This document shows, piece by piece, positions 1 through 64,000 of a stretch of 64,000 bases of DNA. How positions within the stretch are numbered: the stretch's first letter is position 1; every line of letters begins with the position of its first letter. The DNA comes from a virus, in UHGV virus genome UHGV-0072281; one strand, given 5' to 3'. The notes under the pieces were generated by a model, which ran no database searches, had not been told where the DNA came from, and saw nothing but the letters and a program-made list of their open reading frames with translations. The position numbers and the translations under genes were made by a program.

Positions 1-99
1 AACAGGTACGGTGGAGAACTGACCTTCTGCGTTCGGCTGAATAGCACAACTTGCCAATGTCATTACAAAAGCAACGACCACGAGAATGCGTTTTAGCAT
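1..99 (-). CDS. partial CDS (N-terminus only, continues past window start): putative lipoprotein
   Basis: Reverse-strand ATG at 99..97 after a GGTGAG-like SD; N-terminus MLKRILVVVAFVMTLASCAIQ = signal peptide with lipobox L-A-S-C; below the ORF-track length cutoff. Confidence 0.5.
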   Translation of the reverse strand, partial: MLKRILVVVAFVMTLASCAIQPNAEGQFSTVPV

Positions 100-237
100 A
101 ATCTCACCCTTATTAAAATTAAGAAAAAATATTTTTTCAGGTTAGCGCCTACTGCCAACCGTCATATCTATATTTTACGAAATGTCTAAAATAACATTCT
201 TATGCAATCCACCCCTACCACTTACGAGGTAAAAACG

Positions 238-768
238 ATGGCTAAAGCCTTCAATCAGCAGCTTATCGAAGCTGTAAAAGCCAAAAACCCTGAAACTTCT
301 TCTAATCTAACCGTAGAAGACGTTGACTTTGGTGCCGTGGAAGCACATAGCGGAAATGGTGGCCGTAACACCAAAGTTACGCTGACTGCAAAAGAAGAAA
401 GTGCTAACTTTACTGGCAGCAAAGAATTCCACTACACTCGTCTGGCTTCCCAAGACTTGATCGGTGCCAAAGCTTACGAACAAGCTGGTAATCTCGATCT
501 GGAAAACTCAGCCATCGTAACCAAACTCAACGAAGAAATGGTTACTAAAGGTTATACCGACGACGCGTTTGTCGAAAATGAACTGACAATTGAGAAAACT
601 GACGGCGATAGCGGTGCTAAAGTTTACACTATCAAAGTAAAAGATGCCCACATCAAATTCTTGACCGGCACCATTGCCACTTTCACTTATACCAACCCAG
701 CGCCTGAAAAAGTAGCCCTTAGCGGTCTGGAAGGTGAACTTGATGGCTTCACAGCCCCAAAAGACTAA
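238..768 (+). CDS. hypothetical protein, paralog family A member 1
   Basis: ORF 202..768; start moved to ATG 238 after GAGGT SD; shares NTKVT(L/M)TA...ENF.G, KY.RL and C-terminal ELDGF motifs with the next two ORFs. Confidence 0.65.
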   Translation: MAKAFNQQLIEAVKAKNPETSSNLTVEDVDFGAVEAHSGNGGRNTKVTLTAKEESANFTGSKEFHYTRLASQDLIGAKAYEQAGNLDLENSAIVTKLNEEMVTKGYTDDAFVENELTIEKTDGDSGAKVYTIKVKDAHIKFLTGTIATFTYTNPAPEKVALSGLEGELDGFTAPKD

Positions 769-786
769 TGCTTTAACAACCAAACT

Positions 787-810
787 AAGGCGGTAAATCC
801 GCCTTATTAG
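787..810 (+). terminator. weak hairpin between family A genes 1 and 2 (possible attenuator)
   Basis: aaggcgg-taaat-ccgcctt then ttatt; short U-tract. Confidence 0.35.
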
Positions 811-819
811 GAGAAAAAA

Positions 820-1359
820 ATGGATAGTCAAGCTACTAACCAAATGCAGCTAGTCGAGTTATATAACGCTGCCAACACTGGTTTGCCGCACAAATTGGTG
901 TCGTCTGAAGTAAAATTTGGTCTGCCCTCTGCAAACGACGACGGTGAAAAAAATACCAAAGTTACAATGACCGCTTTACCCGGCTCAGAAAATTTCCGTG
1001 GTCAGATTGAACTTAAGTACGACCGATTAAACCCCTCCATAATTTCTGATTCTCTGGGAGTGGTCAAACTCGAGGGGGAGATAGAAAAATGGCGGGAAGA
1101 TAACTATGTTCGCGCCTATCTGCAACATTATATTAACCAAGTAAAACCCAGAGACACAATAGCCACAGGCGATATTGTTTATAGTTACGAAGAAGTAAAA
1201 GAACAGGATAAACTTGTCGCACTACGAGTTACCTGCACTGTCGCTGAAAGAAACCATAAATATCTGCAAGGCGTAATGCTTGTCTTTGAAGTTAGTCCAG
1301 AAAAGATCGATCTTTCCACCACTAACGGAGAGTTGGACGGCTTTAAACCGACCGAGTAA
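820..1359 (+). CDS. hypothetical protein, paralog family A member 2
   Basis: AGGAG SD before ATG; clear paralog of 238..768 and 1394..1924 (N-terminal QM.LVELYNAANTGLPH, C-terminal TTNGELDGF). Confidence 0.7.
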   Translation: MDSQATNQMQLVELYNAANTGLPHKLVSSEVKFGLPSANDDGEKNTKVTMTALPGSENFRGQIELKYDRLNPSIISDSLGVVKLEGEIEKWREDNYVRAYLQHYINQVKPRDTIATGDIVYSYEEVKEQDKLVALRVTCTVAERNHKYLQGVMLVFEVSPEKIDLSTTNGELDGFKPTE

Positions 1360-1393
1360 CCACTAACAACCAACTTTTATAGAGATTAAATTA

Positions 1394-1924
1394 ATGGCAG
1401 CTACTAACCAGATGATGTTGGTCGCGTTGTATAATGCTGCTAATACTGGGCTACCGCATCAGATTACTGATAAAGAAGTGTCCTTTGGTCAACCTGTTGC
1501 GCTGGAAGGCGAAGGTAAAAACACCAAAGTTACCATGACAGCATTGGCGGGTTCCGAAAACTTTAAAGGCTCAATCGAACTGAAATACGATCGACTGGAA
1601 CCGGGTGTTGTAGGGCGTATTGAACTAACTGACGATCTGTCTCGTTGGGTAGAAGAGAACGAACTGCGAGCCTGGTTACAGTATTATATCAACAAAGTAA
1701 AACCTAACGACACGATCGCGCCGGGAGATGTTGTTTATTCTACAGAAGACCAAAAAGACGAGCATGAAAACGTTACTCTGCGAACAGTAACGTGTACCGT
1801 TACCGAAAGAAACCTCCGTTATAAACCAGGTGTAATGGCAACTTTCGTAATTACACCGAAGGTTGTCGATAATCGTATTGACCTGGCCACCACCAACGGT
1901 GAATTGGACGGTTTTACTGCTTAA
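1394..1924 (+). CDS. hypothetical protein, paralog family A member 3
   Basis: 176 aa ORF; about half of residues identical to 820..1359 by eye. Confidence 0.7.
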   Translation: MAATNQMMLVALYNAANTGLPHQITDKEVSFGQPVALEGEGKNTKVTMTALAGSENFKGSIELKYDRLEPGVVGRIELTDDLSRWVEENELRAWLQYYINKVKPNDTIAPGDVVYSTEDQKDEHENVTLRTVTCTVTERNLRYKPGVMATFVITPKVVDNRIDLATTNGELDGFTA

Positions 1925-1965
1925 TCGCTAAGTCAACTACTATAACAAAAAAAAACAATAAGTTT

Positions 1966-1998
1966 ACCTACCTCCTTTACGGAGGTAGGTATTTTTTA
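1966..1998. terminator. bidirectional intrinsic terminator between convergent genes
   Basis: acctacctcc-tttac-ggaggtaggt with A-run upstream and T-run downstream. Confidence 0.7.
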
Positions 1999-2670
1999 TT
2001 CTAATCCCATTTCCAGTGCAAGTGCACGGATAGTGTCGTAGTCACGCTGTTCAGCTAAGAGGCGAAGCTCTTTTTTCTGTGCGGTCATTTGTCCATGCAA
2101 CTTCTGATCACGTTTTACGATCTCGGACAATAATTCCTTACACTCTTCTAATGTAAAGGGTTCTAAACGTGTATTGGCGGTATCCAACCAATATTCTGGC
2201 GCAGTTTCAGATTGGATGTATTGCCCTAACATTTGTCGGGAGATTGCATCAGCCTGAAAATGACGTTCATTTAGCTGAATTGGTTCGTAACGTTGTGCTT
2301 CGTAACGCTTCTCCAACGCCATCATGATCTTTTGAACATCTAAATAAATATATCGTGCTGTTGAACGAACGTTACTTCGAATCTCATCCAGATCTATCTC
2401 CAATTTATCTGAAATGAACTCTTTTGCTTTTTTCAAGGTGAAATTTGCTTCAATATCTGACATATTGTAACTACGCATTTGATCTAACGCGTCTTCATCG
2501 GACATGCCGTCGAGTAGTTTGTAATGAAGCAGTGTACAAAAACCCGTTCTGCCGCGATCTTCAGTACCTATATGGCCCAAAAAGTTTCCGTGGCGATCAA
2601 TTGGGGAAAGTCGGCTAAAAAATCTGGCGCGAATATCTTCGTTTATTAAGCTTTTGTCAAGAGCAGGCAT
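1996..2670 (-). CDS. hypothetical protein (last gene of the radical SAM operon)
   Basis: 224 aa ORF; GGAGAAG SD before ATG; 25-nt overlap with upstream gene; followed by terminator hairpin. Confidence 0.6.
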   Translation of the reverse strand: MPALDKSLINEDIRARFFSRLSPIDRHGNFLGHIGTEDRGRTGFCTLLHYKLLDGMSDEDALDQMRSYNMSDIEANFTLKKAKEFISDKLEIDLDEIRSNVRSTARYIYLDVQKIMMALEKRYEAQRYEPIQLNERHFQADAISRQMLGQYIQSETAPEYWLDTANTRLEPFTLEECKELLSEIVKRDQKLHGQMTAQKKELRLLAEQRDYDTIRALALEMGLE

Positions 2671-3218
2671 TCGTCTTCTCCTTTAATTAAACCCAGCTCG
2701 ATCAGAAGATCAAAATCGATTTTACGAAACTTACTATCAAAATTTGAGTCCCAGTCAATATGTAGTCCTTGACGTTCGTCTTCTGTAAACTCGGGATAAA
2801 CTAAACTATGAAAAGTTTCCCTTTCATCGTAAAAACCATCGATGGTGGACTCTGGGTTTCGTGTGACATAAATTGTTACACCGGGAAACGATAAGCCTAG
2901 GGCGGCTACAGATTCAACACTCGGCTCTTGCAAAGCGCGTCGCAAAAGAACGATTTTATGTTTAGGGAATTCCAGCACGCGCTGTTCAAAACCTGGGTTT
3001 CGTTTCTCGATTTCAGCCACAGAAAGATCGGTAAGTTCTGTACAATACATCGGAATAACAACGGTAACTCCGTGACGAATTAATAATCGCTTAACATCGT
3101 CATTGAAATCTTCGCCGTTAATCTGTACATAACAGCCAAACAGTTTCGTAGTTTCTAAAAACTTTTCCAGAAAACGGAATTTACGCTTCGTAATATTGTG
3201 GATCAGAATTGGCTTCAT
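2646..3218 (-). CDS. hypothetical protein
   Basis: 190 aa ORF; start overlaps the 3' end of the SPASM-type radical SAM gene (operon coupling). Confidence 0.6.
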   Translation of the reverse strand: MKPILIHNITKRKFRFLEKFLETTKLFGCYVQINGEDFNDDVKRLLIRHGVTVVIPMYCTELTDLSVAEIEKRNPGFEQRVLEFPKHKIVLLRRALQEPSVESVAALGLSFPGVTIYVTRNPESTIDGFYDERETFHSLVYPEFTEDERQGLHIDWDSNFDSKFRKIDFDLLIELGLIKGEDECLLLTKA

Positions 3219-4503
3219 CTTTGGCTTCTCTCAATTGTTTTTCTTTCTGGGCGCGTTCACGTACACAGCGAGGACAGTAACACATGCTATTATCGTGAAA
3301 ATCCTTCACGGATGTTGTGCCCATTTTCTGCTTCCAATATTCCGCAACCATCAATTTTGCAGTTGTCCAACCACACTGACGACGTTCAGCGTGATATGCT
3401 TTACGGTCTTCTAACGTCCCTTCCCCATTCTCGTAGGAAGCTGCTGCACAGCTACCACAAGCGTGTTTCATTGGACAACCTAAGCACGTCTCAGGATAGT
3501 TGGTGTATTGCGTCTGAATCTCTTCCAGCAGTTTCCCACCGTCTAAACTAACGAATTCGCGACCGACTAACTCAAATACCGCAGAGCGTGACGTTACAGT
3601 CGACATGAAACGGTTACAACCGAAAATCTTCCTGTCAAACCCTAAACAAGTCATGTGCGTTAATGTCCCGCAGAACGGGCGCAAGCGTTCCGGGTTTAAA
3701 CGTACAGTATCGTTGTAAAGTAGCTGATCACGCCAGTTCGGTTCCCAGATAGTGTCGAAATCTAACCCTTCCGGGATGATATGCGAAAGGGTATTACGTG
3801 GGTTGGTGTGTAAACCCTTTTCAACCCAATAATCGACTACATCCATCATTTGTAGCGCTATCGACGTAGCCATACTCCGTGGCATAATGTCTTCGAAGGT
3901 TACGTTACCAGAAATGGTTCCACCTCCCGCCAAATCGATTAGGGATTTCATACCCGCCGCATAATGTGGGAGTGTCTCCAAAGTAAATGTCGCTTTAACC
4001 CCAAGCTCCGCGATACCTACTTCTTTTAGATAATTGTAACCACGTACAGCGGCCTCGTAGGAACCTTCGCGACTCGTTGTAAAAATACGGTACTTATCGT
4101 GCGACTCAGGTAACCCATCAATAGATACCCCGATAGAAAGTCTGTCCTTCCAACGTTCAATAATTTCCCTGTTCAACGGCCTATCTAATAATGTCCCATT
4201 AGTAGAGATACTAAACATAAACGGACGTTTATGTTCTTCACACAACTGCTCGGCTGTTTCGAAAGCAGTCATTAGAAGCTTAGGCTGCATAAACGGTTCA
4301 CCGCCGATAATGTCAATGATGACTTCTACGTTTGGTAAATCTTTATCGCGTTCAAAGCAGGCATGAAGAAAGTCTACAATATCCGCTGCTTTGTTATTGC
4401 GGGGATATTTACGCTCGTAACAATACTCACAGTCCAAATTACACGACAAGTTTGTAACAATCTGGTAAGTCAACTGTTTCGGGTAATTATTTTCTTGGTT
4501 CAT
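3181..4503 (-). CDS. radical SAM enzyme with SPASM-type C-terminal domain (peptide-modifying maturase family)
   Basis: N-terminal CNLDCEYC (CX3CX2C), GGEPFM SAM-binding motif, C-terminal CLGCPMKHACGSC (CX2CX5CX3C) plus further Cys. Confidence 0.8.
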   Translation of the reverse strand: MNQENNYPKQLTYQIVTNLSCNLDCEYCYERKYPRNNKAADIVDFLHACFERDKDLPNVEVIIDIIGGEPFMQPKLLMTAFETAEQLCEEHKRPFMFSISTNGTLLDRPLNREIIERWKDRLSIGVSIDGLPESHDKYRIFTTSREGSYEAAVRGYNYLKEVGIAELGVKATFTLETLPHYAAGMKSLIDLAGGGTISGNVTFEDIMPRSMATSIALQMMDVVDYWVEKGLHTNPRNTLSHIIPEGLDFDTIWEPNWRDQLLYNDTVRLNPERLRPFCGTLTHMTCLGFDRKIFGCNRFMSTVTSRSAVFELVGREFVSLDGGKLLEEIQTQYTNYPETCLGCPMKHACGSCAAASYENGEGTLEDRKAYHAERRQCGWTTAKLMVAEYWKQKMGTTSVKDFHDNSMCYCPRCVRERAQKEKQLREAKDEANSDPQYYEA

Positions 4504-5410
4504 TTAATACTCCACTATTACGGTTGGCCATAACCACTCGTCGAATATACTCGTAGGCTTCTAACCCGATGGAACAAGCTAATTGGTTACATCCCGATTC
4601 TAATAATCTCGGGGCATTTTGCAACTGATATTCGGTTCCATCTGCTCTTAACCATAAACTATTGCTGCATACGTTACACCCACCATCAAAAACTTTGCTT
4701 ACGACATAGTCACACCTTTTCGAGTTGGAAACATTCAGTCTTTCTATATTTTCCTGAATTCTAAAATACCCGTAAATAAAGTTCATAACGTGATCGGGAG
4801 ATAACGGTTTTGGCATATTTGCGTCTAACAGCAACGTCATGGTACGATAACCGTAGTGATAGATCGCATTATGAAGCTCAATAATGTCTTCATGCCACCG
4901 TTTGTTACCCAACTGTTCTCGAGTTAAAACGGCCCATGTATGAACATTTTCAAGCTCATGCATTACTTCTAAAGCTTCGTAGCAATCATCGCTAATAAAA
5001 CGCTTAAAAGGGCGTTCAGACAACTCAAACCCGTCGATGCTAACATATACGTTATCAAATTGTTTTAACAACGGTAGATGCGTTTTACGCATCTTTAAGC
5101 CATTGGTGTATAACTGATGTTTGAGTTCTGGGCGAACTGCTTTTAACTCGTCAACAAACGCCTCAATTTTACGAGTGGCTAACAAAGGCTCACCACCCGT
5201 CCATTGAATCTCGGTAATTGTTGGGTTAGCTTCTAACGCCTCCATAATTCGGTCACGTTGAAACTCTCGAGAAGAATCTTCACGATTCATGTAATAGGCT
5301 CCGCCGCAGAAACTACAGTCCAGATTACATTTGGATGTAGTAATAACGGCTAATATAGTTGGATTATCAAATAGCTGATCTGATAATTTTGGTTCCGCAT
5401 TGGTCGCCAT
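4487..5410 (-). CDS. radical SAM enzyme, paralog 2
   Basis: ITTSKCNLDCSFC (CX3CX2C), TGGEPLL motif, C-terminal Cys pairs; 17-nt overlap with downstream SPASM gene; paralog of 7018..7929. Confidence 0.75.
   Translation of the reverse strand: MATNAEPKLSDQLFDNPTILAVITTSKCNLDCSFCGGAYYMNREDSSREFQRDRIMEALEANPTITEIQWTGGEPLLATRKIEAFVDELKAVRPELKHQLYTNGLKMRKTHLPLLKQFDNVYVSIDGFELSERPFKRFISDDCYEALEVMHELENVHTWAVLTREQLGNKRWHEDIIELHNAIYHYGYRTMTLLLDANMPKPLSPDHVMNFIYGYFRIQENIERLNVSNSKRCDYVVSKVFDGGCNVCSNSLWLRADGTEYQLQNAPRLLESGCNQLACSIGLEAYEYIRRVVMANRNSGVLNEPRK
4733..4816. repeat. 84-bp segment identical to 7252..7335 (between radical SAM paralogs)
   Basis: Direct comparison: attcagtctttctatattttcctgaattctaaaatacccgtaaataaagttcataacgtgatcgggagataacggttttggcat at both sites; offset 2519 bp. 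Confidence 0.9.
5064..5110. repeat. 47-bp segment identical to 7583..7629
   Basis: tttaacaacggtagatgcgttttacgcatctttaagccattggtgta at both sites; same 2519-bp offset. Confidence 0.9.
5288..5347. repeat. 60-bp segment identical to 7807..7866
   Basis: catgtaataggctccgccgcagaaactacagtccagattacatttggatgtagtaataac at both sites (encodes the CX3CX2C region); same offset. Confidence 0.9.
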
Positions 5411-5432
5411 TGCAGGTGACTCCGTTAATTAT

Positions 5433-6320
5433 TTAATTATAGTCGATAGCGAACAATGGATCTTCGTCGAAATTGACTCCAGGTTTTAAAACCTTAGTCG
5501 AATTATACGCCTCTAGCAACCGATTAAGATCGTTATAACGACTATTCATTCTTTTGAGGTCTTCTAAGGTCACAATACGATCAAGCATCGGCTTAACGGC
5601 CTCGGCTTCTTCATCAGTCAATTCAACCTTAGACAACAAAAAACTAACAAGTTTAGAAATATCAGCCTCGGTTACTGGACTTTGGCCAAATCGTATTTGA
5701 ACAAGATGTTGCATCCATGGTTTACGAATACGCTTCGTAATAACATGCTCATCAGTAATGGCTTTCCAAACAGAACGTTCACGAATCCATTCGAACTTAT
5801 AGCTATAGGCCATTAAATCAGCTAAATGTGCAATCCCGAGGTCCTGATAACCTTCAATGTTGGTGTATGGTTCACTGTCGGAATACTCTTCAACATCCTT
5901 ACCAACAAGAGTATAGTAATACGGAAAAGCCCCCATGTAATCTGGACTCCACCATCTCCGAACCATAGGCTTAGCGTCAAGCTCAGCAAACGGTGTAAAA
6001 AAAAGTTCTAAATCGCTACCAGCATTTAGAACTCCGTCACTGAAGAAGTATTTACCATCAACAATCATTCCATAAAGTTCATCATCTCCTGTAAAAACTA
6101 TCACACGTTCGACCGGCAGATCACGAATTGTAAAAGTATTTTCTACAGAGATATTATCACGGTTGACGATATCACGACCCCGTAATTTCGGCCATTCGCC
6201 AGGTAGCATGGTAATTAAACGAACGTCGTCACTTAAATGATAACGTACAGAATCTGGAGAAGAGATTTGCAAAGGATGGTTAAATGTAGTGTTATATGCT
6301 AAATGTAAATCGTTTTTCAT
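5433..6320 (-). CDS. hypothetical protein inside the radical SAM cluster
   Basis: 295 aa ORF with AGAGGT SD; no recognisable motif. Confidence 0.6.
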   Translation of the reverse strand: MKNDLHLAYNTTFNHPLQISSPDSVRYHLSDDVRLITMLPGEWPKLRGRDIVNRDNISVENTFTIRDLPVERVIVFTGDDELYGMIVDGKYFFSDGVLNAGSDLELFFTPFAELDAKPMVRRWWSPDYMGAFPYYYTLVGKDVEEYSDSEPYTNIEGYQDLGIAHLADLMAYSYKFEWIRERSVWKAITDEHVITKRIRKPWMQHLVQIRFGQSPVTEADISKLVSFLLSKVELTDEEAEAVKPMLDRIVTLEDLKRMNSRYNDLNRLLEAYNSTKVLKPGVNFDEDPLFAIDYN

Positions 6321-6343
6321 TGAATACCTCTGACACGTTTCTA

Positions 6344-6553
6344 CTACTTATTACCGCCAGCACCACGGCTACAACTACCGCTACAGGACCAGCTACACCC
6401 ACCGTTACAGTTATAGTGACTCAACGGTAAACCAGAAAGGTTATTAGTGGACGACACCGTACCCTGGTTTGCAATATAGTTGTTTGCTCCTGCTGTGGTA
6501 ATGTATCCTTCCGCCGTTACTAATCTGTCGCGTATGTTTTTAAGACTTATCAT
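6344..6553 (-). CDS. short Cys-rich peptide C (leader + short core)
   Basis: 69 aa; leader MISLKNIRDRL similar to peptides A and B; core HYNCNGGCSWSCSGSCS; ATG 3 nt after the stop of peptide B. Confidence 0.6.
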   Translation of the reverse strand: MISLKNIRDRLVTAEGYITTAGANNYIANQGTVSSTNNLSGLPLSHYNCNGGCSWSCSGSCSRGAGGNK

Positions 6554-6556
6554 TTC

Positions 6557-6955
6557 TCATCTTCCCGTACACGATTGCGAACAGCCACCATGACAGGTAC
6601 GACTACATGTACCTGTACATGTAGTCGTACATTGACCTATACATGTCCCCGTGCACCCACCAGAACATGAACTAGTACAACCTGAACATCCAGAACTACA
6701 ACCAGAAACACAGTTTGCTGAACATGAGGAACCACAACCTCCAGAAGCATTACCGGTACAACCACCAGAACAACTGGAGCACGTCCAGCTACAGCTACCA
6801 CCACAGTCGTAATGATTTTTAGGTTGCCCGCCAAATAGGTCGACATTATTCGTAGCCTTTCCACGAATATAGTTCTGTACTGCTCCAGTGTTTTTTAGCG
6901 CGGAAGAATCTATATTATCCAAGCGCGCTTTTAAAGAAGATAAACCAATCGCCAT
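6557..6955 (-). CDS. Cys-rich CXXX-repeat peptide B (putative radical SAM substrate)
   Basis: 132 aa; about 50-aa leader, then DCGGSCSWTCS and ~20 Cys at 4-residue periodicity; AGGTG SD. Confidence 0.7.
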   Translation of the reverse strand: MAIGLSSLKARLDNIDSSALKNTGAVQNYIRGKATNNVDLFGGQPKNHYDCGGSCSWTCSSCSGGCTGNASGGCGSSCSANCVSGCSSGCSGCTSSCSGGCTGTCIGQCTTTCTGTCSRTCHGGCSQSCTGR

Positions 6956-7017
6956 TTTAACACCTACTGGTTCAGTGCCAGCTAAGGCACATTATAATTC
7001 ATTCTCTGTAAAAAATA

Positions 7018-7929
7018 TCACAATTTTGCCGGAATCCTATTCTTAGCCCCTACTACTCGTCGTATATAATCGTAAGCATCTAAGCCAACCTTTCTGGCTA
7101 AGTCACTACAGCCATGTTGCGTTACGATTTCAACGTTTTTTACTTGATTCTGGACACCGTCAGACTCGATACGTAAACAACGACTACATGTATTACAGGG
7201 TTCATCAAATAACGCGTTTAGCGTAAACGCGCACTCGCTTCGATTGGACGAATTCAGTCTTTCTATATTTTCCTGAATTCTAAAATACCCGTAAATAAAG
7301 TTCATAACGTGATCGGGAGATAACGGTTTTGGCATGTTTTTGTCCAAAACTAGCGACATCTCGCAAAAACCGTAATGGTAGATGTGATTATGTAGCGCAA
7401 TTATATCCTCATACCAGCGTTTATCACCGATACGTTCTCGTGTCAAGACTGCCCAGGTACGAATATTTTTCAATTCGTAAATTGTCTCCAACACCTCGTA
7501 TTGTTTTTCTTCGATAATCCGCATAAATGGACGCTCTGATTCTTTGAATCCGTCCATGCTAAAAAAGATGCTATCGAAACCCTTTAACAACGGTAGATGC
7601 GTTTTACGCATCTTTAAGCCATTGGTGTACAGGTAATGATCACAGCGAGGATACTTCTCCCTTATCTCTTCTATAAGGGCATCAATTTTACGCGAAGCGA
7701 GTAATGGTTCACCTCCCGACCACTGAATATTTGTGATGGTCGGGTTATTTTCCAGCGCCTCGATAATACTTTTCTTTTGTACTTCTGCGGTTGTATCCTC
7801 TCTATGCATGTAATAGGCTCCGCCGCAGAAACTACAGTCCAGATTACATTTGGATGTAGTAATAACATTTAACGTTCTTGGTTCAGAATACAATTGATCG
7901 GATACTGTCGGTGTGGTTAACTCTATCAT
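7018..7929 (-). CDS. radical SAM enzyme, paralog 1
   Basis: ITTSKCNLDCSFCGGAYYM (CX3CX2C), SGGEPLL; shares three blocks of identical DNA with 4487..5410. Confidence 0.75.
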   Translation of the reverse strand: MIELTTPTVSDQLYSEPRTLNVITTSKCNLDCSFCGGAYYMHREDTTAEVQKKSIIEALENNPTITNIQWSGGEPLLASRKIDALIEEIREKYPRCDHYLYTNGLKMRKTHLPLLKGFDSIFFSMDGFKESERPFMRIIEEKQYEVLETIYELKNIRTWAVLTRERIGDKRWYEDIIALHNHIYHYGFCEMSLVLDKNMPKPLSPDHVMNFIYGYFRIQENIERLNSSNRSECAFTLNALFDEPCNTCSRCLRIESDGVQNQVKNVEIVTQHGCSDLARKVGLDAYDYIRRVVGAKNRIPAKL

Positions 7930-7953
7930 CAGTAATAGTACCTATCTGTTAAA

Positions 7954-8346
7954 TTAAGTCGGTCCTGAACAAGACGCACATGCGCCACTACATCCCGAGC
8001 TACAACGCCCGGAGCATCTACCACTGCATGTAGCGCTGCAACCAGTGCACCCACCAGAACACGTAGCGCTGCAACCAGTGCATTGATTACCGCAGGCGGA
8101 TGAACAGCTTCCAACACACACTGAGGTGCACGTACCAGAACAACTTGTACAACCATGCGTACAACCGTTCGAGCACGTCCAGCTACAGCTACCACCACAG
8201 TCTAATCGACCCGGTGTCCAGCCTGAAAAAGAATCTGCGGCATTGTGAGCTTTTGATGCAACCTGTGGATCGACGCGGGGTCCTGTCGCCATTTGATTCT
8301 CTACGTTGGTGATTCGATCGCGAACGTTTTTAACACTAATCGCCAT
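7954..8346 (-). CDS. Cys-rich CXXX-repeat peptide A (putative radical SAM substrate)
   Basis: 130 aa; leader MAISVKNVRDRI, junction DCGGSCSWTCS, then CxxxC-periodic core; AAGGA SD. Confidence 0.7.
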   Translation of the reverse strand: MAISVKNVRDRITNVENQMATGPRVDPQVASKAHNAADSFSGWTPGRLDCGGSCSWTCSNGCTHGCTSCSGTCTSVCVGSCSSACGNQCTGCSATCSGGCTGCSATCSGRCSGRCSSGCSGACASCSGPT

Positions 8347-8358
8347 TCCGTATCCTTA

Positions 8359-8403
8359 AAATAAAAAAAGAGGAGGACTACGCCCATAAGCATAGTTCCT
8401 CCT
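8359..8403 (-). terminator. hairpin + U-tract after the tail-fibre gene, just upstream of peptide A
   Basis: Minus strand: aggaggaac...gtcctcct (bulged stem, long loop) then cttttttatttt; SD and ATG of peptide A follow within ~15 nt. Confidence 0.45.
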
Positions 8404-8412
8404 GTAATAAAG

Positions 8413-9618
8413 TTATTTCGTACCCGCTTCCGCCTGTACGTCATCACGAGACGTCAAGTTAGCGTTAACGTGTACTGGGGCCTGAACCACACCACCGTAT
8501 TTCTTGTGGAGATAACCGGTATGTGGGTTATCTGCCGCAATGTGGTTTTGTAGGTTCTGGTTCGCCTGACTGATTGCGTTCGTGTTGTTAGCAACTTGCT
8601 TTTTGAGCGCATCCAGGTTCTGTTGTAACTGATCGATTTTCTGATCGGTTTCTTGACCCTGTTGCTCTAACGCGTCAACACGCTGAATAACCTGATTCAG
8701 TTTCGTGTTCAAATCGTTAATGCTCTTTTGCAGCTGTAACACTAACGAGTTCAGGTTCGCTAACGCTAAAGCCATTTTCTGGTAGTTTTGAGCAACCACG
8801 TTAAGTTGGTCGTTCCACGCTTCCAGAGAGTTGACAACAGCGTCAATACGCTTACCTAAAGCTTCATCTGCTTTCTTCAGTGCATTGATTTCCGTAATCG
8901 TTGCGTCGATAGCAGACTGGACGTCACGAATAAGCGCACGGATTTCAGTTTCTGTTAACCCGTTAACCTGATGAATATCAAGATGGTGAACGTTACCGGT
9001 TGCGTTAATGTGTGCATTTAAAGCGTCTAAGAAGTCATTTTTCAGGCTTTCTAAAATCGCTTTAATGTTCTCTAACTGTACCGCGTCACCAGAACTGATC
9101 GCATCTTTAATACCCGCCAATACGGTAATGATATATTCAAAACCGTAAATATCACCTACGTCTTTATACGTCGGTGCAGAAGGGAATGTATCTGGTACGT
9201 TACGCAGGTCTTTAAACGCAACCGTACGGTTATCGAGGTTTAATTCAGCAATCGCCTGTTCGATAGCCACGATGTTCGCAGACTGTGGGCCACCAACGAC
9301 CTGCGCAGATACCGTAATATCTGTTGGAATCGCTGTGTTAGTGACCACCACCGCCATAACAATCTCGCGGTTTTTAGTCAGCTTTTCATAAGTCGGGTGT
9401 GCAAAAATCAACTCATAATCGGTACCACGTTCGTAGGTTGCATCCGGTCGGTTAGCAACGCGTAAACGGAACGTGTCCGCAAAGAACGGGCCGTCAGGAA
9501 AAGCAAAAGCACGGTTTACTTTACCTGTACCTAACGTAATCTGACGCTCCACAGCGTTAGACGTTAGCGAGCCCGTTAAATCTAAAGGATATTGATAAAC
9601 AATGGAGGCCATGGCCAC
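8413..9618 (-). CDS. tail fibre protein (coiled-coil rich)
   Basis: 401 aa; N-terminal FPDGPFF...GTDYEL motif shared with the three giant genes upstream; long heptad-like Q/N/L-rich segment. Confidence 0.6.
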   Translation of the reverse strand: MAMASIVYQYPLDLTGSLTSNAVERQITLGTGKVNRAFAFPDGPFFADTFRLRVANRPDATYERGTDYELIFAHPTYEKLTKNREIVMAVVVTNTAIPTDITVSAQVVGGPQSANIVAIEQAIAELNLDNRTVAFKDLRNVPDTFPSAPTYKDVGDIYGFEYIITVLAGIKDAISSGDAVQLENIKAILESLKNDFLDALNAHINATGNVHHLDIHQVNGLTETEIRALIRDVQSAIDATITEINALKKADEALGKRIDAVVNSLEAWNDQLNVVAQNYQKMALALANLNSLVLQLQKSINDLNTKLNQVIQRVDALEQQGQETDQKIDQLQQNLDALKKQVANNTNAISQANQNLQNHIAADNPHTGYLHKKYGGVVQAPVHVNANLTSRDDVQAEAGTK

Positions 9619-9652
9619 TCTCCTTTATTCGAGACGTCCTTGTCCCGAGTCA

Positions 9653-12600
9653 TTAAGATGTAAACATAAGATTGAACTGGAGTTTGTCGATATCGCGAGT
9701 TTCTGCTGGATTCACGCCGTCGTACGCGGTCGCTACGTAAACCGTTAGCGTACCGTCAGCGTACGAGGATATTACCGGTGGGTTAGTTCCGGTCTGACCA
9801 TCTCGCACAATGAGTGCAGGCTCGCTGGGAAGATTATCAAACTGCCCTTTAACCGCTTTGTATACCAAACCGGACTGTGCAGATAACTCCGTGTCTGTGT
9901 ACACACAGAACGGTGTATCGATGTCAGCTTGTTTGATAGTGGTACCGGATTCGACATCAACCAACTGTACTGCTCCAAACTTCGTGCGATAACTTTCATA
10001 TTCGTTCTTCGGAATAACAAAAGTAACGTGAACACGAACTTCTTCAGCGGGCTTAAAGCCAGTATGTTCTTTTTCCAAATACTGGTTGGCTGATAGTGTC
10101 ACTTTTTGTTCGGCCATCGAACCACCTGCCTGATTTATTCCGTACCGGGCTTCAACAATACCGGTTGGTGCAGCAAGTCGCAATTTCAGAGTCCGATTCG
10201 CCGTTCCTGGATTACCTGGCACTTGAACGCGCAAACTCAATGCTAAGTAAGCATACGTTCCGGTAGTCGGTTTCGTATACGCACCTATCCATTTCATGTT
10301 CGCAGACGCTGCCTGCGTGTTCTCAGAAGCAATGGCTGTCGTAATGTTAGCAGCTACCGCTTTCTGCCAGAATTGGTCGGCGCAGTTCTCATACGCTACT
10401 CTGGCCACGCTCTTATAACCCGAATACGTTTCCTGAATTGGTAACTTAGGACGCGTCGTGATGCCAGACAATGAACCCCATTTTTGACCGTCAACATACC
10501 CTTCGCCCTTCGACGCAGCCGCCGTAGGTGCTTTAACGGGCTTGTTAACCAGGGTTAATAGAGGACCCGTCTTTCTGTCAAACGCTGCTGCTACATCGTG
10601 TTGGTCGATAATTGCTGCGTGGTCTTCCAGCTCTTTCACACGACCCAAGCGTTTTACTTTGTCGATACTGATATCAGTAATACGGCTGGAATCGGTGGTT
10701 ACTGTCCCGACGAACAGTCTCGTTGAAGTATCGGCTAACTGCTCCAAACCGATGCGGTATTGTGCGGTAGAATCCGACACCTCAGCGTGCACGTAGAACG
10801 TCTGGTTAGCGTGATTGGACGGGAACTCGCTGCTTAAATCCACAGACCACGTTGGGAGTGTGTAGCTGCTGCTACCGAAGTCTAATTTGACTTCTTCTGT
10901 CAAATACAGAATCCAACCTTCCGCTGTCTCCACACCAGCAATAATAACCGCCTGACCACCGGTTGAGAACGTCGTGTCGTTAACGAACTCTGCGGCTGTA
11001 TACGCGTTACCTGAACAGAAAACACGGTCAGCTTTAGAGAAAATCAACGCCATCTTGTCCCAATTACCGGCACCCATATAGCATCCAGATTCTGGGTTAT
11101 GCGCAGGAGCCATCTGACGTAACTGCGACTTACCAGGAACGCGAGACCAACCTGAACCTGGGTCGTAGGTATACTTCGCGGCGTAACCTAGTGCGTTTAA
11201 GTCCCCGATATTTCGGATAGTTAACGTATAAGGTAGCCAGATACCGAAGTTAGTTCCATCCGCAGAAGCGAAAATAGGCTGTCCGACGCGACGGGTCTTA
11301 TTACCAGCCTCCTCTCTTAACGACTGATAACTTAAACCGTAGTCTTTATCCAGGAACCAATCCACCAACTTAAAGTTAGCGGAGTTGAACCGTAAGTAAC
11401 CATTCTCTTTAGATGGACTCACCATGAAGTAATAGATGTCAAGAATTCGACGACCGTTACTTAAGGTTTTCATGCACGAAACTTGCAACAAGTCAAATTC
11501 GCACACGGTGTTGATACCCAACATCCAAAGAGCAAACAATGCATTACCGGTTTGATGGGCAGCACTAATACGTTCGTTCGCGTATCCGTTCGCTTGGCCA
11601 GAAGGTGCACCGTCAACGATCATCCGAATCATTTTCTGTCGATCGGCTTCTTCTAGCGTTAAGCGTTCGGAAGACAACGCGAAGTTACCGTAGATGTTAC
11701 GATACGGGAACGTTTCTGCTTTGGTCAAATACCAACCGTTTAACTGTCCGTGACGCTCCTCAGGAGTCATGCACGCAGCCATACAGCTAAGCTGCTCATA
11801 TAGCGTTGGATCGACTTCACGACGGTTGTTGTTCGGACCGTATCCGCTATAACCCGGAACATCGTAAGGTTTGTTCGGATCAACTTCTACTTCGATGGTG
11901 TAACGGTTACGTGGGTTAGACATCCACACTTTGTTCGAACCACCAATCCCAACAGGATGGGAAAGACCAATGGTATAAATAGAACCACGACCTTTATCCC
12001 AGGTAAACGTTCCTTCGCCTGAGGTATTGTTTGGGTTATCGTAACGCAGATAATCGAAAAATTCTTTGCCTTGTGTTCCTTTAATAGAAACGTTAGGCAT
12101 TTGGTCCGCGTCGTTAATCTGCCAGCAGGAAAGCATCATTCCTGTTCCATTAGGCTTAGCGTACGTTGCAAAACAACGATTGTTTGCTTGACCACCGCCC
12201 CACTTACGGCTGGTTTCTACAGTTGAACCATCCGCGAAAGAGAGTGTAGTAGCATCAGCCTTGATGGGAAAGCGTTCGCGGCCTTCTAACGTAACCTTGC
12301 CCGTCGACGTATCGATTGTAAAACTTGTTGCCCACTGACGAAAGTTAATTTGTGAGCTGTCAGCCGCTGCAAACCACACAGTAGGCATATGGTTCACACG
12401 AATCACGCCGTCGCGCACTGCACAAGCATGGTTACATTCTGGACCGTGAACAAAGTTGCAACCAATTGTCCATTTAGCCCGTGCTTCCGGCGTCAAATAC
12501 GTAAAGAACTGACCCGTTTGTGACTCTTCGGTTTTCTGGCCAATGCGTAGGCAGAGGTTATCTCCGAATTGTCCCATCTCCCCGTTTAGTGTTACGCGTT

Positions 12601-14836
12601 CAAACTCCAGCGTGGTGCTAGTAGACAAATCGTCCTTACGTAGACGCCAAGCTGCTACTGCGTAAGCAGAGTTATTTACCGTAGAGCGGAGAAGATAAAC
12701 GTAATCCTCAACCAACACAACATCATCGGCTTCTGGCCACGGATTCCAGGTTTGTTCCACAGTACCGCTGGGGTTGCCGTTACGGTACACGGGCATCGTA
12801 ACGCGACATACCACCGTGTGTTTAGTGTGATCCATCGAACCATTAAACAACACCAAATAACGGTTATTATCAGAACCCAGACAAATAATCGCTTCCTGAC
12901 CACCGATCAATATAGCTTTCAGGGTCACTCCAGGATATTTACTCATCCCGGCAGGGTGATATTTCACTGAGGTCTGCTGCGGATTTACAAACGCGTTTGA
13001 CGTGTTAATGTCAGCATAGCCGTAATAAATGGCTTCTGTACCCGGTACGCCGTTAGAACCGTTACGGAGCGAATAAACCTTACCCTGCTGATACCCAACA
13101 ACCCCTTTTTGATAAGACTGGTTTTTGGTATAACCCGAATAGTTACCTAGCGCTGGGATAGGTAAGAAGTTCTTGTTACCGAACTTCGCACCACCTACCG
13201 TCCACGCCGGTAAGATGGTATTCAGTTTATCAGAGACTTTCTTAATCTCTTTTGCGAACAGCCACCCTTGACGCGACGTGACAGCTTTATCGTTAGTAGT
13301 GTCAATCGCATCCCAGAGCTGCAAGATACCGTCAACCGATGCACTACCAATTGGAATGTTATCCAAGTCAGCAGTGGTGTGTGTATGCGTCTTCAAACTC
13401 TTGTTTTTCAACACGTTCGTTAACGCTTTCGTCACCGGCTTAGCACTTGGCGTGGTGTTATCCATCTTATCGGTACCGAAATCGGTTTTCGTTAAGGTTA
13501 ACACCATACTGTCGCCTACCTTAACAAACCCTTTACCGTTAACGGTATAGTCATCGTCAACGTACAGGTCCAAGCGGTCTTTTAATTCGGTTACGGCTTT
13601 CTGGGAGATAGCAGTACCTAACGCCGCAGACGTGGAGATATTCGTAATCGAGAACAACCCATAAACTGATTCGGTCGCTGTGGGAATATTCGCGTTTAAC
13701 GTAACCGGGTTAGTCTGTTTTGCGGTACCGTACGGTTTTACAGTGTCTGACGCTTTGAAATACGCGTTTGCTTCGAGCAACGTTACTGACGTCAGGTACA
13801 TGTTCACCATTTCTGGCGTAACCAGATACACGGAGTTATAAACCGGCGCTAATACATCCTGTTCTGACCCCGAGTGAACCCAAAGCGTATTCAGACCCGC
13901 ACTGAATTCAACCGCTAAACCTGATTCGTTGTTGTCCTGGTCTGCTTTAATCACCAACGGTTGTGGCGAGGTAATTAACCACTTATCACCGCGAATACTG
14001 ATGATGTGGCCACCTGACGTTTTAAACGTTAATTCAATACCGTTAGTAGTGCCCCATCGACCGTAAACAGTACCGAGGGCTTCACCCATTAACTGGTCAA
14101 CGTCTGATTGCTCAATACCCGCTGAACCCATCAGCGTAGCCAACTCGTCAATCGTCAACCCAAACGCTTTTGTAGCGTCAACAGCGCGGCCTAATACCGG
14201 GAGAGCAGCAATGTCGTCAGTGGTATAATGATGAGCGTTAGGATTCCGGTGGTGTTGGTATAACTCTTCGTCGAAAACCTTTTTACCGTTCTCGTAAATC
14301 AGGTTAGTAACTTCACTAAACGCAGCATCTAACTCTGTAGAACGCTTAATGATTTTCTTACGAATGTCTTCTAACGCCTTAACAACCTCATCTCTCAGAA
14401 TAGCTTCTTCTAAGTTAGCAGGCGGGTCGATTGGTTGAATAACCGGCGCATACGCCATTAGTTCAGACCAGTCCACGTTACGTGGGTCTTTCAGGTCAGT
14501 ACGAACTAAGAACTTCCCGATTTCAGATTGCGGTACACGATATTGACGTGCTACCCCTAAAATCTCATATTCGATTTCTGTTGCAGTAAGCAACATAAAC
14601 CCGCCGTAAATCTGATCTTGTTCAGCTTCTGCGAGTTCTTTAAAGTAATAGCCTAAATAGTAGTCCAACCCCTCAATCAGAGTACGACGTCCGTTAGGCG
14701 CGGTATCGTCGGCTACTGTGAGTTTTAATCCGATACGATAAAAAGGTCCTTCAGGTGGAATGACCACGTTAAATCGGTTAGGGTACGTTGCTGTGCTTAG
14801 CGTACCGTTAAACTGCGCCGCGTCTTCTCTCGGCAT
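9653..14836 (-). CDS. large tail fibre / tailspike-like structural protein
   Basis: 1727 aa uninterrupted ORF; N-terminal PEGPFY...GLDYYL motif; Gly/Ser/Thr/Asn-rich. Confidence 0.6.
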   Translation of the reverse strand: MPREDAAQFNGTLSTATYPNRFNVVIPPEGPFYRIGLKLTVADDTAPNGRRTLIEGLDYYLGYYFKELAEAEQDQIYGGFMLLTATEIEYEILGVARQYRVPQSEIGKFLVRTDLKDPRNVDWSELMAYAPVIQPIDPPANLEEAILRDEVVKALEDIRKKIIKRSTELDAAFSEVTNLIYENGKKVFDEELYQHHRNPNAHHYTTDDIAALPVLGRAVDATKAFGLTIDELATLMGSAGIEQSDVDQLMGEALGTVYGRWGTTNGIELTFKTSGGHIISIRGDKWLITSPQPLVIKADQDNNESGLAVEFSAGLNTLWVHSGSEQDVLAPVYNSVYLVTPEMVNMYLTSVTLLEANAYFKASDTVKPYGTAKQTNPVTLNANIPTATESVYGLFSITNISTSAALGTAISQKAVTELKDRLDLYVDDDYTVNGKGFVKVGDSMVLTLTKTDFGTDKMDNTTPSAKPVTKALTNVLKNKSLKTHTHTTADLDNIPIGSASVDGILQLWDAIDTTNDKAVTSRQGWLFAKEIKKVSDKLNTILPAWTVGGAKFGNKNFLPIPALGNYSGYTKNQSYQKGVVGYQQGKVYSLRNGSNGVPGTEAIYYGYADINTSNAFVNPQQTSVKYHPAGMSKYPGVTLKAILIGGQEAIICLGSDNNRYLVLFNGSMDHTKHTVVCRVTMPVYRNGNPSGTVEQTWNPWPEADDVVLVEDYVYLLRSTVNNSAYAVAAWRLRKDDLSTSTTLEFERVTLNGEMGQFGDNLCLRIGQKTEESQTGQFFTYLTPEARAKWTIGCNFVHGPECNHACAVRDGVIRVNHMPTVWFAAADSSQINFRQWATSFTIDTSTGKVTLEGRERFPIKADATTLSFADGSTVETSRKWGGGQANNRCFATYAKPNGTGMMLSCWQINDADQMPNVSIKGTQGKEFFDYLRYDNPNNTSGEGTFTWDKGRGSIYTIGLSHPVGIGGSNKVWMSNPRNRYTIEVEVDPNKPYDVPGYSGYGPNNNRREVDPTLYEQLSCMAACMTPEERHGQLNGWYLTKAETFPYRNIYGNFALSSERLTLEEADRQKMIRMIVDGAPSGQANGYANERISAAHQTGNALFALWMLGINTVCEFDLLQVSCMKTLSNGRRILDIYYFMVSPSKENGYLRFNSANFKLVDWFLDKDYGLSYQSLREEAGNKTRRVGQPIFASADGTNFGIWLPYTLTIRNIGDLNALGYAAKYTYDPGSGWSRVPGKSQLRQMAPAHNPESGCYMGAGNWDKMALIFSKADRVFCSGNAYTAAEFVNDTTFSTGGQAVIIAGVETAEGWILYLTEEVKLDFGSSSYTLPTWSVDLSSEFPSNHANQTFYVHAEVSDSTAQYRIGLEQLADTSTRLFVGTVTTDSSRITDISIDKVKRLGRVKELEDHAAIIDQHDVAAAFDRKTGPLLTLVNKPVKAPTAAASKGEGYVDGQKWGSLSGITTRPKLPIQETYSGYKSVARVAYENCADQFWQKAVAANITTAIASENTQAASANMKWIGAYTKPTTGTYAYLALSLRVQVPGNPGTANRTLKLRLAAPTGIVEARYGINQAGGSMAEQKVTLSANQYLEKEHTGFKPAEEVRVHVTFVIPKNEYESYRTKFGAVQLVDVESGTTIKQADIDTPFCVYTDTELSAQSGLVYKAVKGQFDNLPSEPALIVRDGQTGTNPPVISSYADGTLTVYVATAYDGVNPAETRDIDKLQFNLMFTS

Positions 14837-14857
14837 CGTAAAGACTCCTACTTTTTA

Positions 14858-14894
14858 AATAAAATGGATACCCCTCCCCATTACAGGGAGGGGT
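14858..14894 (-). terminator. hairpin between the 1394-aa and 1727-aa fibre genes
   Basis: Minus strand: cccctccc-tgtaat-ggggaggg followed at ~8 nt by ttttattt. Confidence 0.45.
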
Positions 14895-14931
14895 TACCTA
14901 CGGACACACAACTGCCCGCAGGCAGCCTGTC

Positions 14932-17900
14932 CTAAGTACGATCCCCTAACTGCTTCCCGTTAAGTTCTCGTTTCAGTACAGAAAGTATCCATTTCCACGC
15001 TTTACTCGTGATATGGTACGGATTGCGTTTCTCCATTAAGAACTGCTTTTCACCGCTACGCAGTTCAAAGCTCTGCGCATTAAGGTAGTCCTGACGATAG
15101 ATTTTCTCATCAAAAACTTCCAATGAACAGGTAAAGTTAAGTTCGTACCCTTCAGGATTATTACCCGGCGGGTCTAAGACAATATAGATGTCCTGGCCTA
15201 CACGTAAATCCGTTGGAGTGATGGTAATCGCTTTACCCACATCGGCGTTAGTCGACAGAGCAAACTCCGCACTGTCCGTAGACGCTAAGAATGGGTCTTT
15301 CCCTGCGTCGCCAATAATCACTTTACCTGGCCAGTTACTTTTTATCGTTCCCGTCACTTTTGCAATTCGATATTGCTGTTTATCAACACCTTGTGCAAAA
15401 CGGAGAATGAGTTTGTGACGATAACGACTTGCAGCAACCTTAGTCGTACTCCACACATTGTTCCAGGAAGTGTGCAGTTCATTGTTCTTCGCCATCAACG
15501 CACCACGAGACAGTTTACGGTCAAAGAACTGCGCAGGTAACTGCCCATCGTGAGAAACCGCAACACTTCCCTGACCAGTTGGCAAGGCAATGCTCTCCGT
15601 GGCACGGTATTTTTGACTAATCTCATAAGTCGCAGGGTCAATCACAGACTGACTATAATCAGCGTCTTTGTTATCAGCCAAATACCCAACGGATGAATCC
15701 AGATACGACTCAAACAACGAACGTAAGTAATGATACTTATCAATGTCGATATTGTTCGTAACCGGATCAATCAGTGCGTGGCTAATCGTTACTCGGCATT
15801 TCGCGCTCAGTTCTTTAAACGATAATCCTATTCCGTCACCGGTGAAATAATCCACTAAGTCGAACGGGAATTGAATTTCCAACTGACGTTGTTTAACTGT
15901 CGTCGTCCCAAACTGCGAGAACGACAACGCTAAACGTAACACACGCGTACTTACGTTATAACGGTAACGAATCATCCCACGAGGTGCATGGTTTGCAGAG
16001 ATTTTATCTCGGGCGGCGCCCCAGCCAATCAAATCGAGAATCGCAGCATTCGTTTCTTCACCGTTGAACAACACATCCTTAAACGTTGCATTCACCGCTG
16101 TTTCCCCAGACTCTTCCATTACCAACGGAATGTCAGTAACGGCAGAATCTGAACGGGAACCAATCCCCAGCTTACACGCTTTGGCAGTTAGGTCAATGCG
16201 CAGATAGCGACGTTTAACGCTACTCCCTTGCGTTGACGAGCATAGAACCAAATCCGGCGCAGCAGCAAGGGCTTGCGTCCCACCAACATCGTCAACATCG
16301 AATGCAAACGAGCCTTCGAAAGTCGGTGCGTTGTTTTCTTTCGGGTTAAACGGTGTAAACCAACAATACGGCGTAGCACCTTCAGGTATCACAACGTATT
16401 GAAGACTGGATTTCACGTTTTGGTTGTGTGCGTAAGTATAAAGACCGCGACTGACAAGATGGAAAACATCACCTGTACCGGCTGTTAACGCTTTCCTAAA
16501 GATACACGCTCTCGGTTCGGCAATAGCACGGTTTAATAACGGCAAACGTGGGTTATCCGTTAGCGTCCAGTCCACAGAACTGAGTCCGTGCGCTTTACGA
16601 GTGTCGATGTGTTCACTAACCTCGGCACTTTTCCCGAAATCGAACGTGGTTTCGAACCCAACTGTTTTATTCGCGTAATTCTCACCAGCAACAATATCAA
16701 CGTAACCGATATAACCACGTTCAGGATCAACTGCGATGCTCTGAATAGGTTCAGCACGCGAATATAGAGAGCCTGTGAGCATGTTAACGTACAGATAGTG
16801 ACGAATCCCTACGTGGGTTGTAACAAACTCCTGGAGAAGCTCTACGCGCGTTTCAGGGCCACTGAAGTAAACAGGGTAATCACCGTCGTAAACTTCAAAT
16901 TGCACAGCTGCTGATTTTGCAGTGTCACTGCATTCTGCTTTAACAGCGATTGTGTAATTTTCAACATCTAACGACGTTGTGTAGTTCATTAACAACGGAG
17001 ATTCACCGGTAGCGGCCACAACACCATTTACATAAATGGTTATCCTTCCACCGCCAGCGGCGTAAACAAACAGCCTATTCTGATAAGCTTTGACCCGTAT
17101 TTTAGCCAACACTGATACAACGGACTGTTCACCCATCTGTGTAGCGCTTTTACCTACCGGAACTGACTGAAACCCCATTGTTGGAGGATCAACAATTCCA
17201 TCCCAACTAATCCCAGTACCTCTACTAACTTTCCCCGTAGGCCAAGTCAGCTCAAGCTGGTTGTTCGGTGAGAACCAGTTAAACATCGGGGTGGTTTGTA
17301 AGTCAATCGCACCAGTAACGACACCGTCGGCCTTTCCTCCATTCAGCAAATAGAAGTATTTCAAATCCTGAACGGAGATTGTCGTACCCTGGCTATTAAA
17401 ACGCCAGTCTGCGCCTTTTACAGCAGCGAAATCAGTTACTGTTCCTTCTTTCGCGTTTGCTATCGCAGCGGCCACCACATCTAAACGTGCTGAAAGCTCT
17501 TTTAAGATGTTCGGTACCACTGCTCGGTTTTCAACTAAACCGTTCTGGTTAGTTGCGTAACGGCCAATACCGTAAATAGACTGCGAGGCTTTATAAATGC
17601 CTAACTCTGACCAGCCGTGATGGTGGCCGACATCTGCTAAACCGCTAACCGATGTATTCAATGCGGTAGACAACGGTTTGTCAAGGTCTGCGGTGTTGTC
17701 CGCTTGCCCTAATCCCAGATCGGCTTTCGTGATTGTCCTGGAACCGTCGTCCATCGCTTTACCGTTAATCATGGTCGTTTTAGTCACGTACCCTGATAAG
17801 TCGGTTGAATACGGCGTTAATGACGCAGGGGTTGCAGCAACCCCAACCGTTTCTGTGCCTTTACCGGTTTTAAGTTTAACGACACCTTTTTCAGTGGTTG

Positions 17901-19116
17901 ACGCTTTCGTCGGGTCGATAGCCCCCACGATAGGATCGGCTCGAGAACCTTTACCAGTGAAACTGATCCCATTACGGCCTTCGATATACACTTTGGAGTC
18001 ATCAGGGTCGCTACCGCCACCAGAACCCGCATCAGGGTCTTGTTGGTATTCCATAAGTGCGGTGGTGGTCAGTAACGGGTTACCGTTCAGGGTGAGTTTG
18101 TTCATCCCTAAAACATCGCCCGTTGACTCGATGCGTAACATGTTTTTACCCGCACGCCAGTTAATGTAACGTCCCGCGCTAGTGCCTTCCAAATGACCTA
18201 CCGCCAATACCACAGAACCGTTGGATTTTAACGTAAAGCCGTCATTCGCAAAAATGATTTCTGACTCACCGTTTTTCGAACGGAATTGTGCGCGGTTTCC
18301 TGACACCGTACAGTTAAACACACCCCGTACTTCCGAAGAAATCCAGTGGGAGATATACGTGTCAATAACCGACTGTGGTAAACGAAACGCTTTCAGCTCA
18401 TCCGTCAACGCTTTCAACTTTAACCCGTACGCCATAAAGGTGTCAGGGGTTTTCAGGTTAACGGGATGTGCATTAATTTGTGCACTTGTGGTTTCGTGTG
18501 GGTTCGTCGCGGCAATATGTGCTGGGTAGTTAAACGCTTCGATTTCTTTACCCAACGCGGTCACTAACGCTTTAACTTCAGCTAATTTATCTTTAATTAG
18601 CTGGTTAGCGTCATCGGTTTTCAGCTCGATATCGTGAATCGCCGACGCTAAGTATTTTTTGTTCAGCAAATCCGCCCAGGACGTTGCCGCAGGCGTAGCT
18701 GGGTATAGCGACGGTCTACCGTCTAACAACAACCAGTCTGCACTGACTGGGTTATTCAAATATTTCACCAACTCGTCGAGCATCTCAACGAACGGGTCGT
18801 AGAACGTACCGCCGAGCATTTGTCCTTCAAAGGTTACGATGCCTTTGATGGATGGGTTGATAAGGTGTACCCCACAATACACGTTGGCTGCTACCGAGTC
18901 ATCCAGTTCCGTCAGCTGATATTGTAGTTCGTAGTCCACCCCACGACTCAGTGGGGTGGTTGAACCCGGTTGTCTGACGACTAAGTCTTCAAAGAACGGG
19001 CGATGGTCTAAAATCACCACCCGGTCGTTGTTGTTTTCTGACCCGATGATACGCTCCTCTAAGAAGTGATTCTCGGTTTTCGTCCCCCGAGGATCGTAAG
19101 GATACGCTTTCATCAA
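14932..19116 (-). CDS. large tail fibre / tailspike-like structural protein
   Basis: 1394 aa ORF; N-terminal HRPFF...GVDYEL motif. Confidence 0.6.
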   Translation of the reverse strand: MMKAYPYDPRGTKTENHFLEERIIGSENNNDRVVILDHRPFFEDLVVRQPGSTTPLSRGVDYELQYQLTELDDSVAANVYCGVHLINPSIKGIVTFEGQMLGGTFYDPFVEMLDELVKYLNNPVSADWLLLDGRPSLYPATPAATSWADLLNKKYLASAIHDIELKTDDANQLIKDKLAEVKALVTALGKEIEAFNYPAHIAATNPHETTSAQINAHPVNLKTPDTFMAYGLKLKALTDELKAFRLPQSVIDTYISHWISSEVRGVFNCTVSGNRAQFRSKNGESEIIFANDGFTLKSNGSVVLAVGHLEGTSAGRYINWRAGKNMLRIESTGDVLGMNKLTLNGNPLLTTTALMEYQQDPDAGSGGGSDPDDSKVYIEGRNGISFTGKGSRADPIVGAIDPTKASTTEKGVVKLKTGKGTETVGVAATPASLTPYSTDLSGYVTKTTMINGKAMDDGSRTITKADLGLGQADNTADLDKPLSTALNTSVSGLADVGHHHGWSELGIYKASQSIYGIGRYATNQNGLVENRAVVPNILKELSARLDVVAAAIANAKEGTVTDFAAVKGADWRFNSQGTTISVQDLKYFYLLNGGKADGVVTGAIDLQTTPMFNWFSPNNQLELTWPTGKVSRGTGISWDGIVDPPTMGFQSVPVGKSATQMGEQSVVSVLAKIRVKAYQNRLFVYAAGGGRITIYVNGVVAATGESPLLMNYTTSLDVENYTIAVKAECSDTAKSAAVQFEVYDGDYPVYFSGPETRVELLQEFVTTHVGIRHYLYVNMLTGSLYSRAEPIQSIAVDPERGYIGYVDIVAGENYANKTVGFETTFDFGKSAEVSEHIDTRKAHGLSSVDWTLTDNPRLPLLNRAIAEPRACIFRKALTAGTGDVFHLVSRGLYTYAHNQNVKSSLQYVVIPEGATPYCWFTPFNPKENNAPTFEGSFAFDVDDVGGTQALAAAPDLVLCSSTQGSSVKRRYLRIDLTAKACKLGIGSRSDSAVTDIPLVMEESGETAVNATFKDVLFNGEETNAAILDLIGWGAARDKISANHAPRGMIRYRYNVSTRVLRLALSFSQFGTTTVKQRQLEIQFPFDLVDYFTGDGIGLSFKELSAKCRVTISHALIDPVTNNIDIDKYHYLRSLFESYLDSSVGYLADNKDADYSQSVIDPATYEISQKYRATESIALPTGQGSVAVSHDGQLPAQFFDRKLSRGALMAKNNELHTSWNNVWSTTKVAASRYRHKLILRFAQGVDKQQYRIAKVTGTIKSNWPGKVIIGDAGKDPFLASTDSAEFALSTNADVGKAITITPTDLRVGQDIYIVLDPPGNNPEGYELNFTCSLEVFDEKIYRQDYLNAQSFELRSGEKQFLMEKRNPYHITSKAWKWILSVLKRELNGKQLGDRT

Positions 19117-19126
19117 AAAATTCTCC

Positions 19127-22100
19127 TTAATCGCGAATGATTACCGCCTGCACTAAATTGTTGGTGTCGATAAACGACATTACGCGCTCCTTGTTAAGAT
19201 AAGGAGGTATCGGTAACGCAGCGTAATCCGCCAGGTTGTTATTAAACTCGGTTGCCACTAGCGCATTAAGCGTTTCAGGGTCTGAGCTTGTCCCGGCCAA
19301 TTCCATAACACGTACACGATTTAACGAGGAATAGTTGCTGATATAATCCAACAGCGTACCGTAGAGTTTATTCCCGGTTATGCTGTCCGCCGTAGAGCGG
19401 ATATTGGCACGCACTTCGTCCTCATAAAGTCCCCCTAATCCGTAGTAAATAGGGGTATACGGATCGTTAACGATAGGCGCGAGGTTGAACCCGGTTAAAC
19501 GGTCGGTCAGCGAGATTTTCTGCGTAGTACCACCTACCGCCGTACAGCTTACGTATTTATCTGCGGCAGATAAATACACCACAATAGTGTAAACAGTACC
19601 TGCTAAGGTCAGCGTTGCGTTAAACGTTAATTCGTTATTCGCATCACGCGTATGGCTAAATGACACATCGGGTTGTAACGTACTCCACGGTGCAGGTGTA
19701 ACACGTTTCGTTGGCGTGAAACCTAACACCACAGATTTCCCGTTACCGAAGTTTAAACCAAACCCGGCGTAACAATATTCACCATTACTGTCAGTTAAAC
19801 GATAGCCGCGAGTGATAAGTAACGACAACCGCATAAACTCGCCATCGGTGTTTTTCCAACAACCTAAAATGGTTTCTAACACCGTGCCGGTTTTTGCGTT
19901 GCTTTCGGTTTCCCAACTGACTCGCATCCCCGCATTGCTAAATAGGGGGAACAGGTTGTGGATAAATCCATGAACGTTATCACTTACCCCTTTCGCGTCA
20001 AACATCCACTTCGCCGTAAGCTGATCGTATTTCACACCGTCGAGCGCTTTATAACCGTCTCCAACCACATAACGCCAGTCTGCTTCACCACGCACAACCG
20101 CTTGGAGTCCAGAAGCCCAGCAGGGCGCACCTACTGTTAAATTGCTTAACCCCAACACCGCGCGCGAGGCATAACGTTGAATGTGTGCGTTATCGTTAGC
20201 GACGTGGTCTTTCAGCTCACGGAAATCGCCTAACCGCGTCACGTTACGCAACTCCACTACGTCCACTTCGGAAAGATCATTAACAACGAGCCTTCCCACA
20301 CGCGTCATGGTATCCGTCTCAGCTTGATTATAGCTGTCGTGAATAATGTACTTCGCTTTGTTATCGACAATGTCAACAAAAATCCCTGCGTAAACTTCCT
20401 TATTCAGATTCGGGAAACGTTCGGTGACGTTAACCGACATCAACGGTACGTCGTACGTTTCACCACCAATGAAATACGTGGAAGCAGGAAGTGTCACCAG
20501 GATATTGTCTTTAACCGTAACGTCAATTAAGTCGTTACCAGACTTACCAAAACGAATAATGTCAATGCGAGCGCCTGAGTCAACACCACCGACAGTGTTC
20601 TCCAAATCTTCAATCTGGGAAGTCTGCGCCATCACCACACTACTATCGAGTGCTAAAGTGTCATCATCCACATCCAGACCGAATTTAATCAGACCCCGTT
20701 TCGTGGTGTCTGCGTTAGCAACACCGAATACGGAAGACGGGTGTTGGTGAACCTTCGGTGAGTATTTGTCCAGCTCGGTCTGCTGTGCAACAGAAATCGG
20801 TAAGTCAACGTCCGGGGTATTCGCAACGTTACCTAAACCAAAGGTAATTTTGTCGATAGTAACCGAACTGGTAAGCTGCATGTCGTTGATGTACGACTTG
20901 GCGGCAACTAACTTACCGGTAAACTCTGCGTCCAGTTTTTCAATTAACGCGGGTGTCGCTGCAAGGTTTTCAGCCGTACCGAATTCGTCCGTTAACTGCC
21001 AGCAGGCTAAGGTAGTAACGTCATTGGCAACCGGAAGGATAAACGTTACGACAAAGGGCGATGCTTTAATCCCGCTGCCAGTAAGTTCTACGGTAGACGT
21101 AGACGCACCGTAGAACAGACCTGTACCGCCTGCGGTATTACCCGGCAAATACGGCCCGACTGTAGTGGGGTCTAAGAGCTTCTTACCACGCCACAGTAAT
21201 CCACGGTCATCAGGATATAGCACAAGCTGGTTATCGCCCGCCTGTAACGTTACCGGGTTGTTACCCACGTTAACGTCAGTAGAACCTTGACCGATGAACT
21301 TAATGGATTTCGGATCAACGACAAACTGGGCACCTAAACGTGTCTCGTCAACAACATCAGGTGCTTTCTTAATGGTAACCGTGTTACCTTTGTTTTGCGA
21401 ACTAATGGTGACAGCATCAGCAACGTTGTTAATCCACGTTTTAAAATGATATTGATTTTCCAACGCTTCTAGCGCAGAATCCATGTTATCAAAATTAATT
21501 CTGGCACTGTAAGTTTTACCGTTTACCGTAACGACAGCATCGAACACGTTCCCCGTGCGCTTCAACTGGAAACGTAATGAGAAATCGCTGTTAGGTATTG
21601 CCGGATCAGGAGCTTGAGAAATATACCTTACCTGCGGAACTGTACCAACAGTATTAAGGCTTAGCGAAACTTCAATAGAGATAGTATCGCCCCAGATTCC
21701 GGCTTTTATCTCGACAAACTTGCCAGCGATTGTGCCCGGGTTCTCGTAAAACCGCATAATCGCGGAACCGACCGCCTCATTACCCGACGCAGTTTTTATA
21801 CCAGTGACAATAAAGTCAATATCTTGCAGGTTAGCGGGTACCGCATTAAAAGAAGCACTAAATCCATTCTTCGTTCCTGTGTAACGAAGCGCGCCGTGAT
21901 ACCTGTGACCACTACTAACATAGTTTTCGCTAAAATAAGGGTTCACGTATTTAGACATCGAAACCGGATCAACTTCTGTCGTGAACGAAGTAAAACCGGG
22001 CAGCGTTCCAATGGTTCCGTCGGCCGTTTTCGTAGTTGACGTGCGCAGTAGTTTCTTTTGCGCAATCAATGTTTCTTGCGTTGGATACTTAGCATTAACA

Positions 22101-23452
22101 TAATCTGTTAACTGCGGCTTCGTTTTTCCGTAAGCTAACGCTGTATCCGTCGCAATACCATTCAACTCTAACGCACGGATCGCCCCCCACGTGTCGCTGT
22201 GCGGGTTGTCCTTACGTGTAACGTGTTCGTGTGCGGGTGCGTTACGATACAACTGCTCAACTAACTGATGGTACTTAACGATTAACTGATAAACGTCATT
22301 ACTTACGTCAGCTTCTGGCGAACCAGGTAACGCAAGGAATTGAGCGTAATCGTTTTCAGCCGCCCACCAGTTTAAGTTAACGTTGGTTTTGTATTTCAGC
22401 CACTTCGCAACGTCTGTTTTGCTGTAACCTGCTGAGAATTCGTCTGGCGGTGTGTCAACGTTAAACGTATAGTCCATGGACTGTTTGTTAGTCGTCACCT
22501 CGATAACGTATACACCGTTACCCGGTTGACGGACAACGCTAAACGTTAACTCGCCTTTTAATTCATCGTCGGTCAAACCGTTGATTAACGTATAATCGTA
22601 ATCGGTTGAACCACTGCCTAACGCAACCGTCAGTCGTAGGCCAATTTTACGTTGTTTTAATTGGAGACGAAGGATACTTGCGCCACCGTTCGCGTAGCAC
22701 AACATCCAATCGATTTGTTCATTCGGGTTAATACTCCCCATATTCGGAAAAATAGCCGGAATACGGTATTTCATCGACAGGGAATATTCATTTAACGTGG
22801 TGGTTTTGTACGTAACGGAGAAACGACGTTTGGCGGTGTTGTAGGTATACCCACCTTTGTTATCGTACGTTGCGTACTGTTCAGACGTGATAACCGTACC
22901 ATTAGCACGATGTTCGATATCTAACGTGTTGCGCGCAATCGGGTCTAACCGATTCACCACGTTGCCTAACGAATCACCTAAGCCTGCAATGGCCTGCATT
23001 AATTCCAGTTCACCTTTCCAGTTTTCCCAGTCGAACTGAATGTCAACCGGTGGAAAGTAAACATCACCAATAACGGTATCCCATTGACACGCAGACGGGT
23101 ATTTATCTTTATTGAGTTCGCGTTCTGCGGTAATCTGTTCTTGGGTCGCTTCACCACAACCTACGGCGTGGTAATCTACCGTGAAATTCGATTTGTATTT
23201 GTCGTTAACAATCCAAATCATCCCGTGCACGAGATAGGCTGTGCGCAACATACCGGTCTCGTACGGGTGTGTAATAACGTAATCGTCGCCTAAGGTCAGT
23301 ATTTTGCCGCCGCTCTTGACCACCAGGGATGTGGTGAAAAAAGGGGCGTGGGCAGGTACCAACATTCGGTACTTCGTACCAATGACGGCGACCGCTTCAC
23401 CGGTTATTTTATTCCCCGGTTCTTTGAAGTGTGGGTCTAGGACGACAGCCAT
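19127..23452 (-). CDS. large tail fibre / tailspike-like structural protein
   Basis: 1441 aa ORF; N-terminal HAPFF...GDDYVI motif; first gene of the minus-strand block. Confidence 0.6.
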   Translation of the reverse strand: MAVVLDPHFKEPGNKITGEAVAVIGTKYRMLVPAHAPFFTTSLVVKSGGKILTLGDDYVITHPYETGMLRTAYLVHGMIWIVNDKYKSNFTVDYHAVGCGEATQEQITAERELNKDKYPSACQWDTVIGDVYFPPVDIQFDWENWKGELELMQAIAGLGDSLGNVVNRLDPIARNTLDIEHRANGTVITSEQYATYDNKGGYTYNTAKRRFSVTYKTTTLNEYSLSMKYRIPAIFPNMGSINPNEQIDWMLCYANGGASILRLQLKQRKIGLRLTVALGSGSTDYDYTLINGLTDDELKGELTFSVVRQPGNGVYVIEVTTNKQSMDYTFNVDTPPDEFSAGYSKTDVAKWLKYKTNVNLNWWAAENDYAQFLALPGSPEADVSNDVYQLIVKYHQLVEQLYRNAPAHEHVTRKDNPHSDTWGAIRALELNGIATDTALAYGKTKPQLTDYVNAKYPTQETLIAQKKLLRTSTTKTADGTIGTLPGFTSFTTEVDPVSMSKYVNPYFSENYVSSGHRYHGALRYTGTKNGFSASFNAVPANLQDIDFIVTGIKTASGNEAVGSAIMRFYENPGTIAGKFVEIKAGIWGDTISIEVSLSLNTVGTVPQVRYISQAPDPAIPNSDFSLRFQLKRTGNVFDAVVTVNGKTYSARINFDNMDSALEALENQYHFKTWINNVADAVTISSQNKGNTVTIKKAPDVVDETRLGAQFVVDPKSIKFIGQGSTDVNVGNNPVTLQAGDNQLVLYPDDRGLLWRGKKLLDPTTVGPYLPGNTAGGTGLFYGASTSTVELTGSGIKASPFVVTFILPVANDVTTLACWQLTDEFGTAENLAATPALIEKLDAEFTGKLVAAKSYINDMQLTSSVTIDKITFGLGNVANTPDVDLPISVAQQTELDKYSPKVHQHPSSVFGVANADTTKRGLIKFGLDVDDDTLALDSSVVMAQTSQIEDLENTVGGVDSGARIDIIRFGKSGNDLIDVTVKDNILVTLPASTYFIGGETYDVPLMSVNVTERFPNLNKEVYAGIFVDIVDNKAKYIIHDSYNQAETDTMTRVGRLVVNDLSEVDVVELRNVTRLGDFRELKDHVANDNAHIQRYASRAVLGLSNLTVGAPCWASGLQAVVRGEADWRYVVGDGYKALDGVKYDQLTAKWMFDAKGVSDNVHGFIHNLFPLFSNAGMRVSWETESNAKTGTVLETILGCWKNTDGEFMRLSLLITRGYRLTDSNGEYCYAGFGLNFGNGKSVVLGFTPTKRVTPAPWSTLQPDVSFSHTRDANNELTFNATLTLAGTVYTIVVYLSAADKYVSCTAVGGTTQKISLTDRLTGFNLAPIVNDPYTPIYYGLGGLYEDEVRANIRSTADSITGNKLYGTLLDYISNYSSLNRVRVMELAGTSSDPETLNALVATEFNNNLADYAALPIPPYLNKERVMSFIDTNNLVQAVIIRD

Positions 23453-23519
23453 TATCTACTCCTATAGTCCGTGGGCGTCGAGTTCATACTATGACTTGAA
23501 TCTATTGAGGAAAAGAGCT

Positions 23520-24782
23520 GTGACTACTGCTTATCAAGTACGGCCTGACAGCGCTTTTGGCTTCTCTCGAGAGACCCGTACCTGGGGAGCCATCGACGTC
23601 ACGCAACCCTTAGAAACCTTGTGTTCTGATTACCATATTTTCGAAGTCGGTCTGAGTGCGCTTGGTAAAGACTATACGTTAATTAGCCAATATCACCTCG
23701 CTGACTTACAAAACCGTACCGATACTTTACAAGACTGGCTGAATGAAAAAGCCGGTATCGTTATCTCTGAGTTGAATGACGGTTTACCGACGTTAGAGTT
23801 TGATTGGGCACACTACCAATCGATTAATGCCGATGTTCCGGTAGAAACCTACCTGTGTCCTCCCGGTTATCACTACAGTCAAGATTTCAGTATAGACGAT
23901 GCTGACGACGTTGTGATAGTGTGTGAAGATAAATGGAAAGACAAATACCGTAACGGGGTGTTGTACAACATCAACGGACAGTGGGTACCGCATCAATCCG
24001 ATACTGTTGGTGTACGTTTACCAGGTGCGGGTAAGATAGTACGTCGTGCAGGGACACCGGATATCGGGTGCATGGTCTTTAGTAAATTGGGGAATGTTAA
24101 AACGTACCCCATTGCTAACTTGACCTTAAACAAGCTCGACACCACCCGTGACTATTATTCCACGTTAATGATTTCTTTACCGGAATCTATTACGGGTAAA
24201 ACCGTGGGGTTTGTTATCGGGGGACTGATACACTGGTTGCCTGTTACTGGGTACTTCTCCGACAAAGCCATTATGGTGTCGCTACCGAACTTTGACGTTG
24301 CGCGTACTGTGTTAGAAACGCGTCGTTATTACGACTGGGATAGCATAGGCGTTGGCGATTTGTCATCACCGACCAGTGTGCAGCGTATCCGTAACCCAGA
24401 AACGTTAAAGGCGCTTTTAACCCACGAGTCGTCGTTTATCTTTACGGTGGATAATCCGTACCTGGAAGAAGAAGTTGTGGGGGTTTCTCACAACGCTATC
24501 TGGGGACGTTTATACCTTAAAGATCCTAATGACCCTGACGGTGAGAAACAACTGGGGTATCTGTTAAACCGCTTCGGTAAAACTGTTGCTTATTGGCCGA
24601 CGTGGGAAGAAGGGGAATGGGTATTTAACACCACGGAATTCGACAGTCAAAACTACGTGTTCCGTGAGGCCCGTTGGTATAACCAGAATAAAATTAACGA
24701 TGCACAGGCAATCGTAGGGCCTTTCGGTCCCTGGGAAAAAGTCTATTTGGAAATGCATCGTTTCCGTGCAAGAAAAAAATAA
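23520..24782 (+). CDS. hypothetical protein (possibly structural)
   Basis: ORF 23304..24782; start moved to in-frame GTG 23520 after GAGGAAAAG SD because the longer form overlaps the divergent gene; start uncertain. Confidence 0.5.
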   Translation: MTTAYQVRPDSAFGFSRETRTWGAIDVTQPLETLCSDYHIFEVGLSALGKDYTLISQYHLADLQNRTDTLQDWLNEKAGIVISELNDGLPTLEFDWAHYQSINADVPVETYLCPPGYHYSQDFSIDDADDVVIVCEDKWKDKYRNGVLYNINGQWVPHQSDTVGVRLPGAGKIVRRAGTPDIGCMVFSKLGNVKTYPIANLTLNKLDTTRDYYSTLMISLPESITGKTVGFVIGGLIHWLPVTGYFSDKAIMVSLPNFDVARTVLETRRYYDWDSIGVGDLSSPTSVQRIRNPETLKALLTHESSFIFTVDNPYLEEEVVGVSHNAIWGRLYLKDPNDPDGEKQLGYLLNRFGKTVAYWPTWEEGEWVFNTTEFDSQNYVFREARWYNQNKINDAQAIVGPFGPWEKVYLEMHRFRARKK

Positions 24783-24787
24783 GTAAC

Positions 24788-24829
24788 CTCCTACCCTCTA
24801 AGAGGGTAGGAGTAGCACGTTTTTTTTTT
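24788..24829. terminator. bidirectional intrinsic terminator
   Basis: ctcctaccctc-taag-agggtaggag, T9 run downstream, A-run upstream. Confidence 0.55.
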
Positions 24830-24832
24830 CAC

Positions 24833-25042
24833 TTAGTCTTTTTTGTAGACAATCGCGTTACCGTGCAGTTTGTTGTTACCGGAAATACCGATAACTTTAA
24901 ACGCTTCACCGCCGATCTTTTCAGCTTCGACAGCCAGCTTAGCAGTAACGTCGTCTACGGTATCACCGAAAGCGCTTACGTTACCAATTTTCTTGAACTC
25001 TTCAGGAATGTGTTCAGCAGAAGAGAATTCTTTAATAGCCAT
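24833..25042 (-). CDS. DUF1471 (BhsA/YhcN-family) domain protein
   Basis: 69 aa; C-terminal KVIGISGNNKLHGNAIVYKK matches the family signature (compare BhsA ...ITSVTGPNTLHGTAVIYK, from memory); GGAGAG SD; no signal peptide. Confidence 0.6.
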   Translation of the reverse strand: MAIKEFSSAEHIPEEFKKIGNVSAFGDTVDDVTAKLAVEAEKIGGEAFKVIGISGNNKLHGNAIVYKKD

Positions 25043-25241
25043 AGCTACTCTCCAGTTAAAGAAAGGAAGGACTGTATCGTGTTACAACCAAAGCATATGA
25101 TAGCTCCTCCCCGAAGGGAGGAGAGAGTGCGCGAAAAAAGTGGCCTGCTTAACTAAACGATGAGGTTTAAGAAAAGTGTTGATAAGAAGCTTACCAACGT
25201 CAGGTCACAATATATAATACCAACGTAAGAAAAAGGGGAAA

Positions 25242-26207
25242 TCAGCGTGGGCCTGAAGTTGGGCCATGGACGCCGTCATGGATGTGTACGCTGAAGGTAA
25301 TACCGGAAATAACCGCATCCTTAACCGTAAAGATACCCACGCCTTCGCCCGTACCACCGTATTTGAAGTTCTTAGCAACTTCCAAATTACCGGTGAACAT
25401 CGCTTCTTTACCTTCTTGCTTAAAGTTCGGCGTTTTATACGTTGTTGAACCAGAAGCTTCAGTTAGCCAGGTTTCTGTTTTAAAGGTGACCGATTTCGAC
25501 GCTTCGGTATTCCGAACTTCGCATTTCTCATTAATCGTTTTCGTTTCCAGGTTAATCGAACGTTTTGCGTAAATGAATGCATCTTCTTTATTGATGTTCA
25601 CTTTTGAAAGCATCGCGTTCTCAAAACCTAAATCGTCTTCCACCGAGTTAATGTAATACTTATTCCCTTTATGGTCAACGCACTGCCACGACCCGTTAGC
25701 GTTATCGAATTGGAATAACCACGCCGCTTTCTCCCCATTCACCATACTTGTTCTTAGGGTAACGTGTTTGTCAATCGTTGAGACGTTTAACACATACGCG
25801 TTCGACAAGTCATCCGCCATCTGGTTTTCAGGGTCAGCCGACCACGCGTAAACCGCATCTTCTAATCGCTTAACGTTAGCGAAATTCAGATCAATCCAAA
25901 AATAAATATCCGTTTTCCCCAAACGTAACAAGATAACGTAATCTTCTCGTTTAACGTCAGGGGAATTAATTCGGTTGGAGTTAAACTTCCACCACTTTGC
26001 CGTTATCGTGTTACCCGTCTTAATGGTTAGGTTATCTGTTGCACCAGATGTTTCATGCGTCTTTTCAGTTGCTGAAGAAACAGATTGTACCACGGTAGGG
26101 TTAGCAAAGTTAGTTTCAATTGGTATCACTTTTACCCGATCTGTACCACGGGGTTTGTCTTCCGCGACGATACCAATTGAGAAAAAATCAACGCTGGATT
26201 TCTCCAT
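25242..26207 (-). CDS. hypothetical protein (possibly virion-associated)
   Basis: 321 aa ORF; AAGGAA SD; His-rich C-terminus HIHDGVHGPTSGP. Confidence 0.55.
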   Translation of the reverse strand: MEKSSVDFFSIGIVAEDKPRGTDRVKVIPIETNFANPTVVQSVSSATEKTHETSGATDNLTIKTGNTITAKWWKFNSNRINSPDVKREDYVILLRLGKTDIYFWIDLNFANVKRLEDAVYAWSADPENQMADDLSNAYVLNVSTIDKHVTLRTSMVNGEKAAWLFQFDNANGSWQCVDHKGNKYYINSVEDDLGFENAMLSKVNINKEDAFIYAKRSINLETKTINEKCEVRNTEASKSVTFKTETWLTEASGSTTYKTPNFKQEGKEAMFTGNLEVAKNFKYGGTGEGVGIFTVKDAVISGITFSVHIHDGVHGPTSGPR

Positions 26208-26235
26208 TAGGTCGTTCCTTAGATCGGAAATAGAT

Positions 26236-26258
26236 TCAGATATATTTTACTTAAGTGA
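26236..26258 (+). promoter_or_regulatory. recurring promoter-like motif TCAGATATAT(T/A)TTACTTA(A/G)GTGA, copy 1
   Basis: 22 of 25 positions identical to the copy at 30581..30604; in the long non-coding gap upstream of the family B gene block. Confidence 0.3.
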
Positions 26259-26260
26259 AT

Positions 26261-26287
26261 AGGAGCTGAAGTGCGAATTCAGCTCCT
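26261..26287. other. perfect 10-bp inverted repeat (hairpin) in the largest non-coding gap
   Basis: aggagctgaa-gtgcgaa-ttcagctcct; no flanking U-tract, so not called a terminator. Confidence 0.5.
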
Positions 26288-26595
26288 ATAGGCACGTTTC
26301 TTTCGAAACGGAGTTACCACGTGATTAAGAGACAGACCAATGTCTACTGAGAAGAAAAGCGGATTGGACGAAGTCATCGAACTGTTCAAACGCTACAACC
26401 CAGCTATTCCTCGGTAATCATAGTATTACTTAAAATTTACAGATTGTCCCTTTATTCTGCTACTCGGGATACCGGTAGGGGGTAGGGGGCAATATGTATA
26501 CGGATATAAATAGCGGAGGTATACGTAGTATACCGACATACTCTTCCCAGAGGAACGTAGTGACTTCCTTATTCCAGTTTAGGAGAATAAACCCC

Positions 26596-27330
26596 ATGAG
26601 AGAATTATTAGACGATATCTTTACCAACACCAGTTTAGAACTTTCTTCTACGCTGGTTAACGAGCTAATAAAACAATACCAACCTGCTAAGTTAATCTCT
26701 GTCTGGATAGTTAAACCCGAAGAATATCCAGACAGTGACATTATCGACTGTATGATTGACGAATACGCTATAGGCAGTTACGCCAACCAGATCTACTTTA
26801 TTCTTAATACCGAAACCAGCATCATGTTAATCTATAAGTTGATCAGTGACGCCGAACTTGAAGTTGTGGCTGACCACATTCGTCTTCTTGCGAATGCGCC
26901 TACTGGTTACAAAGTTGCGCTTATTGGTGACGGTTGGCCTTTGCCACCGCTATTCACTTACTTCCCTCTGTTTAAACATGGGATAGGGTTACTCCGTCAT
27001 GCAGAAAATCTTCCCGATAACGTAGAGTTATCACTGCTTGGGCCCGGCATCGATCTTTATCCATTAAAAGACGAGGGCACGCTATATGGTTTGCGCATCT
27101 ATGTTTCTGTGTTAAAGGGATACCGCGTTATTGAATTGATTGCATCAGACTTAGCAAAACAGATCCCCGAAGCAGAAACGATTTCTAAAGCCACCCACCT
27201 GGTTGAAATTAACCCGGACGATCCGTTATTACGGTATCACAAAGAAATTGACCTTCGTAAAATCGCCACGATAAGAGGATGGGATTGTGCTGAGATTACG
27301 AATAATAACCTGTTACTAGTACGTAAGTAA
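26596..27330 (+). CDS. hypothetical protein, paralog family B member 1
   Basis: ORF 26494..27330; start moved to ATG 26596 after AGGAG SD; C-terminal GWDCAEI...LLLV resembles the GW...QLLF motif of the next three genes. Confidence 0.6.
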   Translation: MRELLDDIFTNTSLELSSTLVNELIKQYQPAKLISVWIVKPEEYPDSDIIDCMIDEYAIGSYANQIYFILNTETSIMLIYKLISDAELEVVADHIRLLANAPTGYKVALIGDGWPLPPLFTYFPLFKHGIGLLRHAENLPDNVELSLLGPGIDLYPLKDEGTLYGLRIYVSVLKGYRVIELIASDLAKQIPEAETISKATHLVEINPDDPLLRYHKEIDLRKIATIRGWDCAEITNNNLLLVRK

Positions 27331-27350
27331 AAAACCTAAAGGAGAATAAA

Positions 27351-27908
27351 ATGTCTACTATTGAACTGAAACAACAAGTTATTGGGTTTATTAAGCTGGG
27401 TACAGGTAAACACCGACTTGATTATCCTTGCGTTATACAGTCTAACATTATCCCGGTCGATACAATGATTACCGGTCTTCAGGTTGAAGAATTTGATGGA
27501 GATGCTGTGGTTTGGGAACGCCATTTCACACGACTTAATTATCGTAAAGTCGGAGATAGTTTTACCGAAATATTCCGTCATCTGTTTTCCGGTACCGGAT
27601 GGAAAGTAACGAGTGCGTTCTACGGTGGCAATGTTGTTACGCTTCTAGACAGAGGAGATGCACGTTATCTCGTGAACTTTACTTTCGCAAGACACTATGC
27701 GTATTTCCCTAACCCTCTTACGTGTACGTTAAGTAACCCAGGAATACTACTAACAGATAAAGAAGCAGACGTTCTACTCGCCGAACTGCGAAAAGACGGT
27801 TGCGACGTTGACGATTGGGAAACATTAATCGCGGTTGCCAAAGCACACGGTTGGTACAGCGTACGTAAAATCGGTCAGCAGTTATTATTCTTAGCTTACC
27901 CTGTTTAA
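27351..27908 (+). CDS. hypothetical protein, paralog family B member 2
   Basis: 185 aa; CTAAAGGAG SD; C-terminal GWYSVRKIGQQLLFLAYPV. Confidence 0.65.
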   Translation: MSTIELKQQVIGFIKLGTGKHRLDYPCVIQSNIIPVDTMITGLQVEEFDGDAVVWERHFTRLNYRKVGDSFTEIFRHLFSGTGWKVTSAFYGGNVVTLLDRGDARYLVNFTFARHYAYFPNPLTCTLSNPGILLTDKEADVLLAELRKDGCDVDDWETLIAVAKAHGWYSVRKIGQQLLFLAYPV

Positions 27909-27938
27909 GTAACAAAAAAACCTAAAGGAGAGTAAAAA

Positions 27939-29090
27939 ATGCGAAATATTATTTCTAAACCAGGACATGTCAAGATCCTAAAAGAACTGATGGACAGATG
28001 CTATAATCGGACTTGGCCTCTGCCAAGCTTAACCATCGAGTCTTCATTACAACGCGAGTTGTTTGGTTATAACTTGGGCTGCTGCGTACTGAGTGAATAC
28101 GATGAGATTATCGCGCCTGTCGATGTCTGTACTTACGATGAAGAAATTGAAGGTTACCAGTTCGAGGTTTACACAAATTCTGGACTAAATTACCGTAAAC
28201 TCGTTGTTAGAGAAAAGAGTAGCGGCCGGAAGATTATGTTTAAGGTCTTCCCAAGCGGTAAAGTCAGTAGTTTATGTTTTCAGCTTGAGCAAGTGTCCTT
28301 TCACGGCGCAGCTATTTTAACTAAAGCAGAACGTGCGTTATTAAGCGGGTTAATCGGCTTTGAAGCAAAAACCATCAAAGTAGAACAGGAACTCACACGA
28401 AACGATTTCGGCTCGACCTGGTACGAAAGTTTCTTCCGCTACGAAATTTTAAGTGATAAAGCTATCAAACTCACTTACCGTTCTACCGACGATCTCGTTT
28501 ACCACATTTTAATTAGCGGCGAACCCCATCTGATTATTGAAGACAAAGGAGAAAATCAAATGTCTGGCTTAAGAGACGAATTAGCCCAATTCATTCGTGA
28601 CGTCGAAGAGAAAAGCAAGAGCGATCACATTTTCTCACAACGCTATCCTGAACTTATTGACGAAACCACCGATAGTGTCGTCGATGTTATACGCATTTTC
28701 CCAAGTGGTTTTGCAATCTACCGACTGCCTAGCGTTAATCAGCTTAAAGTCATGGAAATGCTAAAAGACGTTTTAGCAGAAGCGGGTTGGGAATATCGTT
28801 TCGATTGCAATTTCGAAGGGATGGCGTTATTCGTTACAAAGAAAAATTATACGTTGTCAATCGATCTGCCCAAAAGTCAATATTACAGTTTCTTCCCAAA
28901 AGCGTATGACCGCACTGAAAAAGAACCTGCGTTGTTACTCGATGCGGCAGAATCCAATACGCTAATGATGCGTCTGCGGATGGTTGACAAAAAGTTAAAT
29001 ACCGGCCATCTAACGACGATCGGTAAAGATTACGGTTGGAAATCTGTCGAACCGTACGGCAGTCAGCTGCTGTTTGTTGCTGACCTTTAA
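27939..29090 (+). CDS. hypothetical protein, paralog family B member 3
   Basis: 383 aa; CTAAAGGAG SD; C-terminal GWKSVEPYGSQLLFVADL. Confidence 0.65.
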   Translation: MRNIISKPGHVKILKELMDRCYNRTWPLPSLTIESSLQRELFGYNLGCCVLSEYDEIIAPVDVCTYDEEIEGYQFEVYTNSGLNYRKLVVREKSSGRKIMFKVFPSGKVSSLCFQLEQVSFHGAAILTKAERALLSGLIGFEAKTIKVEQELTRNDFGSTWYESFFRYEILSDKAIKLTYRSTDDLVYHILISGEPHLIIEDKGENQMSGLRDELAQFIRDVEEKSKSDHIFSQRYPELIDETTDSVVDVIRIFPSGFAIYRLPSVNQLKVMEMLKDVLAEAGWEYRFDCNFEGMALFVTKKNYTLSIDLPKSQYYSFFPKAYDRTEKEPALLLDAAESNTLMMRLRMVDKKLNTGHLTTIGKDYGWKSVEPYGSQLLFVADL

Positions 29091-29116
29091 TAAGTAAAAA
29101 TACACTTTCTCTAACT

Positions 29117-29142
29117 GCCGCGCTTTAGTCGCGGCTTTTGTT
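29117..29142 (+). terminator. intrinsic terminator
   Basis: gccgcg-ctttagt-cgcggc then ttttgtt. Confidence 0.6.
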
Positions 29143-29157
29143 AAGAAGGAAAAAGAA

Positions 29158-29931
29158 ATGAAAATCCATTTAGATCACCTCTTTAAATCTGAACCGTATA
29201 TGGTTAAAGGTTCGCTGGCTTCATTGTTGCTAGACGATAGATTTCATCGAACGCTGCAATTACAATCGGTCGAATCCGCGCCAACAGAAGACGTGGGTCT
29301 TTATCAACGTATCACTTATACACGTGGAGAATATCGGCGATATAAACCTGATACGCTAACCGTTAAGCTCTGGCAAGTGGCCACAGGCAAAGTATTAACT
29401 TATCGCGCTGTTGGTCTGTACTACGTTGAACGTGCCTACGCATGGTTAGAAGAAGTTAAAGAAATGGATTACGACCGTTTAAGCAAAAGACTACGCGATA
29501 ATAACGCCAGTTTACCGCTACGTAATTATTTCTCCACAATTGAAAATAGTCGTTGTTTCGTTTCACGCGAATCCATGATATTGCCTGGGGCTGATGTTCA
29601 GACGACACTAAAAGATGTGGTTGTGAGGAAAATCTTTCATGAATCTGAACACGTTGGATTTCGTATCTATTTAACGCACAAGAGGCCATTTACCGTGATT
29701 CATCTTGTTACCGTACCCGAAGGCTCGGCAGTCGTACGTGAACTTCCTGACGCACGTGACCGTAGCCCTAATGAGCCACTTTACTTAATGTCAGGAACAA
29801 AATCAGAATCTTTGATGTCCCGTTACAGCATGGTTGATGTTGTTGATACTGCTATGAAATTAGGTTGGAAAGAAGTACAGCAACACGGCAAACAATTGCT
29901 GTTTATCGCAGATGTAAATCTCAATAACTAA
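29158..29931 (+). CDS. hypothetical protein, paralog family B member 4
   Basis: 257 aa; AAGGAAA SD; C-terminal GWKEVQQHGKQLLFIADV. Confidence 0.65.
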   Translation: MKIHLDHLFKSEPYMVKGSLASLLLDDRFHRTLQLQSVESAPTEDVGLYQRITYTRGEYRRYKPDTLTVKLWQVATGKVLTYRAVGLYYVERAYAWLEEVKEMDYDRLSKRLRDNNASLPLRNYFSTIENSRCFVSRESMILPGADVQTTLKDVVVRKIFHESEHVGFRIYLTHKRPFTVIHLVTVPEGSAVVRELPDARDRSPNEPLYLMSGTKSESLMSRYSMVDVVDTAMKLGWKEVQQHGKQLLFIADVNLNN

Positions 29932-29943
29932 AGAGGTGGTACC

Positions 29944-30522
29944 GTGTACCGATTAATAGAAATGAGAAAAGACGTTTGGTTGGAAAACCTCGTCGATGGG
30001 GAGCTTGAGGGAATAGAGCTTTCCTTACCAGAGAGAGCGGACACGGTATTGGCCTTTCTGGTAAAACAGGCAGACCGTGAACCGGTAGGAATCTTCACTG
30101 TGGACTATAAAGACCCGCGAGGGATTCATTTACGGAACATTTGCAGTGGTTTGGAAAACTTACCGGCTAATCCGTTCTTAAACTACGCAAAACGTAAACT
30201 CCGACCGGGACAACACCTCTGGGTAACGTTAGCGCCTGACATTAGAATCATGCGTGACGATTACTCGGCGTTTGTACAGGCAACGAAAGTCAGTCTGTAT
30301 AACCCGAACGCAGAGCGTACCGATATGCCGTTTATAATTACCTTAGAAGACGATGGAACGCAAGAAGGTATTGAGGCAATTACGGAATTAGTAAACTCTT
30401 ATCCGGTTGCCACTATCGAGTTAGAAAACCCAGGTCGTTTACAACTGGGTGACCTGCTCGAATGGATTGAACTGAATACAGAATTCTTAATCAATTCTCG
30501 TCAGTATCGATTCGACGTTTAA
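29944..30522 (+). CDS. hypothetical protein
   Basis: 192 aa ORF with GTG start after AGAGGTGG SD; followed by a strong terminator. Confidence 0.55.
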   Translation: MYRLIEMRKDVWLENLVDGELEGIELSLPERADTVLAFLVKQADREPVGIFTVDYKDPRGIHLRNICSGLENLPANPFLNYAKRKLRPGQHLWVTLAPDIRIMRDDYSAFVQATKVSLYNPNAERTDMPFIITLEDDGTQEGIEAITELVNSYPVATIELENPGRLQLGDLLEWIELNTEFLINSRQYRFDV

Positions 30523-30526
30523 CAAC

Positions 30527-30557
30527 GGTGGGGTGTAAACCCCACCTTTTATTTTTT
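30527..30557 (+). terminator. intrinsic terminator
   Basis: ggtggggt-gtaaa-ccccacc then ttttatttttt. Confidence 0.7.
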
Positions 30558-30580
30558 GTTCTCTAACATTAAAAATAATC

Positions 30581-30604
30581 TCAGATATATATTACTTAGG
30601 TGAG
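30581..30604 (+). promoter_or_regulatory. recurring promoter-like motif, copy 2
   Basis: tcagatatatattacttaggtgag, ~50 nt upstream of the SD of the secreted-protein block, just after a terminator. Confidence 0.3.
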
Positions 30605-30651
30605 AGTTAAGATTAACTCTTTTACTTGTTAACCCCACGAGGAGAAAAACA

Positions 30652-31113
30652 ATGAAAATTTTCACTTCCTTTTTAATCGTTCTTTTCGCAATCGGATTCA
30701 ATACTGCACACGCTGCAATCAATAGTTGGGAACAACTACAGAACCCAGGTCAGGCTGTTTACGAAATTGAAGACACCGCCGGAAACGGACTGTCTATCAA
30801 CTGTGACACTGAAACTGCGAATCGCAAATTTTACGGTCGCATGGTTTGGTATTACGGGGAACCTGTAGGTGCAACTAACGCTGAAGACAACACGCTGGAT
30901 ATCGTCGTAAATGGCAAAACTTACAACATCCCTACCGTGGATGGTAGTGACAAAGCAGAACACGCTTGGGTGGCTTTCGTTAATGCTATCGGCAATGCCA
31001 AAACTTTCAGTGTGAATATCAACGGAAACGAAGCCGCTAACTTTACCGTAGAAGGTGAACGTCTGTCTGAAACTTTCTTCCAGAACTGTGGACACACCCG
31101 TCCTAACAAATAA
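30652..31113 (+). CDS. small secreted protein (signal peptide)
   Basis: GAGGAG SD; N-terminus MKIFTSFLIVLFAIGFNTAHA/A typical of a signal peptide. Confidence 0.65.
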   Translation: MKIFTSFLIVLFAIGFNTAHAAINSWEQLQNPGQAVYEIEDTAGNGLSINCDTETANRKFYGRMVWYYGEPVGATNAEDNTLDIVVNGKTYNIPTVDGSDKAEHAWVAFVNAIGNAKTFSVNINGNEAANFTVEGERLSETFFQNCGHTRPNK

Positions 31114-31141
31114 GTATTAATCTTTTTTAGAGTGCGTGAAA

Positions 31142-31528
31142 ATGAATATCAGAACTATACTTTATACCATCATTATTTTCTGTGCAGTCGGTATTACTGC
31201 CACTTATGCTTTCGGTGAATCGGATGTCCGCTATTACGAACCGGCTCCTGACTCACCGATTATCAACCCGGATGAGACGCCTACGTTAATGCGCAGTTTC
31301 GGTAAACTGCAAGTTTATCGTTTAGTGCGTGGTGAAACGTGTACGGGATTGCTCATTGCTGACACTCGTGCACAAGTCTACCAACGTCTGACGGATATCG
31401 CCTGCGAACAACCAAAAGTCATGTCGGTCAGTATTCATCCGTTAGAGGTCGGTAACTATACTGCTGTGGACTTCTTCCATAATGCAGAACTGATTGGTCG
31501 TATTACTTTAAATCGTAGCGCTGAATAA
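31142..31528 (+). CDS. small secreted protein (signal peptide)
   Basis: ATG 31142 (track shows GTG 31136); N-terminus MNIRTILYTIIIFCAVGITATYAFG. Confidence 0.6.
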   Translation: MNIRTILYTIIIFCAVGITATYAFGESDVRYYEPAPDSPIINPDETPTLMRSFGKLQVYRLVRGETCTGLLIADTRAQVYQRLTDIACEQPKVMSVSIHPLEVGNYTAVDFFHNAELIGRITLNRSAE

Positions 31529-31546
31529 TTTAATGGAGAATTTACA

Positions 31547-32029
31547 ATGAAACGTTTACATACCCTGATGCTCTTCGTGGCTATTCTGTTCACGGGCTTT
31601 AACTTTAACGCAGAAGCGGCTAGTGTAAAACAAGCACTTAGCTGTAACCCGGAAGCCTGGGCTGAACAACCTGGTGCGTGTCCTGATATCAATACGCTCT
31701 ATACCGACGACGCTACTTATAAAGCCGCAATCGATAAAGCGTTGAAACCTGTCGGACTAGACGGGTTATTCGGTAAAGATGGCGTGATGGATGGTCCTGG
31801 CGGCGATGTTTTCCCTGTACAAATCAACGGCAAAGTCTGGCTTGAGTCTACCTCTTGCAAAAGCAATGCTTGTGGTTGGGAATACATCACGACGCTTTAT
31901 AACCCGCAGACCCATGTCGTGGTAGGTTACTATTACAACGTCGACCCAGGTTACCTGGTTTGGTTTGGCGATATCGGCGTTAATGAATTCGCCTATCTGG
32001 TTAAGAAATACGTAGCTACGGTTAATTAA
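31547..32029 (+). CDS. small secreted protein (signal peptide)
   Basis: GGAG SD; N-terminus MKRLHTLMLFVAILFTGFNFNAEAA. Confidence 0.65.
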   Translation: MKRLHTLMLFVAILFTGFNFNAEAASVKQALSCNPEAWAEQPGACPDINTLYTDDATYKAAIDKALKPVGLDGLFGKDGVMDGPGGDVFPVQINGKVWLESTSCKSNACGWEYITTLYNPQTHVVVGYYYNVDPGYLVWFGDIGVNEFAYLVKKYVATVN

Positions 32030-32044
32030 TTTAAGGAGTCTGTC

Positions 32045-32455
32045 ATGAAAACGTTTATCAAAACTTTACTCGTTGCTGTAACTGTTCTGTTCTCTCTTAA
32101 CGTAGCAGCAAAAACAGTAAAACTACCGGCGGGTATCAAATACGTCAACAGTACCGATGAATTCTACTGCACAGAAATTGACGGTCTGTATTGCCAGACA
32201 AAGAATTTGTTTGAATACAAAGGTAACAGATATGTTTTCGTTGTTGAGCAAGGCGGTGCCTGGTGCTACGACAGCCCTATGTCGGTACTCAACCTGGAAA
32301 CTGGGAAAGCACAGAAAATTGAATACAAAGACAACCAATTGTGTTCAGGCGAAAACAAACCGTTCTTCAAAATCAAAAATGGTGTCCCGACTGTAGGTAT
32401 TATCGACACTTCTGGAGCACCAATCGTTGTAGCTCAGGACAAACTTAAAATCTAA
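32045..32455 (+). CDS. small secreted protein (signal peptide)
   Basis: AAGGAG SD; N-terminus MKTFIKTLLVAVTVLFSLNVAA. Confidence 0.65.
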   Translation: MKTFIKTLLVAVTVLFSLNVAAKTVKLPAGIKYVNSTDEFYCTEIDGLYCQTKNLFEYKGNRYVFVVEQGGAWCYDSPMSVLNLETGKAQKIEYKDNQLCSGENKPFFKIKNGVPTVGIIDTSGAPIVVAQDKLKI

Positions 32456-32465
32456 GGAGTAAACC

Positions 32466-32855
32466 ATGCGTCTTATCTGCGCTTTGTTGGCGTTTTTCTC
32501 AATCGGAGTTATGGCTTCTACACACATCGACGATTTATTACTTACCCCGGCAACGAACACAGACTATCACTACAACCCACCGGGTTTTGAAGTCTGCGAA
32601 GGCGATGCAGGCGAATGCCAAGAAGTTGGCGCAGATGGACGCTATATACTCGTAAAAGCAGACGGAGGAACAACCTGCCCTGCGGGTTATTATTTCGTAC
32701 TTGACTCTGTAGCAAAAGAGGTACTTCCTGTAACGACCAAAACGTGTGACCCCACGGTTGTATTAACCCTTGCGAAAAGCAAATCACGTGACCGTCATCT
32801 TATCGTCATCGAAGAACGCGGTGAGATGTTAGGCGCTATCGAATTAGATTACTGA
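32466..32855 (+). CDS. small secreted protein (signal peptide)
   Basis: AAGGAG SD; N-terminus MRLICALLAFFSIGVMAS; followed by terminator. Confidence 0.65.
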   Translation: MRLICALLAFFSIGVMASTHIDDLLLTPATNTDYHYNPPGFEVCEGDAGECQEVGADGRYILVKADGGTTCPAGYYFVLDSVAKEVLPVTTKTCDPTVVLTLAKSKSRDRHLIVIEERGEMLGAIELDY

Positions 32856-32866
32856 TGTGTAGTCTT

Positions 32867-32904
32867 GACCCCGGTTCGTGCCGATTCGTCCGGGGTCCTT
32901 TTTA
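32867..32904 (+). terminator. intrinsic terminator
   Basis: gaccccgg-(15-nt loop)-ccggggtc then ctttttacg. Confidence 0.65.
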
Positions 32905-32933
32905 CGACTTGTTTTACCTAAAGGAGAATTAAA

Positions 32934-33410
32934 ATGCGTTTGTCTAATGTTTATCAAGCAGCCCAATTCCATCATGAACTGACGGCTAAGCCTGAGTATA
33001 TTCGCCACAACTTAACGGTGGCTTGGAAACTGTTATTGATTGCTGATGCTGCACGACACAACGACCAGGAAACCATTATCAAAACCGTGCGTACTTTACG
33101 CCCTATTGACCTGGAAACAATTTGGTCGTTTGACTTAACTCGAATTTATCATCGTCGCTTTAATGCGGCGGTGGATGCGATACGTCCTTATTTCCACTAT
33201 TTGCAAGCAACATCAGACTGTGGTCCATCCTTAGAGTGGGTCTTGGTACAAAGCGTATGGAGCGATTACATTTATCTCCTATCTTTAGAGACGGGTGAAT
33301 GCATTATCGCTAACGAGGTATTCTCAACCAACGCCGAAATGTATCGTTCCCACGCTACTATCCAGGGTGTCTCACAGCCTATCTTATCACTCACGCACTT
33401 AGGGCTGTGA
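32934..33410 (+). CDS. hypothetical protein
   Basis: 158 aa; CTAAAGGAG SD; flanked by terminators. Confidence 0.6.
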   Translation: MRLSNVYQAAQFHHELTAKPEYIRHNLTVAWKLLLIADAARHNDQETIIKTVRTLRPIDLETIWSFDLTRIYHRRFNAAVDAIRPYFHYLQATSDCGPSLEWVLVQSVWSDYIYLLSLETGECIIANEVFSTNAEMYRSHATIQGVSQPILSLTHLGL

Positions 33411-33418
33411 TTAGCCCG

Positions 33419-33446
33419 GCCCCGCTGTGTACGGGGCTTCTTTTTT
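33419..33446 (+). terminator. intrinsic terminator
   Basis: gccccg-ctgtgta-cggggc then ttcttttttg. Confidence 0.65.
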
Positions 33447-33464
33447 GCCAAAGGAAACTGAAAC

Positions 33465-34073
33465 ATGAACGAAATTACTTTGGTTCGTTTTATCGAAGCG
33501 ATGCGACTAAACGAAGCTAATCCTCACTCTCCGTTATTCATCGATTTAATGGAGGAAGAAGTCGAAGGGTTCTTAGCGTACCCGCGTTTGAAAGCGTATT
33601 TCGAACGTAAAACACCAACCGCTTACGAGAAGTTGATGTACGCGTTAGACAACCGTACTACGCTGAACACCACACCGTTTAAAGCGCTGGAAGCAATAGA
33701 CCCTACCGGGGGTGCAGGTATCCCACAACGTGTTGTGTTCTACTACATCGACAACGGCCGTATTAAAGCCGACGTTGTAAACTGGATCTCCGAAGGGGAA
33801 ATCCCAGAAACGCGTACTTTTAACCTCTGTCCGGTAGAAGAAGGTTGGGTCGCAGGAACGCATTATTCCTATCCGTATCAAAGCATCAAATCACCTTATC
33901 TGTATCCGGTGTATTTAGATGACGTTACGCCAGGAAAATGTATTCCCGTTACCAATCTGATTTGCTTACTGACGATGGAAGTTGTTGCGTCAGACGCAGG
34001 CCAGGCTTGGGTTGAGCAATCGAAAAATATCCAAAACTGGCAGCAGATGGGTTACAAACTCTACCAGCCGTAA
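33465..34073 (+). CDS. hypothetical protein
   Basis: 202 aa; AAGGAAA SD; followed by terminator. Confidence 0.6.
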   Translation: MNEITLVRFIEAMRLNEANPHSPLFIDLMEEEVEGFLAYPRLKAYFERKTPTAYEKLMYALDNRTTLNTTPFKALEAIDPTGGAGIPQRVVFYYIDNGRIKADVVNWISEGEIPETRTFNLCPVEEGWVAGTHYSYPYQSIKSPYLYPVYLDDVTPGKCIPVTNLICLLTMEVVASDAGQAWVEQSKNIQNWQQMGYKLYQP

Positions 34074-34080
34074 TACCACG

Positions 34081-34128
34081 AGAGAACCTTCGGGTTCTCT
34101 CCCTTCTCTTTTATTTTTTTTTCTTTTT
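34081..34128 (+). terminator. intrinsic terminator
   Basis: gagagaacc-ttcg-ggttctctc then T-rich run. Confidence 0.65.
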
Positions 34129-34158
34129 ACACCACGCTCCGTGAATATGGAGGTGGAC

Positions 34159-36663
34159 ATGTTAAAAGTTGAACGTATTGTACTTAAAGGATTTACCGGA
34201 ATGGGGTTACACGAAATCGAAACCTTCGATTTTACTATCCATTCCCCGACCACCATTATCCTCGGTGGTAACGGCTGCGGTAAGACCAGTTTACTGTCCG
34301 TGTTTCTACCTATCGCACCTTCGAAATCCGAATTCCGTGACGGGGGTTCTTACACCAACATCTGTTTGGTTAACGACCATCGTTACAAGTTTAAGGTTGC
34401 GCGTAAAGGCAACTCACTGGTTTGCGATATCGAGAACCTGACGACGGGTACCAAAATCGTCGAACAAGGTAATGCGAAAGTGTATAACTCTCGTGTAGAA
34501 GAAATCACGGGTATTACAAAAGAGATTAAAGAGTTACTGAACGGAGAAGTGCTTTTAACGGATGCAGGAACGGAACTGCGTCGTAAGTGGTTCTACCGTT
34601 TAAGTACGTCAGACTTAACTTACGCGTTAGGTTTTTATCAACGTTTACGAAAAAACCTGACGATGTTAAACGGCGGTGTTGAAATCACCAGCCGCAAGAT
34701 TGCAGAGTTGCGCACTCGCGTGATTGATAACGAGGAAGAACGTCAGCAGTTAGCAACACGGTTAAAAGCATTAGAAGTAGATTTACGTGAACTCAACAAA
34801 CAGATTGAACAACTGCCGGGTCTGAATCGTGACGTTACGGCGGCAACGATTCAATCGCTATTGCTTAAAATCGAAGCACCGATTAATGCTATCTTGGAAC
34901 ACCGTGGCGGATTACCTACGGAAGAACAGGTAGAGGAAGCACGACGCGTTGAAGCCACTGCCCGTGAAGCGGTGGTCTCTGCTGAAACAGAACTGTCCAT
35001 GCTAAACAAAGATTTGTCTTTGTTGATGGACGAGTCTACCCGCCAAGATTACCTGATGCGGAATCACGAGGGGTTAAAGAACACGGTTGCAAAACTGCGT
35101 GAGTTATTAAAGCAGTGGGACACCGAACATCTTTTCCCTGAACTGTTTGCGGAGACCGTTAATATCGACCAGCTTAAAGCAGCGACAGATGCGCGTGTCT
35201 GGGGACAACGTTTAGGAACAACGCTGGATGCTATTAAATCAACGGAACGGTTGAACGTACTGGAAGAGAAACTGTTGACCTTAGACCAAAACTCATCTGG
35301 GTTGCGTGACCGACTACAACGCGTTGAAAACGTATTGCAGAACCTCAACCACGAACGGAATCACTATTTGGAAACCGCCGAGGTTGATTGTCCGCAGTGT
35401 CAATTTAAATTCCGTCCGGGTGTGCGTCGTTCTTTGCCTGAATTGGAAGAAGCCATTCGTGGACAAATGGAGCAACGTAATACGTTACAGACTCAGCTTG
35501 ATTCCGTATTGCGAGACCGTACGGAATTAGAGTCGGACGTTAACTACATGCGTCAAGTACGAGAAATCGTTTTAACGTACTCGAAAGACCCGGTATTGAG
35601 TTTGTTCTTTAAACGTCTCCAGGAGCGGAATGTCTTTACGGATAACCGCAGTCAATTCGGCAGTCTGTGCGCGGAGTTTGATCATGAACTTTATTCCGCA
35701 ATTGAATACCACGAAACGAAACACCGTTTTGCTAAAGCGGAAAAAGAGTGGGCAAACGCAGTTGCAGCGGTAGGTAACGTTGATGGCGCTCTACAGCAGA
35801 AAATTGCCTTCCAGCAGGAGCGTTTGGGTAAGGCGACAGAAACGCTCTCAGAGCGCCGTAGAGAGCACGCAGTTGCTAATGATACCTTTTGTTATCTAAA
35901 CGAACTTAAAGCCACTGTAGACAATTTTAATGCGGTTTTTGAGCGTTTAGAGAACGATGTTAAGGTAACATTAACCAACACAGTGGTCGAAACGTTATTA
36001 AACGCCCGAGAAAACAAGTTGGATGCGTTCACCACAGCACGGGAACGGTACCGTCAGATGGAAAACGAACTCAACCAACTTACTGCGTTAGAAAAGGAGT
36101 TATCGGATTTACAAGCGCAGCAATTCAATAACAAACTGATGATTCAAGCGTTCTCGCCCGAGAAAGGGGTATTACGCAAATACTTCTACAACGCTATCGT
36201 GAGAATCACAGAATTAATGACGCGGTATATCGAACAAGTCTGGACCTACCCTATGCGGGTCATGCCGTGTGACTTAACCGACGGTGACTTAGACTACACG
36301 TTCCCAGTGCAGTTAAAAACCCATCCTGAACCGGTACCTGACGTGCGGAAAGGGTCGAAAGCGCAGCGGGCCATCTTTAATTTGATGTTTCGTTTAACCG
36401 CTTACAAAGCCCTGAAACTTCATCAGTATCCGCTACTGTTGGATGAACCGTCAGAAGGGATGGATGAGGAACACCGAAATAACCTCGTCGGGTTTATTAA
36501 AACCCTGGCGAATTCCGGTGAGTTCTCTCAGTTACTGGTGGTATCTCACGAAGCAGAAATTCATTCAAAACTTAACGAAGCCGCATACTGTGTTATTGAA
36601 CCTGAAGGTATAACACTGCCTGCGGTATACAACGAGGGAGTAAAAATTGTCTACGCAAACTGA
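34159..36663 (+). CDS. Rad50/SbcC-like SMC-family ATPase
   Basis: ORF 33982..36663; start moved to ATG 34159 after GGAGGTGG (ATG 34147 also possible); Walker A GGNGCGKTS, long coiled-coil middle, CPQC zinc-hook-like motif, C-terminal LLLDEP and VVSHE. Confidence 0.7.
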   Translation: MLKVERIVLKGFTGMGLHEIETFDFTIHSPTTIILGGNGCGKTSLLSVFLPIAPSKSEFRDGGSYTNICLVNDHRYKFKVARKGNSLVCDIENLTTGTKIVEQGNAKVYNSRVEEITGITKEIKELLNGEVLLTDAGTELRRKWFYRLSTSDLTYALGFYQRLRKNLTMLNGGVEITSRKIAELRTRVIDNEEERQQLATRLKALEVDLRELNKQIEQLPGLNRDVTAATIQSLLLKIEAPINAILEHRGGLPTEEQVEEARRVEATAREAVVSAETELSMLNKDLSLLMDESTRQDYLMRNHEGLKNTVAKLRELLKQWDTEHLFPELFAETVNIDQLKAATDARVWGQRLGTTLDAIKSTERLNVLEEKLLTLDQNSSGLRDRLQRVENVLQNLNHERNHYLETAEVDCPQCQFKFRPGVRRSLPELEEAIRGQMEQRNTLQTQLDSVLRDRTELESDVNYMRQVREIVLTYSKDPVLSLFFKRLQERNVFTDNRSQFGSLCAEFDHELYSAIEYHETKHRFAKAEKEWANAVAAVGNVDGALQQKIAFQQERLGKATETLSERRREHAVANDTFCYLNELKATVDNFNAVFERLENDVKVTLTNTVVETLLNARENKLDAFTTARERYRQMENELNQLTALEKELSDLQAQQFNNKLMIQAFSPEKGVLRKYFYNAIVRITELMTRYIEQVWTYPMRVMPCDLTDGDLDYTFPVQLKTHPEPVPDVRKGSKAQRAIFNLMFRLTAYKALKLHQYPLLLDEPSEGMDEEHRNNLVGFIKTLANSGEFSQLLVVSHEAEIHSKLNEAAYCVIEPEGITLPAVYNEGVKIVYAN

Positions 36664-36847
36664 TTGGTGGCGTCAGTTACTAAGCGTTTTAGGCTTTAGC
36701 GTCATGGTGCTGGTTGCCATTCTGTACGTGCTATTTTGTATAACGGCGATTTTATGGGTGGTCTTAGCGTACGCGATTAGGCTCACCTGGGGTTCAATTT
36801 GGCACCAACGCGAATGTGAGTGGCGGTGTGTTGGAGGGAAGTCATGA
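36647..36847 (+). CDS. small hydrophobic membrane protein
   Basis: 66 aa with TTG start after GGGAG SD; two hydrophobic helices. Confidence 0.45.
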   Translation: MSTQTDWWRQLLSVLGFSVMVLVAILYVLFCITAILWVVLAYAIRLTWGSIWHQRECEWRCVGGKS

Positions 36848-36954
36848 TTGAGGGTATTCTGTTAACACTTGGGTCGTTGTGGATTATTGGGAAATCCCTC
36901 AACTGGCTGATTAAAAAGCACGGATGGGCTTTCAAAGGCTCTACGTACAGTTAA
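36844..36954 (+). CDS. tiny hydrophobic peptide (36 aa)
   Basis: ATGA start/stop overlap with previous ORF; MIEGILLTLGSLWIIGKSLNWLIKKHGWAFKGSTYS; below the ORF-track cutoff. Confidence 0.35.
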   Translation: MIEGILLTLGSLWIIGKSLNWLIKKHGWAFKGSTYS

Positions 36955-36963
36955 GTTAGAACC

Positions 36964-36991
36964 CCCTCCTGGGTAACTGGGAGGGTGTTTT
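36964..36991 (+). terminator. possible terminator/attenuator between tiny ORFs
   Basis: ccctcc-(10-nt loop)-ggaggg then tgtttta; short U-tract. Confidence 0.4.
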
Positions 36992-37005
36992 ACGAGGGAA
37001 GAACT

Positions 37006-37134
37006 ATGACTGTTGTCAATACTACCAATGCTGCAATCGGCGCTTTATATAACGCGGAACTAACATGGGGTGCGGGTTTTATTACCGTACTGCTTCTCGC
37101 CGCAGCCGCTTTTATCATTGGACGTTGGTTTTAA
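37006..37134 (+). CDS. tiny hydrophobic peptide (42 aa)
   Basis: GAGGGAAG SD; MTVVNTTNAAIGALYNAELTWGAGFITVLLLAAAAFIIGRWF; below the ORF-track cutoff. Confidence 0.4.
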   Translation: MTVVNTTNAAIGALYNAELTWGAGFITVLLLAAAAFIIGRWF

Positions 37135-37166
37135 TTTCATCTTTTTGCGTCTGTAAGGTCTGATAA

Positions 37167-37610
37167 ATGGAAATTTATTTGTTGAACGCACATTCTAAAA
37201 TCGGTGAGCAGCAAGCGAAAGATTTACTCGCACTCCATTACCGTTACTTAGATCACCAAGCAACGATGCTGAAAATCAAAACCGCTGTACCGAAATTAAA
37301 CGTGCGTCAACTGATCGAAGGCAACTGTGTTGTTCTGATTTATATCGACGATGTTGCGGTGGGTTATTGCAGTTACCGTAATCGCAACGGGGTACTCAAA
37401 ATTCGTTCGTTATACGTGCTGCCCGATTACCGTCAGCGTGGGGTAATGAAAGAAATCTTCAAAGCGATAGCCACTGATGAAACATTCGGTGAAATTGCAA
37501 TTGGGATGTACACGAAGTGCAAAGAAGCGAAAGAGTATTTCATTCGTCGTGGCTACAAAGCAACCTATTCTCACGATAAAGAATGGGTGGAATTCAGTAA
37601 AACTTTCTAA
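37167..37610 (+). CDS. GNAT-family N-acetyltransferase
   Basis: 147 aa; VLPDYRQRGVMKEIFKAI resembles the acetyl-CoA-binding motif; C-terminal EAKEYFIRRGYK. Confidence 0.55.
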   Translation: MEIYLLNAHSKIGEQQAKDLLALHYRYLDHQATMLKIKTAVPKLNVRQLIEGNCVVLIYIDDVAVGYCSYRNRNGVLKIRSLYVLPDYRQRGVMKEIFKAIATDETFGEIAIGMYTKCKEAKEYFIRRGYKATYSHDKEWVEFSKTF

Positions 37611-37626
37611 AACAATAAAGGCTCTC

Positions 37627-37655
37627 TTGACGTTCCTCACTATGAGTGTGAGAAT
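37627..37655 (+). promoter_or_regulatory. sigma70-like promoter candidate
   Basis: TTGACG, 17-nt spacer, TGtGAGAAT (extended -10-like), ~20 nt upstream of ATG 37677. Confidence 0.3.
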
Positions 37656-37676
37656 TTTACGTCAGGAGAGCTACTT

Positions 37677-37913
37677 ATGTTAAACAGTTTCGGTGTAGGT
37701 GGAATGGATACAAGCATTTGCTGGAAAGAATACGAACGTGCAAATGCATTTCTCCAGCATCCCAACGTGGGTAAGATCGGTCAGGTGTGTTTTGGTAAAC
37801 CTGCACTGACAGCCTGTATTCAAGGTGCGTTAGGAACGCTGCCACCTGAATCACCTTTCGAGCCTAAGGAGAATCCAGATGTTACCAGGAACCCAAACCC
37901 CGTATCTATTTAG
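37677..37913 (+). CDS. hypothetical protein
   Basis: 78 aa; AGGAGAG SD. Confidence 0.5.
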   Translation: MLNSFGVGGMDTSICWKEYERANAFLQHPNVGKIGQVCFGKPALTACIQGALGTLPPESPFEPKENPDVTRNPNPVSI

Positions 37914-38253
37914 TGAACCACTGGATAACAGCGACATCTTACAAATCTGTTATCAGTGTCACGAAATCGGTGGTAGTGAACTTACGCGGGTTAATAAACT
38001 GCTGTGGCTGATTCCAGAAATCGAATTACCGTTCGTTAAACCGAGTTTGTGGCGTCGTGGTGCGTGTCGCGAAGCGTATATGCTGTCAAAGTTTAACATT
38101 AATCTGGAGAAGGTCTGGGAGAAGATGAACGACGGCCAAACCAGAGAACAGATTACTCACACGCTGGAATTGCACCTTGCCATGAAACGCCTCGGTCTCG
38201 AACACGAAGGACTGGAGTCCGTTATCAGTCAATGGGTGAAAAGGAATCGTTAA
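37879..38253 (+). CDS. hypothetical protein
   Basis: 124 aa; AAGGAG SD; overlaps previous ORF by 35 nt. Confidence 0.55.
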   Translation: MLPGTQTPYLFSEPLDNSDILQICYQCHEIGGSELTRVNKLLWLIPEIELPFVKPSLWRRGACREAYMLSKFNINLEKVWEKMNDGQTREQITHTLELHLAMKRLGLEHEGLESVISQWVKRNR

Positions 38254-38326
38254 TGTCTAAAACGTATATAGCGATTTTGGTTGAGTTGGCGATTGGTGGA
38301 ACGCGGTTTATCCCTGTGCATCAATT

Positions 38327-38851
38327 ATGCTTACCTCACTCGGTAAGACCGTTATGCTAACGATACTTCCAGAATCGGTTATTGACAACGACCTGTTTAA
38401 CGCCCCTGAGCGCTTCAAGGTCGTTACGATAAATTGTGTAGGGGCAATGGGTCGGGGTATCGCTTTAGCGTGCAGAGAACGCTATCCTGGGCTTTATCAG
38501 GACTACCGAGAACGTTGCTTCGCTAACGAGATACGAATAGGGAATGTGTACGTTTATCCCGAGGAAAACTGCATTCTCTTACCAACTAAAACACATTGGA
38601 AACTGAAATCCCAGGTTTCTTATGTTATCGCGGGTATCACCGCGTTGGCAGATGCCGCAGAAAACTTAGAGGGTGGGGTGGCTTTACCGCCGTTAGGGAT
38701 GGCCAACGGTTGGTTGACAAAAGCTGAATGTCAACAAATCTTTTTGTTTATCGAAAAGAAACTCGTACCGAGGAGACAACAATACTGTTTCTATTTACCT
38801 GATCCGCTTTACCAAGAAGCAAAACCTTTAATTCCAAACCTTTTTAAATAG
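38327..38851 (+). CDS. macrodomain protein (putative ADP-ribose-binding/hydrolase, TARG1/DarG-like)
   Basis: 174 aa; INCVGAMGRGIALACRERYPGLY and later ALPPLGMANGWL resemble macrodomain signatures as remembered; start may be ATG 38354. Confidence 0.55.
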   Translation: MLTSLGKTVMLTILPESVIDNDLFNAPERFKVVTINCVGAMGRGIALACRERYPGLYQDYRERCFANEIRIGNVYVYPEENCILLPTKTHWKLKSQVSYVIAGITALADAAENLEGGVALPPLGMANGWLTKAECQQIFLFIEKKLVPRRQQYCFYLPDPLYQEAKPLIPNLFK

Positions 38852-38866
38852 ATATTATCATTAGGG
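38850..38866 (+). promoter_or_regulatory. AGATATTAT motif overlapping stop codon of macrodomain gene
   Basis: tagatattatcattaggg; same TAGATATTAT core at 48321. Confidence 0.25.
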
Positions 38867-38951
38867 CACACAACAAAGGAGTACCAGCTGTCCGCGCCGT
38901 GATTTCGTTCTACGGAATACGGAAATGTATAAATCCAACTGGAGAACTAGT

Positions 38952-39638
38952 ATGTTTCGTATCTTCTTTCTTTTACTGGTAACACTTTTCGCGTTTAACG
39001 CATACGCATCCAAATCCGCGCCCAGTACCAAACACCATCGTGAATTCGAAATGATTCAAGACCGTTTCGAACGGGTAAAACCGTTGATTGTGGAAATCTC
39101 TCGAAAGCAGGGTGTTGATCCTAATTTGATGACCACGCTAATCTATCGAGAGTCACGGTTTAATCCGAAAGCGTATAATCGAACGTCTAAAGCGCACAGT
39201 CTGGTTCAGATGCTGCCGAGCACAAAGCGTAATTTGCTAAAACTCTACGGTGCCGAAATCGGACTTAGCCGCAATGCAGATTTGTACAATCCTCGTAATG
39301 CGGTGCTATTGGCTTCCGTCTACGTTAAACATTTAGAAAAGGGGTTAACTAAACGACTCAAACGCAAGCCCACTATTGCAGAAATAGCATTGGCTTATCA
39401 CTGGGGTGAAAGCGGTGCACACGCCAGGATTAAAAGCAAGTCTCGGGCAGCACAACGAGAAATGGCGAGCTTTATGAAAGATGCAACGTTCTACAGTGCA
39501 AAAATCAACAAGCCTGTAGCATCTCGTCAGCTTGCGTTTGCGAAGAAACCAGAACGCCAGATTCAGTTAGCAGAAGTTAACCGAATTTGGGATACGATAA
39601 ACACCAGTTTTCCATTTAAACAAGGAGTCACCCTTTGA
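38952..39638 (+). CDS. lytic transglycosylase (SLT-like domain) with signal peptide
   Basis: ORF 38925..39638; start moved to ATG 38952 after GGAGAA; MFRIFFLLLVTLFAFNAYAS signal-like; YRESRFNPKAYNRTSKAHSLVQMLPST resembles SLT catalytic region. Confidence 0.6.
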   Translation: MFRIFFLLLVTLFAFNAYASKSAPSTKHHREFEMIQDRFERVKPLIVEISRKQGVDPNLMTTLIYRESRFNPKAYNRTSKAHSLVQMLPSTKRNLLKLYGAEIGLSRNADLYNPRNAVLLASVYVKHLEKGLTKRLKRKPTIAEIALAYHWGESGAHARIKSKSRAAQREMASFMKDATFYSAKINKPVASRQLAFAKKPERQIQLAEVNRIWDTINTSFPFKQGVTL

Positions 39639-40144
39639 GCATCGTTGTAACCGATTGGTATAAAGGTATCACTAAGGCTACCCAAATTACTGCCCAGGAC
39701 GTGTACAGTATCGTTCGTAGCAGTAGCGAAGACCAGATAAAGTCCGACGAAGACTTTGCAACGCGTCATGAGTTTTACGATGCCCTTAAAACGGCTTTCG
39801 GTGATGACGAAGAAGAAGGCTTAGAGTTTGACTGGAACGTCAACCTTGCCTTGTTGTGGATTTGCGGATTACGTCCGAGTGTGAAAGACACGGAGCAAGG
39901 GAAAGTTCTGTTGTGGCACTACACCGGTAAATACAATCCGAACCAGGTCTTTAAAGAAGCGTATATGGAAGCCACTGTAGAGTTACAGAATCTGCTGTTG
40001 GGTGAGAACACCTACTGTCAACGCAGCTTCCTGACGATTCTGGAGAAACTGGCGTCTACACACAAAATCTGGCGTCAGGCAGATGCCCCTGAACACATCT
40101 TCGTTCTGGAATTTGCTGTGATTCCAAACCAGCCGTTCTTTTAA
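39635..40144 (+). CDS. hypothetical protein
   Basis: 169 aa with TTG start after AAGGAG; followed by terminator. Confidence 0.5.
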   Translation: MSIVVTDWYKGITKATQITAQDVYSIVRSSSEDQIKSDEDFATRHEFYDALKTAFGDDEEEGLEFDWNVNLALLWICGLRPSVKDTEQGKVLLWHYTGKYNPNQVFKEAYMEATVELQNLLLGENTYCQRSFLTILEKLASTHKIWRQADAPEHIFVLEFAVIPNQPFF

Positions 40145-40150
40145 TACTTG

Positions 40151-40188
40151 CCCCTAATCCGATTGGATTAGGGGTACTTTTATTTATT
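40151..40188 (+). terminator. intrinsic terminator
   Basis: cccctaatcc-gatt-ggattagggg then tacttttatttatt. Confidence 0.7.
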
Positions 40189-40207
40189 CCCCTAAAGGAG
40201 AAAAGGT

Positions 40208-40687
40208 ATGTTGAAGTTTATCTGGCGTTACCCAACCCGATTTTGGTTCGTGGTATTAGAGGTAATCACCGTTCTACTGTTAGTGACATTCGTAAACGCC
40301 CCTACGAAACAAATGGTGATTTTCTGTGTATTCGTCGCTATACCGTTGTGGGTATTTGCAAAGATTATTAAGTTTTACATGATAAGCTGGGCGAACTACA
40401 CCTGTCCATTTAAACCCAGAGAAATCATGAACTGGTTGATGTATATCGAAGACCGTTTACCCGCTCAGTCTAAAACGTTAGGCTGGCAATCGATGTTGGA
40501 TATTGCGCTAGAAACAAACGCAAAATTCCCTGGGTCAAAGAATCCTTATTTGCTGCTGGCTGTTATTGTTGCCCAGCAGAAACGTGCAGGCGAACGTTGG
40601 TTACCGAAAGAAGCGAAAGAGTATATTCGTAAACATCCGAAGGCTTTCTATTCCGTAGGTCAATGGCGTAACCTCCCACTCTTTTAA
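40208..40687 (+). CDS. membrane protein (multiple hydrophobic helices)
   Basis: 159 aa; CTAAAGGAG SD; N-terminal half hydrophobic. Confidence 0.6.
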   Translation: MLKFIWRYPTRFWFVVLEVITVLLLVTFVNAPTKQMVIFCVFVAIPLWVFAKIIKFYMISWANYTCPFKPREIMNWLMYIEDRLPAQSKTLGWQSMLDIALETNAKFPGSKNPYLLLAVIVAQQKRAGERWLPKEAKEYIRKHPKAFYSVGQWRNLPLF

Positions 40688-40740
40688 CTTTTTTACAAAA
40701 CCCTTAGTTGATTTGAATAAACCTAAAGAGGACTATTAAA

Positions 40741-41676
40741 ATGACTTTTCCATCTGAAGTAATTTACGAACTGGCTAACACACTACGTCGTCACTATAGC
40801 GCCAAGATGATGCAAACCCATGTGGGTGCGACCGCTGACTTTTTGCGCGGCCATTTCCTGGGCAATAACCCGCCATCTATTACACAGGAAACGGTTTTCT
40901 CTATCGATCGTGCCTCCTTAATTCTTCCAATCGACCACGCCATTGCGGTTCAAGAAGGGAATACGTTCAACTTCTCTATGGGAATGCGACGTTCGTCTAT
41001 CGCCGTTAACTCAAACATGGGAAATAACCAGTCTTTCGTACAGAACACGCACTCTGCAGAACACGGTAACTGGTTCGTTGTTGTAGAACAAGGCGTGAAT
41101 CAGTATGACGTTGTTGCAGCTCGCGATGAATCTTTCTTTGAGCTGGGACAGATTTCTCGCCGTCGTGAAATTGCGCTTGACCTACGTCAAGGTAATATCG
41201 GATTAAGTGGGACCAGTGTCTATTTCATCCTGAGCAGTTGGGCACATGTAAGTTATGTGCTGAAAAATGCCAGTCCGACGTTCCACGCAACGACGGTAGA
41301 ATTTCGTGGCCTTGAGATAGAATATCGTGACGAAGAAGAAACGGTACCTGGCACAGAGGTCGCCATTTGTGAAAACTACGATGATCTGAAATCTGTGCTT
41401 GTTAAGCGTGATGTTTTCGAATCGTTAAACTTGGATTTCCCCGGCGATGAAAATGAAATATCCGTAGCTGACCTGGTAGAAACATTGTGTCAGAAAGACC
41501 AAGCTAACGAAATTAGCGACGAAGAAGCAGAACTCTTCCAAGTTCAACAACTCATCAGCAAGGTTATCGGCGGTCAGGAAATTGTTGACACCCTTATGGC
41601 TTTACCACCGAAGAAACGTACTCAAAAGTACATTCGTGAACTGGTTCTTGAAAACCTGGGTCAAGCCAAAAAGTAA
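40741..41676 (+). CDS. hypothetical protein, paralog family C member 1
   Basis: 311 aa; AAGAGG SD; MTFPSEVIYELANTLRRHYS and VYFILSSW motifs mirrored in next gene. Confidence 0.6.
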   Translation: MTFPSEVIYELANTLRRHYSAKMMQTHVGATADFLRGHFLGNNPPSITQETVFSIDRASLILPIDHAIAVQEGNTFNFSMGMRRSSIAVNSNMGNNQSFVQNTHSAEHGNWFVVVEQGVNQYDVVAARDESFFELGQISRRREIALDLRQGNIGLSGTSVYFILSSWAHVSYVLKNASPTFHATTVEFRGLEIEYRDEEETVPGTEVAICENYDDLKSVLVKRDVFESLNLDFPGDENEISVADLVETLCQKDQANEISDEEAELFQVQQLISKVIGGQEIVDTLMALPPKKRTQKYIRELVLENLGQAKK

Positions 41677-41684
41677 TTTAAATC

Positions 41685-41718
41685 CCCTACTCCCGGAGGA
41701 GTAGGGTTAATTCTTTTT
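41685..41718 (+). terminator. intrinsic terminator (CCCTACTCC stem family)
   Basis: ccctactcc-cgga-ggagtaggg then ttaattcttttt. Confidence 0.7.
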
Positions 41719-41737
41719 CCATCTTAGGAGTATTAAA

Positions 41738-42286
41738 ATGTTTCCATCATCTGAATATTTAACCCACCTGGCTTACGGTATTCGTCGAGGTTCTGTTTTC
41801 CGTACACGTTTAAAGGACGTAAATTTCCTGGCTAATTTCTTATTTAACCATTTGGGAGATGGAACTAACGTTTACAAAAAGATCACCACAACACAACTTT
41901 ATTCCCTTATAGCGGCGTCTGAAATTGTACCTACAGATATTTGGCGATTCAAGCGTTATAACGGAGATATTACGATCAGTTTTCTTGATCATTCTCCTAT
42001 TACCGTTGAAATCGTCGAACGCGTTGATATTAATAGTGAAGTGTCTGGTTGGAAGATTCTGTTTGATTGTGGCAATCGTTATGCGGTACTTGGCTCCTCT
42101 GATGAACGTGACTTCCCATTCGACAAACCCTACTACTACCTCAGCGAAGATGATTTCCCGGATAAAGAATCCAATATCTTTTTAAACGGGGATACCGTTT
42201 ACTTCATTTTTCGTACTTGGAACGATGTTGCTGCTATGATTGCTCAAGGTGTCATCGATTACCGTAAACTAGAAGTCGACATTTAA
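41738..42286 (+). CDS. hypothetical protein, paralog family C member 2
   Basis: 182 aa; AGGAG SD; MFPSSEYLTHLAYGIRRGSV and VYFIFRTW. Confidence 0.6.
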   Translation: MFPSSEYLTHLAYGIRRGSVFRTRLKDVNFLANFLFNHLGDGTNVYKKITTTQLYSLIAASEIVPTDIWRFKRYNGDITISFLDHSPITVEIVERVDINSEVSGWKILFDCGNRYAVLGSSDERDFPFDKPYYYLSEDDFPDKESNIFLNGDTVYFIFRTWNDVAAMIAQGVIDYRKLEVDI

Positions 42287-42297
42287 AATAAAAGCTA

Positions 42298-42334
42298 CCC
42301 TACTCCTTTTCGGGAGTAGGGTAATTTCTTTTAG
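42298..42334. terminator. bidirectional intrinsic terminator (CCCTACTCC stem family)
   Basis: ccctactcc-ttttcg-ggagtaggg, T-rich 3' on plus, A-rich 5' (T-run for the convergent minus gene). Confidence 0.7.
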
Positions 42335-42954
42335 TTAACTAACCCGTTAGCTTTAAGAATCTCTAACATCTGGTTGTTTAACTCTTTTAATTTTTTGTTT
42401 TCGTTTGTCAACGAAATAACTTGTTCCGACAACGGAATAGCCTCTCGAATTTTCTTTTTCCGAGCCGCTTCCATTTGTAGGTGTTGCTCCTCCGTCACCT
42501 TCCCTTCATACTCCATGGTCGTGATTTCGACTTTCGGGTCGATACCCAACGTACGGGTGAGAATATCCGAAACGTCTTTAGTCATCACCGACACATCTAC
42601 ATAATCCGGTACAAACGATAAGTCCACCACCATCACATTACGCTGGTACGCGATTCCCGATAAACCGGGACACGATTCTACGTAAGTGTCGGGGATATAA
42701 ACGACTTGACCATCGCGTGATTTAAACGTAAGTATTGACGCGTTAACAGTGGCATCAGCAAGATATTCTTCTCGCTCCAACCCAACGGGCTTGTAATACT
42801 CGTTGTAAACATCAATATTCTGACGTACTAAATCTGGGAAGGTACGTGATGCCTCCACCGTGAAGATAACCGTTTCGGCTAACGTAAACGGTGTTTTTAC
42901 CTTAAATAAACCCGTTGTATTAACGGGAACCAAAAGAGGTAAACGCGTAGCCAT
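42331..42954 (-). CDS. hypothetical protein
   Basis: 207 aa; GAGGAG SD; 3-nt gap to upstream gene. Confidence 0.6.
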   Translation of the reverse strand: MATRLPLLVPVNTTGLFKVKTPFTLAETVIFTVEASRTFPDLVRQNIDVYNEYYKPVGLEREEYLADATVNASILTFKSRDGQVVYIPDTYVESCPGLSGIAYQRNVMVVDLSFVPDYVDVSVMTKDVSDILTRTLGIDPKVEITTMEYEGKVTEEQHLQMEAARKKKIREAIPLSEQVISLTNENKKLKELNNQMLEILKANGLVN

Positions 42955-42957
42955 TCA

Positions 42958-44331
42958 TTACTCCTCGTCGATTTCAGTATACCATTTCGCTTTACGAGAC
43001 AGTATGCGATATTCGACGTTATCGTATTCAAACACCCAGAAGTAGTTATCTGGATCGGCTTCATCAACGAGTTTCACGACGTCCAGACTGGTCTGATACG
43101 GATGGTATTCTTCCGCTGCTATTAACGCCTGGAAGAACAACGCTAACCACTCTGTGGTGGATTTCGACATTCGTGCAATGTCTGGGTTTGTTGTTGCAAT
43201 CAGTGCGTAGTCTGGTAACGTTTCGTGTAAGGTATTCTTACGAGTGTCGTTTTCAGGACCACTGATAACCACCATGTTCAGTGATTTATACACAGTAGGT
43301 AAATCGGTAACATCCGTTGTCGGTTTGCTTACCGTATTACTATTTCTTTCTGCAACAGACTGATCAGACCATTCCCCAAACTTTGTAATGGCTTTGACCC
43401 AGAAATCATATGGAAGGATGGGGGAATAGAGAGCCGCCACGTCTTCCTCATTCGGTATACCACGGATTTTCCACCCCGGAACCATTGTGAATTTCGTAGT
43501 GGTAAAGATCTCAGGGAATACCTTCACCCCAATCGGAACCGTAAAGCTGGAGTTTGCAAGAATATGTTCACGCAACGCTTGCTTTATTTTCGTTGGGTTT
43601 TTTCCTGCACGTCCGTAAATGATAACCGACATTGGAACAACCAGTGTTGACTCGTAGTTTTCTTGGTCATGCCAGGTGTAGTAGTTAGTTTGGATGGCAG
43701 TATACGGGAACCCTGCCATTAACTCGTTGATTTTCTTATGGTGTTCGGTAAGGTTAAACCCTTCCATCGCTTTTTCAACGACTGACTTTGTGGCCAAGAA
43801 TGTGTCGATTGGCTCAATCGGCATCTGTACTTCGATTTCAAAACCCGTGTAGTCCTGGTCGAAGTCTTCATCCGAGAACCAAACTATGATTTGGTTATCT
43901 ACATCAGTGTCATCTTGTACTTGATCTGCTGTTGCTTCATATTTCCAGCTCACCCAACGTGGGAACCAGTTACTGTTCGTCTGGATCATCGCACCGGACT
44001 GAACACCGGAAATGGTTGTTTGGAATTGGCCTAATAATAGGCGCTGGAATTCAAGTTCGTCATTTCTCAGATTCCCCAAGATGGCTTGCTGGTAAATCCA
44101 TTGAGAAACGGTTAGAATATGATCAGAAAACTCGGCTGGAACAACAACCGTCTGTTTTTCTCGTTTAGACGTAAATGTCACCAACTGCACTTGCAGATTG
44201 GATTTAGTAAACGTCTGTTTACTCTTCGCGTACGAGAGGGTCAGATCAGACAGCTCACCTACCGGAGCGGTGACGCCGTCCTGATTGTCAAACAGAGCCG
44301 GTATCTGAATAAAACCTTGTAAGTCTAACAT
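42958..44331 (-). CDS. hypothetical protein
   Basis: ORF 42958..44391; start moved to ATG 44331 (MLDLQGF) after GGAG; longer form would overlap divergent gene start. Confidence 0.55.
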   Translation of the reverse strand: MLDLQGFIQIPALFDNQDGVTAPVGELSDLTLSYAKSKQTFTKSNLQVQLVTFTSKREKQTVVVPAEFSDHILTVSQWIYQQAILGNLRNDELEFQRLLLGQFQTTISGVQSGAMIQTNSNWFPRWVSWKYEATADQVQDDTDVDNQIIVWFSDEDFDQDYTGFEIEVQMPIEPIDTFLATKSVVEKAMEGFNLTEHHKKINELMAGFPYTAIQTNYYTWHDQENYESTLVVPMSVIIYGRAGKNPTKIKQALREHILANSSFTVPIGVKVFPEIFTTTKFTMVPGWKIRGIPNEEDVAALYSPILPYDFWVKAITKFGEWSDQSVAERNSNTVSKPTTDVTDLPTVYKSLNMVVISGPENDTRKNTLHETLPDYALIATTNPDIARMSKSTTEWLALFFQALIAAEEYHPYQTSLDVVKLVDEADPDNYFWVFEYDNVEYRILSRKAKWYTEIDEE

Positions 44332-44356
44332 AATTAAAAATACTCCGAGGTGAGCA

Positions 44357-44860
44357 ATGGGTTCATTTCTTAAAGTGCTTCCGTTCTTCATTCAGATGTT
44401 GATGGAAGCATTTAAACCAGGAGAAGGAGAAAACGTATCAAGAGCAAACAAGATAATGACTTTAATCATCACGGTCTTGTTATCCTACTCGGCTTTCGTC
44501 TCCTATGCGTACGTAGTGCAGTTTCACAAGCTCGTTACAGTACAATCGCATGATCAATACATGTCGCAATCTTACCAAGAGATGAAGCAAGATCGTGACA
44601 AACTGAAAGATGATAATGGTAGATTATACGACAAGCTCTTTATTTGCCTCGGCCAGAAACCGCCATATGAAAGCGGGTACAGCTCGGTAAAAGAAGACGT
44701 CTCTGCCAAAGATTTAACACCTAAGAAACCAGAAACTCCTGTTAGCCCAGCTTCAACACCAGAACAACGCAAAGAAGCTTCGGCACGACCTGTTGGTAGT
44801 CAAGACGCTAACAGTTTCCGTCAGGAGATCATAAAGACGTTATCGTCACCTAAGGAGTAA
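44357..44860 (+). CDS. membrane-anchored protein with charged coiled-coil-like tail
   Basis: 167 aa; GAGGTGA SD; hydrophobic segment IMTLIITVLLSYSAFVSYAYVV then K/D/E-rich region. Confidence 0.6.
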   Translation: MGSFLKVLPFFIQMLMEAFKPGEGENVSRANKIMTLIITVLLSYSAFVSYAYVVQFHKLVTVQSHDQYMSQSYQEMKQDRDKLKDDNGRLYDKLFICLGQKPPYESGYSSVKEDVSAKDLTPKKPETPVSPASTPEQRKEASARPVGSQDANSFRQEIIKTLSSPKE

Positions 44861-44863
44861 CTG

Positions 44864-45319
44864 ATGAAATCGCTGTTATTCATCATGATTTTGTGCGTGG
44901 GTTTGGTGAGTAATAGCTATGGAGAACCCGGTAAACGGTCATCCTATACTGCGTTACAGCCTCCGCCAGCGCCACCTATCATGTTAAATTGGAAAATTGA
45001 TAAAGACGCGATGCGGGAATATGTTGCGGATGTGAATACATACGCTTATTACGTTTATCTCTACACACGAAACTTAAATCAGCAAGCAGTCAAACGCGGG
45101 TGGAATCCACCGATGTTAGCACCTATCTGCGAACGGTTTGAAATTCCTAAATTACATTCCGTTCCAGAAAAGATGCTATTAGACGAGAAAGCGTTAACGC
45201 CACAAGAAATCAGTCGGGATTTATCACGTAAACTGAATTCGTTGTTGTGGAATTATCGCTCTGACCGGCAAGCTTTATTAGACGCCTACGATCAGTATCT
45301 GACAACGTGTTTGAACTGA
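44864..45319 (+). CDS. secreted proline-rich protein
   Basis: 151 aa; AAGGAG SD; MKSLLFIMILCVGLVSNSYG signal-like then QPPPAPP; followed by terminator. Confidence 0.6.
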   Translation: MKSLLFIMILCVGLVSNSYGEPGKRSSYTALQPPPAPPIMLNWKIDKDAMREYVADVNTYAYYVYLYTRNLNQQAVKRGWNPPMLAPICERFEIPKLHSVPEKMLLDEKALTPQEISRDLSRKLNSLLWNYRSDRQALLDAYDQYLTTCLN

Positions 45320-45324
45320 CAACG

Positions 45325-45365
45325 CCTCCTGTATCCTTCGGGGTACAGGAGGTATTTTCTTTTTA
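45325..45365 (+). terminator. intrinsic terminator
   Basis: cctcctgtatcc-ttcg-gggtacaggagg (one mismatch) then tattttcttttt. Confidence 0.65.
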
Positions 45366-45406
45366 ACGTTTAACCCCCTTCTAATGTATAGAGAAAGGAG
45401 CTTAAC

Positions 45407-46141
45407 ATGACATACCCGAAAACGATTCAACCCACCTTACCGACGCTGGTAATTGGTGCTGACGCAGAAACCAAATCACTGCGTCCTGATGCGTATTTGT
45501 TAACCACAGGCTTAGTTGCCTTTGACGTACCGACTTTAAAAATGGTAGGGTCGTCGTATATGCGTATTGATCCTAACGACCCTAAAGCAAAAGCTGTGTT
45601 CCACGAAGACCCGCAAACCGTGGGGTGGTGGGAAGGTAAAGGAGAACCTGAATACGCACCGTCTCGTGAAGCCTACACGGAAGCATGGGGTGGTACAACT
45701 CCTATGCCGGAAGCGCTGTGGGCAATGCGGAAGTGGTTAGACGAAATCACCGGCAAACACAATTTCGTTATTACCATGCGTGGGCCAGATTTCGATTCTC
45801 CAATTTTCATGAACGCGTTCGCACAATGTGACGTCCCTCCAGGTAAGTTCCGTAAGTTTAGTGCGTTAGACAGCGACCGCACCGCAGAGCGTTTAGCGCT
45901 GGCGTTTGGTTTTGAGCCTGACTTGACCGTTGAGCAAGTTTACTGGACGCGGGGTAAACCGGCATTTGAACACCATGCTTTGTGGGACGCTGCGAAAGAA
46001 GCGTACACCACCGCACGTATTTATCACCTTGCACTGATTACCCGCGAGTATGGGTACGAACGTGCTAAAGCCTGTCACGAAGAACTGAAAACCGGTGAGT
46101 ATATTCCACCACAGATTCGTGATCAGTTAACCAGGGATTAA
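45407..46141 (+). CDS. DEDDh-type 3'-5' exonuclease (DnaQ-like fold)
   Basis: 244 aa; AAGGAG SD; VIGADAETKS (Exo I D-x-E), GPDFDSPIF (Exo II), HHALWDA (Exo III). Confidence 0.7.
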   Translation: MTYPKTIQPTLPTLVIGADAETKSLRPDAYLLTTGLVAFDVPTLKMVGSSYMRIDPNDPKAKAVFHEDPQTVGWWEGKGEPEYAPSREAYTEAWGGTTPMPEALWAMRKWLDEITGKHNFVITMRGPDFDSPIFMNAFAQCDVPPGKFRKFSALDSDRTAERLALAFGFEPDLTVEQVYWTRGKPAFEHHALWDAAKEAYTTARIYHLALITREYGYERAKACHEELKTGEYIPPQIRDQLTRD

Positions 46142-46143
46142 GA

Positions 46144-47655
46144 ATGAAGAACGTTGATGTTGCTGTACTTTATACCGACGGTAGCCATTTAACCTCACCG
46201 ATGGGAACAGGCGGTGGGATTCACGGCTACCTGTTTAACAAGGAAGAGATTGTTGACGGTGGCGTTTATCGCCACCCTACCATTCCCGAAGGGATTACGA
46301 CCTCTGGTTATCGTCAGATTAACAAAGAGGAAAAACTTCCTGCGTTACCAGACTCCGTTGAGTTTGTGGACTGCGTTATTCCAGTACCGAAACACCACCA
46401 CTCCGATGTTGCAGAGATTGTTGCTTTTTTAACCGTTTTCGAAAAAGCACCATTCGTTGCAAAAAACTACGTTATCTATATCGACGCGTCTTACGTTGTG
46501 AATACGTTTAACGATTGGATTGACGGTTGGGCTAAGCGGGACTGGCGACGGGCTGATGGAACCCCTATCGCGAACCTTGAGCTGGTTCAACGGATGTGGG
46601 AAATTAAGAAACGTCTGAAGAGAGAAGGGAAAGGGATTCGTGTTCTTAAAATCAAAGGACACTCTGGTCACTACGGTAACGAACGAGCTGACGGGCTGGC
46701 ACGAAAAGGATCATCCATCTCTGCGCACGGAGAAGGTTTAGATTATCAGGCGTACTGGTCAGCAGATGAAATCCCGGAAGAACAGCAGGAAGAAATCGTC
46801 AGTGAAGGCGTTAACGTTGCCGCGTTTCCTGATATTTGCGTAACTAAGTTCTGTTACCCGATGGTAAATGAGCAGCACCCTACAGTTAAAGTAAACGGTG
46901 AAAATCTCTATTACATGTTCGGGGGTAACCACGCAAAACAGAAGGACGATATTGTCTTCGTTGGGAAATACATTCCTGATGCGCAGTTTTGTGTGATGTT
47001 TACACGTGAGCCGTGGACGAACGTTTACGATTTGGTTAACACCCACGCTGCTAAAGCCTGGGAGGGCGTACCACGTTTGCGTCAGTTTGACCCTATCGCT
47101 GTTGTGTTCAACCTGTTCGTAAAACGTAAGAAGTTTGCGGAAGCAGCGGCTAACGGTATCCCGGTTGACAAAATGCACTTTAGCGAAGACAAAAACCTGT
47201 GGATGTACGAAGACTTGTCTATCAGTCGTATTCTGCGTCCCGCGTTATTGTCATACCGCTGCGTAACCATTCGTGATGAACTGGCAGAGTGGCTGCGTGA
47301 CTGTTTGGAAGGCAAATCGAACGTTGTCTTAAATGACATTACCGATTTGCTTTATGACGAAAAAGGTAAACCCACCAAAGACTTTTACCGAAACGTGGAT
47401 AAAGGGTTTGACGTTTCCATTAAAATTCCTAACGGGAAGGTTGACGTTAAAACTATTCTGACGCGTGCTATCGACATACCGACACGTACGGAAATCAACC
47501 GTATTAAAGAACCAAACGGGCGATTCTACATTGCTGTACGTCGTCCAGAACGTCAGTATATTGAATACGCGTTAGTGTATATCGGTGAGAAGTATCATGG
47601 TCTGTGGTGTGGTTATTATTCAAACAAACGAATATTGACCGATAAGGAACTTTGA
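46144..47655 (+). CDS. RNase HI-domain protein with ~330-aa C-terminal extension
   Basis: 503 aa; N-terminal VAVLYTDGS ... KGHSGHYGNERADGLARKG matches RNase HI catalytic signatures; C-terminal two-thirds unassigned. Confidence 0.7.
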   Translation: MKNVDVAVLYTDGSHLTSPMGTGGGIHGYLFNKEEIVDGGVYRHPTIPEGITTSGYRQINKEEKLPALPDSVEFVDCVIPVPKHHHSDVAEIVAFLTVFEKAPFVAKNYVIYIDASYVVNTFNDWIDGWAKRDWRRADGTPIANLELVQRMWEIKKRLKREGKGIRVLKIKGHSGHYGNERADGLARKGSSISAHGEGLDYQAYWSADEIPEEQQEEIVSEGVNVAAFPDICVTKFCYPMVNEQHPTVKVNGENLYYMFGGNHAKQKDDIVFVGKYIPDAQFCVMFTREPWTNVYDLVNTHAAKAWEGVPRLRQFDPIAVVFNLFVKRKKFAEAAANGIPVDKMHFSEDKNLWMYEDLSISRILRPALLSYRCVTIRDELAEWLRDCLEGKSNVVLNDITDLLYDEKGKPTKDFYRNVDKGFDVSIKIPNGKVDVKTILTRAIDIPTRTEINRIKEPNGRFYIAVRRPERQYIEYALVYIGEKYHGLWCGYYSNKRILTDKEL

Positions 47656-48323
47656 TGCTGATTGTTTTTAGTCAAGCGTTATCGATGGCACCGAGTTATA
47701 TCCAGATACGCTTTTCAGCAATTGCGCGTCAGCAGTGGGGCTTTAAAGCCCCCTATTCTGACGATCACTATACACTCGGTGAAGTAGCACTTGAACTTGC
47801 TTTACGTTCATTGTGGGAAATCATTGCATTATACAATGCAGGTTGTGATATACCGAAAGATTGTTTCCCACAGCGGGTGATTGCACAAAGCACTACGAAC
47901 ACTTACGGTAATCCGGCATTGGTAGAAGAGTGCTTAGGCTACGCTAACCAATCCGGGGAACTGCAACACAACTTTAATCTGGTGATTAACAAAGTCTGGA
48001 GTGAGTTGGAAAGCTACCCTGAAAAGATTATCTGGTTTGATCGTAACCAATTCGTTAAGGAGGCGGCCAGTAAACGACCCGTACGTTTAGTTGCCTTAAA
48101 GCCCACCGACCTTGATTTGAAACAAACGTATCCCTTCCCGGAAGAAATTCGACTTTCTCCAGAAACCGTAGGACACACTATTTTCAAACAAGGTGACGCC
48201 TGGATACTTCCTCACGATCTAGACCGTTTCCTGCTCAACTCCGATCAGATTCACTCCGGCTATGATTCTCTCGTGAAAGAGTTTCACATCGATCCCTATT
48301 TCGCTAAAAATTTTCTTAGATAG
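47655..48323 (+). CDS. hypothetical protein
   Basis: ATG 47655 overlapping TGA of previous gene (TGATG). Confidence 0.55.
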   Translation: MLIVFSQALSMAPSYIQIRFSAIARQQWGFKAPYSDDHYTLGEVALELALRSLWEIIALYNAGCDIPKDCFPQRVIAQSTTNTYGNPALVEECLGYANQSGELQHNFNLVINKVWSELESYPEKIIWFDRNQFVKEAASKRPVRLVALKPTDLDLKQTYPFPEEIRLSPETVGHTIFKQGDAWILPHDLDRFLLNSDQIHSGYDSLVKEFHIDPYFAKNFLR

Positions 48324-48338
48324 ATATTATTCAGGTGT
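48323..48338 (+). promoter_or_regulatory. AGATATTAT motif overlapping stop codon of gene 47655..48323
   Basis: tagatattattcaggtg, upstream of gene 48361. Confidence 0.25.
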
Positions 48339-48360
48339 AGAACCCTCGGAGTTAATCACC

Positions 48361-49098
48361 ATGTTGAAAGTTTATGTCCCTCAATTACAACGTATTAATC
48401 CCTCGTTGTTCGAGGGATTCTTTTATAAATTTTGGCCACAATACTTCAATGAACATTTGAAGGACCCGAGGTGGTCAACCGCACAAGGAGAATTCTTTTA
48501 TACCGCACAGACTGCCTGCACAAACGTCTTTACTCGTCTCATCGCTGAGGTTATTGACGCTGTCAACACCAACCGAAACTTTGACCTTCGTGACGTCGTA
48601 ATAGATCTCTCAGCGATCTTCGATAACTACGATTGCGATGACGCAGTATTCGAACATTTCTCCTCTGAAGATGTGTGGGAGGCCGTTTATCAATGGCTAG
48701 AATACTACGTGAATTTTCTACTTTCCTCGAACATGTTAGAAAATTACAATAAAGCACTCTTTCCCATTTATAACGACTTAGTGAACGTTAAACTGACAAA
48801 GAATCTCGTTGGTTTTTGGTATTCGACCTACGACGCTGAAAGCAGATTGTGGGAAAAAGAAATGATCGCTTACGGCATCGAGCGCGGCGATTATGATGAA
48901 TTATATCGATGTTATTGGCCGTTCAATCATTACGAAAAAGGGTGTCAAGGCGATCCGTATTTGTGGTCTTTTTATTTCTGTAATCAGACTGGTGTTATTT
49001 ATCTTGAAGACACCGGTGTACGAATCCCTAACGGTACTGATGTAACATACTGCCAATTACGTAAAGACCGGGCTGACGCCATTTATCAGGATTATTAA
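48361..49098 (+). CDS. hypothetical protein
   Basis: 245 aa; GGAG SD. Confidence 0.6.
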   Translation: MLKVYVPQLQRINPSLFEGFFYKFWPQYFNEHLKDPRWSTAQGEFFYTAQTACTNVFTRLIAEVIDAVNTNRNFDLRDVVIDLSAIFDNYDCDDAVFEHFSSEDVWEAVYQWLEYYVNFLLSSNMLENYNKALFPIYNDLVNVKLTKNLVGFWYSTYDAESRLWEKEMIAYGIERGDYDELYRCYWPFNHYEKGCQGDPYLWSFYFCNQTGVIYLEDTGVRIPNGTDVTYCQLRKDRADAIYQDY

Positions 49099-49099
49099 C

Positions 49100-49642
49100 A
49101 TGAAATTACTTATCGATTTTTCCCTGAGTTTGTCACGCGACAGGCTAAATAAAATACTTACTGAAATGCGAAGTAAAGTGACGTTAGAATTGCACGATGC
49201 GATAGCGGTATACGAGAGAAAGCTAACGAAAGAGAACAACGGGGAGACCGTGGTGATCTTAGACGCTAAAGCGATGGTGGATTTTCTGGTGGACGTTTTA
49301 GAAAGGCGGATACACGCAGTGATAGAACGACCCTACCTGGTTCGTGTAACCGACCCAGACACTACGGTAGATTCGATACTGGAAAAAGCATTCGTTGACG
49401 CAGCACACTATTTACAAAATCATTCCCCGGACGATTTCGAAACGATTTACGTTGGTGTTATACAGCAACAGAATGCTGAAACCAATATAGTCGATACTGT
49501 GTGTTGGAGCGATATTCTTACTAATGAAACCATGTCTCGCATTCGAGATATCTTTATTGAAAATTTGGCATTAGTAAAAAGGGTGTGTAGTTCCGAGATT
49601 ATTTATTTATCATCGAAATACGAAAAATCTAAAGGAGTATAA
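49100..49642 (+). CDS. hypothetical protein
   Basis: 180 aa; AGGA SD; 1-nt gap to previous stop. Confidence 0.6.
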   Translation: MKLLIDFSLSLSRDRLNKILTEMRSKVTLELHDAIAVYERKLTKENNGETVVILDAKAMVDFLVDVLERRIHAVIERPYLVRVTDPDTTVDSILEKAFVDAAHYLQNHSPDDFETIYVGVIQQQNAETNIVDTVCWSDILTNETMSRIRDIFIENLALVKRVCSSEIIYLSSKYEKSKGV

Positions 49643-49644
49643 TC

Positions 49645-50169
49645 GTGGATATTTTAATTCAACTTCGTAAGAAAACAACCGTCGTTACACCGATTGGGTT
49701 AGAGGAGAAAATCTCTGGCGCGGTTGCACGCAAGCTCTGTGGTGCTCACGGCTTTAGCAGTCATCAGGAACAGGTCGTTACTGCCGCCACATTACACAAC
49801 TTACGACACACAGTACATTACTGTCTAGTTGACAATGTTACTATCACTATTGATGGCGACGCAACTGCTGACCAACTGCGTCGTGAAATTGACCACAAAA
49901 TCGGCGTTTATAAAAGACGTTTCGATCGCGCCTGCGCACGTTTAACTGACGACGAAGCACTATGGAAACGTTTGAAACTTGAAATTGAGTACGCGGCACA
50001 ACGTTACGGGATTGGCGGTACCGAACCGTTGCTGACTGAACAAGAAATCATGTTAGCAATTGAAGTTTACATCACCGTTTGTCTCGCTATCCTGAAAGAG
50101 ACCAACTACGAAATTACAAAAGCGTTGTTAAACACCGCAGATGGACTATCCCCAATTTTAGGACAGTAA
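49645..50169 (+). CDS. hypothetical protein
   Basis: 174 aa with GTG start after CTAAAGGAG. Confidence 0.55.
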   Translation: MDILIQLRKKTTVVTPIGLEEKISGAVARKLCGAHGFSSHQEQVVTAATLHNLRHTVHYCLVDNVTITIDGDATADQLRREIDHKIGVYKRRFDRACARLTDDEALWKRLKLEIEYAAQRYGIGGTEPLLTEQEIMLAIEVYITVCLAILKETNYEITKALLNTADGLSPILGQ

Positions 50170-50170
50170 A

Positions 50171-50656
50171 ATGAACGTAAACGCAATCATTAATCTTTCT
50201 AATAGCGATATTATCCACGAGTTTCTAAACCACTGCGATCGGACGGAACAATCTATCCGTAACATGTTGGCACCGAAAACTGTGGATGCTATCTGGATGG
50301 CTTCGCAAGTAGCGAGTGTTGTTGCGGGCAGATATCGCGTATCCTTAGTGATGTGTCTGGACAATTTCTTCAACCAACCGGGACGTATTACCCAGACAGG
50401 TATCGGTAGAAGACTTTATGATGTTCGCATCGGAGCTTTCCATTCGATGATCACCGACTGGCACAACGGATACATGCCTGGTGCAATTATACCGTATACC
50501 GAACCAGAATGGCGTCGCTTTTATAGCCAAATCTTGGGTAATGAAAGCACGATTCATGAGATGATGACTATTATCAGTGCTGACCAAAGCCAACTTGCAT
50601 ACCAGCTATGGGAGTGGCTAAAAGCTAATTATCCTGATTACGTCAAAATCGACTAA
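50171..50656 (+). CDS. hypothetical protein
   Basis: 161 aa; followed by hairpin. Confidence 0.55.
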   Translation: MNVNAIINLSNSDIIHEFLNHCDRTEQSIRNMLAPKTVDAIWMASQVASVVAGRYRVSLVMCLDNFFNQPGRITQTGIGRRLYDVRIGAFHSMITDWHNGYMPGAIIPYTEPEWRRFYSQILGNESTIHEMMTIISADQSQLAYQLWEWLKANYPDYVKID

Positions 50657-50662
50657 TACACA

Positions 50663-50693
50663 CCCTAGCTTCGGCTAGGGTTACTTTATATTT
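50663..50693 (+). terminator. possible intrinsic terminator
   Basis: ccctagc-ttcg-gctaggg then ttactttatattt; interrupted U-tract. Confidence 0.45.
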
Positions 50694-50715
50694 AACCATT
50701 TTAGGAGAATATACC

Positions 50716-51648
50716 ATGTATTTGTACAAAAGTAAAAAAGTAAAAGGTATTAAAGACTGCCTTAGACAAATGGGGAGTCAGCATCTAGAAAATGTCATGG
50801 AAGAAAATCAAACAAAAGAAAATCCTGTCTCGAAATGGATAAAAAAGAATCGTAATCATCTAACCAATAGCTTTATACCGTATAATGAAGATTTAGGTCT
50901 CAAAGATCCACGTTCCCTTCACGCTCAAACATTGGCAATTGGATGGCTATACGGTGGTTCTTCCTTAATATCCGATCGAGCACTTAGAGAACTTGTTTTT
51001 GAGACTGAGATGCCCAGTAAATTCCCTGAAGAGTGGTTAGACTTTATACCTACTTGGACTGTAGCAATCGATGTAGGTAAAGAAGATGAGACTTTCTTTC
51101 TCGGCTATCGAAAAAATGGGAAGAGAAGGTTTATTATAATTGCTACAAATACTGATTACGGGTTAACAGAAGGCGTTACCACGATTGCCACTTGTTCGTT
51201 AGAGCTTCGTAGTGCAGGAAACGGACTTGTGGAAATCGACTATGCCGACGGTGTGGAGAACGAACAAGAAAAGATGCTATGGTTATCTCTGGCCAAAGCC
51301 GCCACATCGATGATATTTCTGTGCACCCTAATCCCACCTAATCTCAAAGCGTCTTACAATGACGTTAAGTTCAAAGAAATCAAAAAGAACGGCAGTATTA
51401 GCTACGAAGTCAAACCACGTGAACGTGATGTTAAAGTGGATATCACACCAGGACAAGTAAAATATCTGAAAGGATTCAACACCGACTTGAAAGCCATGCA
51501 AGGTATCAAACACGCTAAAGCTGCGCACATTCGTCGTGCCCACTGGCGTAGATACTGGGTTGGCCCAAGAAACGGTGAAAGAAAAAGAAAACTTTGCTGG
51601 ATTCCACCGACATTTGTTCGCGGCTACGTACCCCACACGCAAGACTAG
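50716..51648 (+). CDS. hypothetical protein, paralog family D member 1
   Basis: 310 aa; AGGAG SD; C-terminal AAHIRRAHWRRYWVGP...WIPPTFVRGY shared with next gene. Confidence 0.6.
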   Translation: MYLYKSKKVKGIKDCLRQMGSQHLENVMEENQTKENPVSKWIKKNRNHLTNSFIPYNEDLGLKDPRSLHAQTLAIGWLYGGSSLISDRALRELVFETEMPSKFPEEWLDFIPTWTVAIDVGKEDETFFLGYRKNGKRRFIIIATNTDYGLTEGVTTIATCSLELRSAGNGLVEIDYADGVENEQEKMLWLSLAKAATSMIFLCTLIPPNLKASYNDVKFKEIKKNGSISYEVKPRERDVKVDITPGQVKYLKGFNTDLKAMQGIKHAKAAHIRRAHWRRYWVGPRNGERKRKLCWIPPTFVRGYVPHTQD

Positions 51649-51658
51649 GAGAATTATA

Positions 51659-52543
51659 ATGTTAAGACGCAGAATTTATGGAGACACGCTTCGACGTATT
51701 AGTGAAGCTATAGAGACTGCACACAAAGACTTGTTTGGTCTGAAAGAAGATCGTTTTCTAACGTTTGTCAGGGAACACAAGAGGCAACTTCCCGTAACCT
51801 TTCTGCCCGTTAACGACCCAACGTACCGTGTGTTCGGCACCACCAAACAGGTGCCGTATTCTATCCGTCAATCGTTAGGTTTGGGCTGGCAATACGCAGG
51901 TATTGAAATTATCTCTGATAACGAGTTGATGGCGTTACTTGCAGACACTGAACGTTTAACGGATATTCCGTACGCGTGGATTGAAGCCATCCCTTCGTTC
52001 ACCTTTTCCGTGACTGTCAAGATTAACGAACTTCCTGCTACACTCTTTATCGGTCGTCGTAAATTCGAAGGTGAAGAAGTATTGTTCGTTTTACGATGGG
52101 TGGAGATAAATCAGCGGCACTGTTGGACAACCAAGATTTATCGGTTCAACAGAAAGGCAGATGACTTTGTTAGTTTAGAGCCTTACTTTGCTAACGAGTC
52201 AAAGGACGAGGAACTTCTGGATGAGGTACATATCGGTTTATATCTTTCCTCGCGGGTGAAGAAATCAGAACGCGAGCGACGGGAATACCGTGGTAGAACG
52301 ACACGTTACGTACCTGATACAGAAATCCTTCCACGCAGAGAACCTGTCGTTGTTGACGTAAGTCCAGTACAACGCGAAGACTTAGAGAAACAACGCAGGG
52401 AAGGCAGGAGAATCTGTTTAACGCCGCATCGCGCAGCACACATACGCAGGGCACATTGGAAACGGGTCTGGTGTGGGCCAATGACAGGCCCACGCTGGCA
52501 GGAGTGGCGATGGATTGCACCCGCCTTTATTTCCGGATTTTAG
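51659..52543 (+). CDS. hypothetical protein, paralog family D member 2
   Basis: ORF 51536..52543; start moved to ATG 51659 after TAGGAGAA; C-terminal AAHIRRAHWKRVWCGP...WIAPAFISGF. Confidence 0.6.
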   Translation: MLRRRIYGDTLRRISEAIETAHKDLFGLKEDRFLTFVREHKRQLPVTFLPVNDPTYRVFGTTKQVPYSIRQSLGLGWQYAGIEIISDNELMALLADTERLTDIPYAWIEAIPSFTFSVTVKINELPATLFIGRRKFEGEEVLFVLRWVEINQRHCWTTKIYRFNRKADDFVSLEPYFANESKDEELLDEVHIGLYLSSRVKKSERERREYRGRTTRYVPDTEILPRREPVVVDVSPVQREDLEKQRREGRRICLTPHRAAHIRRAHWKRVWCGPMTGPRWQEWRWIAPAFISGF

Positions 52544-52560
52544 CGTGAAAATAAAGATTA

Positions 52561-52606
52561 CCCCTAGACCTTGTGGTCTAGGGGTAGCTTTTACTTTTTA
52601 TTTTTT
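52561..52606. terminator. bidirectional intrinsic terminator
   Basis: cccctagacc-ttgt-ggtctagggg then long T-rich run; A-rich on the other side. Confidence 0.65.
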
Positions 52607-53353
52607 GTTTGCCTTCAGAGCTTTCAGGCGTTCAGCCGTCACGTTCAGACATTCAATCAATTCGTTCACCTGTTTCATGAACAAACCAAACAGTTCAACC
52701 CAATCGGATGCAAAGTCTAACATCGCTGTCAGTTCTTTTGCCACGTTAGGATGAATGTTTTGTTCAGACAGAATCGTTGCAGAGGCTTTAATAGACTCGA
52801 TGGATTTGTCGATGTTCGTACGAAGTTTCTTCGTGATTTCAACGTTCAGTGCTTTTGCGCGGTTAAACGCAATATCGATCTCCGTAGCACTGTGGTACGT
52901 TTTCTCAATCGGGCGCTGGTCAATAACGTTGTTGGTGTAAGACTTAGCCAACTGGTTAACCAGGTCTTTCGGATTCACGTTACGTAACGGAATGTTAACG
53001 TTTTTATAACGGAAACCGATAGGTAATGACAGTACGCCCACATCATGTGTAAGGGCGGAAAGTTGCAACTCAACAGGTAAAAGGACACCGTCGTAGATCT
53101 TCTGTAGGGAACTCCACACCGATTCTAAGCGGTTAATGTGATCCATTACATAGGTATTGAAGCCTGGCGGTACAATAACCAACATGCCTGCAAAGTGTAA
53201 GAATTTTTCCTGTTGCATCCACTTGGAAACGTCTGACATGTCGTCGTAAGTGGTTAATGCAATCTCTTGTTGAGGGCCACTGAACCCTTTGGGTAAGATT
53301 GCAGACGCTTTAGCGGCAAAGCTAGTTAACGCTGCAAGTGGATTTACGTTCAT
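52598..53353 (-). CDS. hypothetical protein
   Basis: 251 aa; GAGGT SD; lone minus-strand gene in a plus-strand region. Confidence 0.6.
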   Translation of the reverse strand: MNVNPLAALTSFAAKASAILPKGFSGPQQEIALTTYDDMSDVSKWMQQEKFLHFAGMLVIVPPGFNTYVMDHINRLESVWSSLQKIYDGVLLPVELQLSALTHDVGVLSLPIGFRYKNVNIPLRNVNPKDLVNQLAKSYTNNVIDQRPIEKTYHSATEIDIAFNRAKALNVEITKKLRTNIDKSIESIKASATILSEQNIHPNVAKELTAMLDFASDWVELFGLFMKQVNELIECLNVTAERLKALKANKK

Positions 53354-53450
53354 TTAAAACCTCGGATTATAAGTCAGGGTTACATAGTAAAGTCTTTTTA
53401 CAGTTCATCCTGAACTTATGACCGAGATTATCTCACAAAGGTAAAGCTCG

Positions 53451-53750
53451 ATGAAAATCAAATTACTGACTCGAAACACCACGCCTCGTCTGGAACCGGA
53501 AATCTATCTTACCCCGGTGAAAAAAGACAAAGAAGGTAAGCCTATTCAAGTAGGTAAGATTCTTAGCGTGACCTCTTTACCTAACGGTAAGCGCGTGATG
53601 GAATTAGAAATCGACGAGCGCAACAAACGTCGTTTCGAGTCTATTGAGAACCCCTATCCTGAAAAATCGGAAGAAGTCACCGAGTGGGCAGAGACCTACT
53701 TTGAATTCTGGCACAAACGTCGCCTTCTTCTTCCGACCAAGAATCGTTAA
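53451..53750 (+). CDS. hypothetical protein
   Basis: 99 aa; AAGGTAAAG SD. Confidence 0.55.
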   Translation: MKIKLLTRNTTPRLEPEIYLTPVKKDKEGKPIQVGKILSVTSLPNGKRVMELEIDERNKRRFESIENPYPEKSEEVTEWAETYFEFWHKRRLLLPTKNR

Positions 53751-53765
53751 TTATTGGAGCGCTAA

Positions 53766-55262
53766 ATGGCAGGCCCAACTAAGCAAGTTATCGGTGAAGT
53801 AATTCGTCCTCGTTTTAACGTTTATACCATCATGGACCACGCCTTAGGCAACTACGAAAGAGGCGAAGATGGTTTATACTACCTTAACGGTGGTTTTGCC
53901 CACATCATGGGTTTCGCGGGTCGTGGTAACACCTTCAAATCCACACTGTTGGATTTCTGTATCTTCCAAATCCTGCAACGCTATAAAGCAGAGTGGGGTT
54001 CGAAATACGATACCGAAGTGTCTGCTGCCCTCGATCGCTTAGAGACCGGTTATATTTCTGCCATGCACGCCAACGGTATTGACGATGGAACTTCGGTACT
54101 GGAACTTATTCACGAAGGTCGTTATAACCTCGTTGGTTCTGACGTGATGCCCGGGGAACAGTATTACAGTGACTATATTCGTGATGAAGTGGAAAAACGC
54201 TTCAAGCAGTATATGTCTGGTAAAACGCGTGTAACGCCGTTCCTTGACCCGGTTCGTCGTAAGCAAAAAGAAATCCTTGACCCGTGGCTGTATTCTATCG
54301 ACTCCCTGTCGGAGTGGCACTCGTCTTCTCTGGAAGACAAGCACGCTAAAACGGATATCGGTGATTCCGATCAGAACATCCTCAACGCCCACGACGCCTT
54401 ACAGAAATCGAACATGATGAGCCGTTGGCCGTCTGCGTTTGCCCGTGGTGGTTTCTACATGGGCTTTGTTGCACAGATGGCCGATGACTCCGGTAAGGCG
54501 ATGGCGGGCGGTCGTCAAGGGCAGAAAGCAAACGCGAAACTGCTGGACGATGCGAACGACGATCTCAAATTCGCAGGGATTCCTCGTCGTCAGTTAAGCT
54601 TCCTGACTAACTCGTTTATTGTTGCGACAAAATCAGGCGAGCTGAAAAAAGACCAGAGTTATAACGCCCAGACCGGTGTTAACGAAGAACTTTACCCAAC
54701 CGCACGTTCAAAAGCCATGAACGCATCGGTTAACGACCTGAAAGTTATCACCTTTACGCAGTACCGTGCTAAAGGTGGACACACGGGTGTGAAGTTCCAG
54801 ATGATCTTCTCGCAAGAGATGGGTCTACTGTACCACCTGAGCCTGTGGCATTACCTGAGTGACACTCTGAAAAAATCCGAATTTGGATTTACATCCAGCG
54901 GTAGCGGTGGTTCCATTAAAGAACTCCAGATTCTTCCTGGAGTTAAATTCCAGCGTACGACGATTCGCGACATGATCGACGATAACCCGAAACTGCGTCG
55001 GGCGTTAGAAATCACGGCCGCGATTGCGTACATGCAGAACAACTACCATCGTTTAGAGGTTAAATACCACCTCACGATGGAAGAAATCTACAAACTCATT
55101 GATGAAAAATGGGATTGGAATGAGATTCTGGAGAACACCGTAGAATACTGGATGTTTAAAGACCAAGAAACGAAAGGTGGTAAACGCACGTTAACTGCCC
55201 GTACGATTCTGGGTATGGTCGTGGACGGCCTGGAACCGAAGTTCCTCACCAAAAAGAAATAA
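53766..55262 (+). CDS. putative RecA/UvsX-like recombination ATPase (divergent)
   Basis: 498 aa; TGGAG SD; GFAGRGNTFKST and later LYSIDSL resemble UvsX Walker A (AGPSKSFKS) and FIDSLGNL as remembered; longer than UvsX. Confidence 0.4.
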   Translation: MAGPTKQVIGEVIRPRFNVYTIMDHALGNYERGEDGLYYLNGGFAHIMGFAGRGNTFKSTLLDFCIFQILQRYKAEWGSKYDTEVSAALDRLETGYISAMHANGIDDGTSVLELIHEGRYNLVGSDVMPGEQYYSDYIRDEVEKRFKQYMSGKTRVTPFLDPVRRKQKEILDPWLYSIDSLSEWHSSSLEDKHAKTDIGDSDQNILNAHDALQKSNMMSRWPSAFARGGFYMGFVAQMADDSGKAMAGGRQGQKANAKLLDDANDDLKFAGIPRRQLSFLTNSFIVATKSGELKKDQSYNAQTGVNEELYPTARSKAMNASVNDLKVITFTQYRAKGGHTGVKFQMIFSQEMGLLYHLSLWHYLSDTLKKSEFGFTSSGSGGSIKELQILPGVKFQRTTIRDMIDDNPKLRRALEITAAIAYMQNNYHRLEVKYHLTMEEIYKLIDEKWDWNEILENTVEYWMFKDQETKGGKRTLTARTILGMVVDGLEPKFLTKKK

Positions 55263-55307
55263 AAGCGTTAGGGTAGGGGATTACCCTACCCTAGCTAAGG
55301 AGTCGTT

Positions 55308-55607
55308 ATGCGTTATCAAACGGAGATTGTGGAGCGCTTAAGCGAAGGTTTAGCCAGCGTCAGTCTGGAAACAGCAGCGGCATTTCGTGAGACTTTCGCT
55401 ACTTTCTTTCCCGATCGTGAATCTTTTTGTTTAAAGGTCGGTGAATATTATTCCAAGTTACTCGAACACTACGGTTACCCGCCGGTGAAATTCGACGTAC
55501 CTGAAAACACCGACGACATCAGTTATTGGATTGAAACCCTCGAAGCAGGGACACTTTCCAACTTGCGTAAGGCGGTAGAAAATGAAACTCGATCCAGCGC
55601 GGCGTAA
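55308..55607 (+). CDS. hypothetical protein
   Basis: 99 aa; AAGGAG SD. Confidence 0.55.
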   Translation: MRYQTEIVERLSEGLASVSLETAAAFRETFATFFPDRESFCLKVGEYYSKLLEHYGYPPVKFDVPENTDDISYWIETLEAGTLSNLRKAVENETRSSAA

Positions 55608-56250
55608 AAAAGCAGAAGCTTACGCCTTACAAATCTTAAACCTGGTTGACCCCTCTGGGATTAACGCAGAGGCAGCAAAGAAAGCTTTTGCTCGAATGAC
55701 AGACGAACAGTTTAATCGTCTTCGTGAAGGGCTACCGATTTACAACCCGGTTGGCAGTAAAGTTAAAATAGACCACATGCGAAACGTTGAGCTATGTCGC
55801 GTTTTAGGTCTGAACCTGGAACAGCGGTTGTGGTTAACTGAGCCGAAAACGGGTGTTTTCCATCGTACCCGCTACCCACATCTGGTATTGCGCTTGCCTG
55901 CGCGTCGACAAACGCAGATGCAAGAAAAGAAAATGGCAGTAGCGAAGAACGACAAAGTTCGTGATAAACTCTCCGGTCAGGTTGTGGGTCCTTCTAAAGC
56001 ATCAGGTGTATCTTTCCCAGAAGCGTACATCATGTACTCGGATGGCCACGACTGGACACTGAAAGAGTTTCTGTGGGCGCGTGGGGGTAACGAAGCGTTA
56101 CAACGTGCGTTCTATCAATCGTTACGTCAAACCGGTAAGGGACGTATTGACCTACCAGGGGCAGAACGTACCAGTTCAAAAGCAACACGTACCTGGTCTG
56201 CGTATCTGAAAGCGATGCACATTGGTAACAACATAGGCCATCCGTCATGA
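55582..56250 (+). CDS. hypothetical protein
   Basis: 222 aa; overlaps previous gene by 26 nt; weak SD. Confidence 0.5.
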   Translation: MKLDPARRKKAEAYALQILNLVDPSGINAEAAKKAFARMTDEQFNRLREGLPIYNPVGSKVKIDHMRNVELCRVLGLNLEQRLWLTEPKTGVFHRTRYPHLVLRLPARRQTQMQEKKMAVAKNDKVRDKLSGQVVGPSKASGVSFPEAYIMYSDGHDWTLKEFLWARGGNEALQRAFYQSLRQTGKGRIDLPGAERTSSKATRTWSAYLKAMHIGNNIGHPS

Positions 56251-56969
56251 GATTTTCTCGACGTTTTTTGATTGATATCGATGCGTTGTTTGACACCCGA
56301 ATCGGTTGGGTCAAAGCCATCAAACCTGAAAGATTGGAAATTATGGATTACGACGTTTATCGTCGTCGTTTTACGGAGGAATGGGCGACTGTCTTGGGGT
56401 TTGAGAATTGGAAAGAGGAGTATCAGAAACGCGATAAACGCGCGTTGATGAATGCGGAACCCACCGAACTGTTGTTGACGATGAAGAACGAATTCGAATG
56501 TATGTTACTCGAAATCGAGATGCATTCGCCTATCGAAAAACCGACACTGACGATCAACACCTGGCCGTATACTGACCTTACTGACCAAGAAATGCAAACG
56601 TTCTTGCAGATGTTCCGTATCTATTACGATATGGTGCAGGTTGAGTTAGTGTCGTGGCCGCATTCGGAGCTTACGCCAGGTCGTTTAGCGACAGCTTGGG
56701 ATTGTTGGATAATGTACGATTGGTTCGAGTGGATTGAACTCAATGCGAAACATCTGAAAAAGCCTATCCCTAGCTTTACCATTACGCACCCTGCCCTGCT
56801 AACGCCGGAACTTACAAAAGAGACGGTAGAGCAGCTTAAACGCGATGGTGTGAATCCGTTCAAGGAACACATCCGGTTTATGGCAGAGTGGGTCGGTGTC
56901 GACCCACGTGATTCTGCGTTATTTAGTCTGGCTCGTCCGAAGAAGGACGCGCAAACGCCGCAGTCATAA
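56247..56969 (+). CDS. hypothetical protein
   Basis: 240 aa; ATGA overlap with previous stop. Confidence 0.55.
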   Translation: MRFSRRFLIDIDALFDTRIGWVKAIKPERLEIMDYDVYRRRFTEEWATVLGFENWKEEYQKRDKRALMNAEPTELLLTMKNEFECMLLEIEMHSPIEKPTLTINTWPYTDLTDQEMQTFLQMFRIYYDMVQVELVSWPHSELTPGRLATAWDCWIMYDWFEWIELNAKHLKKPIPSFTITHPALLTPELTKETVEQLKRDGVNPFKEHIRFMAEWVGVDPRDSALFSLARPKKDAQTPQS

Positions 56970-57387
56970 TGGACTTCACGTCAATTTGTTCGCCAACCGG
57001 AGCCAACTCCCCTTCCGAGATTTCTACGTTAGGAATGTCTGGAAGGGTGGGTTGGTAACCATTATTTTCATCAGGTTCTTCGTCGTGACGTTTTATTTTC
57101 ACGTTACCGCGTTGCATCAGAATTGTATTCAGTGCGTTAGCCAAGTCTTGGTTCGCCTCACTGTTTTTCTGGGCAGCGGCAACACGTCGTTTAGAAATGA
57201 TCTGCTTATCTAGGTCGTTTAATAACGTCCCGATACGATCCACGGTCTTTAAGTCTTTGTGAGCATTAGGATCGTCTAAGATTAGATTGACAATTCTGAC
57301 ACGGGCTTGTTGCGTTTGGCGGAGAAGCGATTCTTCGTCGTCTACTTCACCATCTAACGCCTGGTATTTCACTTCTTCTTCAGCCAT
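56923..57387 (-). CDS. hypothetical acidic protein
   Basis: 154 aa; strong GAGGTGG SD; Asp/Glu-rich ends; 3' end overlaps convergent gene by 47 nt. Confidence 0.55.
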   Translation of the reverse strand: MAEEEVKYQALDGEVDDEESLLRQTQQARVRIVNLILDDPNAHKDLKTVDRIGTLLNDLDKQIISKRRVAAAQKNSEANQDLANALNTILMQRGNVKIKRHDEEPDENNGYQPTLPDIPNVEISEGELAPVGEQIDVKSIMTAAFARPSSDEPD

Positions 57388-57420
57388 TTAAAACCACCTC
57401 ATTTTCAAAAAGAAGTCAGA

Positions 57421-57440
57421 CAGATATTATTTACGTGAGA
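57421..57440 (+). promoter_or_regulatory. recurring promoter-like motif, copy 3
   Basis: cagatattatttacgtgaga in the divergent region upstream of gene 57460; contains TATTAT with TTTTCA 17 nt upstream. Confidence 0.3.
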
Positions 57441-57459
57441 CATTCTTTCGGAGTGAATT

Positions 57460-58008
57460 ATGTTTACAGGATTAATAACACGTTTTAAGAAACGTCTACA
57501 GCAAAAGCGTTTACAGGCTCTCAGAGAGTCTCTAAGGCAGGAGTTTCATAAGAACATCCATAACCCCTGCGCGAGAACGTTTAGCGGCTTACGGTTGCTT
57601 ACGTTGCCTATAAACGTAGATACCGAACCCTACCACCCCAGCTTACGTGGTAATCTCGAGTTACGTATCGCTAATCTCGATATTCTTTACCAACGTCTTG
57701 CTTTTTATATCAACGAATACCAACGCACGATTAATGGAACCTCTATCGAGTGGTTATCATTGCCAGAGTCGTTAAGTAAACAAAAAGACTCATCAGAAAA
57801 CCGCTGGTTAGACACTTATTTTGGGACGTCCAATCCGGCGGTTGCCTATTATAAGCTAACGCAGTTACTCGAGCTTATCGAACCTTACGAAGACATTTTC
57901 TTAAAGCCCAAGACCGATGAAGATCGGGCATTGGTAAATCACTGTGCACATTTGTTTCGTGAAATGGAGGTACTCATCGAACACTACCTTTTAAACCGAC
58001 CTGTTTAA
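57460..58008 (+). CDS. hypothetical protein
   Basis: 182 aa; GGAGTGA SD. Confidence 0.6.
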   Translation: MFTGLITRFKKRLQQKRLQALRESLRQEFHKNIHNPCARTFSGLRLLTLPINVDTEPYHPSLRGNLELRIANLDILYQRLAFYINEYQRTINGTSIEWLSLPESLSKQKDSSENRWLDTYFGTSNPAVAYYKLTQLLELIEPYEDIFLKPKTDEDRALVNHCAHLFREMEVLIEHYLLNRPV

Positions 58009-58038
58009 TAATCAGTTAACCCCTTGTAACAAGGTGAA

Positions 58039-58854
58039 GTGATGGATAACGAAGCAAAAGCAAAACTGCAACGAGACGAAGAAGAACGTGCGGGTAAACC
58101 GTTGCAAAAACTTTACTGGGAATATAAAACTCAGATTGGGTGGGAACCTAAAGATTATAAGCTTGCAGTTGCAAGACACATCCTGTCCCCTGATTTCCGC
58201 ACACGTTCGAAGGCCGTTCTCGAAGATCGAGTACAACGCATCTCAACGAAACTTACCTCAGGTAACAACCGTGACTTACCAGTTGACCTTACGTGGCGAG
58301 GTTTCACGGAAGGGTTAGTGATTACCGGGGTGGAATCGTTGAGAATCTGTATAACGACTTACCGTGGACGTTTCCAGACAAAAACCATTTCTGAAGTTAC
58401 CACACGAGTGCGTGACGATCTTATCCGCTACGATTTTGAAGACTGTAACGAGAAACCGACTGCCAGTGCTAGTACGGAACTGAATCGTTTCTTCCGAGAT
58501 TGTGCGGGGACAGCAAAGACGATGGAGCACCCCCTTTCGAGACTCCTGTGGACAATCTTTGCGAATATCAAAATGACTTCGGATTGGTGGCATCGACTTT
58601 CAACGAACTATGTTAATAATCCAGAGAACTGTCTTCCTATCGCTTCTAAACGCAACGACATGCGGCACAATATGCAGCACAACATGCGACTGAAAAAGAA
58701 GCTGTCTTGGAAATGGTTTATGAGGATACTCAAGGCAATTGATGTGAAGAAATTCGATATTCTGTTGACGTTAAAACGCAAGAACGACAACAAGATTTAC
58801 GAAGTCGTTCACACGGTTGACCTCGAGGCTTATCAATTTCGGAGTACAGAATGA
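58039..58854 (+). CDS. hypothetical protein
   Basis: 271 aa; AAGGTGA SD. Confidence 0.6.
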   Translation: MMDNEAKAKLQRDEEERAGKPLQKLYWEYKTQIGWEPKDYKLAVARHILSPDFRTRSKAVLEDRVQRISTKLTSGNNRDLPVDLTWRGFTEGLVITGVESLRICITTYRGRFQTKTISEVTTRVRDDLIRYDFEDCNEKPTASASTELNRFFRDCAGTAKTMEHPLSRLLWTIFANIKMTSDWWHRLSTNYVNNPENCLPIASKRNDMRHNMQHNMRLKKKLSWKWFMRILKAIDVKKFDILLTLKRKNDNKIYEVVHTVDLEAYQFRSTE

Positions 58855-60125
58855 AACTCGATCAGATAACCAGCCAGATTAACAAAGGTCAATCGGCTAT
58901 CGATAACTCGGTTAATACCGCGAAGAATGCGGTTAACCGAGTACAGTCTACGGTAGAGAACGCCGAACGTGGCATTCAGAATACCGTAGATAAAGTCAGC
59001 CAGCTTTCCGATCGTGCCGGTGAAACCTTTAACAAACTCATCAGCGGTGGAAGTGAACTGACCTCAAAAATCGGTAACCTATTCGGCGGTAGTGACATTG
59101 CCAGCGTGGGGGGTACCAAAACAGCAGGCAGCTCCACCTCCGGTGTTTCCCCAGGACAAAAAGTTCCTGGGTTTGCTTCTAACACTAAAGAGACACTACC
59201 TGTTCTCGATCCGCAGAAGCGTGATGTTTCAGAACCTTTCAAAAAGGTTAATGAGGAAGGGCTTAAAGCACTAGGGTATCTGTCACCCGGTGACTCAGGA
59301 AGTTTACTGGGCAAAGGTTGGGACAGCATTTCGTCGCTGAGTGATTCTCTTCTATCAGGAATTGGTACTGACTTCTCCTCCGTGAAGAAGCGTCTCGAAG
59401 GAACGCTGAATATCGCAGGTCAACTGGCTAAGCTTCCTTCAGAAATCAGTCATGAAGTCAACAACTTTATGTCTGAAGTCAACAGTATGCGTTACCAGAT
59501 AACCTCGGTTATTGATGACGTACAACACACGTTTGACAGCTATAAAGACCTTGACGATTTCTTAGCCATCGACAACTTGATTAACAGTTTCAAAGGCAGC
59601 GACAGTTTTTCAGCGTTAGACATTAACACGTCGTCTGCTTTGATCTACGGTCTGTCTACGAAACTTAACAGTTACGGATTGCCTGCAAAAATCGACCCGA
59701 TGATTCAGGCTATCAGTGACGATCAAGCAAAAGAGGCGCTTTACGGGGAGCTGATGATTCAAGCTGCTGCTACCGGTAACTTGGACTCAACAGAATATTA
59801 CCTGAACAAACTTCAGGAAGGTCAGGGCAAACAGATTGCGGAAACCGTGATTCAAAACATCATGGCTAACTTGCGTGTGGAAACCGGTACGAGTTTTAGT
59901 ACGTACGGTACACGAATGTTAGCGTTGTTTAAAGCACTGGATGCCAAATGGGATAAAACGAAAAACGTTACTCCTGAAACCACCGAACTGAAACTTTATA
60001 CTTACGCAGGCGCTAACGCGATACAAGCGCTGATGACCACCGAAAAACGTAACTACGTTTTAGCGGCAGGTAGTGTAAGTTATCAGTCTACCGATGAAAT
60101 CGTGGAAGGCTACTTTGCAATCTAA
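58851..60125 (+). CDS. hypothetical protein (Ser/Gly/Thr-rich N-terminal region)
   Basis: 424 aa; GGAG SD; ATGA overlap with previous gene. Confidence 0.6.
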   Translation: MKLDQITSQINKGQSAIDNSVNTAKNAVNRVQSTVENAERGIQNTVDKVSQLSDRAGETFNKLISGGSELTSKIGNLFGGSDIASVGGTKTAGSSTSGVSPGQKVPGFASNTKETLPVLDPQKRDVSEPFKKVNEEGLKALGYLSPGDSGSLLGKGWDSISSLSDSLLSGIGTDFSSVKKRLEGTLNIAGQLAKLPSEISHEVNNFMSEVNSMRYQITSVIDDVQHTFDSYKDLDDFLAIDNLINSFKGSDSFSALDINTSSALIYGLSTKLNSYGLPAKIDPMIQAISDDQAKEALYGELMIQAAATGNLDSTEYYLNKLQEGQGKQIAETVIQNIMANLRVETGTSFSTYGTRMLALFKALDAKWDKTKNVTPETTELKLYTYAGANAIQALMTTEKRNYVLAAGSVSYQSTDEIVEGYFAI

Positions 60126-60135
60126 GAGGCCGGAT

Positions 60136-60957
60136 ATGTCCGAACCACAATTACTGCGCTCCGTATTAAAGAAAATCAAAAGTCAAAGTGAAGACATTCA
60201 ATCACTGGCTTTAACGCTCGGTTATGCACCGGGTGACTTACGTTCTAAATCCTACGTGAACGCGTCAAGCATTGTACTCACGCCTGATGAGCGCCTTGCT
60301 TATGTCCTATACCTGAGACGGTTAGGCTATGTTTGTGCTTTACCTGAACAACTCCCGTTTACCGATGGGGTGAACCACATCAACTTTTACTCCAACGGTC
60401 GTACTACCGTGGGTAAGATGATCAGTAACTTCTACGCGAAACCCGACGGGTCAAAATTTGACACGATACACGGTCAGTTCCTGACGTTAGAAGGTTACTA
60501 TCACTACTTGCGTATCGTTGACTACATGTTACACATGGGTTACTCGATTAAAACGATGGGACGTCTGGAGACTGAGTTTCCTGATATTCTTCGTTTACGT
60601 ACGTTAACAGGTACTGAGTGTATTCAGTTAGGTCGTCGATTAAAAGCGGCAATTTACGGGAAAACGGATTACCGTCCCGGTGAGTTTAGTAGCTACGCGA
60701 CTGGCGCATTTAAGAATGCACTGCTGCGTAAGTTGCACCAGTTGCAATACGACGGGTCTTGTTTAGGTAATACCCTGTCTTACTGCCATTCGATGAATCT
60801 TCCGTTCTTGCATTATTACGTCATGAACGGTCGGGTGATTACACCACCACATTCTGAATGGCTTCCTAATCTGGTGGTTTCTATTATTGAAAACATCGAC
60901 TATAACGACTCGACGTTCGATATTACGGACGTCAGTGAACGTATGGGATTAATCTAA
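60136..60957 (+). CDS. hypothetical protein
   Basis: ORF 60094..60957; start moved to ATG 60136 after TAAGAGG. Confidence 0.55.
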   Translation: MSEPQLLRSVLKKIKSQSEDIQSLALTLGYAPGDLRSKSYVNASSIVLTPDERLAYVLYLRRLGYVCALPEQLPFTDGVNHINFYSNGRTTVGKMISNFYAKPDGSKFDTIHGQFLTLEGYYHYLRIVDYMLHMGYSIKTMGRLETEFPDILRLRTLTGTECIQLGRRLKAAIYGKTDYRPGEFSSYATGAFKNALLRKLHQLQYDGSCLGNTLSYCHSMNLPFLHYYVMNGRVITPPHSEWLPNLVVSIIENIDYNDSTFDITDVSERMGLI

Positions 60958-61616
60958 TGGGATTGTTCGATACCCTAGCGCGGCTGGATAAAGCGCAGGA
61001 AGAAGAAATCATTCGTGTTGCTGGTGAGTCCATTAAACACGAAGTCGAAAAGGAATACTGCGTTTGGGTAAAACCTACGCAAGCGGGATGGGATTGGCTC
61101 CACGCACAAGAAGCCAAGATGTTCATGGACATTCTCATGCCGATAGAAGGTGGGCGTCGTCGTATCCGTATTAAAGAAGACGGTACGGCACAGCTAACGC
61201 TTAAACGTAAATTCCAGGACGGAAAGGTTGAAGAGAATTCGGATATCGGTATTAGTTCTGCACTCTCTTTTTACAAAGACGGTTATTTGGCACACCTGGT
61301 GAAACGTATTCACTTAGAGCCGGGTGAATTAGCCGATAAAGGGGCTAAGCATTGGGATATTGATATTTTCACTATCACCACCGGACACCCTGCAATTGAA
61401 GTTTCAGCTGACTTTAACGATCTTATCACCGAGATGCGTAGTAGTACCAGCGTTGGTGACTGGGTGAAAGTTGAACTGGAAGTCGAACGTTACGAGATTG
61501 CAGATGTTCTGTCTGTGATTCCGTTTGAGTTTGACGGCCATATTCCGGCTACGCCGAAAGATCCTGAAGACCAAGAATATCTTCGTGATTACTGGGATTC
61601 AGTTACCCGTATGTAA
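60957..61616 (+). CDS. hypothetical protein
   Basis: 219 aa; TAATG overlap; followed by terminator. Confidence 0.6.
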   Translation: MGLFDTLARLDKAQEEEIIRVAGESIKHEVEKEYCVWVKPTQAGWDWLHAQEAKMFMDILMPIEGGRRRIRIKEDGTAQLTLKRKFQDGKVEENSDIGISSALSFYKDGYLAHLVKRIHLEPGELADKGAKHWDIDIFTITTGHPAIEVSADFNDLITEMRSSTSVGDWVKVELEVERYEIADVLSVIPFEFDGHIPATPKDPEDQEYLRDYWDSVTRM

Positions 61617-61632
61617 CACCTACCCTACTCCT

Positions 61633-61670
61633 AGACAGGAGTAGGGTATTTTCATTTTTTACCCTAAAGG
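61633..61670 (+). terminator. intrinsic terminator (CCCTACTCC stem family)
   Basis: ccctactcc-tagaca-ggagtaggg then tattttcatttttt. Confidence 0.7.
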
Positions 61671-61680
61671 AGAATTTACC

Positions 61681-62034
61681 ATGCAAGCTCAGTTTTTTAA
61701 TACCCCCAACGGGTTCGGTTTTAGATTCCCTGAATTTGTTATTGAAGTACCACTCACACGTGGTGTGCTATTAAAACTACGCACCGTACTGGCCAACTTC
61801 TCAGGAAAGACTGTGGAAATTCGTGTGTGGGAAGGTTCGGAAAATCCTGACGGTGTTATGTTTGTCGATTACAATTGGATTAAAAGAACTGGTTTTCCGC
61901 TTGTACGAATTGTTGAGGCTGTTCATGGTTTACCCTTCCACAGTCTGCTGGGAAATATAACATTACCTGAAACCGGCAATTATTCTTCCCCTGCTGATGA
62001 TGAATACCAAATTCATCTTGTTTTGTTGAAATAA
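61681..62034 (+). CDS. hypothetical protein
   Basis: 117 aa; CTAAAGGAG SD. Confidence 0.6.
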   Translation: MQAQFFNTPNGFGFRFPEFVIEVPLTRGVLLKLRTVLANFSGKTVEIRVWEGSENPDGVMFVDYNWIKRTGFPLVRIVEAVHGLPFHSLLGNITLPETGNYSSPADDEYQIHLVLLK

Positions 62035-62094
62035 TTTTTACAGTTGGGAACAAACTTATGTCTCCCAAGGCTACGTTTAAGCGGAGAAACAATT

Positions 62095-62637
62095 ATGCGT
62101 GGATATATTCTCGATCTTGCAATTTCTGTAGAAGAACTTGTGGAAAAACTCGGCGGTACTGGTCGCGGACTTCATGAGAAGACCAAAAGCATAGCCTATC
62201 TTCTCGAACCAAAATACGAACGGAAACTCCACATGATTGCCTCCGTTCGCAACAAATCCAACCACAGGAGAATTCTCCCCGATCGCATAGACGTCTATGA
62301 ACAGGCTGTGGAAGAAACGAGGCTCTATTTAGAAGATCTGATCAGAAAAATTGAAGAACGGAAACGTCGATATGAAACGGAAATAAATTCGGCGGAAATA
62401 AATACTCGCTATCTAACACGTGAAGAGGCGTGGAGAAAACTAGCAGACGAGATCGAACGTCATGATAAGGATGTGGCGCGTATGGGGGAGTATGCCAGGA
62501 CAACGGGTATAGACCCGGCTACTGCGAAAGAGAAGAAATGGTCTGATTTGACTGTAGTAGAAAAGATAGGTTGGGGTGCCGGTATTGCAATCATGGGAGC
62601 TGCGGTTGCGTACCTTAAAATAAAGTCTCGTGACTAA
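62095..62637 (+). CDS. hypothetical protein with C-terminal transmembrane anchor
   Basis: ORF 62044..62637 (TTG); start moved to ATG 62095 after GGAGAAA; charged helical region then IGWGAGIAIMGAAVAYLKI. Confidence 0.5.
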   Translation: MRGYILDLAISVEELVEKLGGTGRGLHEKTKSIAYLLEPKYERKLHMIASVRNKSNHRRILPDRIDVYEQAVEETRLYLEDLIRKIEERKRRYETEINSAEINTRYLTREEAWRKLADEIERHDKDVARMGEYARTTGIDPATAKEKKWSDLTVVEKIGWGAGIAIMGAAVAYLKIKSRD

Positions 62638-62651
62638 ATCGGGTATCGGAA

Positions 62652-63197
62652 ATGAAACAAAAACAGTTAACTGATCACGTTAATGCGTTTAAACACTTTC
62701 TGGATAACGCGGGTATAAAACCTGGCGAACAGGCAGACGCATGGACTGCACGTCTATACGGAAGTATCGGCAAAGTCTGTGAATCCACGACAACACACGA
62801 CGGATTGTTTGTTGCTAAAGCAGTAGGCATTGCCTTGTGGGATATTGCCGCTTTAGTTTACGTGATGAATAACGGGGATTTACGCCCCCTTGAAAAATCG
62901 TTACACCGACTACTGGCCATTAAGAAATGGAAAAATGAACATCCTGAGTCAATCGCGGTTACGTTGATACCAGAAGCGGTACTTGCTATCAAAGCGGTAC
63001 GCAGTTGTACCGCCCGTGCACAAATGGAGCGTCGATTACATCTCACGACGCTCTTTTATCAATTGGCCAGAATTGTAAAAATGAACGGCCTAATCTTCGA
63101 CCGGGTTCTACAGAACGGACGTATAAGTTGGACAGAAGAACTAAGTAGTTCTCCGTTCTATACAAAACTAAAACTTAAAGACATTTTGAAGGGTTAA
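62652..63197 (+). CDS. hypothetical protein
   Basis: 181 aa ORF. Confidence 0.55.
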   Translation: MKQKQLTDHVNAFKHFLDNAGIKPGEQADAWTARLYGSIGKVCESTTTHDGLFVAKAVGIALWDIAALVYVMNNGDLRPLEKSLHRLLAIKKWKNEHPESIAVTLIPEAVLAIKAVRSCTARAQMERRLHLTTLFYQLARIVKMNGLIFDRVLQNGRISWTEELSSSPFYTKLKLKDILKG

Positions 63198-63198
63198 C

Positions 63199-63507
63199 AT
63201 GGAAAACTATTCAGGTTGGGCAATTTCGCAGTGCATTGGCTATTCTTTACGTTCTTTAGTGCGTACACTTTATAACAAAAACTCGGGCGAAGCTATTACA
63301 CCGCAGTTATTGGGCAAATTGGAAGTCGAAGTTAACTATAAACTAAAACAGTTACTCGATAATCACGTAAGAACAATGCGTTGGGAGTTCTTGCTACGTG
63401 GTAAGAAGCCTTCAATTACCGTTGTAGCAGAAGGCAGTGAAATCGTTCTCCAATCCAACGCAGACCTGTTTGAAATTTTAACTGAACTCGAAAAGGACAA
63501 AATCTAA
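63199..63507 (+). CDS. hypothetical protein
   Basis: 102 aa; 1-nt gap to previous stop. Confidence 0.55.
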   Translation: MENYSGWAISQCIGYSLRSLVRTLYNKNSGEAITPQLLGKLEVEVNYKLKQLLDNHVRTMRWEFLLRGKKPSITVVAEGSEIVLQSNADLFEILTELEKDKI

Positions 63508-63827
63508 TGACTGTGAACGACAATATAAAGAAAAAGATTGACGAGATTATAAGCGTCAGTTTAGATAGAATCGAGTTAATTCCCGAGACTAAGGAAATCA
63601 AATACTACGTTCCCGCAGACGAACTATTTCCAGGTCTTCTTAGAATCTCACCAAAAAAGGTTGAAGAGGCTAAACGCCAATTCGAAGTTCGTGGCCTTAA
63701 GGTTGACATTGTTAACAAAAAACATTTTCATGTAACGTATAGCCAGGAAAACATTATTTTTAGTCCTGAGCAAGCGCAACGTAATTTAGATATTTTAACG
63801 AAACGAATGGGGAATAATAACAAATGA
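63507..63827 (+). CDS. hypothetical protein
   Basis: 106 aa; TAATG overlap. Confidence 0.55.
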
Positions 63828-64000
63828 AACAGTATTTAGCGTTAATGCAAGACATTCTGGATAACGGCGTTGTCAAAAAAGACCGTACAGGTGTAGGGAC
63901 ACTTTCTGTATTTGGTCGCCAACTACGTTTTGACCTGAAAGAAGGTTTCCCATTAGTTACTACGAAAAAGGTTCACCTGAAAAGTATCATTCATGAACTG
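63824..64000 (+). CDS. thyA: thymidylate synthase (ThyA family), partial (N-terminus only, runs off window end)
   Basis: GGGGAA SD; [59 protein letters not shown] closely matches the ThyA N-terminus as remembered (DRTGTGT...FPLVTTK...IIHEL). Confidence 0.85.

What the first reader, a model, noticed from the sequence alone, without database searches (positions are those of the whole stretch)
30652..32855. Five consecutive small proteins, each with its own signal peptide
Five back-to-back ORFs (129 to 160 aa) each start with a hydrophobic signal-like segment, have their own SD, and sit between a terminator-plus-motif (30527..30604) and a terminator (32867..32904). None has a canonical lipobox. 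A phage exporting five small proteins to the periplasm suggests envelope-directed functions such as superinfection exclusion, receptor masking or blocking of envelope-associated defences.
Basis: partly seen in the sequence, partly recalled or inferred. Interest (0 to 1): 0.55.

Follow-up and report, generated by a model that had tools for sequence, protein, structure and literature searches.

The report
Exported-protein operon with Ivy-like inhibitor
A giant E. coli phage carries one operon of five small proteins apparently sent to the space around the cell wall; one is a divergent relative of the bacterial lysozyme inhibitor Ivy and is shared with genomic islands in about 43% of E. coli genomes, which suggests, without proof, control of cell-wall-cutting enzymes.

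The parts
30527..30546 (+). Intrinsic terminator of the upstream operon (8-bp GC-rich stem, then a T-run to about 30557)
   Evidence: Terminator scan; RNA fold dG -17 kcal/mol, z -2.9.
30568..30626 (+). Promoter-like element: AT-rich core AGATATATATTAC (30583-30595), then TTAGGTGAGAG and a short hairpin (about 30597-30624). Probably the operon's promoter, and possibly of the early, virion-RNA-polymerase class.
   Evidence: It is the only stretch with DNA-level similarity to other jumbo phages (87-95%). The same element lies directly upstream of the orthologous clusters of SPN3US and pEa_SNUABM_29. About 8 strong and 5 weaker copies occur on the coding strand of the complete relative genome. 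It fits the published description of jumbo-phage early promoters (PMC7598289). The temporal class is an inference.
30652..31113 (+). p1: 153-aa exported protein of unknown function, 2 Cys; a lineage-specific addition
   Evidence: SP MKIFTSFLIVLFAIGFNTAHA|A. Homologs occur only in contigs up to about 225 kb, five of them IMG/VR contigs of 107-225 kb of this lineage. No tblastn hit in 50,697 phage records. phrog_3429, E 4e-7, unknown function. Homologs carry a precomputed PF27224 label that is absent from the local Pfam copy. dN/dS 0.09.
31142..31528 (+). p2: 128-aa exported protein (130 aa if GTG 31136 is used), 2 conserved Cys; a core gene of the SPN3US-like clade
   Evidence: phrog_9424, E 9e-42. 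31-53% identical orthologs at the same position in Seoulvirus, Erskinevirus, Machinavirus and Wellingtonvirus. Weak profile link to the p5 family (hhalign E 4e-4; phrog_5248 E 6e-4). dN/dS 0.10.
31547..32029 (+). p3: 160-aa exported, divergent Ivy-superfamily protein with 4 conserved Cys
31856..31873 (+). p3 disulfide loop C104-K-S-N-A-C109, homologous to Ivy's inhibitory CKPHDC loop
   Evidence: The Cys columns are nearly invariant in the family alignment and align on CKPHDC of 1gpq/1xs0. Alleles are CKSNAC, CKANAC and CKAHAC. The loop is essential for Ivy inhibition by mutagenesis (PMC4262234).
32045..32455 (+). p4: 136-aa exported protein, 4 conserved Cys; core gene, paralog of p5
   Evidence: phrog_8968, E 8e-39. 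Orthologs in all related phages examined. hhalign to p5 93% and to the SPN3US gp181 type 98.6%. 76% identical copy in an E. coli island. dN/dS 0.19-0.23.
32466..32855 (+). p5: 129-aa exported all-beta protein, 4 invariant Cys and an invariant CPAGY motif; core gene
32867..32904 (+). Intrinsic terminator that closes the operon (8-bp stem GACCCCGG/CCGGGGTC, large loop, then CTTTTT)
   Evidence: RNA fold dG -20.6 kcal/mol, z -2.6. Similar hairpins plus T-tracts follow the clusters of SPN3US, Asesino, Huxley and Wellington. The simple scan missed it because of the 15-nt loop.

Best explanation
The five ORFs form one transcription unit (promoter-like element, p1 to p5, terminator) of a ~222-kb E. 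coli jumbo phage of the SPN3US-like clade. Each product carries a cleavable Sec-type signal peptide and paired cysteines, so they are most likely soluble, disulfide-bonded periplasmic proteins. The unit is a mosaic. p2, p4 and p5 are the clade-wide core; p4 and p5 are paralogs of a clade-restricted all-beta family, and p2 is probably a distant member. p1 and p3 were added in the E. coli lineage. p3 is a divergent Ivy-superfamily protein. Characterised Ivy proteins plug the active site of lysozymes, and inhibit lytic transglycosylases, with a short disulfide-closed loop. p3 keeps that loop at the homologous position but has Asn where nearly all its Ivy-family relatives have His. Proposed mechanism: after infection the phage fills the periplasm with small binding proteins that neutralise peptidoglycan-cleaving enzymes, p3 by loop insertion. 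The most likely targets are the tail-borne muralytic enzymes of later-arriving phages, which would give superinfection exclusion as T4 Spackle does. Retention of p3 alone in E. coli islands fits a benefit to the cell that does not need the rest of the phage. Shown: ORFs, operon layout, signal-peptide features, family structure, Ivy homology and fold, exchange with islands, purifying selection. Inferred: actual export, early timing, inhibitor activity, and the target.
Against: p3 alone is below the curated cut-offs (Pfam 14.3 vs 21 bits; NCBIfam 17.4 vs 180), so the assignment rests on intermediates and on a moderate model (pLDDT 70). The window's loop lacks the His that nearly all Ivy-family relatives keep (consensus CExHNC), so it may bind something else or nothing. 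E. coli Ivy is only a weak transglycosylase inhibitor in vitro and gives no protection in vivo (PMC10139938). Four of the five proteins have no functional lead. No trained signal-peptide predictor was run. The promoter's temporal class is inferred from a general description. No expression or phenotype data were found for the SPN3US orthologs gp180-183. Nothing here separates exclusion of other phages from control of the phage's own enzymes.
Confidence: 0.5

Rival explanations
1. Self-control rather than exclusion. p3, and perhaps its neighbours, restrains the phage's own Sec-exported SLT transglycosylase (window 38925-39638) or host lytic transglycosylases, so that the wall stays intact through the infection cycle until programmed lysis.
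For: An SLT-domain protein (PF01464, E 3e-14) with an N-terminal export segment lies 6 kb downstream. Ivy proteins are reported to control autolytic transglycosylases (PMC3660660). The only other phage-borne Ivy homolog found, in phage PHB10, sits about 0.5 kb downstream of that phage's endolysin cassette.
Against: E. coli islands keep p3 without any phage SLT partner, in 43% of genomes. SPN3US-like relatives have the core cluster but no p3. E. coli Ivy inhibits transglycosylases only weakly (PMC10139938). p3 is not adjacent to the SLT gene.
Confidence: 0.22
2. Host-benefit cargo. p3 protects the infected or island-carrying cell against external muramidases, such as animal lysozymes in the gut or peptidoglycan-glycosidase effectors injected by neighbouring bacteria, acting as an extra Ivy or an orphan immunity protein.
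For: This is the classical role assigned to Ivy (PMC2267010). p3 is widespread in chromosomal islands of E. coli, including isolates from humans and animals. The loop residues vary between alleles. Known periplasmic inhibitors include Tgi2, cited as an immunity protein of a type VI glycoside-hydrolase effector (PMC7650644).
Against: It does not explain the four other exported proteins or their conservation in phages of Erwinia and Salmonella. A lytic phage gains little from protecting a cell it will soon lyse. No effector gene was seen next to p3 in the islands examined.
Confidence: 0.13
3. The exported proteins act on other envelope targets than wall hydrolases, for example masking a receptor, altering outer-membrane proteins, or blocking an envelope-associated defence. 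In that case p3's Ivy fold is only a scaffold reused for a different ligand.
For: The loop histidine is missing from p3. p1, p2, p4 and p5 match no inhibitor family. Within the phage lineage p3 (63%) and p1 (74.5%) are the two most diverged of the eight genes compared; p4 (77%) is no more diverged than one flank (77-89%), and p2 is the most conserved (95%).
Against: There is no positive evidence for any particular target. The only family assignment obtained points to wall-hydrolase inhibition.
Confidence: 0.1
4. The cluster is part of the lysis machinery (spanins, antiholin or holin accessory proteins), or the hydrophobic N-termini are uncleaved membrane anchors rather than signal peptides.
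For: Lysis proteins are small and often carry N-terminal hydrophobic segments; whether T4 antiholin RI has a cleavable signal peptide was long debated (PMC8385771, listed).
Against: There is no lipobox and no second membrane segment. The hydrophobic cores are 12-15 residues, followed by recurring AxA sites. The likely lysis cassette lies elsewhere in the near-identical genome: a GH108 protein at 35123-35713 and a lipobox protein at 33248-33727. The cluster follows an AT-rich promoter-like element of the kind described for early promoters.
Confidence: 0.05

Closest known systems
Ivy (inhibitor of vertebrate lysozyme; Pfam PF08816; E. coli Ivy 1gpq/1xs0, P. aeruginosa Ivy 1uuz)
   Different: p3 alone is below the Pfam and NCBIfam cut-offs. 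Its loop is CKSNAC rather than CKPHDC, so there is no His; island alleles read CKAHAC or CKANAC. It has an extra N-terminal Cys pair. It is encoded by a lytic jumbo phage and by mobile islands. Its activity is untested.
T4 Spackle (gp61.3)
   Same: Spackle is a small phage protein with a cleaved signal peptide that acts in the periplasm by inhibiting a peptidoglycan-cleaving enzyme, the gp5 tail lysozyme, and so excludes superinfecting phages (PMC7650644, PMC7677548). This is the closest model for how p3 may work.
MliC/PliC, PliG and PliI periplasmic lysozyme inhibitors
   Same: They are small, exported, beta-rich proteins that use a conserved protruding loop to block lysozymes. p4 and p5 are also small exported beta proteins, and p5 has an invariant CPAGY motif.
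SPN3US gp180-gp183 and their orthologs in Erskinevirus, Machinavirus and Wellingtonvirus
   Same: These are true orthologs of p2, p4 and p5, at the same genomic position upstream of two conserved genes and an SMC-like gene. All have signal-peptide-like N-termini, and the same promoter-like element lies upstream in SPN3US.
   Different: All are annotated as hypothetical, and no paper on them was found. They lack p1 and p3. Seoulvirus and Erskinevirus carry a 161-165-aa paralog (the SPN3US gp181 type) where the window has p3.
Ivy homolog of Escherichia phage PHB10 (QBJ00744.1)
   Same: It is a phage-encoded Ivy-family protein with a signal peptide and a CKPHSC loop. It was the only hit among 50,697 phage records.
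   Different: It is close to canonical Ivy (47% identity to the E. coli core) and keeps the His. It lies in a 57-kb phage next to the endolysin genes, is not in an exported-protein operon, and is uncharacterised.

Membership tests
Ivy superfamily (p3) | Direct match to the family model above the curated threshold | tested here: not met
   Pfam PF08816 14.3 bits against a cut-off of 21 (E 0.048). NCBIfam NF007443 17.4 bits against a cut-off of 180 (E 0.0031).
Ivy superfamily (p3) | Homology shown through intermediate sequences and profiles | tested here: met
   The p3-family profile finds 57 proteins. 25 of 28 full-length remote relatives match PF08816, best E 7.6e-12. The joint profile hits only 1gpq, 1xs0, 1uuz and 4ps6 in the whole PDB, E 4.8e-12 to 5.8e-9.
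Ivy superfamily (p3) | Ivy fold | tested here: met
Ivy superfamily (p3) | Six-residue disulfide-closed loop at the inhibitory position | tested here: met
   C104 and C109 are nearly invariant in the family and align with the two Cys of CKPHDC.
Ivy superfamily (p3) | Loop sequence CKPHDC (or the related CExxDxC), including the central His | tested here: not met
   The window has CKSNAC; other alleles are CKANAC and CKAHAC. Remote relatives mostly read C-E/K-x-H-N/D-C. The motif definition comes from PMC4262234.
Ivy superfamily (p3) | Inhibition of lysozyme or lytic transglycosylase | not testable with these tools
   This needs purified protein and enzyme assays.
Sec-dependent cleavable signal peptide (all five) | Positively charged n-region, hydrophobic core of about 10-15 residues, small residues at -3/-1, and no lipobox | tested here: met
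   Explicit heuristic and inspection, and recurrence across orthologs. No trained predictor was available.
Sec-dependent cleavable signal peptide (all five) | Actual translocation and cleavage | not testable with these tools
   This needs PhoA or Bla fusions, fractionation and N-terminal sequencing.
T4 Spackle-type superinfection exclusion | Sequence or structural relationship to gp61.3 | tested here: not met
T4 Spackle-type superinfection exclusion | Expression early in infection | tested here: inconclusive
   An AT-rich conserved promoter-like element heads the operon and recurs about 8-13 times in the genome. It fits the general description of virion-RNA-polymerase early promoters (PMC7598289). 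No transcript data were available.
T4 Spackle-type superinfection exclusion | Inhibits a tail-associated muralytic enzyme and blocks secondary infection | not testable with these tools
   This needs enzyme assays and challenge experiments.
MliC/PliC, PliG and PliI inhibitors (p4, p5) | SxSGAxY loop motif on the family's beta fold | tested here: not met
Spanin or lysis cassette | Lipobox lipoprotein and/or membrane-anchored partner next to the endolysin | tested here: not met
   There is no lipobox. In the near-identical genome the GH108 protein and a lipobox protein lie elsewhere, at 33-36 kb of that record.

The most novel reading that the evidence does not exclude
p3 and its widespread E. 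coli island homologs block phage entry by inhibiting virion-borne peptidoglycan hydrolases. That would make defence against phages, or between phages, a physiological role of the Ivy superfamily. The clade-specific p2/p4/p5 beta-fold proteins would then be a new family of periplasmic inhibitors aimed at other muralytic enzymes, so the operon would be a multi-target periplasmic shield that E. coli has partly domesticated.
Probability: 0.18. Interest if true: 0.8.

Novelty: new variant of a known kind. Interest (0 to 1): 0.58.

Why it matters
Why Gram-negative bacteria keep lysozyme inhibitors in the periplasm, a compartment that animal lysozymes rarely reach, is an acknowledged paradox (PMC10139938). 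Here a divergent Ivy-type gene sits in an exported-protein operon of a lytic jumbo phage. It has also moved into CP4-type islands now found in about 43% of complete E. coli genomes, where it is kept under purifying selection while its phage neighbour decays. That offers a concrete, testable alternative: these proteins may work in conflicts that involve phage muralytic enzymes. It also marks a conserved, wholly uncharacterised periplasmic module in the SPN3US-like jumbo phages. The comparative survey of jumbo phages I checked (PMC7824862) does not mention exported or periplasmic proteins at all.

Tried and rejected
- Direct family searches of all five proteins: Pfam, NCBIfam and PADLOC gave nothing significant; PHROGs gave only unknown-function families.
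- Profile searches of the p1, p2, p4 and p5 families against all PDB sequences gave no meaningful hit.
- AFDB search: the library was unavailable.
- The idea that p5's CPAGY motif is the lysozyme-inhibitor motif was rejected: the published motif is SxSGAxY on a different fold.
- The idea that all five are paralogs was rejected: p3 and p1 are unrelated to the others and to each other.
- Spanin or lysis role: rejected (no lipobox; the lysis genes lie elsewhere).
- The upstream element is not a known RNA: no Rfam match reached a gathering score. It is also not the published giant-phage sRNA, which lies upstream of a tail gene.
- Literature on SPN3US gp180-183: none found. Weintraub 2019, Abergel 2007 and Clarke 2010 are not held.
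- The DUF1471 gene near the cluster (window 24833-25042, minus strand) has no signal-like N-terminus, so it is not a further member.
- The search for related loci with the broad Ivy alignment failed for lack of a conserved stretch.
- p1, p2 and p4 were not modelled, because only two structure jobs were allowed.
Full report
**What is there.**
- p1: 30652-31113, 153 aa.
- p2: 31136-31528, 130 aa from GTG. It more probably starts at ATG 31142 (128 aa), because the SPN3US ortholog aligns from residue 3 and the 387-nt CDS annotated in a near-identical replicon has that length.
- p3: 31547-32029, 160 aa.
- p4: 32045-32455, 136 aa.
- p5: 32466-32855, 129 aa.

A GC-rich hairpin with a T-run (30527-30546; dG -17, z -2.9) ends the upstream operon. 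A second hairpin (32867-32897 plus CTTTTT; dG -20.6, z -2.6) closes the cluster. Four of the five genes have strong Shine-Dalgarno sequences; p2's is weak.

**Signal peptides.**
- Every N-terminus has a K/R n-region, a 12-15-residue hydrophobic core and an AxA-type site: AHA|A, TYA|F, AEA|A, VAA|K, VMA|S.
- None has a lipobox. The mature parts hold 2, 2, 4, 4 and 4 cysteines, as expected for disulfide-bonded periplasmic proteins.
- One explicit heuristic applied to all ORFs passes 7 of 70 likely genes, and five of them are this run. Permutation gives P = 1.1e-4 for a run of five or more.
- In a complete genome 95.6% identical to the window over the 5.5 kb compared, about 12 of 238 genes pass, including obvious false positives such as the DnaB helicase.
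- Orthologs from nine other phages differ in signal-peptide sequence but keep the architecture and the small -3/-1 residues. The flanking genes lack such N-termini.
- No trained predictor was available, so export remains a strong inference and not a result.

**Whose genome this is.**
- The only DNA-level similarity to deposited phages is a ~55-nt intergenic element. Protein-level synteny places the window in the SPN3US-like jumbo phages: Seoulvirus, Erskinevirus, Machinavirus and Wellingtonvirus.
- A 221,873-bp circular 'plasmid' of an E. coli urine isolate (NZ_CP173450.1) is 95.6% identical across window 29000-34500 and is evidently the same phage.
- IMG/VR holds five contigs of this lineage, 107-225 kb long. 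One of them encodes p1 and p3 at 100% identity.

**The operon is a mosaic.**
- p2, p4 and p5 have orthologs at the same position in the related phages examined (p5's gene is not annotated in STsAS). They always lie upstream of two conserved genes and an SMC-like gene. In SPN3US they are gp180, gp182 and gp183.
- With signal peptides removed, hhalign links p4 to p5 (93%), p4 to the SPN3US gp181 type (98.6%) and p5 to that type (95%). p2 is at best a distant member (E 4e-4; also phrog_5248, E 6e-4).
- The p5 family has 36 members. All the named ones are jumbo-phage proteins, apart from one Salmonella enterica record.
- p1 and p3 have no tblastn hit in 50,697 phage records. They occur only in the E. 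coli lineage, whose divergent member L029 carries the same five genes.
- Against L029, p3 (63% amino-acid identity) and p1 (74.5%) have diverged most. p4 (77%) and p5 (82%) fall within the range of the flanking genes (77-89%), and p2 is the most conserved (95%).
- All five genes are nevertheless under purifying selection, with dN/dS 0.02-0.23.

**p3 is an Ivy-superfamily protein.** Independent lines agree.
- Two libraries give weak, sub-threshold Ivy hits: Pfam E 0.048 and NCBIfam E 0.0031.
- An exhaustive profile search found 57 relatives. 25 of the 28 full-length remote ones are recognised Pfam Ivy proteins.
- A profile of p3 plus these relatives hits only the four Ivy entries in the whole PDB (E 5e-12 to 6e-9), and the family's Cys-x4-Cys loop lies exactly on Ivy's CKPHDC.
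- That loop is essential for lysozyme inhibition (PMC4262234).
- Ivy is also reported to control lytic transglycosylases (PMC3660660) and to act on goose egg-white lysozyme (PMC2267010). E. coli Ivy, however, is only a weak transglycosylase inhibitor (PMC10139938).
- In the window the loop reads CKSNAC. Other alleles read CKANAC or CKAHAC. The phage copy therefore lacks the histidine that nearly all relatives keep, which is the main caveat.

**Exchange with E. coli.**
- p3 is present in 2333 of 5426 complete E. coli genomes, mostly at 60-80% nucleotide identity and in 16 records at 95-99%.
- It lies in CP4-type islands, between dynamin-like GTPase, YjcZ/RdcB and patatin genes on one side and DUF932, antirestriction, RadC, DUF987 and CbeA/CbtA genes on the other.
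- One island carries p3 plus p4 at 88.6% identity over 949 bp.
- The commoner island variant has, directly upstream of an intact p3, a p2 remnant that is broken across three reading frames.
- p2 and p4 belong to jumbo-phage core families, so the segment most likely moved from phage to island. Only p3 was then kept, with dN/dS 0.18.

**Regulation.**
- The conserved element upstream of p1 (tCAGATATATATTAC, then TTAGGTGAGAG, then a hairpin) also lies directly upstream of the SPN3US and pEa_SNUABM_29 clusters.
- It recurs about 8 times strongly and 5 times weakly in the complete genome, always on the coding strand.
- It fits the description of jumbo-phage early promoters: a ~10-nt AT-rich conserved motif near -10, read by the virion RNA polymerase (PMC7598289). 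Early expression is therefore plausible but unproven.

**How it most likely works.**
- The best-supported picture is an operon that loads the periplasm with small disulfide-bonded binding proteins.
- For p3 the family mechanism is insertion of the Cys-closed loop into the cleft of a peptidoglycan glycosidase.
- Known precedent makes superinfection exclusion the leading purpose. T4 Spackle is a signal-peptide-bearing periplasmic protein that inhibits the tail lysozyme gp5 (PMC7650644 and PMC7677548).
- The phage also encodes its own exported SLT transglycosylase (window 38925-39638; PF01464, E 3e-14). The near-identical genome additionally has a 2377-aa SLT protein and a GH108 protein. Control of the phage's own enzymes is therefore a serious rival.
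- The one other phage-borne Ivy homolog found, in phage PHB10, sits beside an endolysin cassette.
- Retention of p3 alone in host islands argues for a benefit that does not depend on the phage's own enzymes.
- For p1, p2, p4 and p5 only localisation can be proposed.

**Comparison with what is known, and novelty.**
- p3 works like, and is a divergent member of, the Ivy superfamily, but it fails the curated thresholds and the canonical loop sequence.
- It may work like Spackle but is unrelated to it.
- p4 and p5 are not MliC/PliC, PliG or PliI proteins: the SxSGAxY motif is absent and the fold differs.
- No literature was found on the SPN3US orthologs. A broad jumbo-phage survey mentions neither Ivy nor exported proteins.
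- I rate this a new variant of a known kind. It is a histidine-less Ivy-type protein inside a conserved exported-protein operon of a lytic jumbo phage, and part of it has been taken up by E. coli islands.

**Verdict.** The interest is moderate to good, and the function needs experiments.

Noticed in passing
window 30568-30626; L004 5897-5945 (SPN3US, upstream of gp180); L001 5001-5055 (SPN3US, upstream of gp135): A promoter-like element (tCAGATATATATTAC, then TAGGTGAGAG, then a hairpin) is 87-95% conserved between genera that otherwise share no DNA similarity. It recurs about 8-13 times per genome on the coding strand. Upstream of SPN3US gp180 it is followed at once by a terminator-like hairpin, which could give a very short transcript before the first gene.
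   Followed up: partly
NZ_CP173450.1 (L017, L020-L024): A record deposited as a 221,873-bp circular plasmid of an E. coli urine isolate is in fact a complete jumbo-phage genome, 95.6% identical to the window over the 5.5 kb compared. This suggests a carrier state, pseudolysogeny or co-sequenced phage. In that record p3 is flagged as a pseudogene 'missing N-terminus', although the ORF is intact and has its own SD and signal peptide.
   Followed up: partly
window 38925-39638 (+): A 237-aa SLT-domain lytic transglycosylase (PF01464, E 3e-14) has a strongly hydrophobic N-terminal export segment (MYKSNWRTSMFRIFFLLLVTLFAFNAYA|S). It is a Sec-exported muralytic enzyme 6 kb downstream of the cluster, and a candidate partner or target of p3.
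   Followed up: partly
window 44864-45319 (+): Another 151-aa ORF passes the signal-peptide test (MKSLLFIMILCVGLVS|N...) and has 2 mature Cys. It has no Pfam match and no known function.
   Followed up: no
L013 7098-7640; L018 6806-7483: The E. coli islands carry a further 180-aa protein with a signal peptide just upstream of the p2 remnant and p3. In strain VE-T9 its N-terminal part is fused in frame to p3, giving a 225-aa annotated protein. That longer form may be why the intact phage copy of p3 is flagged as a pseudogene.
   Followed up: partly
L041 2369-2782 (Escherichia phage PHB10, MK524177.1): This is the only Ivy homolog found in 50,697 deposited phage genomes: 137 aa, with a signal peptide and a CKPHSC loop. 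It is annotated as hypothetical and lies about 0.5 kb downstream of the endolysin cassette.
   Followed up: partly
window 24833-25042 (-): A 69-aa ORF lies at the position that my coordinate mapping gives for the DUF1471 protein annotated in the near-identical replicon; SPN3US has one too. It has no signal-like N-terminus (MAIKEFSSAEH...). I did not run a domain search on it.
   Followed up: partly
L011 5181-5588 (Erwinia phage Wellington gp202): Wellington has an extra, sequence-unique exported protein (135 aa, 4 Cys) inside its cluster. A 135-aa protein of the related phage Kwan matches the p5 model in BFVD (E 2.6e-4). The slot therefore seems to collect diverged members of one beta-fold family. 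The identity of the BFVD hits was judged from length and organism only.
   Followed up: partly
window about 4040-6160 (-), mapped from NZ_CP173450.1 28603-30724: Two adjacent radical SAM proteins are annotated in the near-identical replicon at the region that corresponds to window ORFs 3181-4503 and 4487-5410. I did not examine them.
   Followed up: no

Follow-up and report, generated by a model that had tools for sequence, protein, structure and literature searches.

The SbcC and SbcD proteins are practically universal in jumbo phages (PMC7824862). In SPN3US, gp27 has been named SbcD, and the SbcC and SbcD genes were described as 'drastically separated' in both SPN3US and phiKZ (Thomas et al. 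2016, PMC5105663). Gene separation is a general habit of these genomes, with the genes for the RNA polymerase and for the head split as well (PMC5105663). The SPN3US gp186 protein is essential, as its amber mutant is lethal, and gp46, the 'SbcC subunit' of T4, is essential too (both PMC5105663). In phiKZ, no Tn insertions are tolerated in orf165 (PMC12676376), and ASO knockdown of gp165, as well as of the 'nuclease' gp065, lowers the fitness of the phage (PMC12571901). The phiKZ gp165 gene is on the core-genome gene list (PMC12571901, PMC12676376), while gp065 is annotated as 'SbcD-like subunit' in RefSeq.

The gene considered here lies in a stretch of 64,000 nucleotides of the UHGV virus genome UHGV-0072281 (below, the window). 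Its orthologs are SPN3US gp186, Asesino gp207 and phiKZ gp165, and in all likelihood its product is the SbcC/Rad50 subunit of a phage SbcCD (Mre11–Rad50-type) DNA-end-processing complex, the nuclease of which is encoded elsewhere. The open frame to which the gene belongs spans 33982–36663 of the plus strand. Judging by the sequence, the ATG at 34159 is the correct start: it is preceded by GGAGG, and the N-terminus MLKVERI is common to all relatives. The gene, its motifs and its immediate neighbours are as follows (coordinates are those of the window):

33465..34073, plus strand: upstream ORF, 202 aa, phrog_9964 (function not known), context only
34080..34101, plus strand: terminator-like hairpin with a 9 bp stem and a TTCG loop, between the 202-aa ORF and the SbcC-like gene
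34149..34153, plus strand: Shine-Dalgarno GGAGG, 5 nt 5' of the ATG at 34159, as read from the sequence
34159..36663, plus strand: SbcC/Rad50-like ABC ATPase gene, 834 aa
34264..34290, plus strand: Walker A / P-loop GGNGCGKTS, aa 36–44
34570..35373, plus strand: ascending coiled-coil arm, aa 138–405, helical in the AF2 model
35389..35400, plus strand: zinc-hook motif CPQC, aa 411–414, in the apical loop that joins the two arms
35434..36150, plus strand: descending coiled-coil arm, aa 426–664, from the AF2 model
36352..36366, plus strand: degenerate ABC signature motif GSKAQ, aa 732–736, where P. furiosus Rad50 has SGGE in the alignment
36433..36465, plus strand: Walker B LLLDEP, aa 759–764, and D-loop SEGMD, aa 765–769
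36538..36552, plus strand: H-loop VVSHE, aa 794–798
36647..36847, plus strand: small hydrophobic ORF, 66 aa, phrog_16515, sharing 17 nt with the end of the SbcC gene

The first-pass annotation described a Rad50/SbcC-like protein of 834 aa with Walker A, a coiled coil, CPQC, LLLDEP and VVSHE, and this description is borne out by the motifs, the AF2 model, the PHROG_77 match and the top rank of Rad50. Each of the motifs listed there occurs only once in the product, and CPQC is situated at its nearly exact midpoint. The motifs of the bipartite ABC head align with those of P. furiosus Rad50 and are invariant or nearly so among 21 homologs; the invariant positions are the Walker A residues, C411, P412 and C414 of the hook, Walker B, D769, S796 and H797.

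The AF2 model, built from the alignment of these 21 homologs, has a mean pLDDT of 82.8. A beta-rich N-lobe (residues 1–127) is followed by helices running out (138–405), the CPQC hairpin, helices running back (426–664) and a C-lobe (665–834). The helical arms have roughly 250 residues each, and the apex of the coiled coil is a loop of about 20 residues containing CPQC; no SMC-type hinge domain is present at the apex of the model. As modelled, the protein is of the Rad50/SbcC architecture, with a predicted zinc hook in place of the SMC hinge.

The full length of the protein is matched by PHROG_77, 'SbcC-like subunit of palindrome specific endonuclease', at 1.2e-90 (306 bits). The Pfam SMC_N profile covers residues 4–808, its score of 35.1 bits being below the gathering cutoff of 40. 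When a family profile is compared with the PDB, the best solved structure is P. furiosus Rad50 (3.5e-10, both lobes aligned), and Foldseek places Rad50 from the C. thermophilum MRN complex first (1.9e-19). A tblastn search yields 281 matching records among 50,697 phage records, and all named matches are phiKZ-like jumbo phages, including Goslar ('putative SbcC-like protein') and 201phi2-1 ('hypothetical SbcC'). The SPN3US-like and Erskinevirus phages show 57–69% amino acid identity at 100% coverage (69% for Asesino gp207, 68–69% for the Erwinia phages phiEaH2 and Asesino, 57% for SPN3US gp186), and the identity to PHIKZ165 is about 25%. The hook is retained in phiKZ (CPSC, position 412 of 830) and in Goslar (CPKC, position 402 of 818). 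The gene order in the window is collinear with SPN3US gp170–gp208 and with Asesino gp190–gp227.

The source is an uncultivated phiKZ-like (Chimalliviridae), nucleus-forming jumbo phage from the SPN3US/Erskinevirus-like clade. Megablast of the region 33000–38000 against isolated phages gives no nucleotide-level match; the window is 100% identical over 8.5 kb to IMGVR_UViG_3300014543_000002, a 107 kb fragment. The host is probably Salmonella, since NCBI lists a 98%-identical copy of the upstream 202-aa protein under Salmonella enterica.

No Mre11/SbcD gene is found in the 64 kb window by tblastn and phmmer with an SbcD ortholog as the query, which extends to the whole window the initial remark that no such gene adjoins the SbcC-like one. 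Similarly, Pfam yields no Metallophos or Mre11 match among all other window ORFs of at least 50 aa and three giant ORFs. An HMM search for Mre11/SbcD had been suggested at the outset; run with Pfam on the window ORFs it is negative, but a check of this kind is a false negative for the clade's own SbcD. Indeed, both the SbcD of SPLA3 and that of the same-species genome have no match at E<=0.01, and the SbcD-like Asesino gp44 has Metallophos as its single match, the value of 0.0029 falling short of the curated cutoff. Since Pfam misses true SbcD-like proteins of this clade, the absence of SbcD from the window rests on the tblastn and phmmer searches.

Detection of the SbcD-like protein of the clade takes the PHROG_100 profile or a direct homology search. 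The 'SbcD-like subunit' gene of SPLA3, an SPN3US-like phage annotated by Pharokka, matches PHROG_100 at 1e-52, and phmmer comparison of the SbcD-like proteins with PDB sequences produces no meaningful match. With the full N-terminus, the SbcD-like protein features all five calcineurin-type phosphoesterase motifs, GDVHL, GDLFDD, GTPSHD, MHG and HHDH (GHDH in SPN3US).

The two genes occur in largely the same phages. With the SPLA3 protein as the query, tblastn finds SbcD-like genes in 288 phage records, compared to 281 for SbcC. When the records are sorted by the first word of the phage name, the SbcD and SbcC counts are equal or within one for most words: 81 and 81 for Pseudomonas, 21 and 21 for Serratia, 19 and 19 for Aeromonas, 16 and 16 for Klebsiella, 13 and 13 for Ralstonia. 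The one larger difference is Erwinia, 62 and 53.

The position of the partner is seen in the genome IMGVR_UViG_3300045988_078609 (224,831 bp), which is 97.6% identical to the window at the nucleotide level, has an SbcC protein with 99% amino acid identity and represents the same species. There, SbcC is encoded at 130793–133294 and the SbcD-like protein, with its five motifs complete, at 43658–44803, on the same strand and 87 kb apart. In 20 related genomes with both coordinates available, the shorter circular distance between SbcC and SbcD is 86–114 kb. Going by this near-identical genome, the SbcD partner of the window phage is predicted to be encoded about 87 kb away, the window contig itself being only 107 kb long. 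In phiKZ, Asesino and SPLA3 the SbcD-like gene shares a block with genes for non-virion RNA polymerase subunits; in this family the SbcD-like gene, next to these and to the ChmC gene, thus belongs to another conserved block than SbcC.

The separation of SbcC and SbcD is already known: it has been in print since 2016 and is the norm for phiKZ-like phages (PMC5105663). The expectation in the first-pass annotation, that the partner normally sits next to the ATPase, holds for E. coli and T4 (PMC5105663), but not for the phiKZ-like phages, where a distant SbcD is usual. It had left two explanations, the partner being elsewhere or the protein having another role; the coordinates in the same-species genome and in the 20 relatives support the former, whereas the latter is disfavoured.

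Another role was considered in two forms, both of which touch on the unusual features of the protein. The signature position is GS-x-[AGS]-Q throughout the family, as against SGGQ/E: GSKAQ here, GSDSQ in phiKZ and GSKGQ in Goslar. At that, the serine and the glutamine are retained and the two glycines are mostly lost. No conserved Q-loop glutamine is found before the coiled coil in a five-way alignment, and the PDB profile alignments skip this segment. The degenerate signature, the lack of a located Q-loop glutamine and the long arms are traits of the whole family and not specific to the window.

Because the signature glycines are lost, no Q-loop glutamine is found, the arms are extra-long and the gene is uncoupled from SbcD in the genome, one may suppose that the Chimalliviridae SbcC-like ATPase has an altered ATP cycle and an extra, SbcD-independent job in the phage nucleus, for instance to tether or resolve replication concatemers ahead of packaging. 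We consider this improbable; if true, such a job would account for the ATPase being essential.

It is also unlikely that the ATPase works without the partner in a structural, SMC-like role, for example in tethering or organising replicating or concatemeric DNA in the phage nucleus, with the distant SbcD-like nuclease acting separately. The SbcC and SbcD genes are unlinked and belong to different transcription units, as such a role would have it, but scattering of genes is habitual in these genomes, where the RNA polymerase and head genes are also split (PMC5105663), and the phyletic distribution of SbcC and SbcD is near-identical. The arms, about 300 residues longer in total than those of T4 gp46 (PMC5105663), fit this role as well, yet their apex carries the CxxC hook and no SMC hinge. 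Further, the Foldseek matches include, below Rad50, Smc5/6, condensin, MukB, JetC and LmuB (E-values 1e-10 to 1e-17), although Rad50 ranks first by both sequence and fold. The degenerate signature and the Q-loop may be counted in favour of the SMC-like role, and the place of phiKZ gp165 among the core-genome genes against it.

The neighbours of the SbcC-like gene provide no replacement for SbcD. Between the gene and the upstream 202-aa ORF there is a GC-rich hairpin and, directly after it, a long T-rich tract (together 34080–34128). This ORF had been reported to lack phosphoesterase motifs, and in fact it has no recognisable domain and no fold match; the structural check of 33465..34073 proposed at that stage revealed neither a cryptic nuclease nor a calcineurin-like fold. 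The ORF lies directly upstream on the same strand, belongs to phrog_9964 and is kept at the same position in SPN3US (gp185) and Asesino (gp206), which would suit a cryptic non-canonical nuclease replacing Mre11/SbcD. However, this reading is largely refuted and has very little probability left: apart from the lack of a fold match, the terminator hairpin intervenes, and in phiKZ and Goslar the ORF is absent from this position, a divergently transcribed baseplate gene being situated upstream of SbcC. Hence the ORF was ruled out as the partner.

The genes downstream had been described as encoding tiny membrane peptides, and small hydrophobic ORFs are indeed seen there. The first, at 36647–36847, is kept in SPN3US (gp187) and Asesino (gp208), and the next, at 36985–37134, likewise encodes a small hydrophobic peptide. 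No kleisin-like genes are present among the neighbours of the SbcC-like gene. A DEDDh exonuclease (45407–46141) and an RNase H (46144–47655), encoded 8.7 kb downstream, were considered as a partner and rejected, as these are ordinary replication-type enzymes corresponding to SPN3US gp206 and gp207, and a true SbcD exists.

Finally, it is hardly credible that the SbcC-like gene, with an SMC/Rad50-like ATPase as its product, belongs to a system for defence or anti-defence of the Lamassu LmuB, Wadjet JetC or RloC kind. PADLOC does report LmuB at 3.5e-17, and Foldseek matches Lamassu LmuB and Wadjet JetC, but the LmuB score of 60.8 bits is far under the 306 bits of PHROG_77. Neither the protein nor its flanks contain LmuA/LmuC, JetABD or a fused nuclease domain, and PADLOC gives no match for the neighbours. 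Besides, in this family of lytic phages the gene is essential and part of the conserved core.

We return to the SbcC/Rad50 subunit as the preferred reading. By homology, two copies of the SbcC-like protein would dimerise via the CPQC zinc hook and the ATP-dependent engagement of the bipartite ABC heads. The dimer may then act as a clamp on DNA ends or hairpins, allowing an SbcD-like phosphoesterase dimer to cleave and resect these, and this end processing would feed recombination-dependent replication, as in the case of T4 gp46/gp47. The formation of the SbcC–SbcD complex, its ATP-dependent nuclease activity and its role in recombination are thus suggested by analogy. The present analysis itself covers the architecture and motifs of the protein, its orthology to SPN3US gp186 and phiKZ gp165, the absence of SbcD from the window and the motif-complete SbcD-like gene found in the same-species genome and in all the relatives examined.

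The result is mainly a correct annotation: the gene encodes the ATPase for recombination and end processing that a phiKZ-like jumbo phage is expected to have in its core set, a finding that is real but ordinary. The lesson is that, in genomes of this kind, the lack of an adjacent partner or of a Pfam Metallophos match does not show that the partner is absent. Both are uninformative because genes of linked function lie scattered and the SbcD-like nuclease has diverged beyond the reach of Pfam. The workings of a Mre11–Rad50-type machine in the phage nucleus concern the family as a whole rather than this window.

Of the known systems, the SMC family (Smc5/6, condensin, MukB, JetC, LmuB) shares with the window protein the ABC head and the long antiparallel coiled coil. 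Unlike these, the window protein has a predicted zinc hook and no hinge, and no kleisin, KITE, LmuA/C or JetABD partners are encoded nearby.

The resemblance to P. furiosus Rad50 and to Rad50 of the C. thermophilum MRN complex is closer, as both lobes of the head align and the CxxC hook is situated at the apex. However, the window protein is only about 10–13% identical to archaeal and eukaryotic Rad50, its signature is degenerate, and its SbcD-like partner is highly divergent.

T4 gp46/gp47 and E. coli SbcC/SbcD represent the same combination of a bipartite coiled-coil ABC ATPase with a calcineurin-like phosphoesterase (PMC5105663). In T4 and E. coli the paired genes are adjacent or nearly so (PMC5105663), whereas here the distance is about 87 kb. 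[quoted passage not shown]

The closest systems are SPN3US gp186, Asesino gp207 and phiKZ gp165, proteins of 830–836 aa that, like the one from the window, have the same motifs, CPxC in the middle of the protein and an SbcD-like gene far off, at about 90–114 kb. In SPN3US and Asesino, the order of the flanking genes is also as in the window. Compared to these three proteins, the window protein shows no difference of substance, and the window phage is their uncultivated IMG/VR relative.

The minus strand of the window carries, within 3181-8346, small ORFs built from CxxxCxxx repeats, interspersed among three radical-SAM genes:

3181-4503, minus strand, radical-SAM gene
4487-5410, minus strand, radical-SAM gene
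6344-6553, minus strand, small CxxxCxxx-repeat ORF
6557-6955, minus strand, small CxxxCxxx-repeat ORF
7018-7929, minus strand, radical-SAM gene
7954-8346, minus strand, small CxxxCxxx-repeat ORF

An example of the repeat in the small ORFs is CSGGCTGTCIGQCTTTCTGTCSRTCHGGCSQSC. The top NCBIfam match of the 440-aa radical-SAM enzyme is TIGR04115 (1.3e-34, under the cutoff), the "radical SAM peptide maturase, CXXX-repeat target family". Homologs are present in 101 phage records, among them SPN3US, where the homolog is annotated as "radical SAM superfamily protein 1", and Erwinia and Campylobacter phages. The region looks like a phage-borne RiPP-like cassette of maturase and Cys-repeat substrate.

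The cassette adjoins giant fibre-like genes, and several groups of ORFs are found elsewhere in the window:

202-1924, plus strand, tandem array of three paralogous ORFs (188, 179 and 176 aa), DUF7941
9653-23452, minus strand, three giant ORFs in a row (1727, 1393 and 1441 aa)
27351-29931, plus strand, three adjacent ORFs (185, 383 and 257 aa) with a common C-terminal motif
30652-32855, plus strand, five small ORFs in series (128-160 aa)

The giant ORFs have no Pfam matches; their position corresponds by synteny to SPN3US gp168-170, which makes them probable paralogs of a baseplate or fibre type. DUF7941 is matched by all three ORFs of the first group (1.1e-29, three stretches). The three ORFs at 27351-29931 have no Pfam matches either, and their shared C-terminal motif, GW(K/Y)(S/E)V...G.QLLF(V/I/L)A, suggests a local paralog family. 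All five small ORFs feature a hydrophobic, signal-peptide-like start and several cysteines, and may encode secreted or periplasmic proteins; one is labelled PF27224 YfjT in a contig annotation.

The SbcD-like (Mre11-type nuclease) gene was considered in two related phages:

Salmonella phage SPLA3, 32682-33921, SbcD-like gene
SPN3US, 21122-22165, SbcD-like gene

As annotated, the SPLA3 protein (352 aa) is N-terminally truncated and lacks motif I (D-x-H). In the IMG/VR sequence of SPN3US, a few codons upstream of the gene are free of in-frame stops, and their inclusion yields 382 aa (MEKITKPP...) with NTNDIHL present, as in Asesino gp44. The truncation appears to be a database annotation error rather than biology.

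Downstream of the SbcC-like ATPase gene of the window lie:

37167-37610, plus strand, GNAT acetyltransferase
38327-38851, plus strand, macro-domain/Appr-1-p-processing-like protein (Pfam Macro 3.9e-4, phrog_335 3.5e-30)
38925-39638, plus strand, SLT-domain transglycosylase, annotated in relatives as endolysin
45407-47655, plus strand, DEDDh 3'-5' exonuclease, then a 503-aa RNase H-domain protein

The exonuclease is Rv2179c-like (2.7e-11), and the RNase H domain of the 503-aa protein scores 1.2e-19; their SPN3US orthologs are gp206 and gp207, respectively. In the antisense knock-down screen of phiKZ genes, gp155, an "RNase HI domain protein", was strongly required (PMC12571901).

What the first reader, a model, noticed from the sequence alone, without database searches (positions are those of the whole stretch)
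38327..38851. Macrodomain protein: candidate counter-defence against ADP-ribosylation
The product carries NCVGAMGRGIAL...YPGLY and LPPLGMANGW, matching the TARG1/DarG-like macrodomain as remembered. Macrodomains remove ADP-ribose from protein or DNA, so a phage copy is a plausible counter to ADP-ribosyltransferase-based defences (for example DarT-type DNA ADP-ribosylation). It lies in a block with a GNAT acetyltransferase and a signal-peptide transglycosylase.
Basis: partly seen in the sequence, partly recalled or inferred. Interest (0 to 1): 0.65.

Follow-up and report, generated by a model that had tools for sequence, protein, structure and literature searches.

The report
Jumbo-phage AdfM anti-DarT macrodomain
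This gene encodes a small stand-alone DarG-type macrodomain enzyme of a nucleus-forming jumbo phage, a clear ortholog of the recently published anti-defence protein AdfM, which strips ADP-ribose off phage DNA to defeat the bacterial DarTG2 defence.

Summary
The ORF at 38327-38851 (+) is real and carries the quoted motifs. Its true start is probably ATG 38354, giving 165 aa. It is a DarG-type macrodomain. DarG-specific HMMs hit only their macrodomain part at about 1e-31. The nearest solved structures by sequence are the M. tuberculosis and T. aquaticus DarG macrodomains. An AlphaFold model (pLDDT 94) matches them best by fold (TM 0.75-0.84). The catalytic Asn and Lys (N36, K88) and both ADP-ribose-binding loops are conserved. 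The protein lacks DarG's C-terminal DarT-binding domain, and no DarT gene was found in the window, so it is an orphan "antitoxin".

The window is collinear with the chimalliviruses SPN3US and Asesino. A 96-98% identical 222 kb replicon encodes chimallin. The protein is 61.6% identical and syntenic to Asesino gp217, and 34% identical to PhiKZ gp104. Both were named AdfM in Cell Reports 2026. For PhiKZ gp104, that study showed removal of DarT2 ADP-ribose from DNA, rescue of DarT2 toxicity, protection against DarTG2 and import into the phage nucleus.

Activity has not been tested for this SPN3US/Asesino-type clade, which carries a clade-specific Trp next to the active site. The neighbouring GNAT and SLT genes are confirmed, but nothing links them functionally to the macrodomain.

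The parts
38327..38851 (+). Longest ORF (174 aa) encoding the stand-alone DarG-type macrodomain, an AdfM ortholog
   Evidence: ORF and translation. DarG HMMs at about 1e-31. PDB DarG macrodomains at 1.7e-20. AF2 pLDDT 94.3 with Foldseek top hits 5m31/5m3e/5m3i. 61.6% identity to Asesino gp217 (AdfM). 34% identity, E 3e-27, to PhiKZ gp104.
38354..38851 (+). Probable true coding sequence (165 aa, start at Met10 of the long ORF)
   Evidence: 20 of the 21 closest database homologs inspected start at this Met. PGAP aa in NZ_CP173450.1. The AF2 model of this version begins directly with the first beta-strand.
38432..38467 (+). ADP-ribose-binding loop 1, NCVGAMGRGIAL. The first codon (38432-38434) is Asn36, equivalent to T. 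aquaticus DarG2 N22 and PhiKZ AdfM N23.
   Evidence: Alignment A1. N present in 151 of 152 family representatives. The N23A mutation reduces PhiKZ AdfM activity (PMC13309987). Coordinates checked.
38582..38599 (+). PTKTHW motif. Lys88 (38588-38590) is equivalent to the catalytic Lys: K80 of DarG2, K78 of PhiKZ AdfM, K84 of TARG1.
   Evidence: T87 and K88 are invariant in A1, including TARG1. K is invariant in 48 homologs and present in 150 of 152 representatives. Coordinates checked.
38684..38713 (+). ADP-ribose-binding loop 2, LPPLGMANGW. The last codon (38711-38713) is Trp129, a clade-specific substitution where DarG2 and PhiKZ AdfM have Gly.
   Evidence: Alignments A1 and A2. Trp occurs in 12 of 38 stand-alone and 2 of 114 long representatives.
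37167..37610 (+). Context only: GNAT acetyltransferase about 0.7 kb upstream. Its position is conserved in the SPN3US/Erwinia clade.
   Evidence: Pfam GNAT families. phrog_3810. Homologs in 53 phage records, all of this clade. Not related to the GNAT next to the macro gene in a Serratia phage.
37879..38253 (+). Context only: conserved ORF of unknown function between the GNAT and the macrodomain gene
   Evidence: phrog_11720 at 8.5e-35. 43-44% identity to the syntenic ORFs of SPN3US and Asesino.
38925..39638 (+). Context only: SLT lytic transglycosylase with an N-terminal signal-like hydrophobic segment, immediately downstream
   Evidence: Pfam SLT at 3.3e-14. phrog_4067. Hydropathy profile and AYA|SK site. 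Same position in SPN3US gp068 and Asesino gp218.

Best explanation
The gene encodes an AdfM-type 'orphan antitoxin'. This is a stand-alone DarG2-like macrodomain made by a nucleus-forming jumbo phage (Chimalliviridae, Seoulvirus/Erskinevirus-like).

The inferred mechanism is as follows. When the host's DarTG2 system releases DarT2, that toxin ADP-ribosylates thymidines in TNTC motifs of single-stranded phage DNA. The phage macrodomain binds the ADP-ribose in its conserved pocket (loop 1 N36-CVGAMGRGIA, loop 2 PPLGMANG). It hydrolyses the thymidine-ribose bond using the conserved Asn36/Lys88 pair. This restores unmodified DNA so that replication and, above all, genome packaging can proceed. By analogy with its 62%-identical ortholog in phage Asesino, the protein probably acts inside the phage nucleus after selective import.

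Shown here: the macrodomain fold, DarG-class affiliation, conserved catalytic residues, absence of a DarT-binding domain and of a DarT partner, orthology and synteny with published AdfM proteins, and the chimallivirus genome context. Inferred by homology: substrate, anti-DarTG2 phenotype and nuclear localisation.
For: DarG-specific profiles match the whole protein, but only their macrodomain part: NF048014 at 8.6e-31 over profile positions 7-151 of 338, and PADLOC DarG at 2.5e-31.

The best PDB sequence hits are the DarG macrodomains 5m3i (1.7e-20) and 5m31 (4.3e-18) and the DarTG fusion 7omu. The AF2 model has pLDDT 94.3 and pTM 0.90. Its best structural matches are 5m31, 5m3e (the ADP-ribose complex) and 5m3i, with TM 0.75-0.84 and E about 6e-13, ahead of TARG1.

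Catalytic N36 and K88 align with DarG2 N22/K80 and PhiKZ N23/K78. They are kept in 151 and 150 of 152 family representatives respectively.

The protein is 34% identical (E 3e-27) to PhiKZ gp104. It is 61.6% identical (E 1e-61) to Asesino gp217 = YP_009290835.1, in the same gene order: SMC, GNAT, small ORFs, macro, SLT.

The published experiments on AdfM include in vitro removal of T-linked ADP-ribose, reduced activity in N23A, rescue of DarT2 toxicity, and 3-6 log loss of titre of deletion phages on DarTG2 hosts. They also include nuclear localisation of the PhiKZ, PhiPA3 and Asesino proteins (PMC13309987).

Chimallivirus context is well supported. 40 of 48 ORFs are collinear with SPN3US. One window ORF is 85% identical to an SPN3US split RNA polymerase subunit. 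A 96-98% identical replicon carries a chimallin homolog, 57.8% identical to the validated Asesino ChmA.

The nearest cellular relatives are genuine full-length DarG proteins, a DarT-macro fusion and macro-DprA (ssDNA-binding) fusions. The DarT2 target motif TNTC is not depleted in the window (2284 observed vs 2155 +/- 42 expected), so the genome offers plenty of substrate.
Against: No enzymatic or genetic test exists for this protein or for any member of its SPN3US/Asesino-type clade. For Asesino gp217 only localisation was reported. Identity to the biochemically tested PhiKZ protein is only 34%. The clade carries a Trp (W129) directly after the position of TARG1's catalytic Asp, where DarG2 and PhiKZ AdfM have Gly. 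It also has a conserved C-terminal tail (YLPxxLxxEA...IPN) absent from PhiKZ AdfM. Either feature could modify specificity. I could not inspect the pocket in three dimensions. The host of this phage, and whether it carries DarTG2, is not established.
Confidence: 0.8

Rival explanations
1. The protein is a hydrolase for a different ADP-ribosylated target. Candidates are protein-linked (Glu/Asp) ADP-ribose as for TARG1, ADP-ribosylated RNA (e.g. from CmdT-type toxins), or DNA bases other than thymine. It would then counter another ADP-ribosyltransferase defence, instead of or in addition to DarT2.
For: TARG1 is the next-best structural match after DarG (E 7e-8, TM 0.69-0.76). A clade-specific Trp129 sits next to the active site, and a conserved C-terminal tail is present. 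No biochemical data exist for this clade.
Against: Sequence and structure are much closer to DarG2 (30-39% identity) than to TARG1 (17%). TARG1's Asp125 is replaced by Gly, as in DarG. According to the literature, DarG2 macrodomains act on thymidine-linked DNA ADP-ribose, and NADAR rather than macro domains reverse guanine-linked ADP-ribose. The nearest cellular relatives are DarG proteins, a DarT fusion and fusions to the ssDNA-binding protein DprA. Position 129 is variable even among DarG-like proteins (G, E, K, N, W).
Confidence: 0.1
2. The protein is a housekeeping nucleotide-metabolite enzyme: an ADP-ribose-1''-phosphate phosphatase (Poa1p/'Appr-1-p processing') or an O-acetyl-ADP-ribose deacetylase (MacroD/YmdB type). 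Many GenBank annotations suggest this, using names such as 'phosphatase' and 'Appr-1-p processing protein'.
For: PHROG 335 is labelled 'phosphatase' (3.5e-30). Homologs in GenBank are annotated as Appr-1-p processing protein or ADP-ribose 1''-phosphate phosphatase. Weak PDB sequence hits to Poa1p were found (E 0.05-0.14).
Against: These names are legacy domain labels, not tested functions. Poa1p similarity is 15-20 orders of magnitude weaker than DarG similarity, and Poa1p ranks only 21st and lower by fold. The protein has the DarG/TARG1-type catalytic Lys in PTK rather than the MacroD-type motif (the motif comparison rests on my own knowledge). Orthologous AdfM has a demonstrated DNA de-ADP-ribosylation and anti-DarTG2 role.
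Confidence: 0.04
3. The protein is the eraser partner of a phage-encoded ADP-ribosyltransferase. It would regulate the phage's own ADP-ribosylation of host or phage targets rather than counter a host defence.
For: Some phages pair ARTs with macrodomains. The homologous region in Streptomyces phage Kela lies in a gene annotated as ADP-ribosyltransferase (H11).
Against: No ART or DarT family was found among the roughly 58 window ORFs scanned with Pfam. Nothing of that kind is annotated in the syntenic 67 kb of SPN3US or 12 kb of Asesino. PhiKZ AdfM deletion has no phenotype on hosts without DarTG2. The remaining roughly 160 kb of this phage's genome was not scanned.
Confidence: 0.03
4. The protein is a non-catalytic ADP-ribose binder, or a sponge or hydrolase for ADP-ribose-derived immune signals such as Thoeris gcADPR.
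For: Macrodomains bind ADP-ribose derivatives, and no assay exists for this protein.
Against: The catalytic Asn and Lys are strictly conserved across the clade, which argues for catalysis. The closest relatives are catalytic DarG domains.
Confidence: 0.02

Closest known systems
AdfM (anti-DarT factor macro) of chimalliviruses: PhiKZ gp104, PhiPA3 gp108, Goslar gp83, Asesino gp217 (Morgan et al., Cell Rep 2026; PMC13309987)
   Same: Stand-alone DarG2-like macrodomain of about 160 aa encoded by a chimallivirus. The catalytic Asn and Lys are conserved. It is 61.6% identical and syntenic to Asesino gp217 and 34% identical to PhiKZ gp104.
   Different: It comes from a phage not in the GenBank phage collection (no megablast hit). 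It belongs to the enterobacterial SPN3US/Asesino-type sub-clade, whose enzymatic activity was not tested. It has Trp129 where PhiKZ AdfM has Gly, lacks the PhiKZ insertion before loop 2, and has a different C-terminal tail.
DarG2 antitoxin of the DarTG2 toxin-antitoxin / phage-defence system (T. aquaticus, M. tuberculosis; PDB 5m31, 5m3e, 5m3i)
   Same: The macrodomain is 38-39% identical over the core. It is the best structural match, shares the catalytic N22/K80 equivalents, and has the same ADP-ribose loops.
   Different: There is no C-terminal DarT-binding domain: 165-174 aa against about 340, and NF048014 scores 107 bits against a cut-off of 250. There is no adjacent DarT gene. It is encoded by a virus and would act against the system rather than as part of it.
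T4 Tk.4, also named AdfM (HIDEN-SEQ preprint, bioRxiv 10.1101/2025.11.20.689424)
   Same: A stand-alone phage macrodomain whose loss sensitises the phage to DarTG2. The concept of an orphan antitoxin is the same.
   Different: It is only marginally similar in sequence: BLASTP E 0.001 over 43 residues and hhalign probability 19%. This points to a separate macrodomain lineage that was probably acquired independently.
AdfN (T4 30.3 and other phage NADAR proteins), orphan antitoxins against DarTG1 (Johannesman et al., Nat Commun 2025; PMC11825919)
   Same: The same strategy: a phage carries the enzymatic half of a DarTG antitoxin to erase DNA ADP-ribosylation.
   Different: It has a different fold (NADAR, not macro) and a different substrate (guanine-linked, not thymine-linked ADP-ribose), and it has no effect on DarTG2.
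Human TARG1 / C6orf130 (PDB 4j5q, 4j5s)
   Same: The same macrodomain sub-class, with a catalytic Lys in the T-K motif (K84). It is a structural match at E 7e-8.
   Different: Only 17% identical. TARG1's Asp125 is Gly here, as in DarG. TARG1 is a eukaryotic enzyme acting mainly on protein-linked and phosphate-linked ADP-ribose.

Membership tests
Macrodomain superfamily (Pfam PF01661 Macro) | Sequence match to the Macro profile above the curated threshold | tested here: inconclusive
   PF01661 scores 20.8 bits (E 3.9e-4), just under the gathering score of 22, although it covers profile positions 3-117 of 118. Close homologs such as P0003 and P0007 carry precomputed PF01661 hits.
Macrodomain superfamily (Pfam PF01661 Macro) | Three-layer alpha/beta/alpha macro fold with an ADP-ribose-binding cleft formed by two Gly-rich loops | tested here: met
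   The AF2 model has pLDDT 94.3 and pTM 0.90. 207 PDB matches have E<=1e-3, and nearly all of the 50 listed are macrodomains or scaffolds derived from them, including ADP-ribose complexes. Loops NCVGAMGRGIA and PPLGMANG align with the DarG loops. The pocket geometry itself was not inspected.
DarG/TARG1-class macrodomain (DNA ADP-ribosyl glycohydrolase type) | Closest sequence and structure relatives are DarG macrodomains | tested here: met
   5m3i at 1.7e-20 and 5m31 at 4.3e-18. Foldseek ranks 1-4 are DarG or DarTG. NF048014 and PADLOC DarG at about 1e-31. The nearest cellular representatives are bona fide DarG proteins scoring 259-400 bits on NF048014.
DarG/TARG1-class macrodomain (DNA ADP-ribosyl glycohydrolase type) | Catalytic Lys (DarG K80 / TARG1 K84) and Asn (DarG N22) | tested here: met
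   K88 and N36 align with these residues. Both are conserved in the 48-homolog alignment and in 150 and 151 of 152 representatives respectively.
DarG2 antitoxin of a DarTG2 toxin-antitoxin system | C-terminal DarT-binding domain (full-length protein of about 340 aa) | tested here: not met
   The protein is 165-174 aa. NF048014 matches only profile positions 7-151 of 338 and scores 107 bits against a cut-off of 250. PADLOC DarG matches only positions 6-146 of 329.
DarG2 antitoxin of a DarTG2 toxin-antitoxin system | Adjacent cognate DarT toxin gene | tested here: not met
   The neighbours are a GNAT, phrog_11720 and an SLT. No PF14487 DarT or other ART family was found among about 58 window ORFs.
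AdfM (chimallivirus anti-DarT factor macro) | Homology to the founding members (PhiKZ gp104, Asesino gp217) | tested here: met
   BLASTP against gp104: 34% identity over 138 aa, E 3e-27. tblastn against Asesino gp217 (YP_009290835.1): 61.6% over 164 aa, E 1e-61, in the same gene order.
AdfM (chimallivirus anti-DarT factor macro) | Encoded by a chimallivirus (chimallin shell, split multisubunit RNA polymerases) | tested here: met
   40 of 48 ORFs are collinear with SPN3US (Seoulvirus, Chimalliviridae). A window ORF is 85% identical to the SPN3US 'RNA polymerase beta subunit' fragment. Replicon NZ_CP134650.1, 96-98% identical to the window over 27.6 kb, encodes a homolog 57.8% identical to the validated Asesino ChmA. 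Chimallin itself lies outside the 64 kb window.
AdfM (chimallivirus anti-DarT factor macro) | Removes DarT2-installed ADP-ribose from thymidine in ssDNA and neutralises DarT2 or DarTG2 | not testable with these tools
   Shown for PhiKZ gp104, and genetically for PhiPA3. Inferred here from conserved catalytic residues only.
AdfM (chimallivirus anti-DarT factor macro) | Selective import into the phage nucleus (PicA pathway) | not testable with these tools
   Shown by GFP fusions for the PhiKZ, PhiPA3 and Asesino proteins. No import signal is defined that could be searched for.
T4 Tk.4-type AdfM | Sequence homology to T4 Tk.4 | tested here: not met
   BLASTP E 0.001, 26% identity over 43 aa. hhalign probability 19%. 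The two share only superfamily-level loop 1.
Poa1p / 'Appr-1-p processing' ADP-ribose-1''-phosphate phosphatases (the legacy annotation of homologs) | Specific similarity to characterised Appr-1''-p phosphatases | tested here: not met
   Poa1p chains match only at E 0.05-0.14 over 39 residues and rank 21st or lower by fold. The 'phosphatase' labels in PHROG 335 and GenBank are untested domain names.

The most novel reading that the evidence does not exclude
The enterobacterial SPN3US/Asesino-type AdfM sub-clade may not be functionally identical to PhiKZ AdfM. It is defined by a near-invariant Trp129 directly beside the catalytic loop and by a conserved C-terminal YLPxxLxxEA...IPN tail. The Trp could stack on a base and change or broaden substrate specificity, for example to other base-linked DNA or RNA ADP-ribosylation. 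The tail could be the still-undefined nuclear import determinant. Either would give a new enzymatic specificity or the first sequence handle on chimallivirus nuclear targeting.
Probability: 0.08. Interest if true: 0.5.

Novelty: new member of a known kind. Interest (0 to 1): 0.2.

Why it matters
The gene adds one more, previously unannotated, member to the AdfM family. PGAP calls it "hypothetical protein" and older phage records call it "phosphatase" or "Appr-1-p processing protein". It extends the family to a Seoulvirus-like phage that persists in E. coli and Enterobacter isolates.

In practice the gene can now be annotated correctly. It predicts that this phage and its SPN3US-like relatives resist DarTG2, which is relevant for choosing therapeutic or biocontrol jumbo phages. 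It does not open a new question. The concept of an orphan DarG-like macrodomain as an anti-DarTG2 factor acting inside the phage nucleus was published in 2025-2026.

Tried and rejected
1. A megablast of the 3.6 kb region against the GenBank phage collection found nothing. The phage was identified only through protein searches and through the plasmid and E. coli collections.

2. The generic Pfam Macro model was sub-threshold.

3. I considered that the gene might be a bona fide DarG antitoxin of a phage-borne DarTG module. I rejected this because there is no C-terminal domain and no DarT gene.

4. I considered orthology with T4 Tk.4, the other protein named AdfM. I rejected this because similarity is only marginal.

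5. I considered a conserved functional GNAT-macro gene pair, because a GNAT overlaps the macro gene in Serratia phage Yaphecito. I rejected it as unsupported. The two GNATs are not detectably homologous, the window-type GNAT is confined to the SPN3US/Erwinia clade, and PhiKZ-type phages show no GNAT annotated near AdfM.

6. I looked for depletion of the DarT2 target motif TNTC and found none; the motif is slightly enriched.

7. The sigma-70 promoter scan of the region was uninformative, with fewer hits than in shuffles. It is also inappropriate for a phage that uses its own RNA polymerases.

8. I could not access model coordinates. The ADP-ribose pocket was therefore judged from alignment to the 5m3e complex, not by direct inspection.
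Full report
**Observation.** The + strand carries an uninterrupted ORF from 38327 to 38851 (174 codons). The complementary strand of the same span is full of stops. All quoted motifs are present: NCVGAMGRGIAL at residues 36-47, YPGLY at 53-57 and LPPLGMANGW at 120-129.

The gene is real. 60 database homologs were found, with E-values down to 1e-107, and 241 phage genome records contain a homolog. The exact protein is called on metagenome contigs of 50 kb to 1 Mb.

The annotated start is probably nine codons too early. 20 of the 21 closest homologs inspected begin at the Met10 equivalent, "MLT(I/V)..." or "MSLELIDE". PGAP aa in a 97% identical replicon. The structure model of the 165-aa form begins directly with the first beta-strand.

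A GNAT lies at 37167-37610. An SLT transglycosylase with a signal-like N-terminus lies at 38925-39638. A conserved ORF of unknown function lies between the GNAT and the macro gene.

**What the protein is.** The generic Pfam Macro model falls just below its threshold (20.8 vs 22 bits), but every more specific test is decisive.
- NCBIfam's DarG equivalog model matches at 8.6e-31 and PADLOC's DarG model at 2.5e-31. In both cases only the N-terminal macrodomain half of the profile is matched.
- Against all PDB sequences, the best matches are the macrodomains of M. tuberculosis DarG (5m3i, 1.7e-20) and T. aquaticus DarG (5m31, 4.3e-18), then the Thermosipho DarTG fusion.
- An AlphaFold2 model built on 48 homologs is confident (pLDDT 94.3, pTM 0.90).
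- Foldseek ranks the DarG macrodomains first, including the ADP-ribose complex 5m3e (TM 0.75-0.84, E about 6e-13). The DarTG fusion follows, then TARG1, then other macrodomains.

In a residue-level alignment, Asn36 and Lys88 coincide with DarG2 N22/K80 and TARG1 K84, and both Gly-rich ADP-ribose loops are retained. TARG1's Asp125 is Gly here, as in DarG.

An exhaustive profile search found 11,185 cluster representatives at E<=1e-3. After a dozen stand-alone proteins of 150-170 aa, the closest are mostly 280-380 aa with the macrodomain at the N-terminus. The sampled ones include genuine full-length DarG (four above the 250-bit equivalog cut-off), a DarT-macro fusion and fusions to the ssDNA-binding protein DprA. 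Among 152 representatives, the catalytic Asn is kept in 151 and the Lys in 150.

The window protein itself has no DarT-binding C-terminal domain. No DarT or other ADP-ribosyltransferase family was detected in about 58 window ORFs. It is therefore an orphan, enzymatic-half-only DarG2 homolog.

**Genome context.** There is no nucleotide-level match in the GenBank phage collection. At the protein level, however, the window is collinear with Salmonella phage SPN3US: 40 of 48 ORFs match in order at 25-83% identity. It is also collinear with Erwinia phages Asesino and pEa_SNUABM_43.

The genera of two of these relatives, Seoulvirus and Machinavirus, are classified in Chimalliviridae. Asesino is an experimentally confirmed nucleus-forming phage (PMC11724907). 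One window ORF (55582-56250) is 85% identical to an SPN3US split RNA polymerase subunit.

The same phage occurs at 96-98% identity as a circular "plasmid" of about 222 kb. One copy is in E. coli strain 98232 (urine) and one in Enterobacter ludwigii (gull cloaca). The Enterobacter replicon encodes a protein 57.8% identical over 92% of its length to Asesino's validated chimallin, gp039. The window therefore comes from a Seoulvirus/Erskinevirus-like chimallivirus.

**Comparison with the literature.** A 2026 Cell Reports paper (PMC13309987) describes this family.
- Chimalliviruses encode a stand-alone DarG2-like macrodomain, named AdfM (PhiKZ gp104).
- It removes DarT2-installed ADP-ribose from the second T of TNTC in ssDNA, and the N23A mutation impairs this activity.
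- It fully rescues DarT2 toxicity.
- It is required for plating on DarTG2 hosts, with 3-6 log defects for PhiKZ deletion mutants and reduced titres for a PhiPA3 mutant.
- It is imported into the phage nucleus. Without it, modified DNA is replicated less and, above all, is not packaged.

The paper names Asesino gp217 (YP_009290835.1) as an AdfM and shows its nuclear localisation. The window protein is 61.6% identical to that protein (E 1e-61) at the same genomic position. It is 34% identical (E 3e-27) to PhiKZ gp104, whose sequence I took from the paper's methods.

A 2025 preprint independently gave the name AdfM to T4 Tk.4, a macrodomain whose knockout sensitises T4 to DarTG2. Tk.4 is only marginally similar to the window protein, so it represents a separate lineage. 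The general principle of phages carrying orphan antitoxin enzymes against DarTG was established earlier for NADAR proteins (AdfN) against DarTG1 (PMC11825919).

**Mechanism.** The best-supported model is that the protein erases DarT2-made ADP-ribosyl-thymidine from phage ssDNA using the Asn36/Lys88 active site. It probably acts inside the phage nucleus and protects replication and packaging. The fold, class, catalytic residues, orphan architecture, orthology and chimallivirus context are shown here. Substrate, phenotype and localisation are inferred by homology. TNTC sites are abundant and not depleted in the window (2284 observed vs 2155 +/- 42 expected). This is consistent with reliance on an enzymatic counter-measure rather than motif avoidance.

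**Remaining uncertainty and differences.** No member of the SPN3US/Asesino-type sub-clade has been assayed enzymatically or genetically. This sub-clade has a near-invariant Trp (W129) where DarG2 and PhiKZ AdfM have Gly. The position is variable in the wider family: Trp occurs in 12 of 38 stand-alone and 2 of 114 long representatives. The sub-clade also has a conserved C-terminal tail not shared with PhiKZ AdfM. A shifted or broadened specificity therefore cannot be excluded, but I rate it unlikely.

The rival readings are a metabolite phosphatase or deacetylase, a partner of a phage ART, and a signal sponge. They rest mainly on legacy annotation or general possibility, and the much stronger DarG affinity and conserved catalytic residues argue against them.

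**The "block" with the GNAT and the SLT.** The order GNAT, small ORFs, macro, SLT is conserved throughout the SPN3US/Erwinia clade. Terminator-like hairpins at 36964-36985 and 40149-40176 bracket the group. I found nothing that links the genes functionally.

A GNAT also abuts the macro gene in a distant Serratia jumbo phage. That GNAT is not detectably homologous to the window's, and PhiKZ-type phages show no annotated GNAT near AdfM.

**Verdict.** The gene is a new, unannotated member of the already published AdfM family of anti-DarTG2 factors. It is of low novelty and modest interest.

Noticed in passing
whole window; tested with 36600-40200, 1-25000 and 40001-64000: The phage is absent from the GenBank phage collection but present at 96-98% identity as a circular 'plasmid' of about 222 kb. 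One copy is in E. coli strain 98232 (NZ_CP173450.1, human urine, Egypt) and one in Enterobacter ludwigii (NZ_CP134650.1, gull cloaca). This fits the published observation that Seoul-like chimalliviruses persist in bacterial isolates (bioRxiv 10.1101/2024.12.31.630880). NZ_CP134650.1 is the only one of 72,556 PLSDB plasmids with a chimallin hit.
   Followed up: partly
9653-23452 (- strand), three ORFs of 1727, 1394 and 1441 aa: Three giant, mutually paralogous virion structural proteins (phrog_7449, phrog_8078, phrog_7557, with cross-hits between them). This is the most divergent part of the window relative to the otherwise 96-98% identical Enterobacter replicon: only 53% of window 1-25000 is covered in the best place, at 87% identity. 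The N-terminal half of the third protein has no SPN3US counterpart. These proteins may be host-range determinants.
   Followed up: no
202-768, 820-1359, 1394-1924 (+): A tandem triplet of paralogous DUF7941 ORFs, about 28% identical to each other. All three hit the same single SPN3US gene (gp106), so this is a local gene triplication.
   Followed up: no
3181-4503, 4487-5410, 7018-7929 (- strand): Three radical SAM / 4Fe-4S ORFs. 4487-5410 and 7018-7929 both match the single SPN3US gene gp102, at 63% and 55%, so this phage has an extra radical SAM paralog. Their function is unknown.
   Followed up: no
40208-42286 (+), after the hairpin at 40149-40176: A strong terminator-like hairpin (12-bp stem plus T-run) is followed by a small variable island. 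The island holds a predicted membrane protein (phrog_20030) and two paralogous phrog_11818 ORFs. These have no counterpart in SPN3US and only a weak one in Asesino. This is a candidate accessory or anti-defence slot next to AdfM.
   Followed up: no
38711-38713 (Trp129) and 38747-38848 (C-terminal tail): The SPN3US/Erwinia-type AdfM sub-clade has a near-invariant Trp right after the loop 2 NG motif, where DarG2 and PhiKZ AdfM have Gly. It also has a conserved C-terminal YLPxxLxxEA...IPN tail. The significance for specificity or nuclear import is unknown.
   Followed up: partly
L011 (Serratia phage Yaphecito) 2032-2941; window 37167-37610: A GNAT gene overlaps the macrodomain gene by 38 nt in a distant jumbo phage, and a GNAT also lies upstream of the window's macro gene. 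The two GNATs are not detectably homologous. This may be coincidence or convergent association.
   Followed up: partly
33982-36663 (+): The SMC/SbcC-like ORF listed from a TTG at 33982 (893 aa) overlaps the preceding ORF. Homologs and the metagenome gene call are about 834-839 aa, so the true start is probably the ATG near 34147-34159 ('MEVDMLKVERI...').
   Followed up: no
whole window: The DarT2 target motif TNTC is not depleted. Counted on both strands there are 2284 sites, against 2155 +/- 42 expected under a first-order Markov model.
   Followed up: yes
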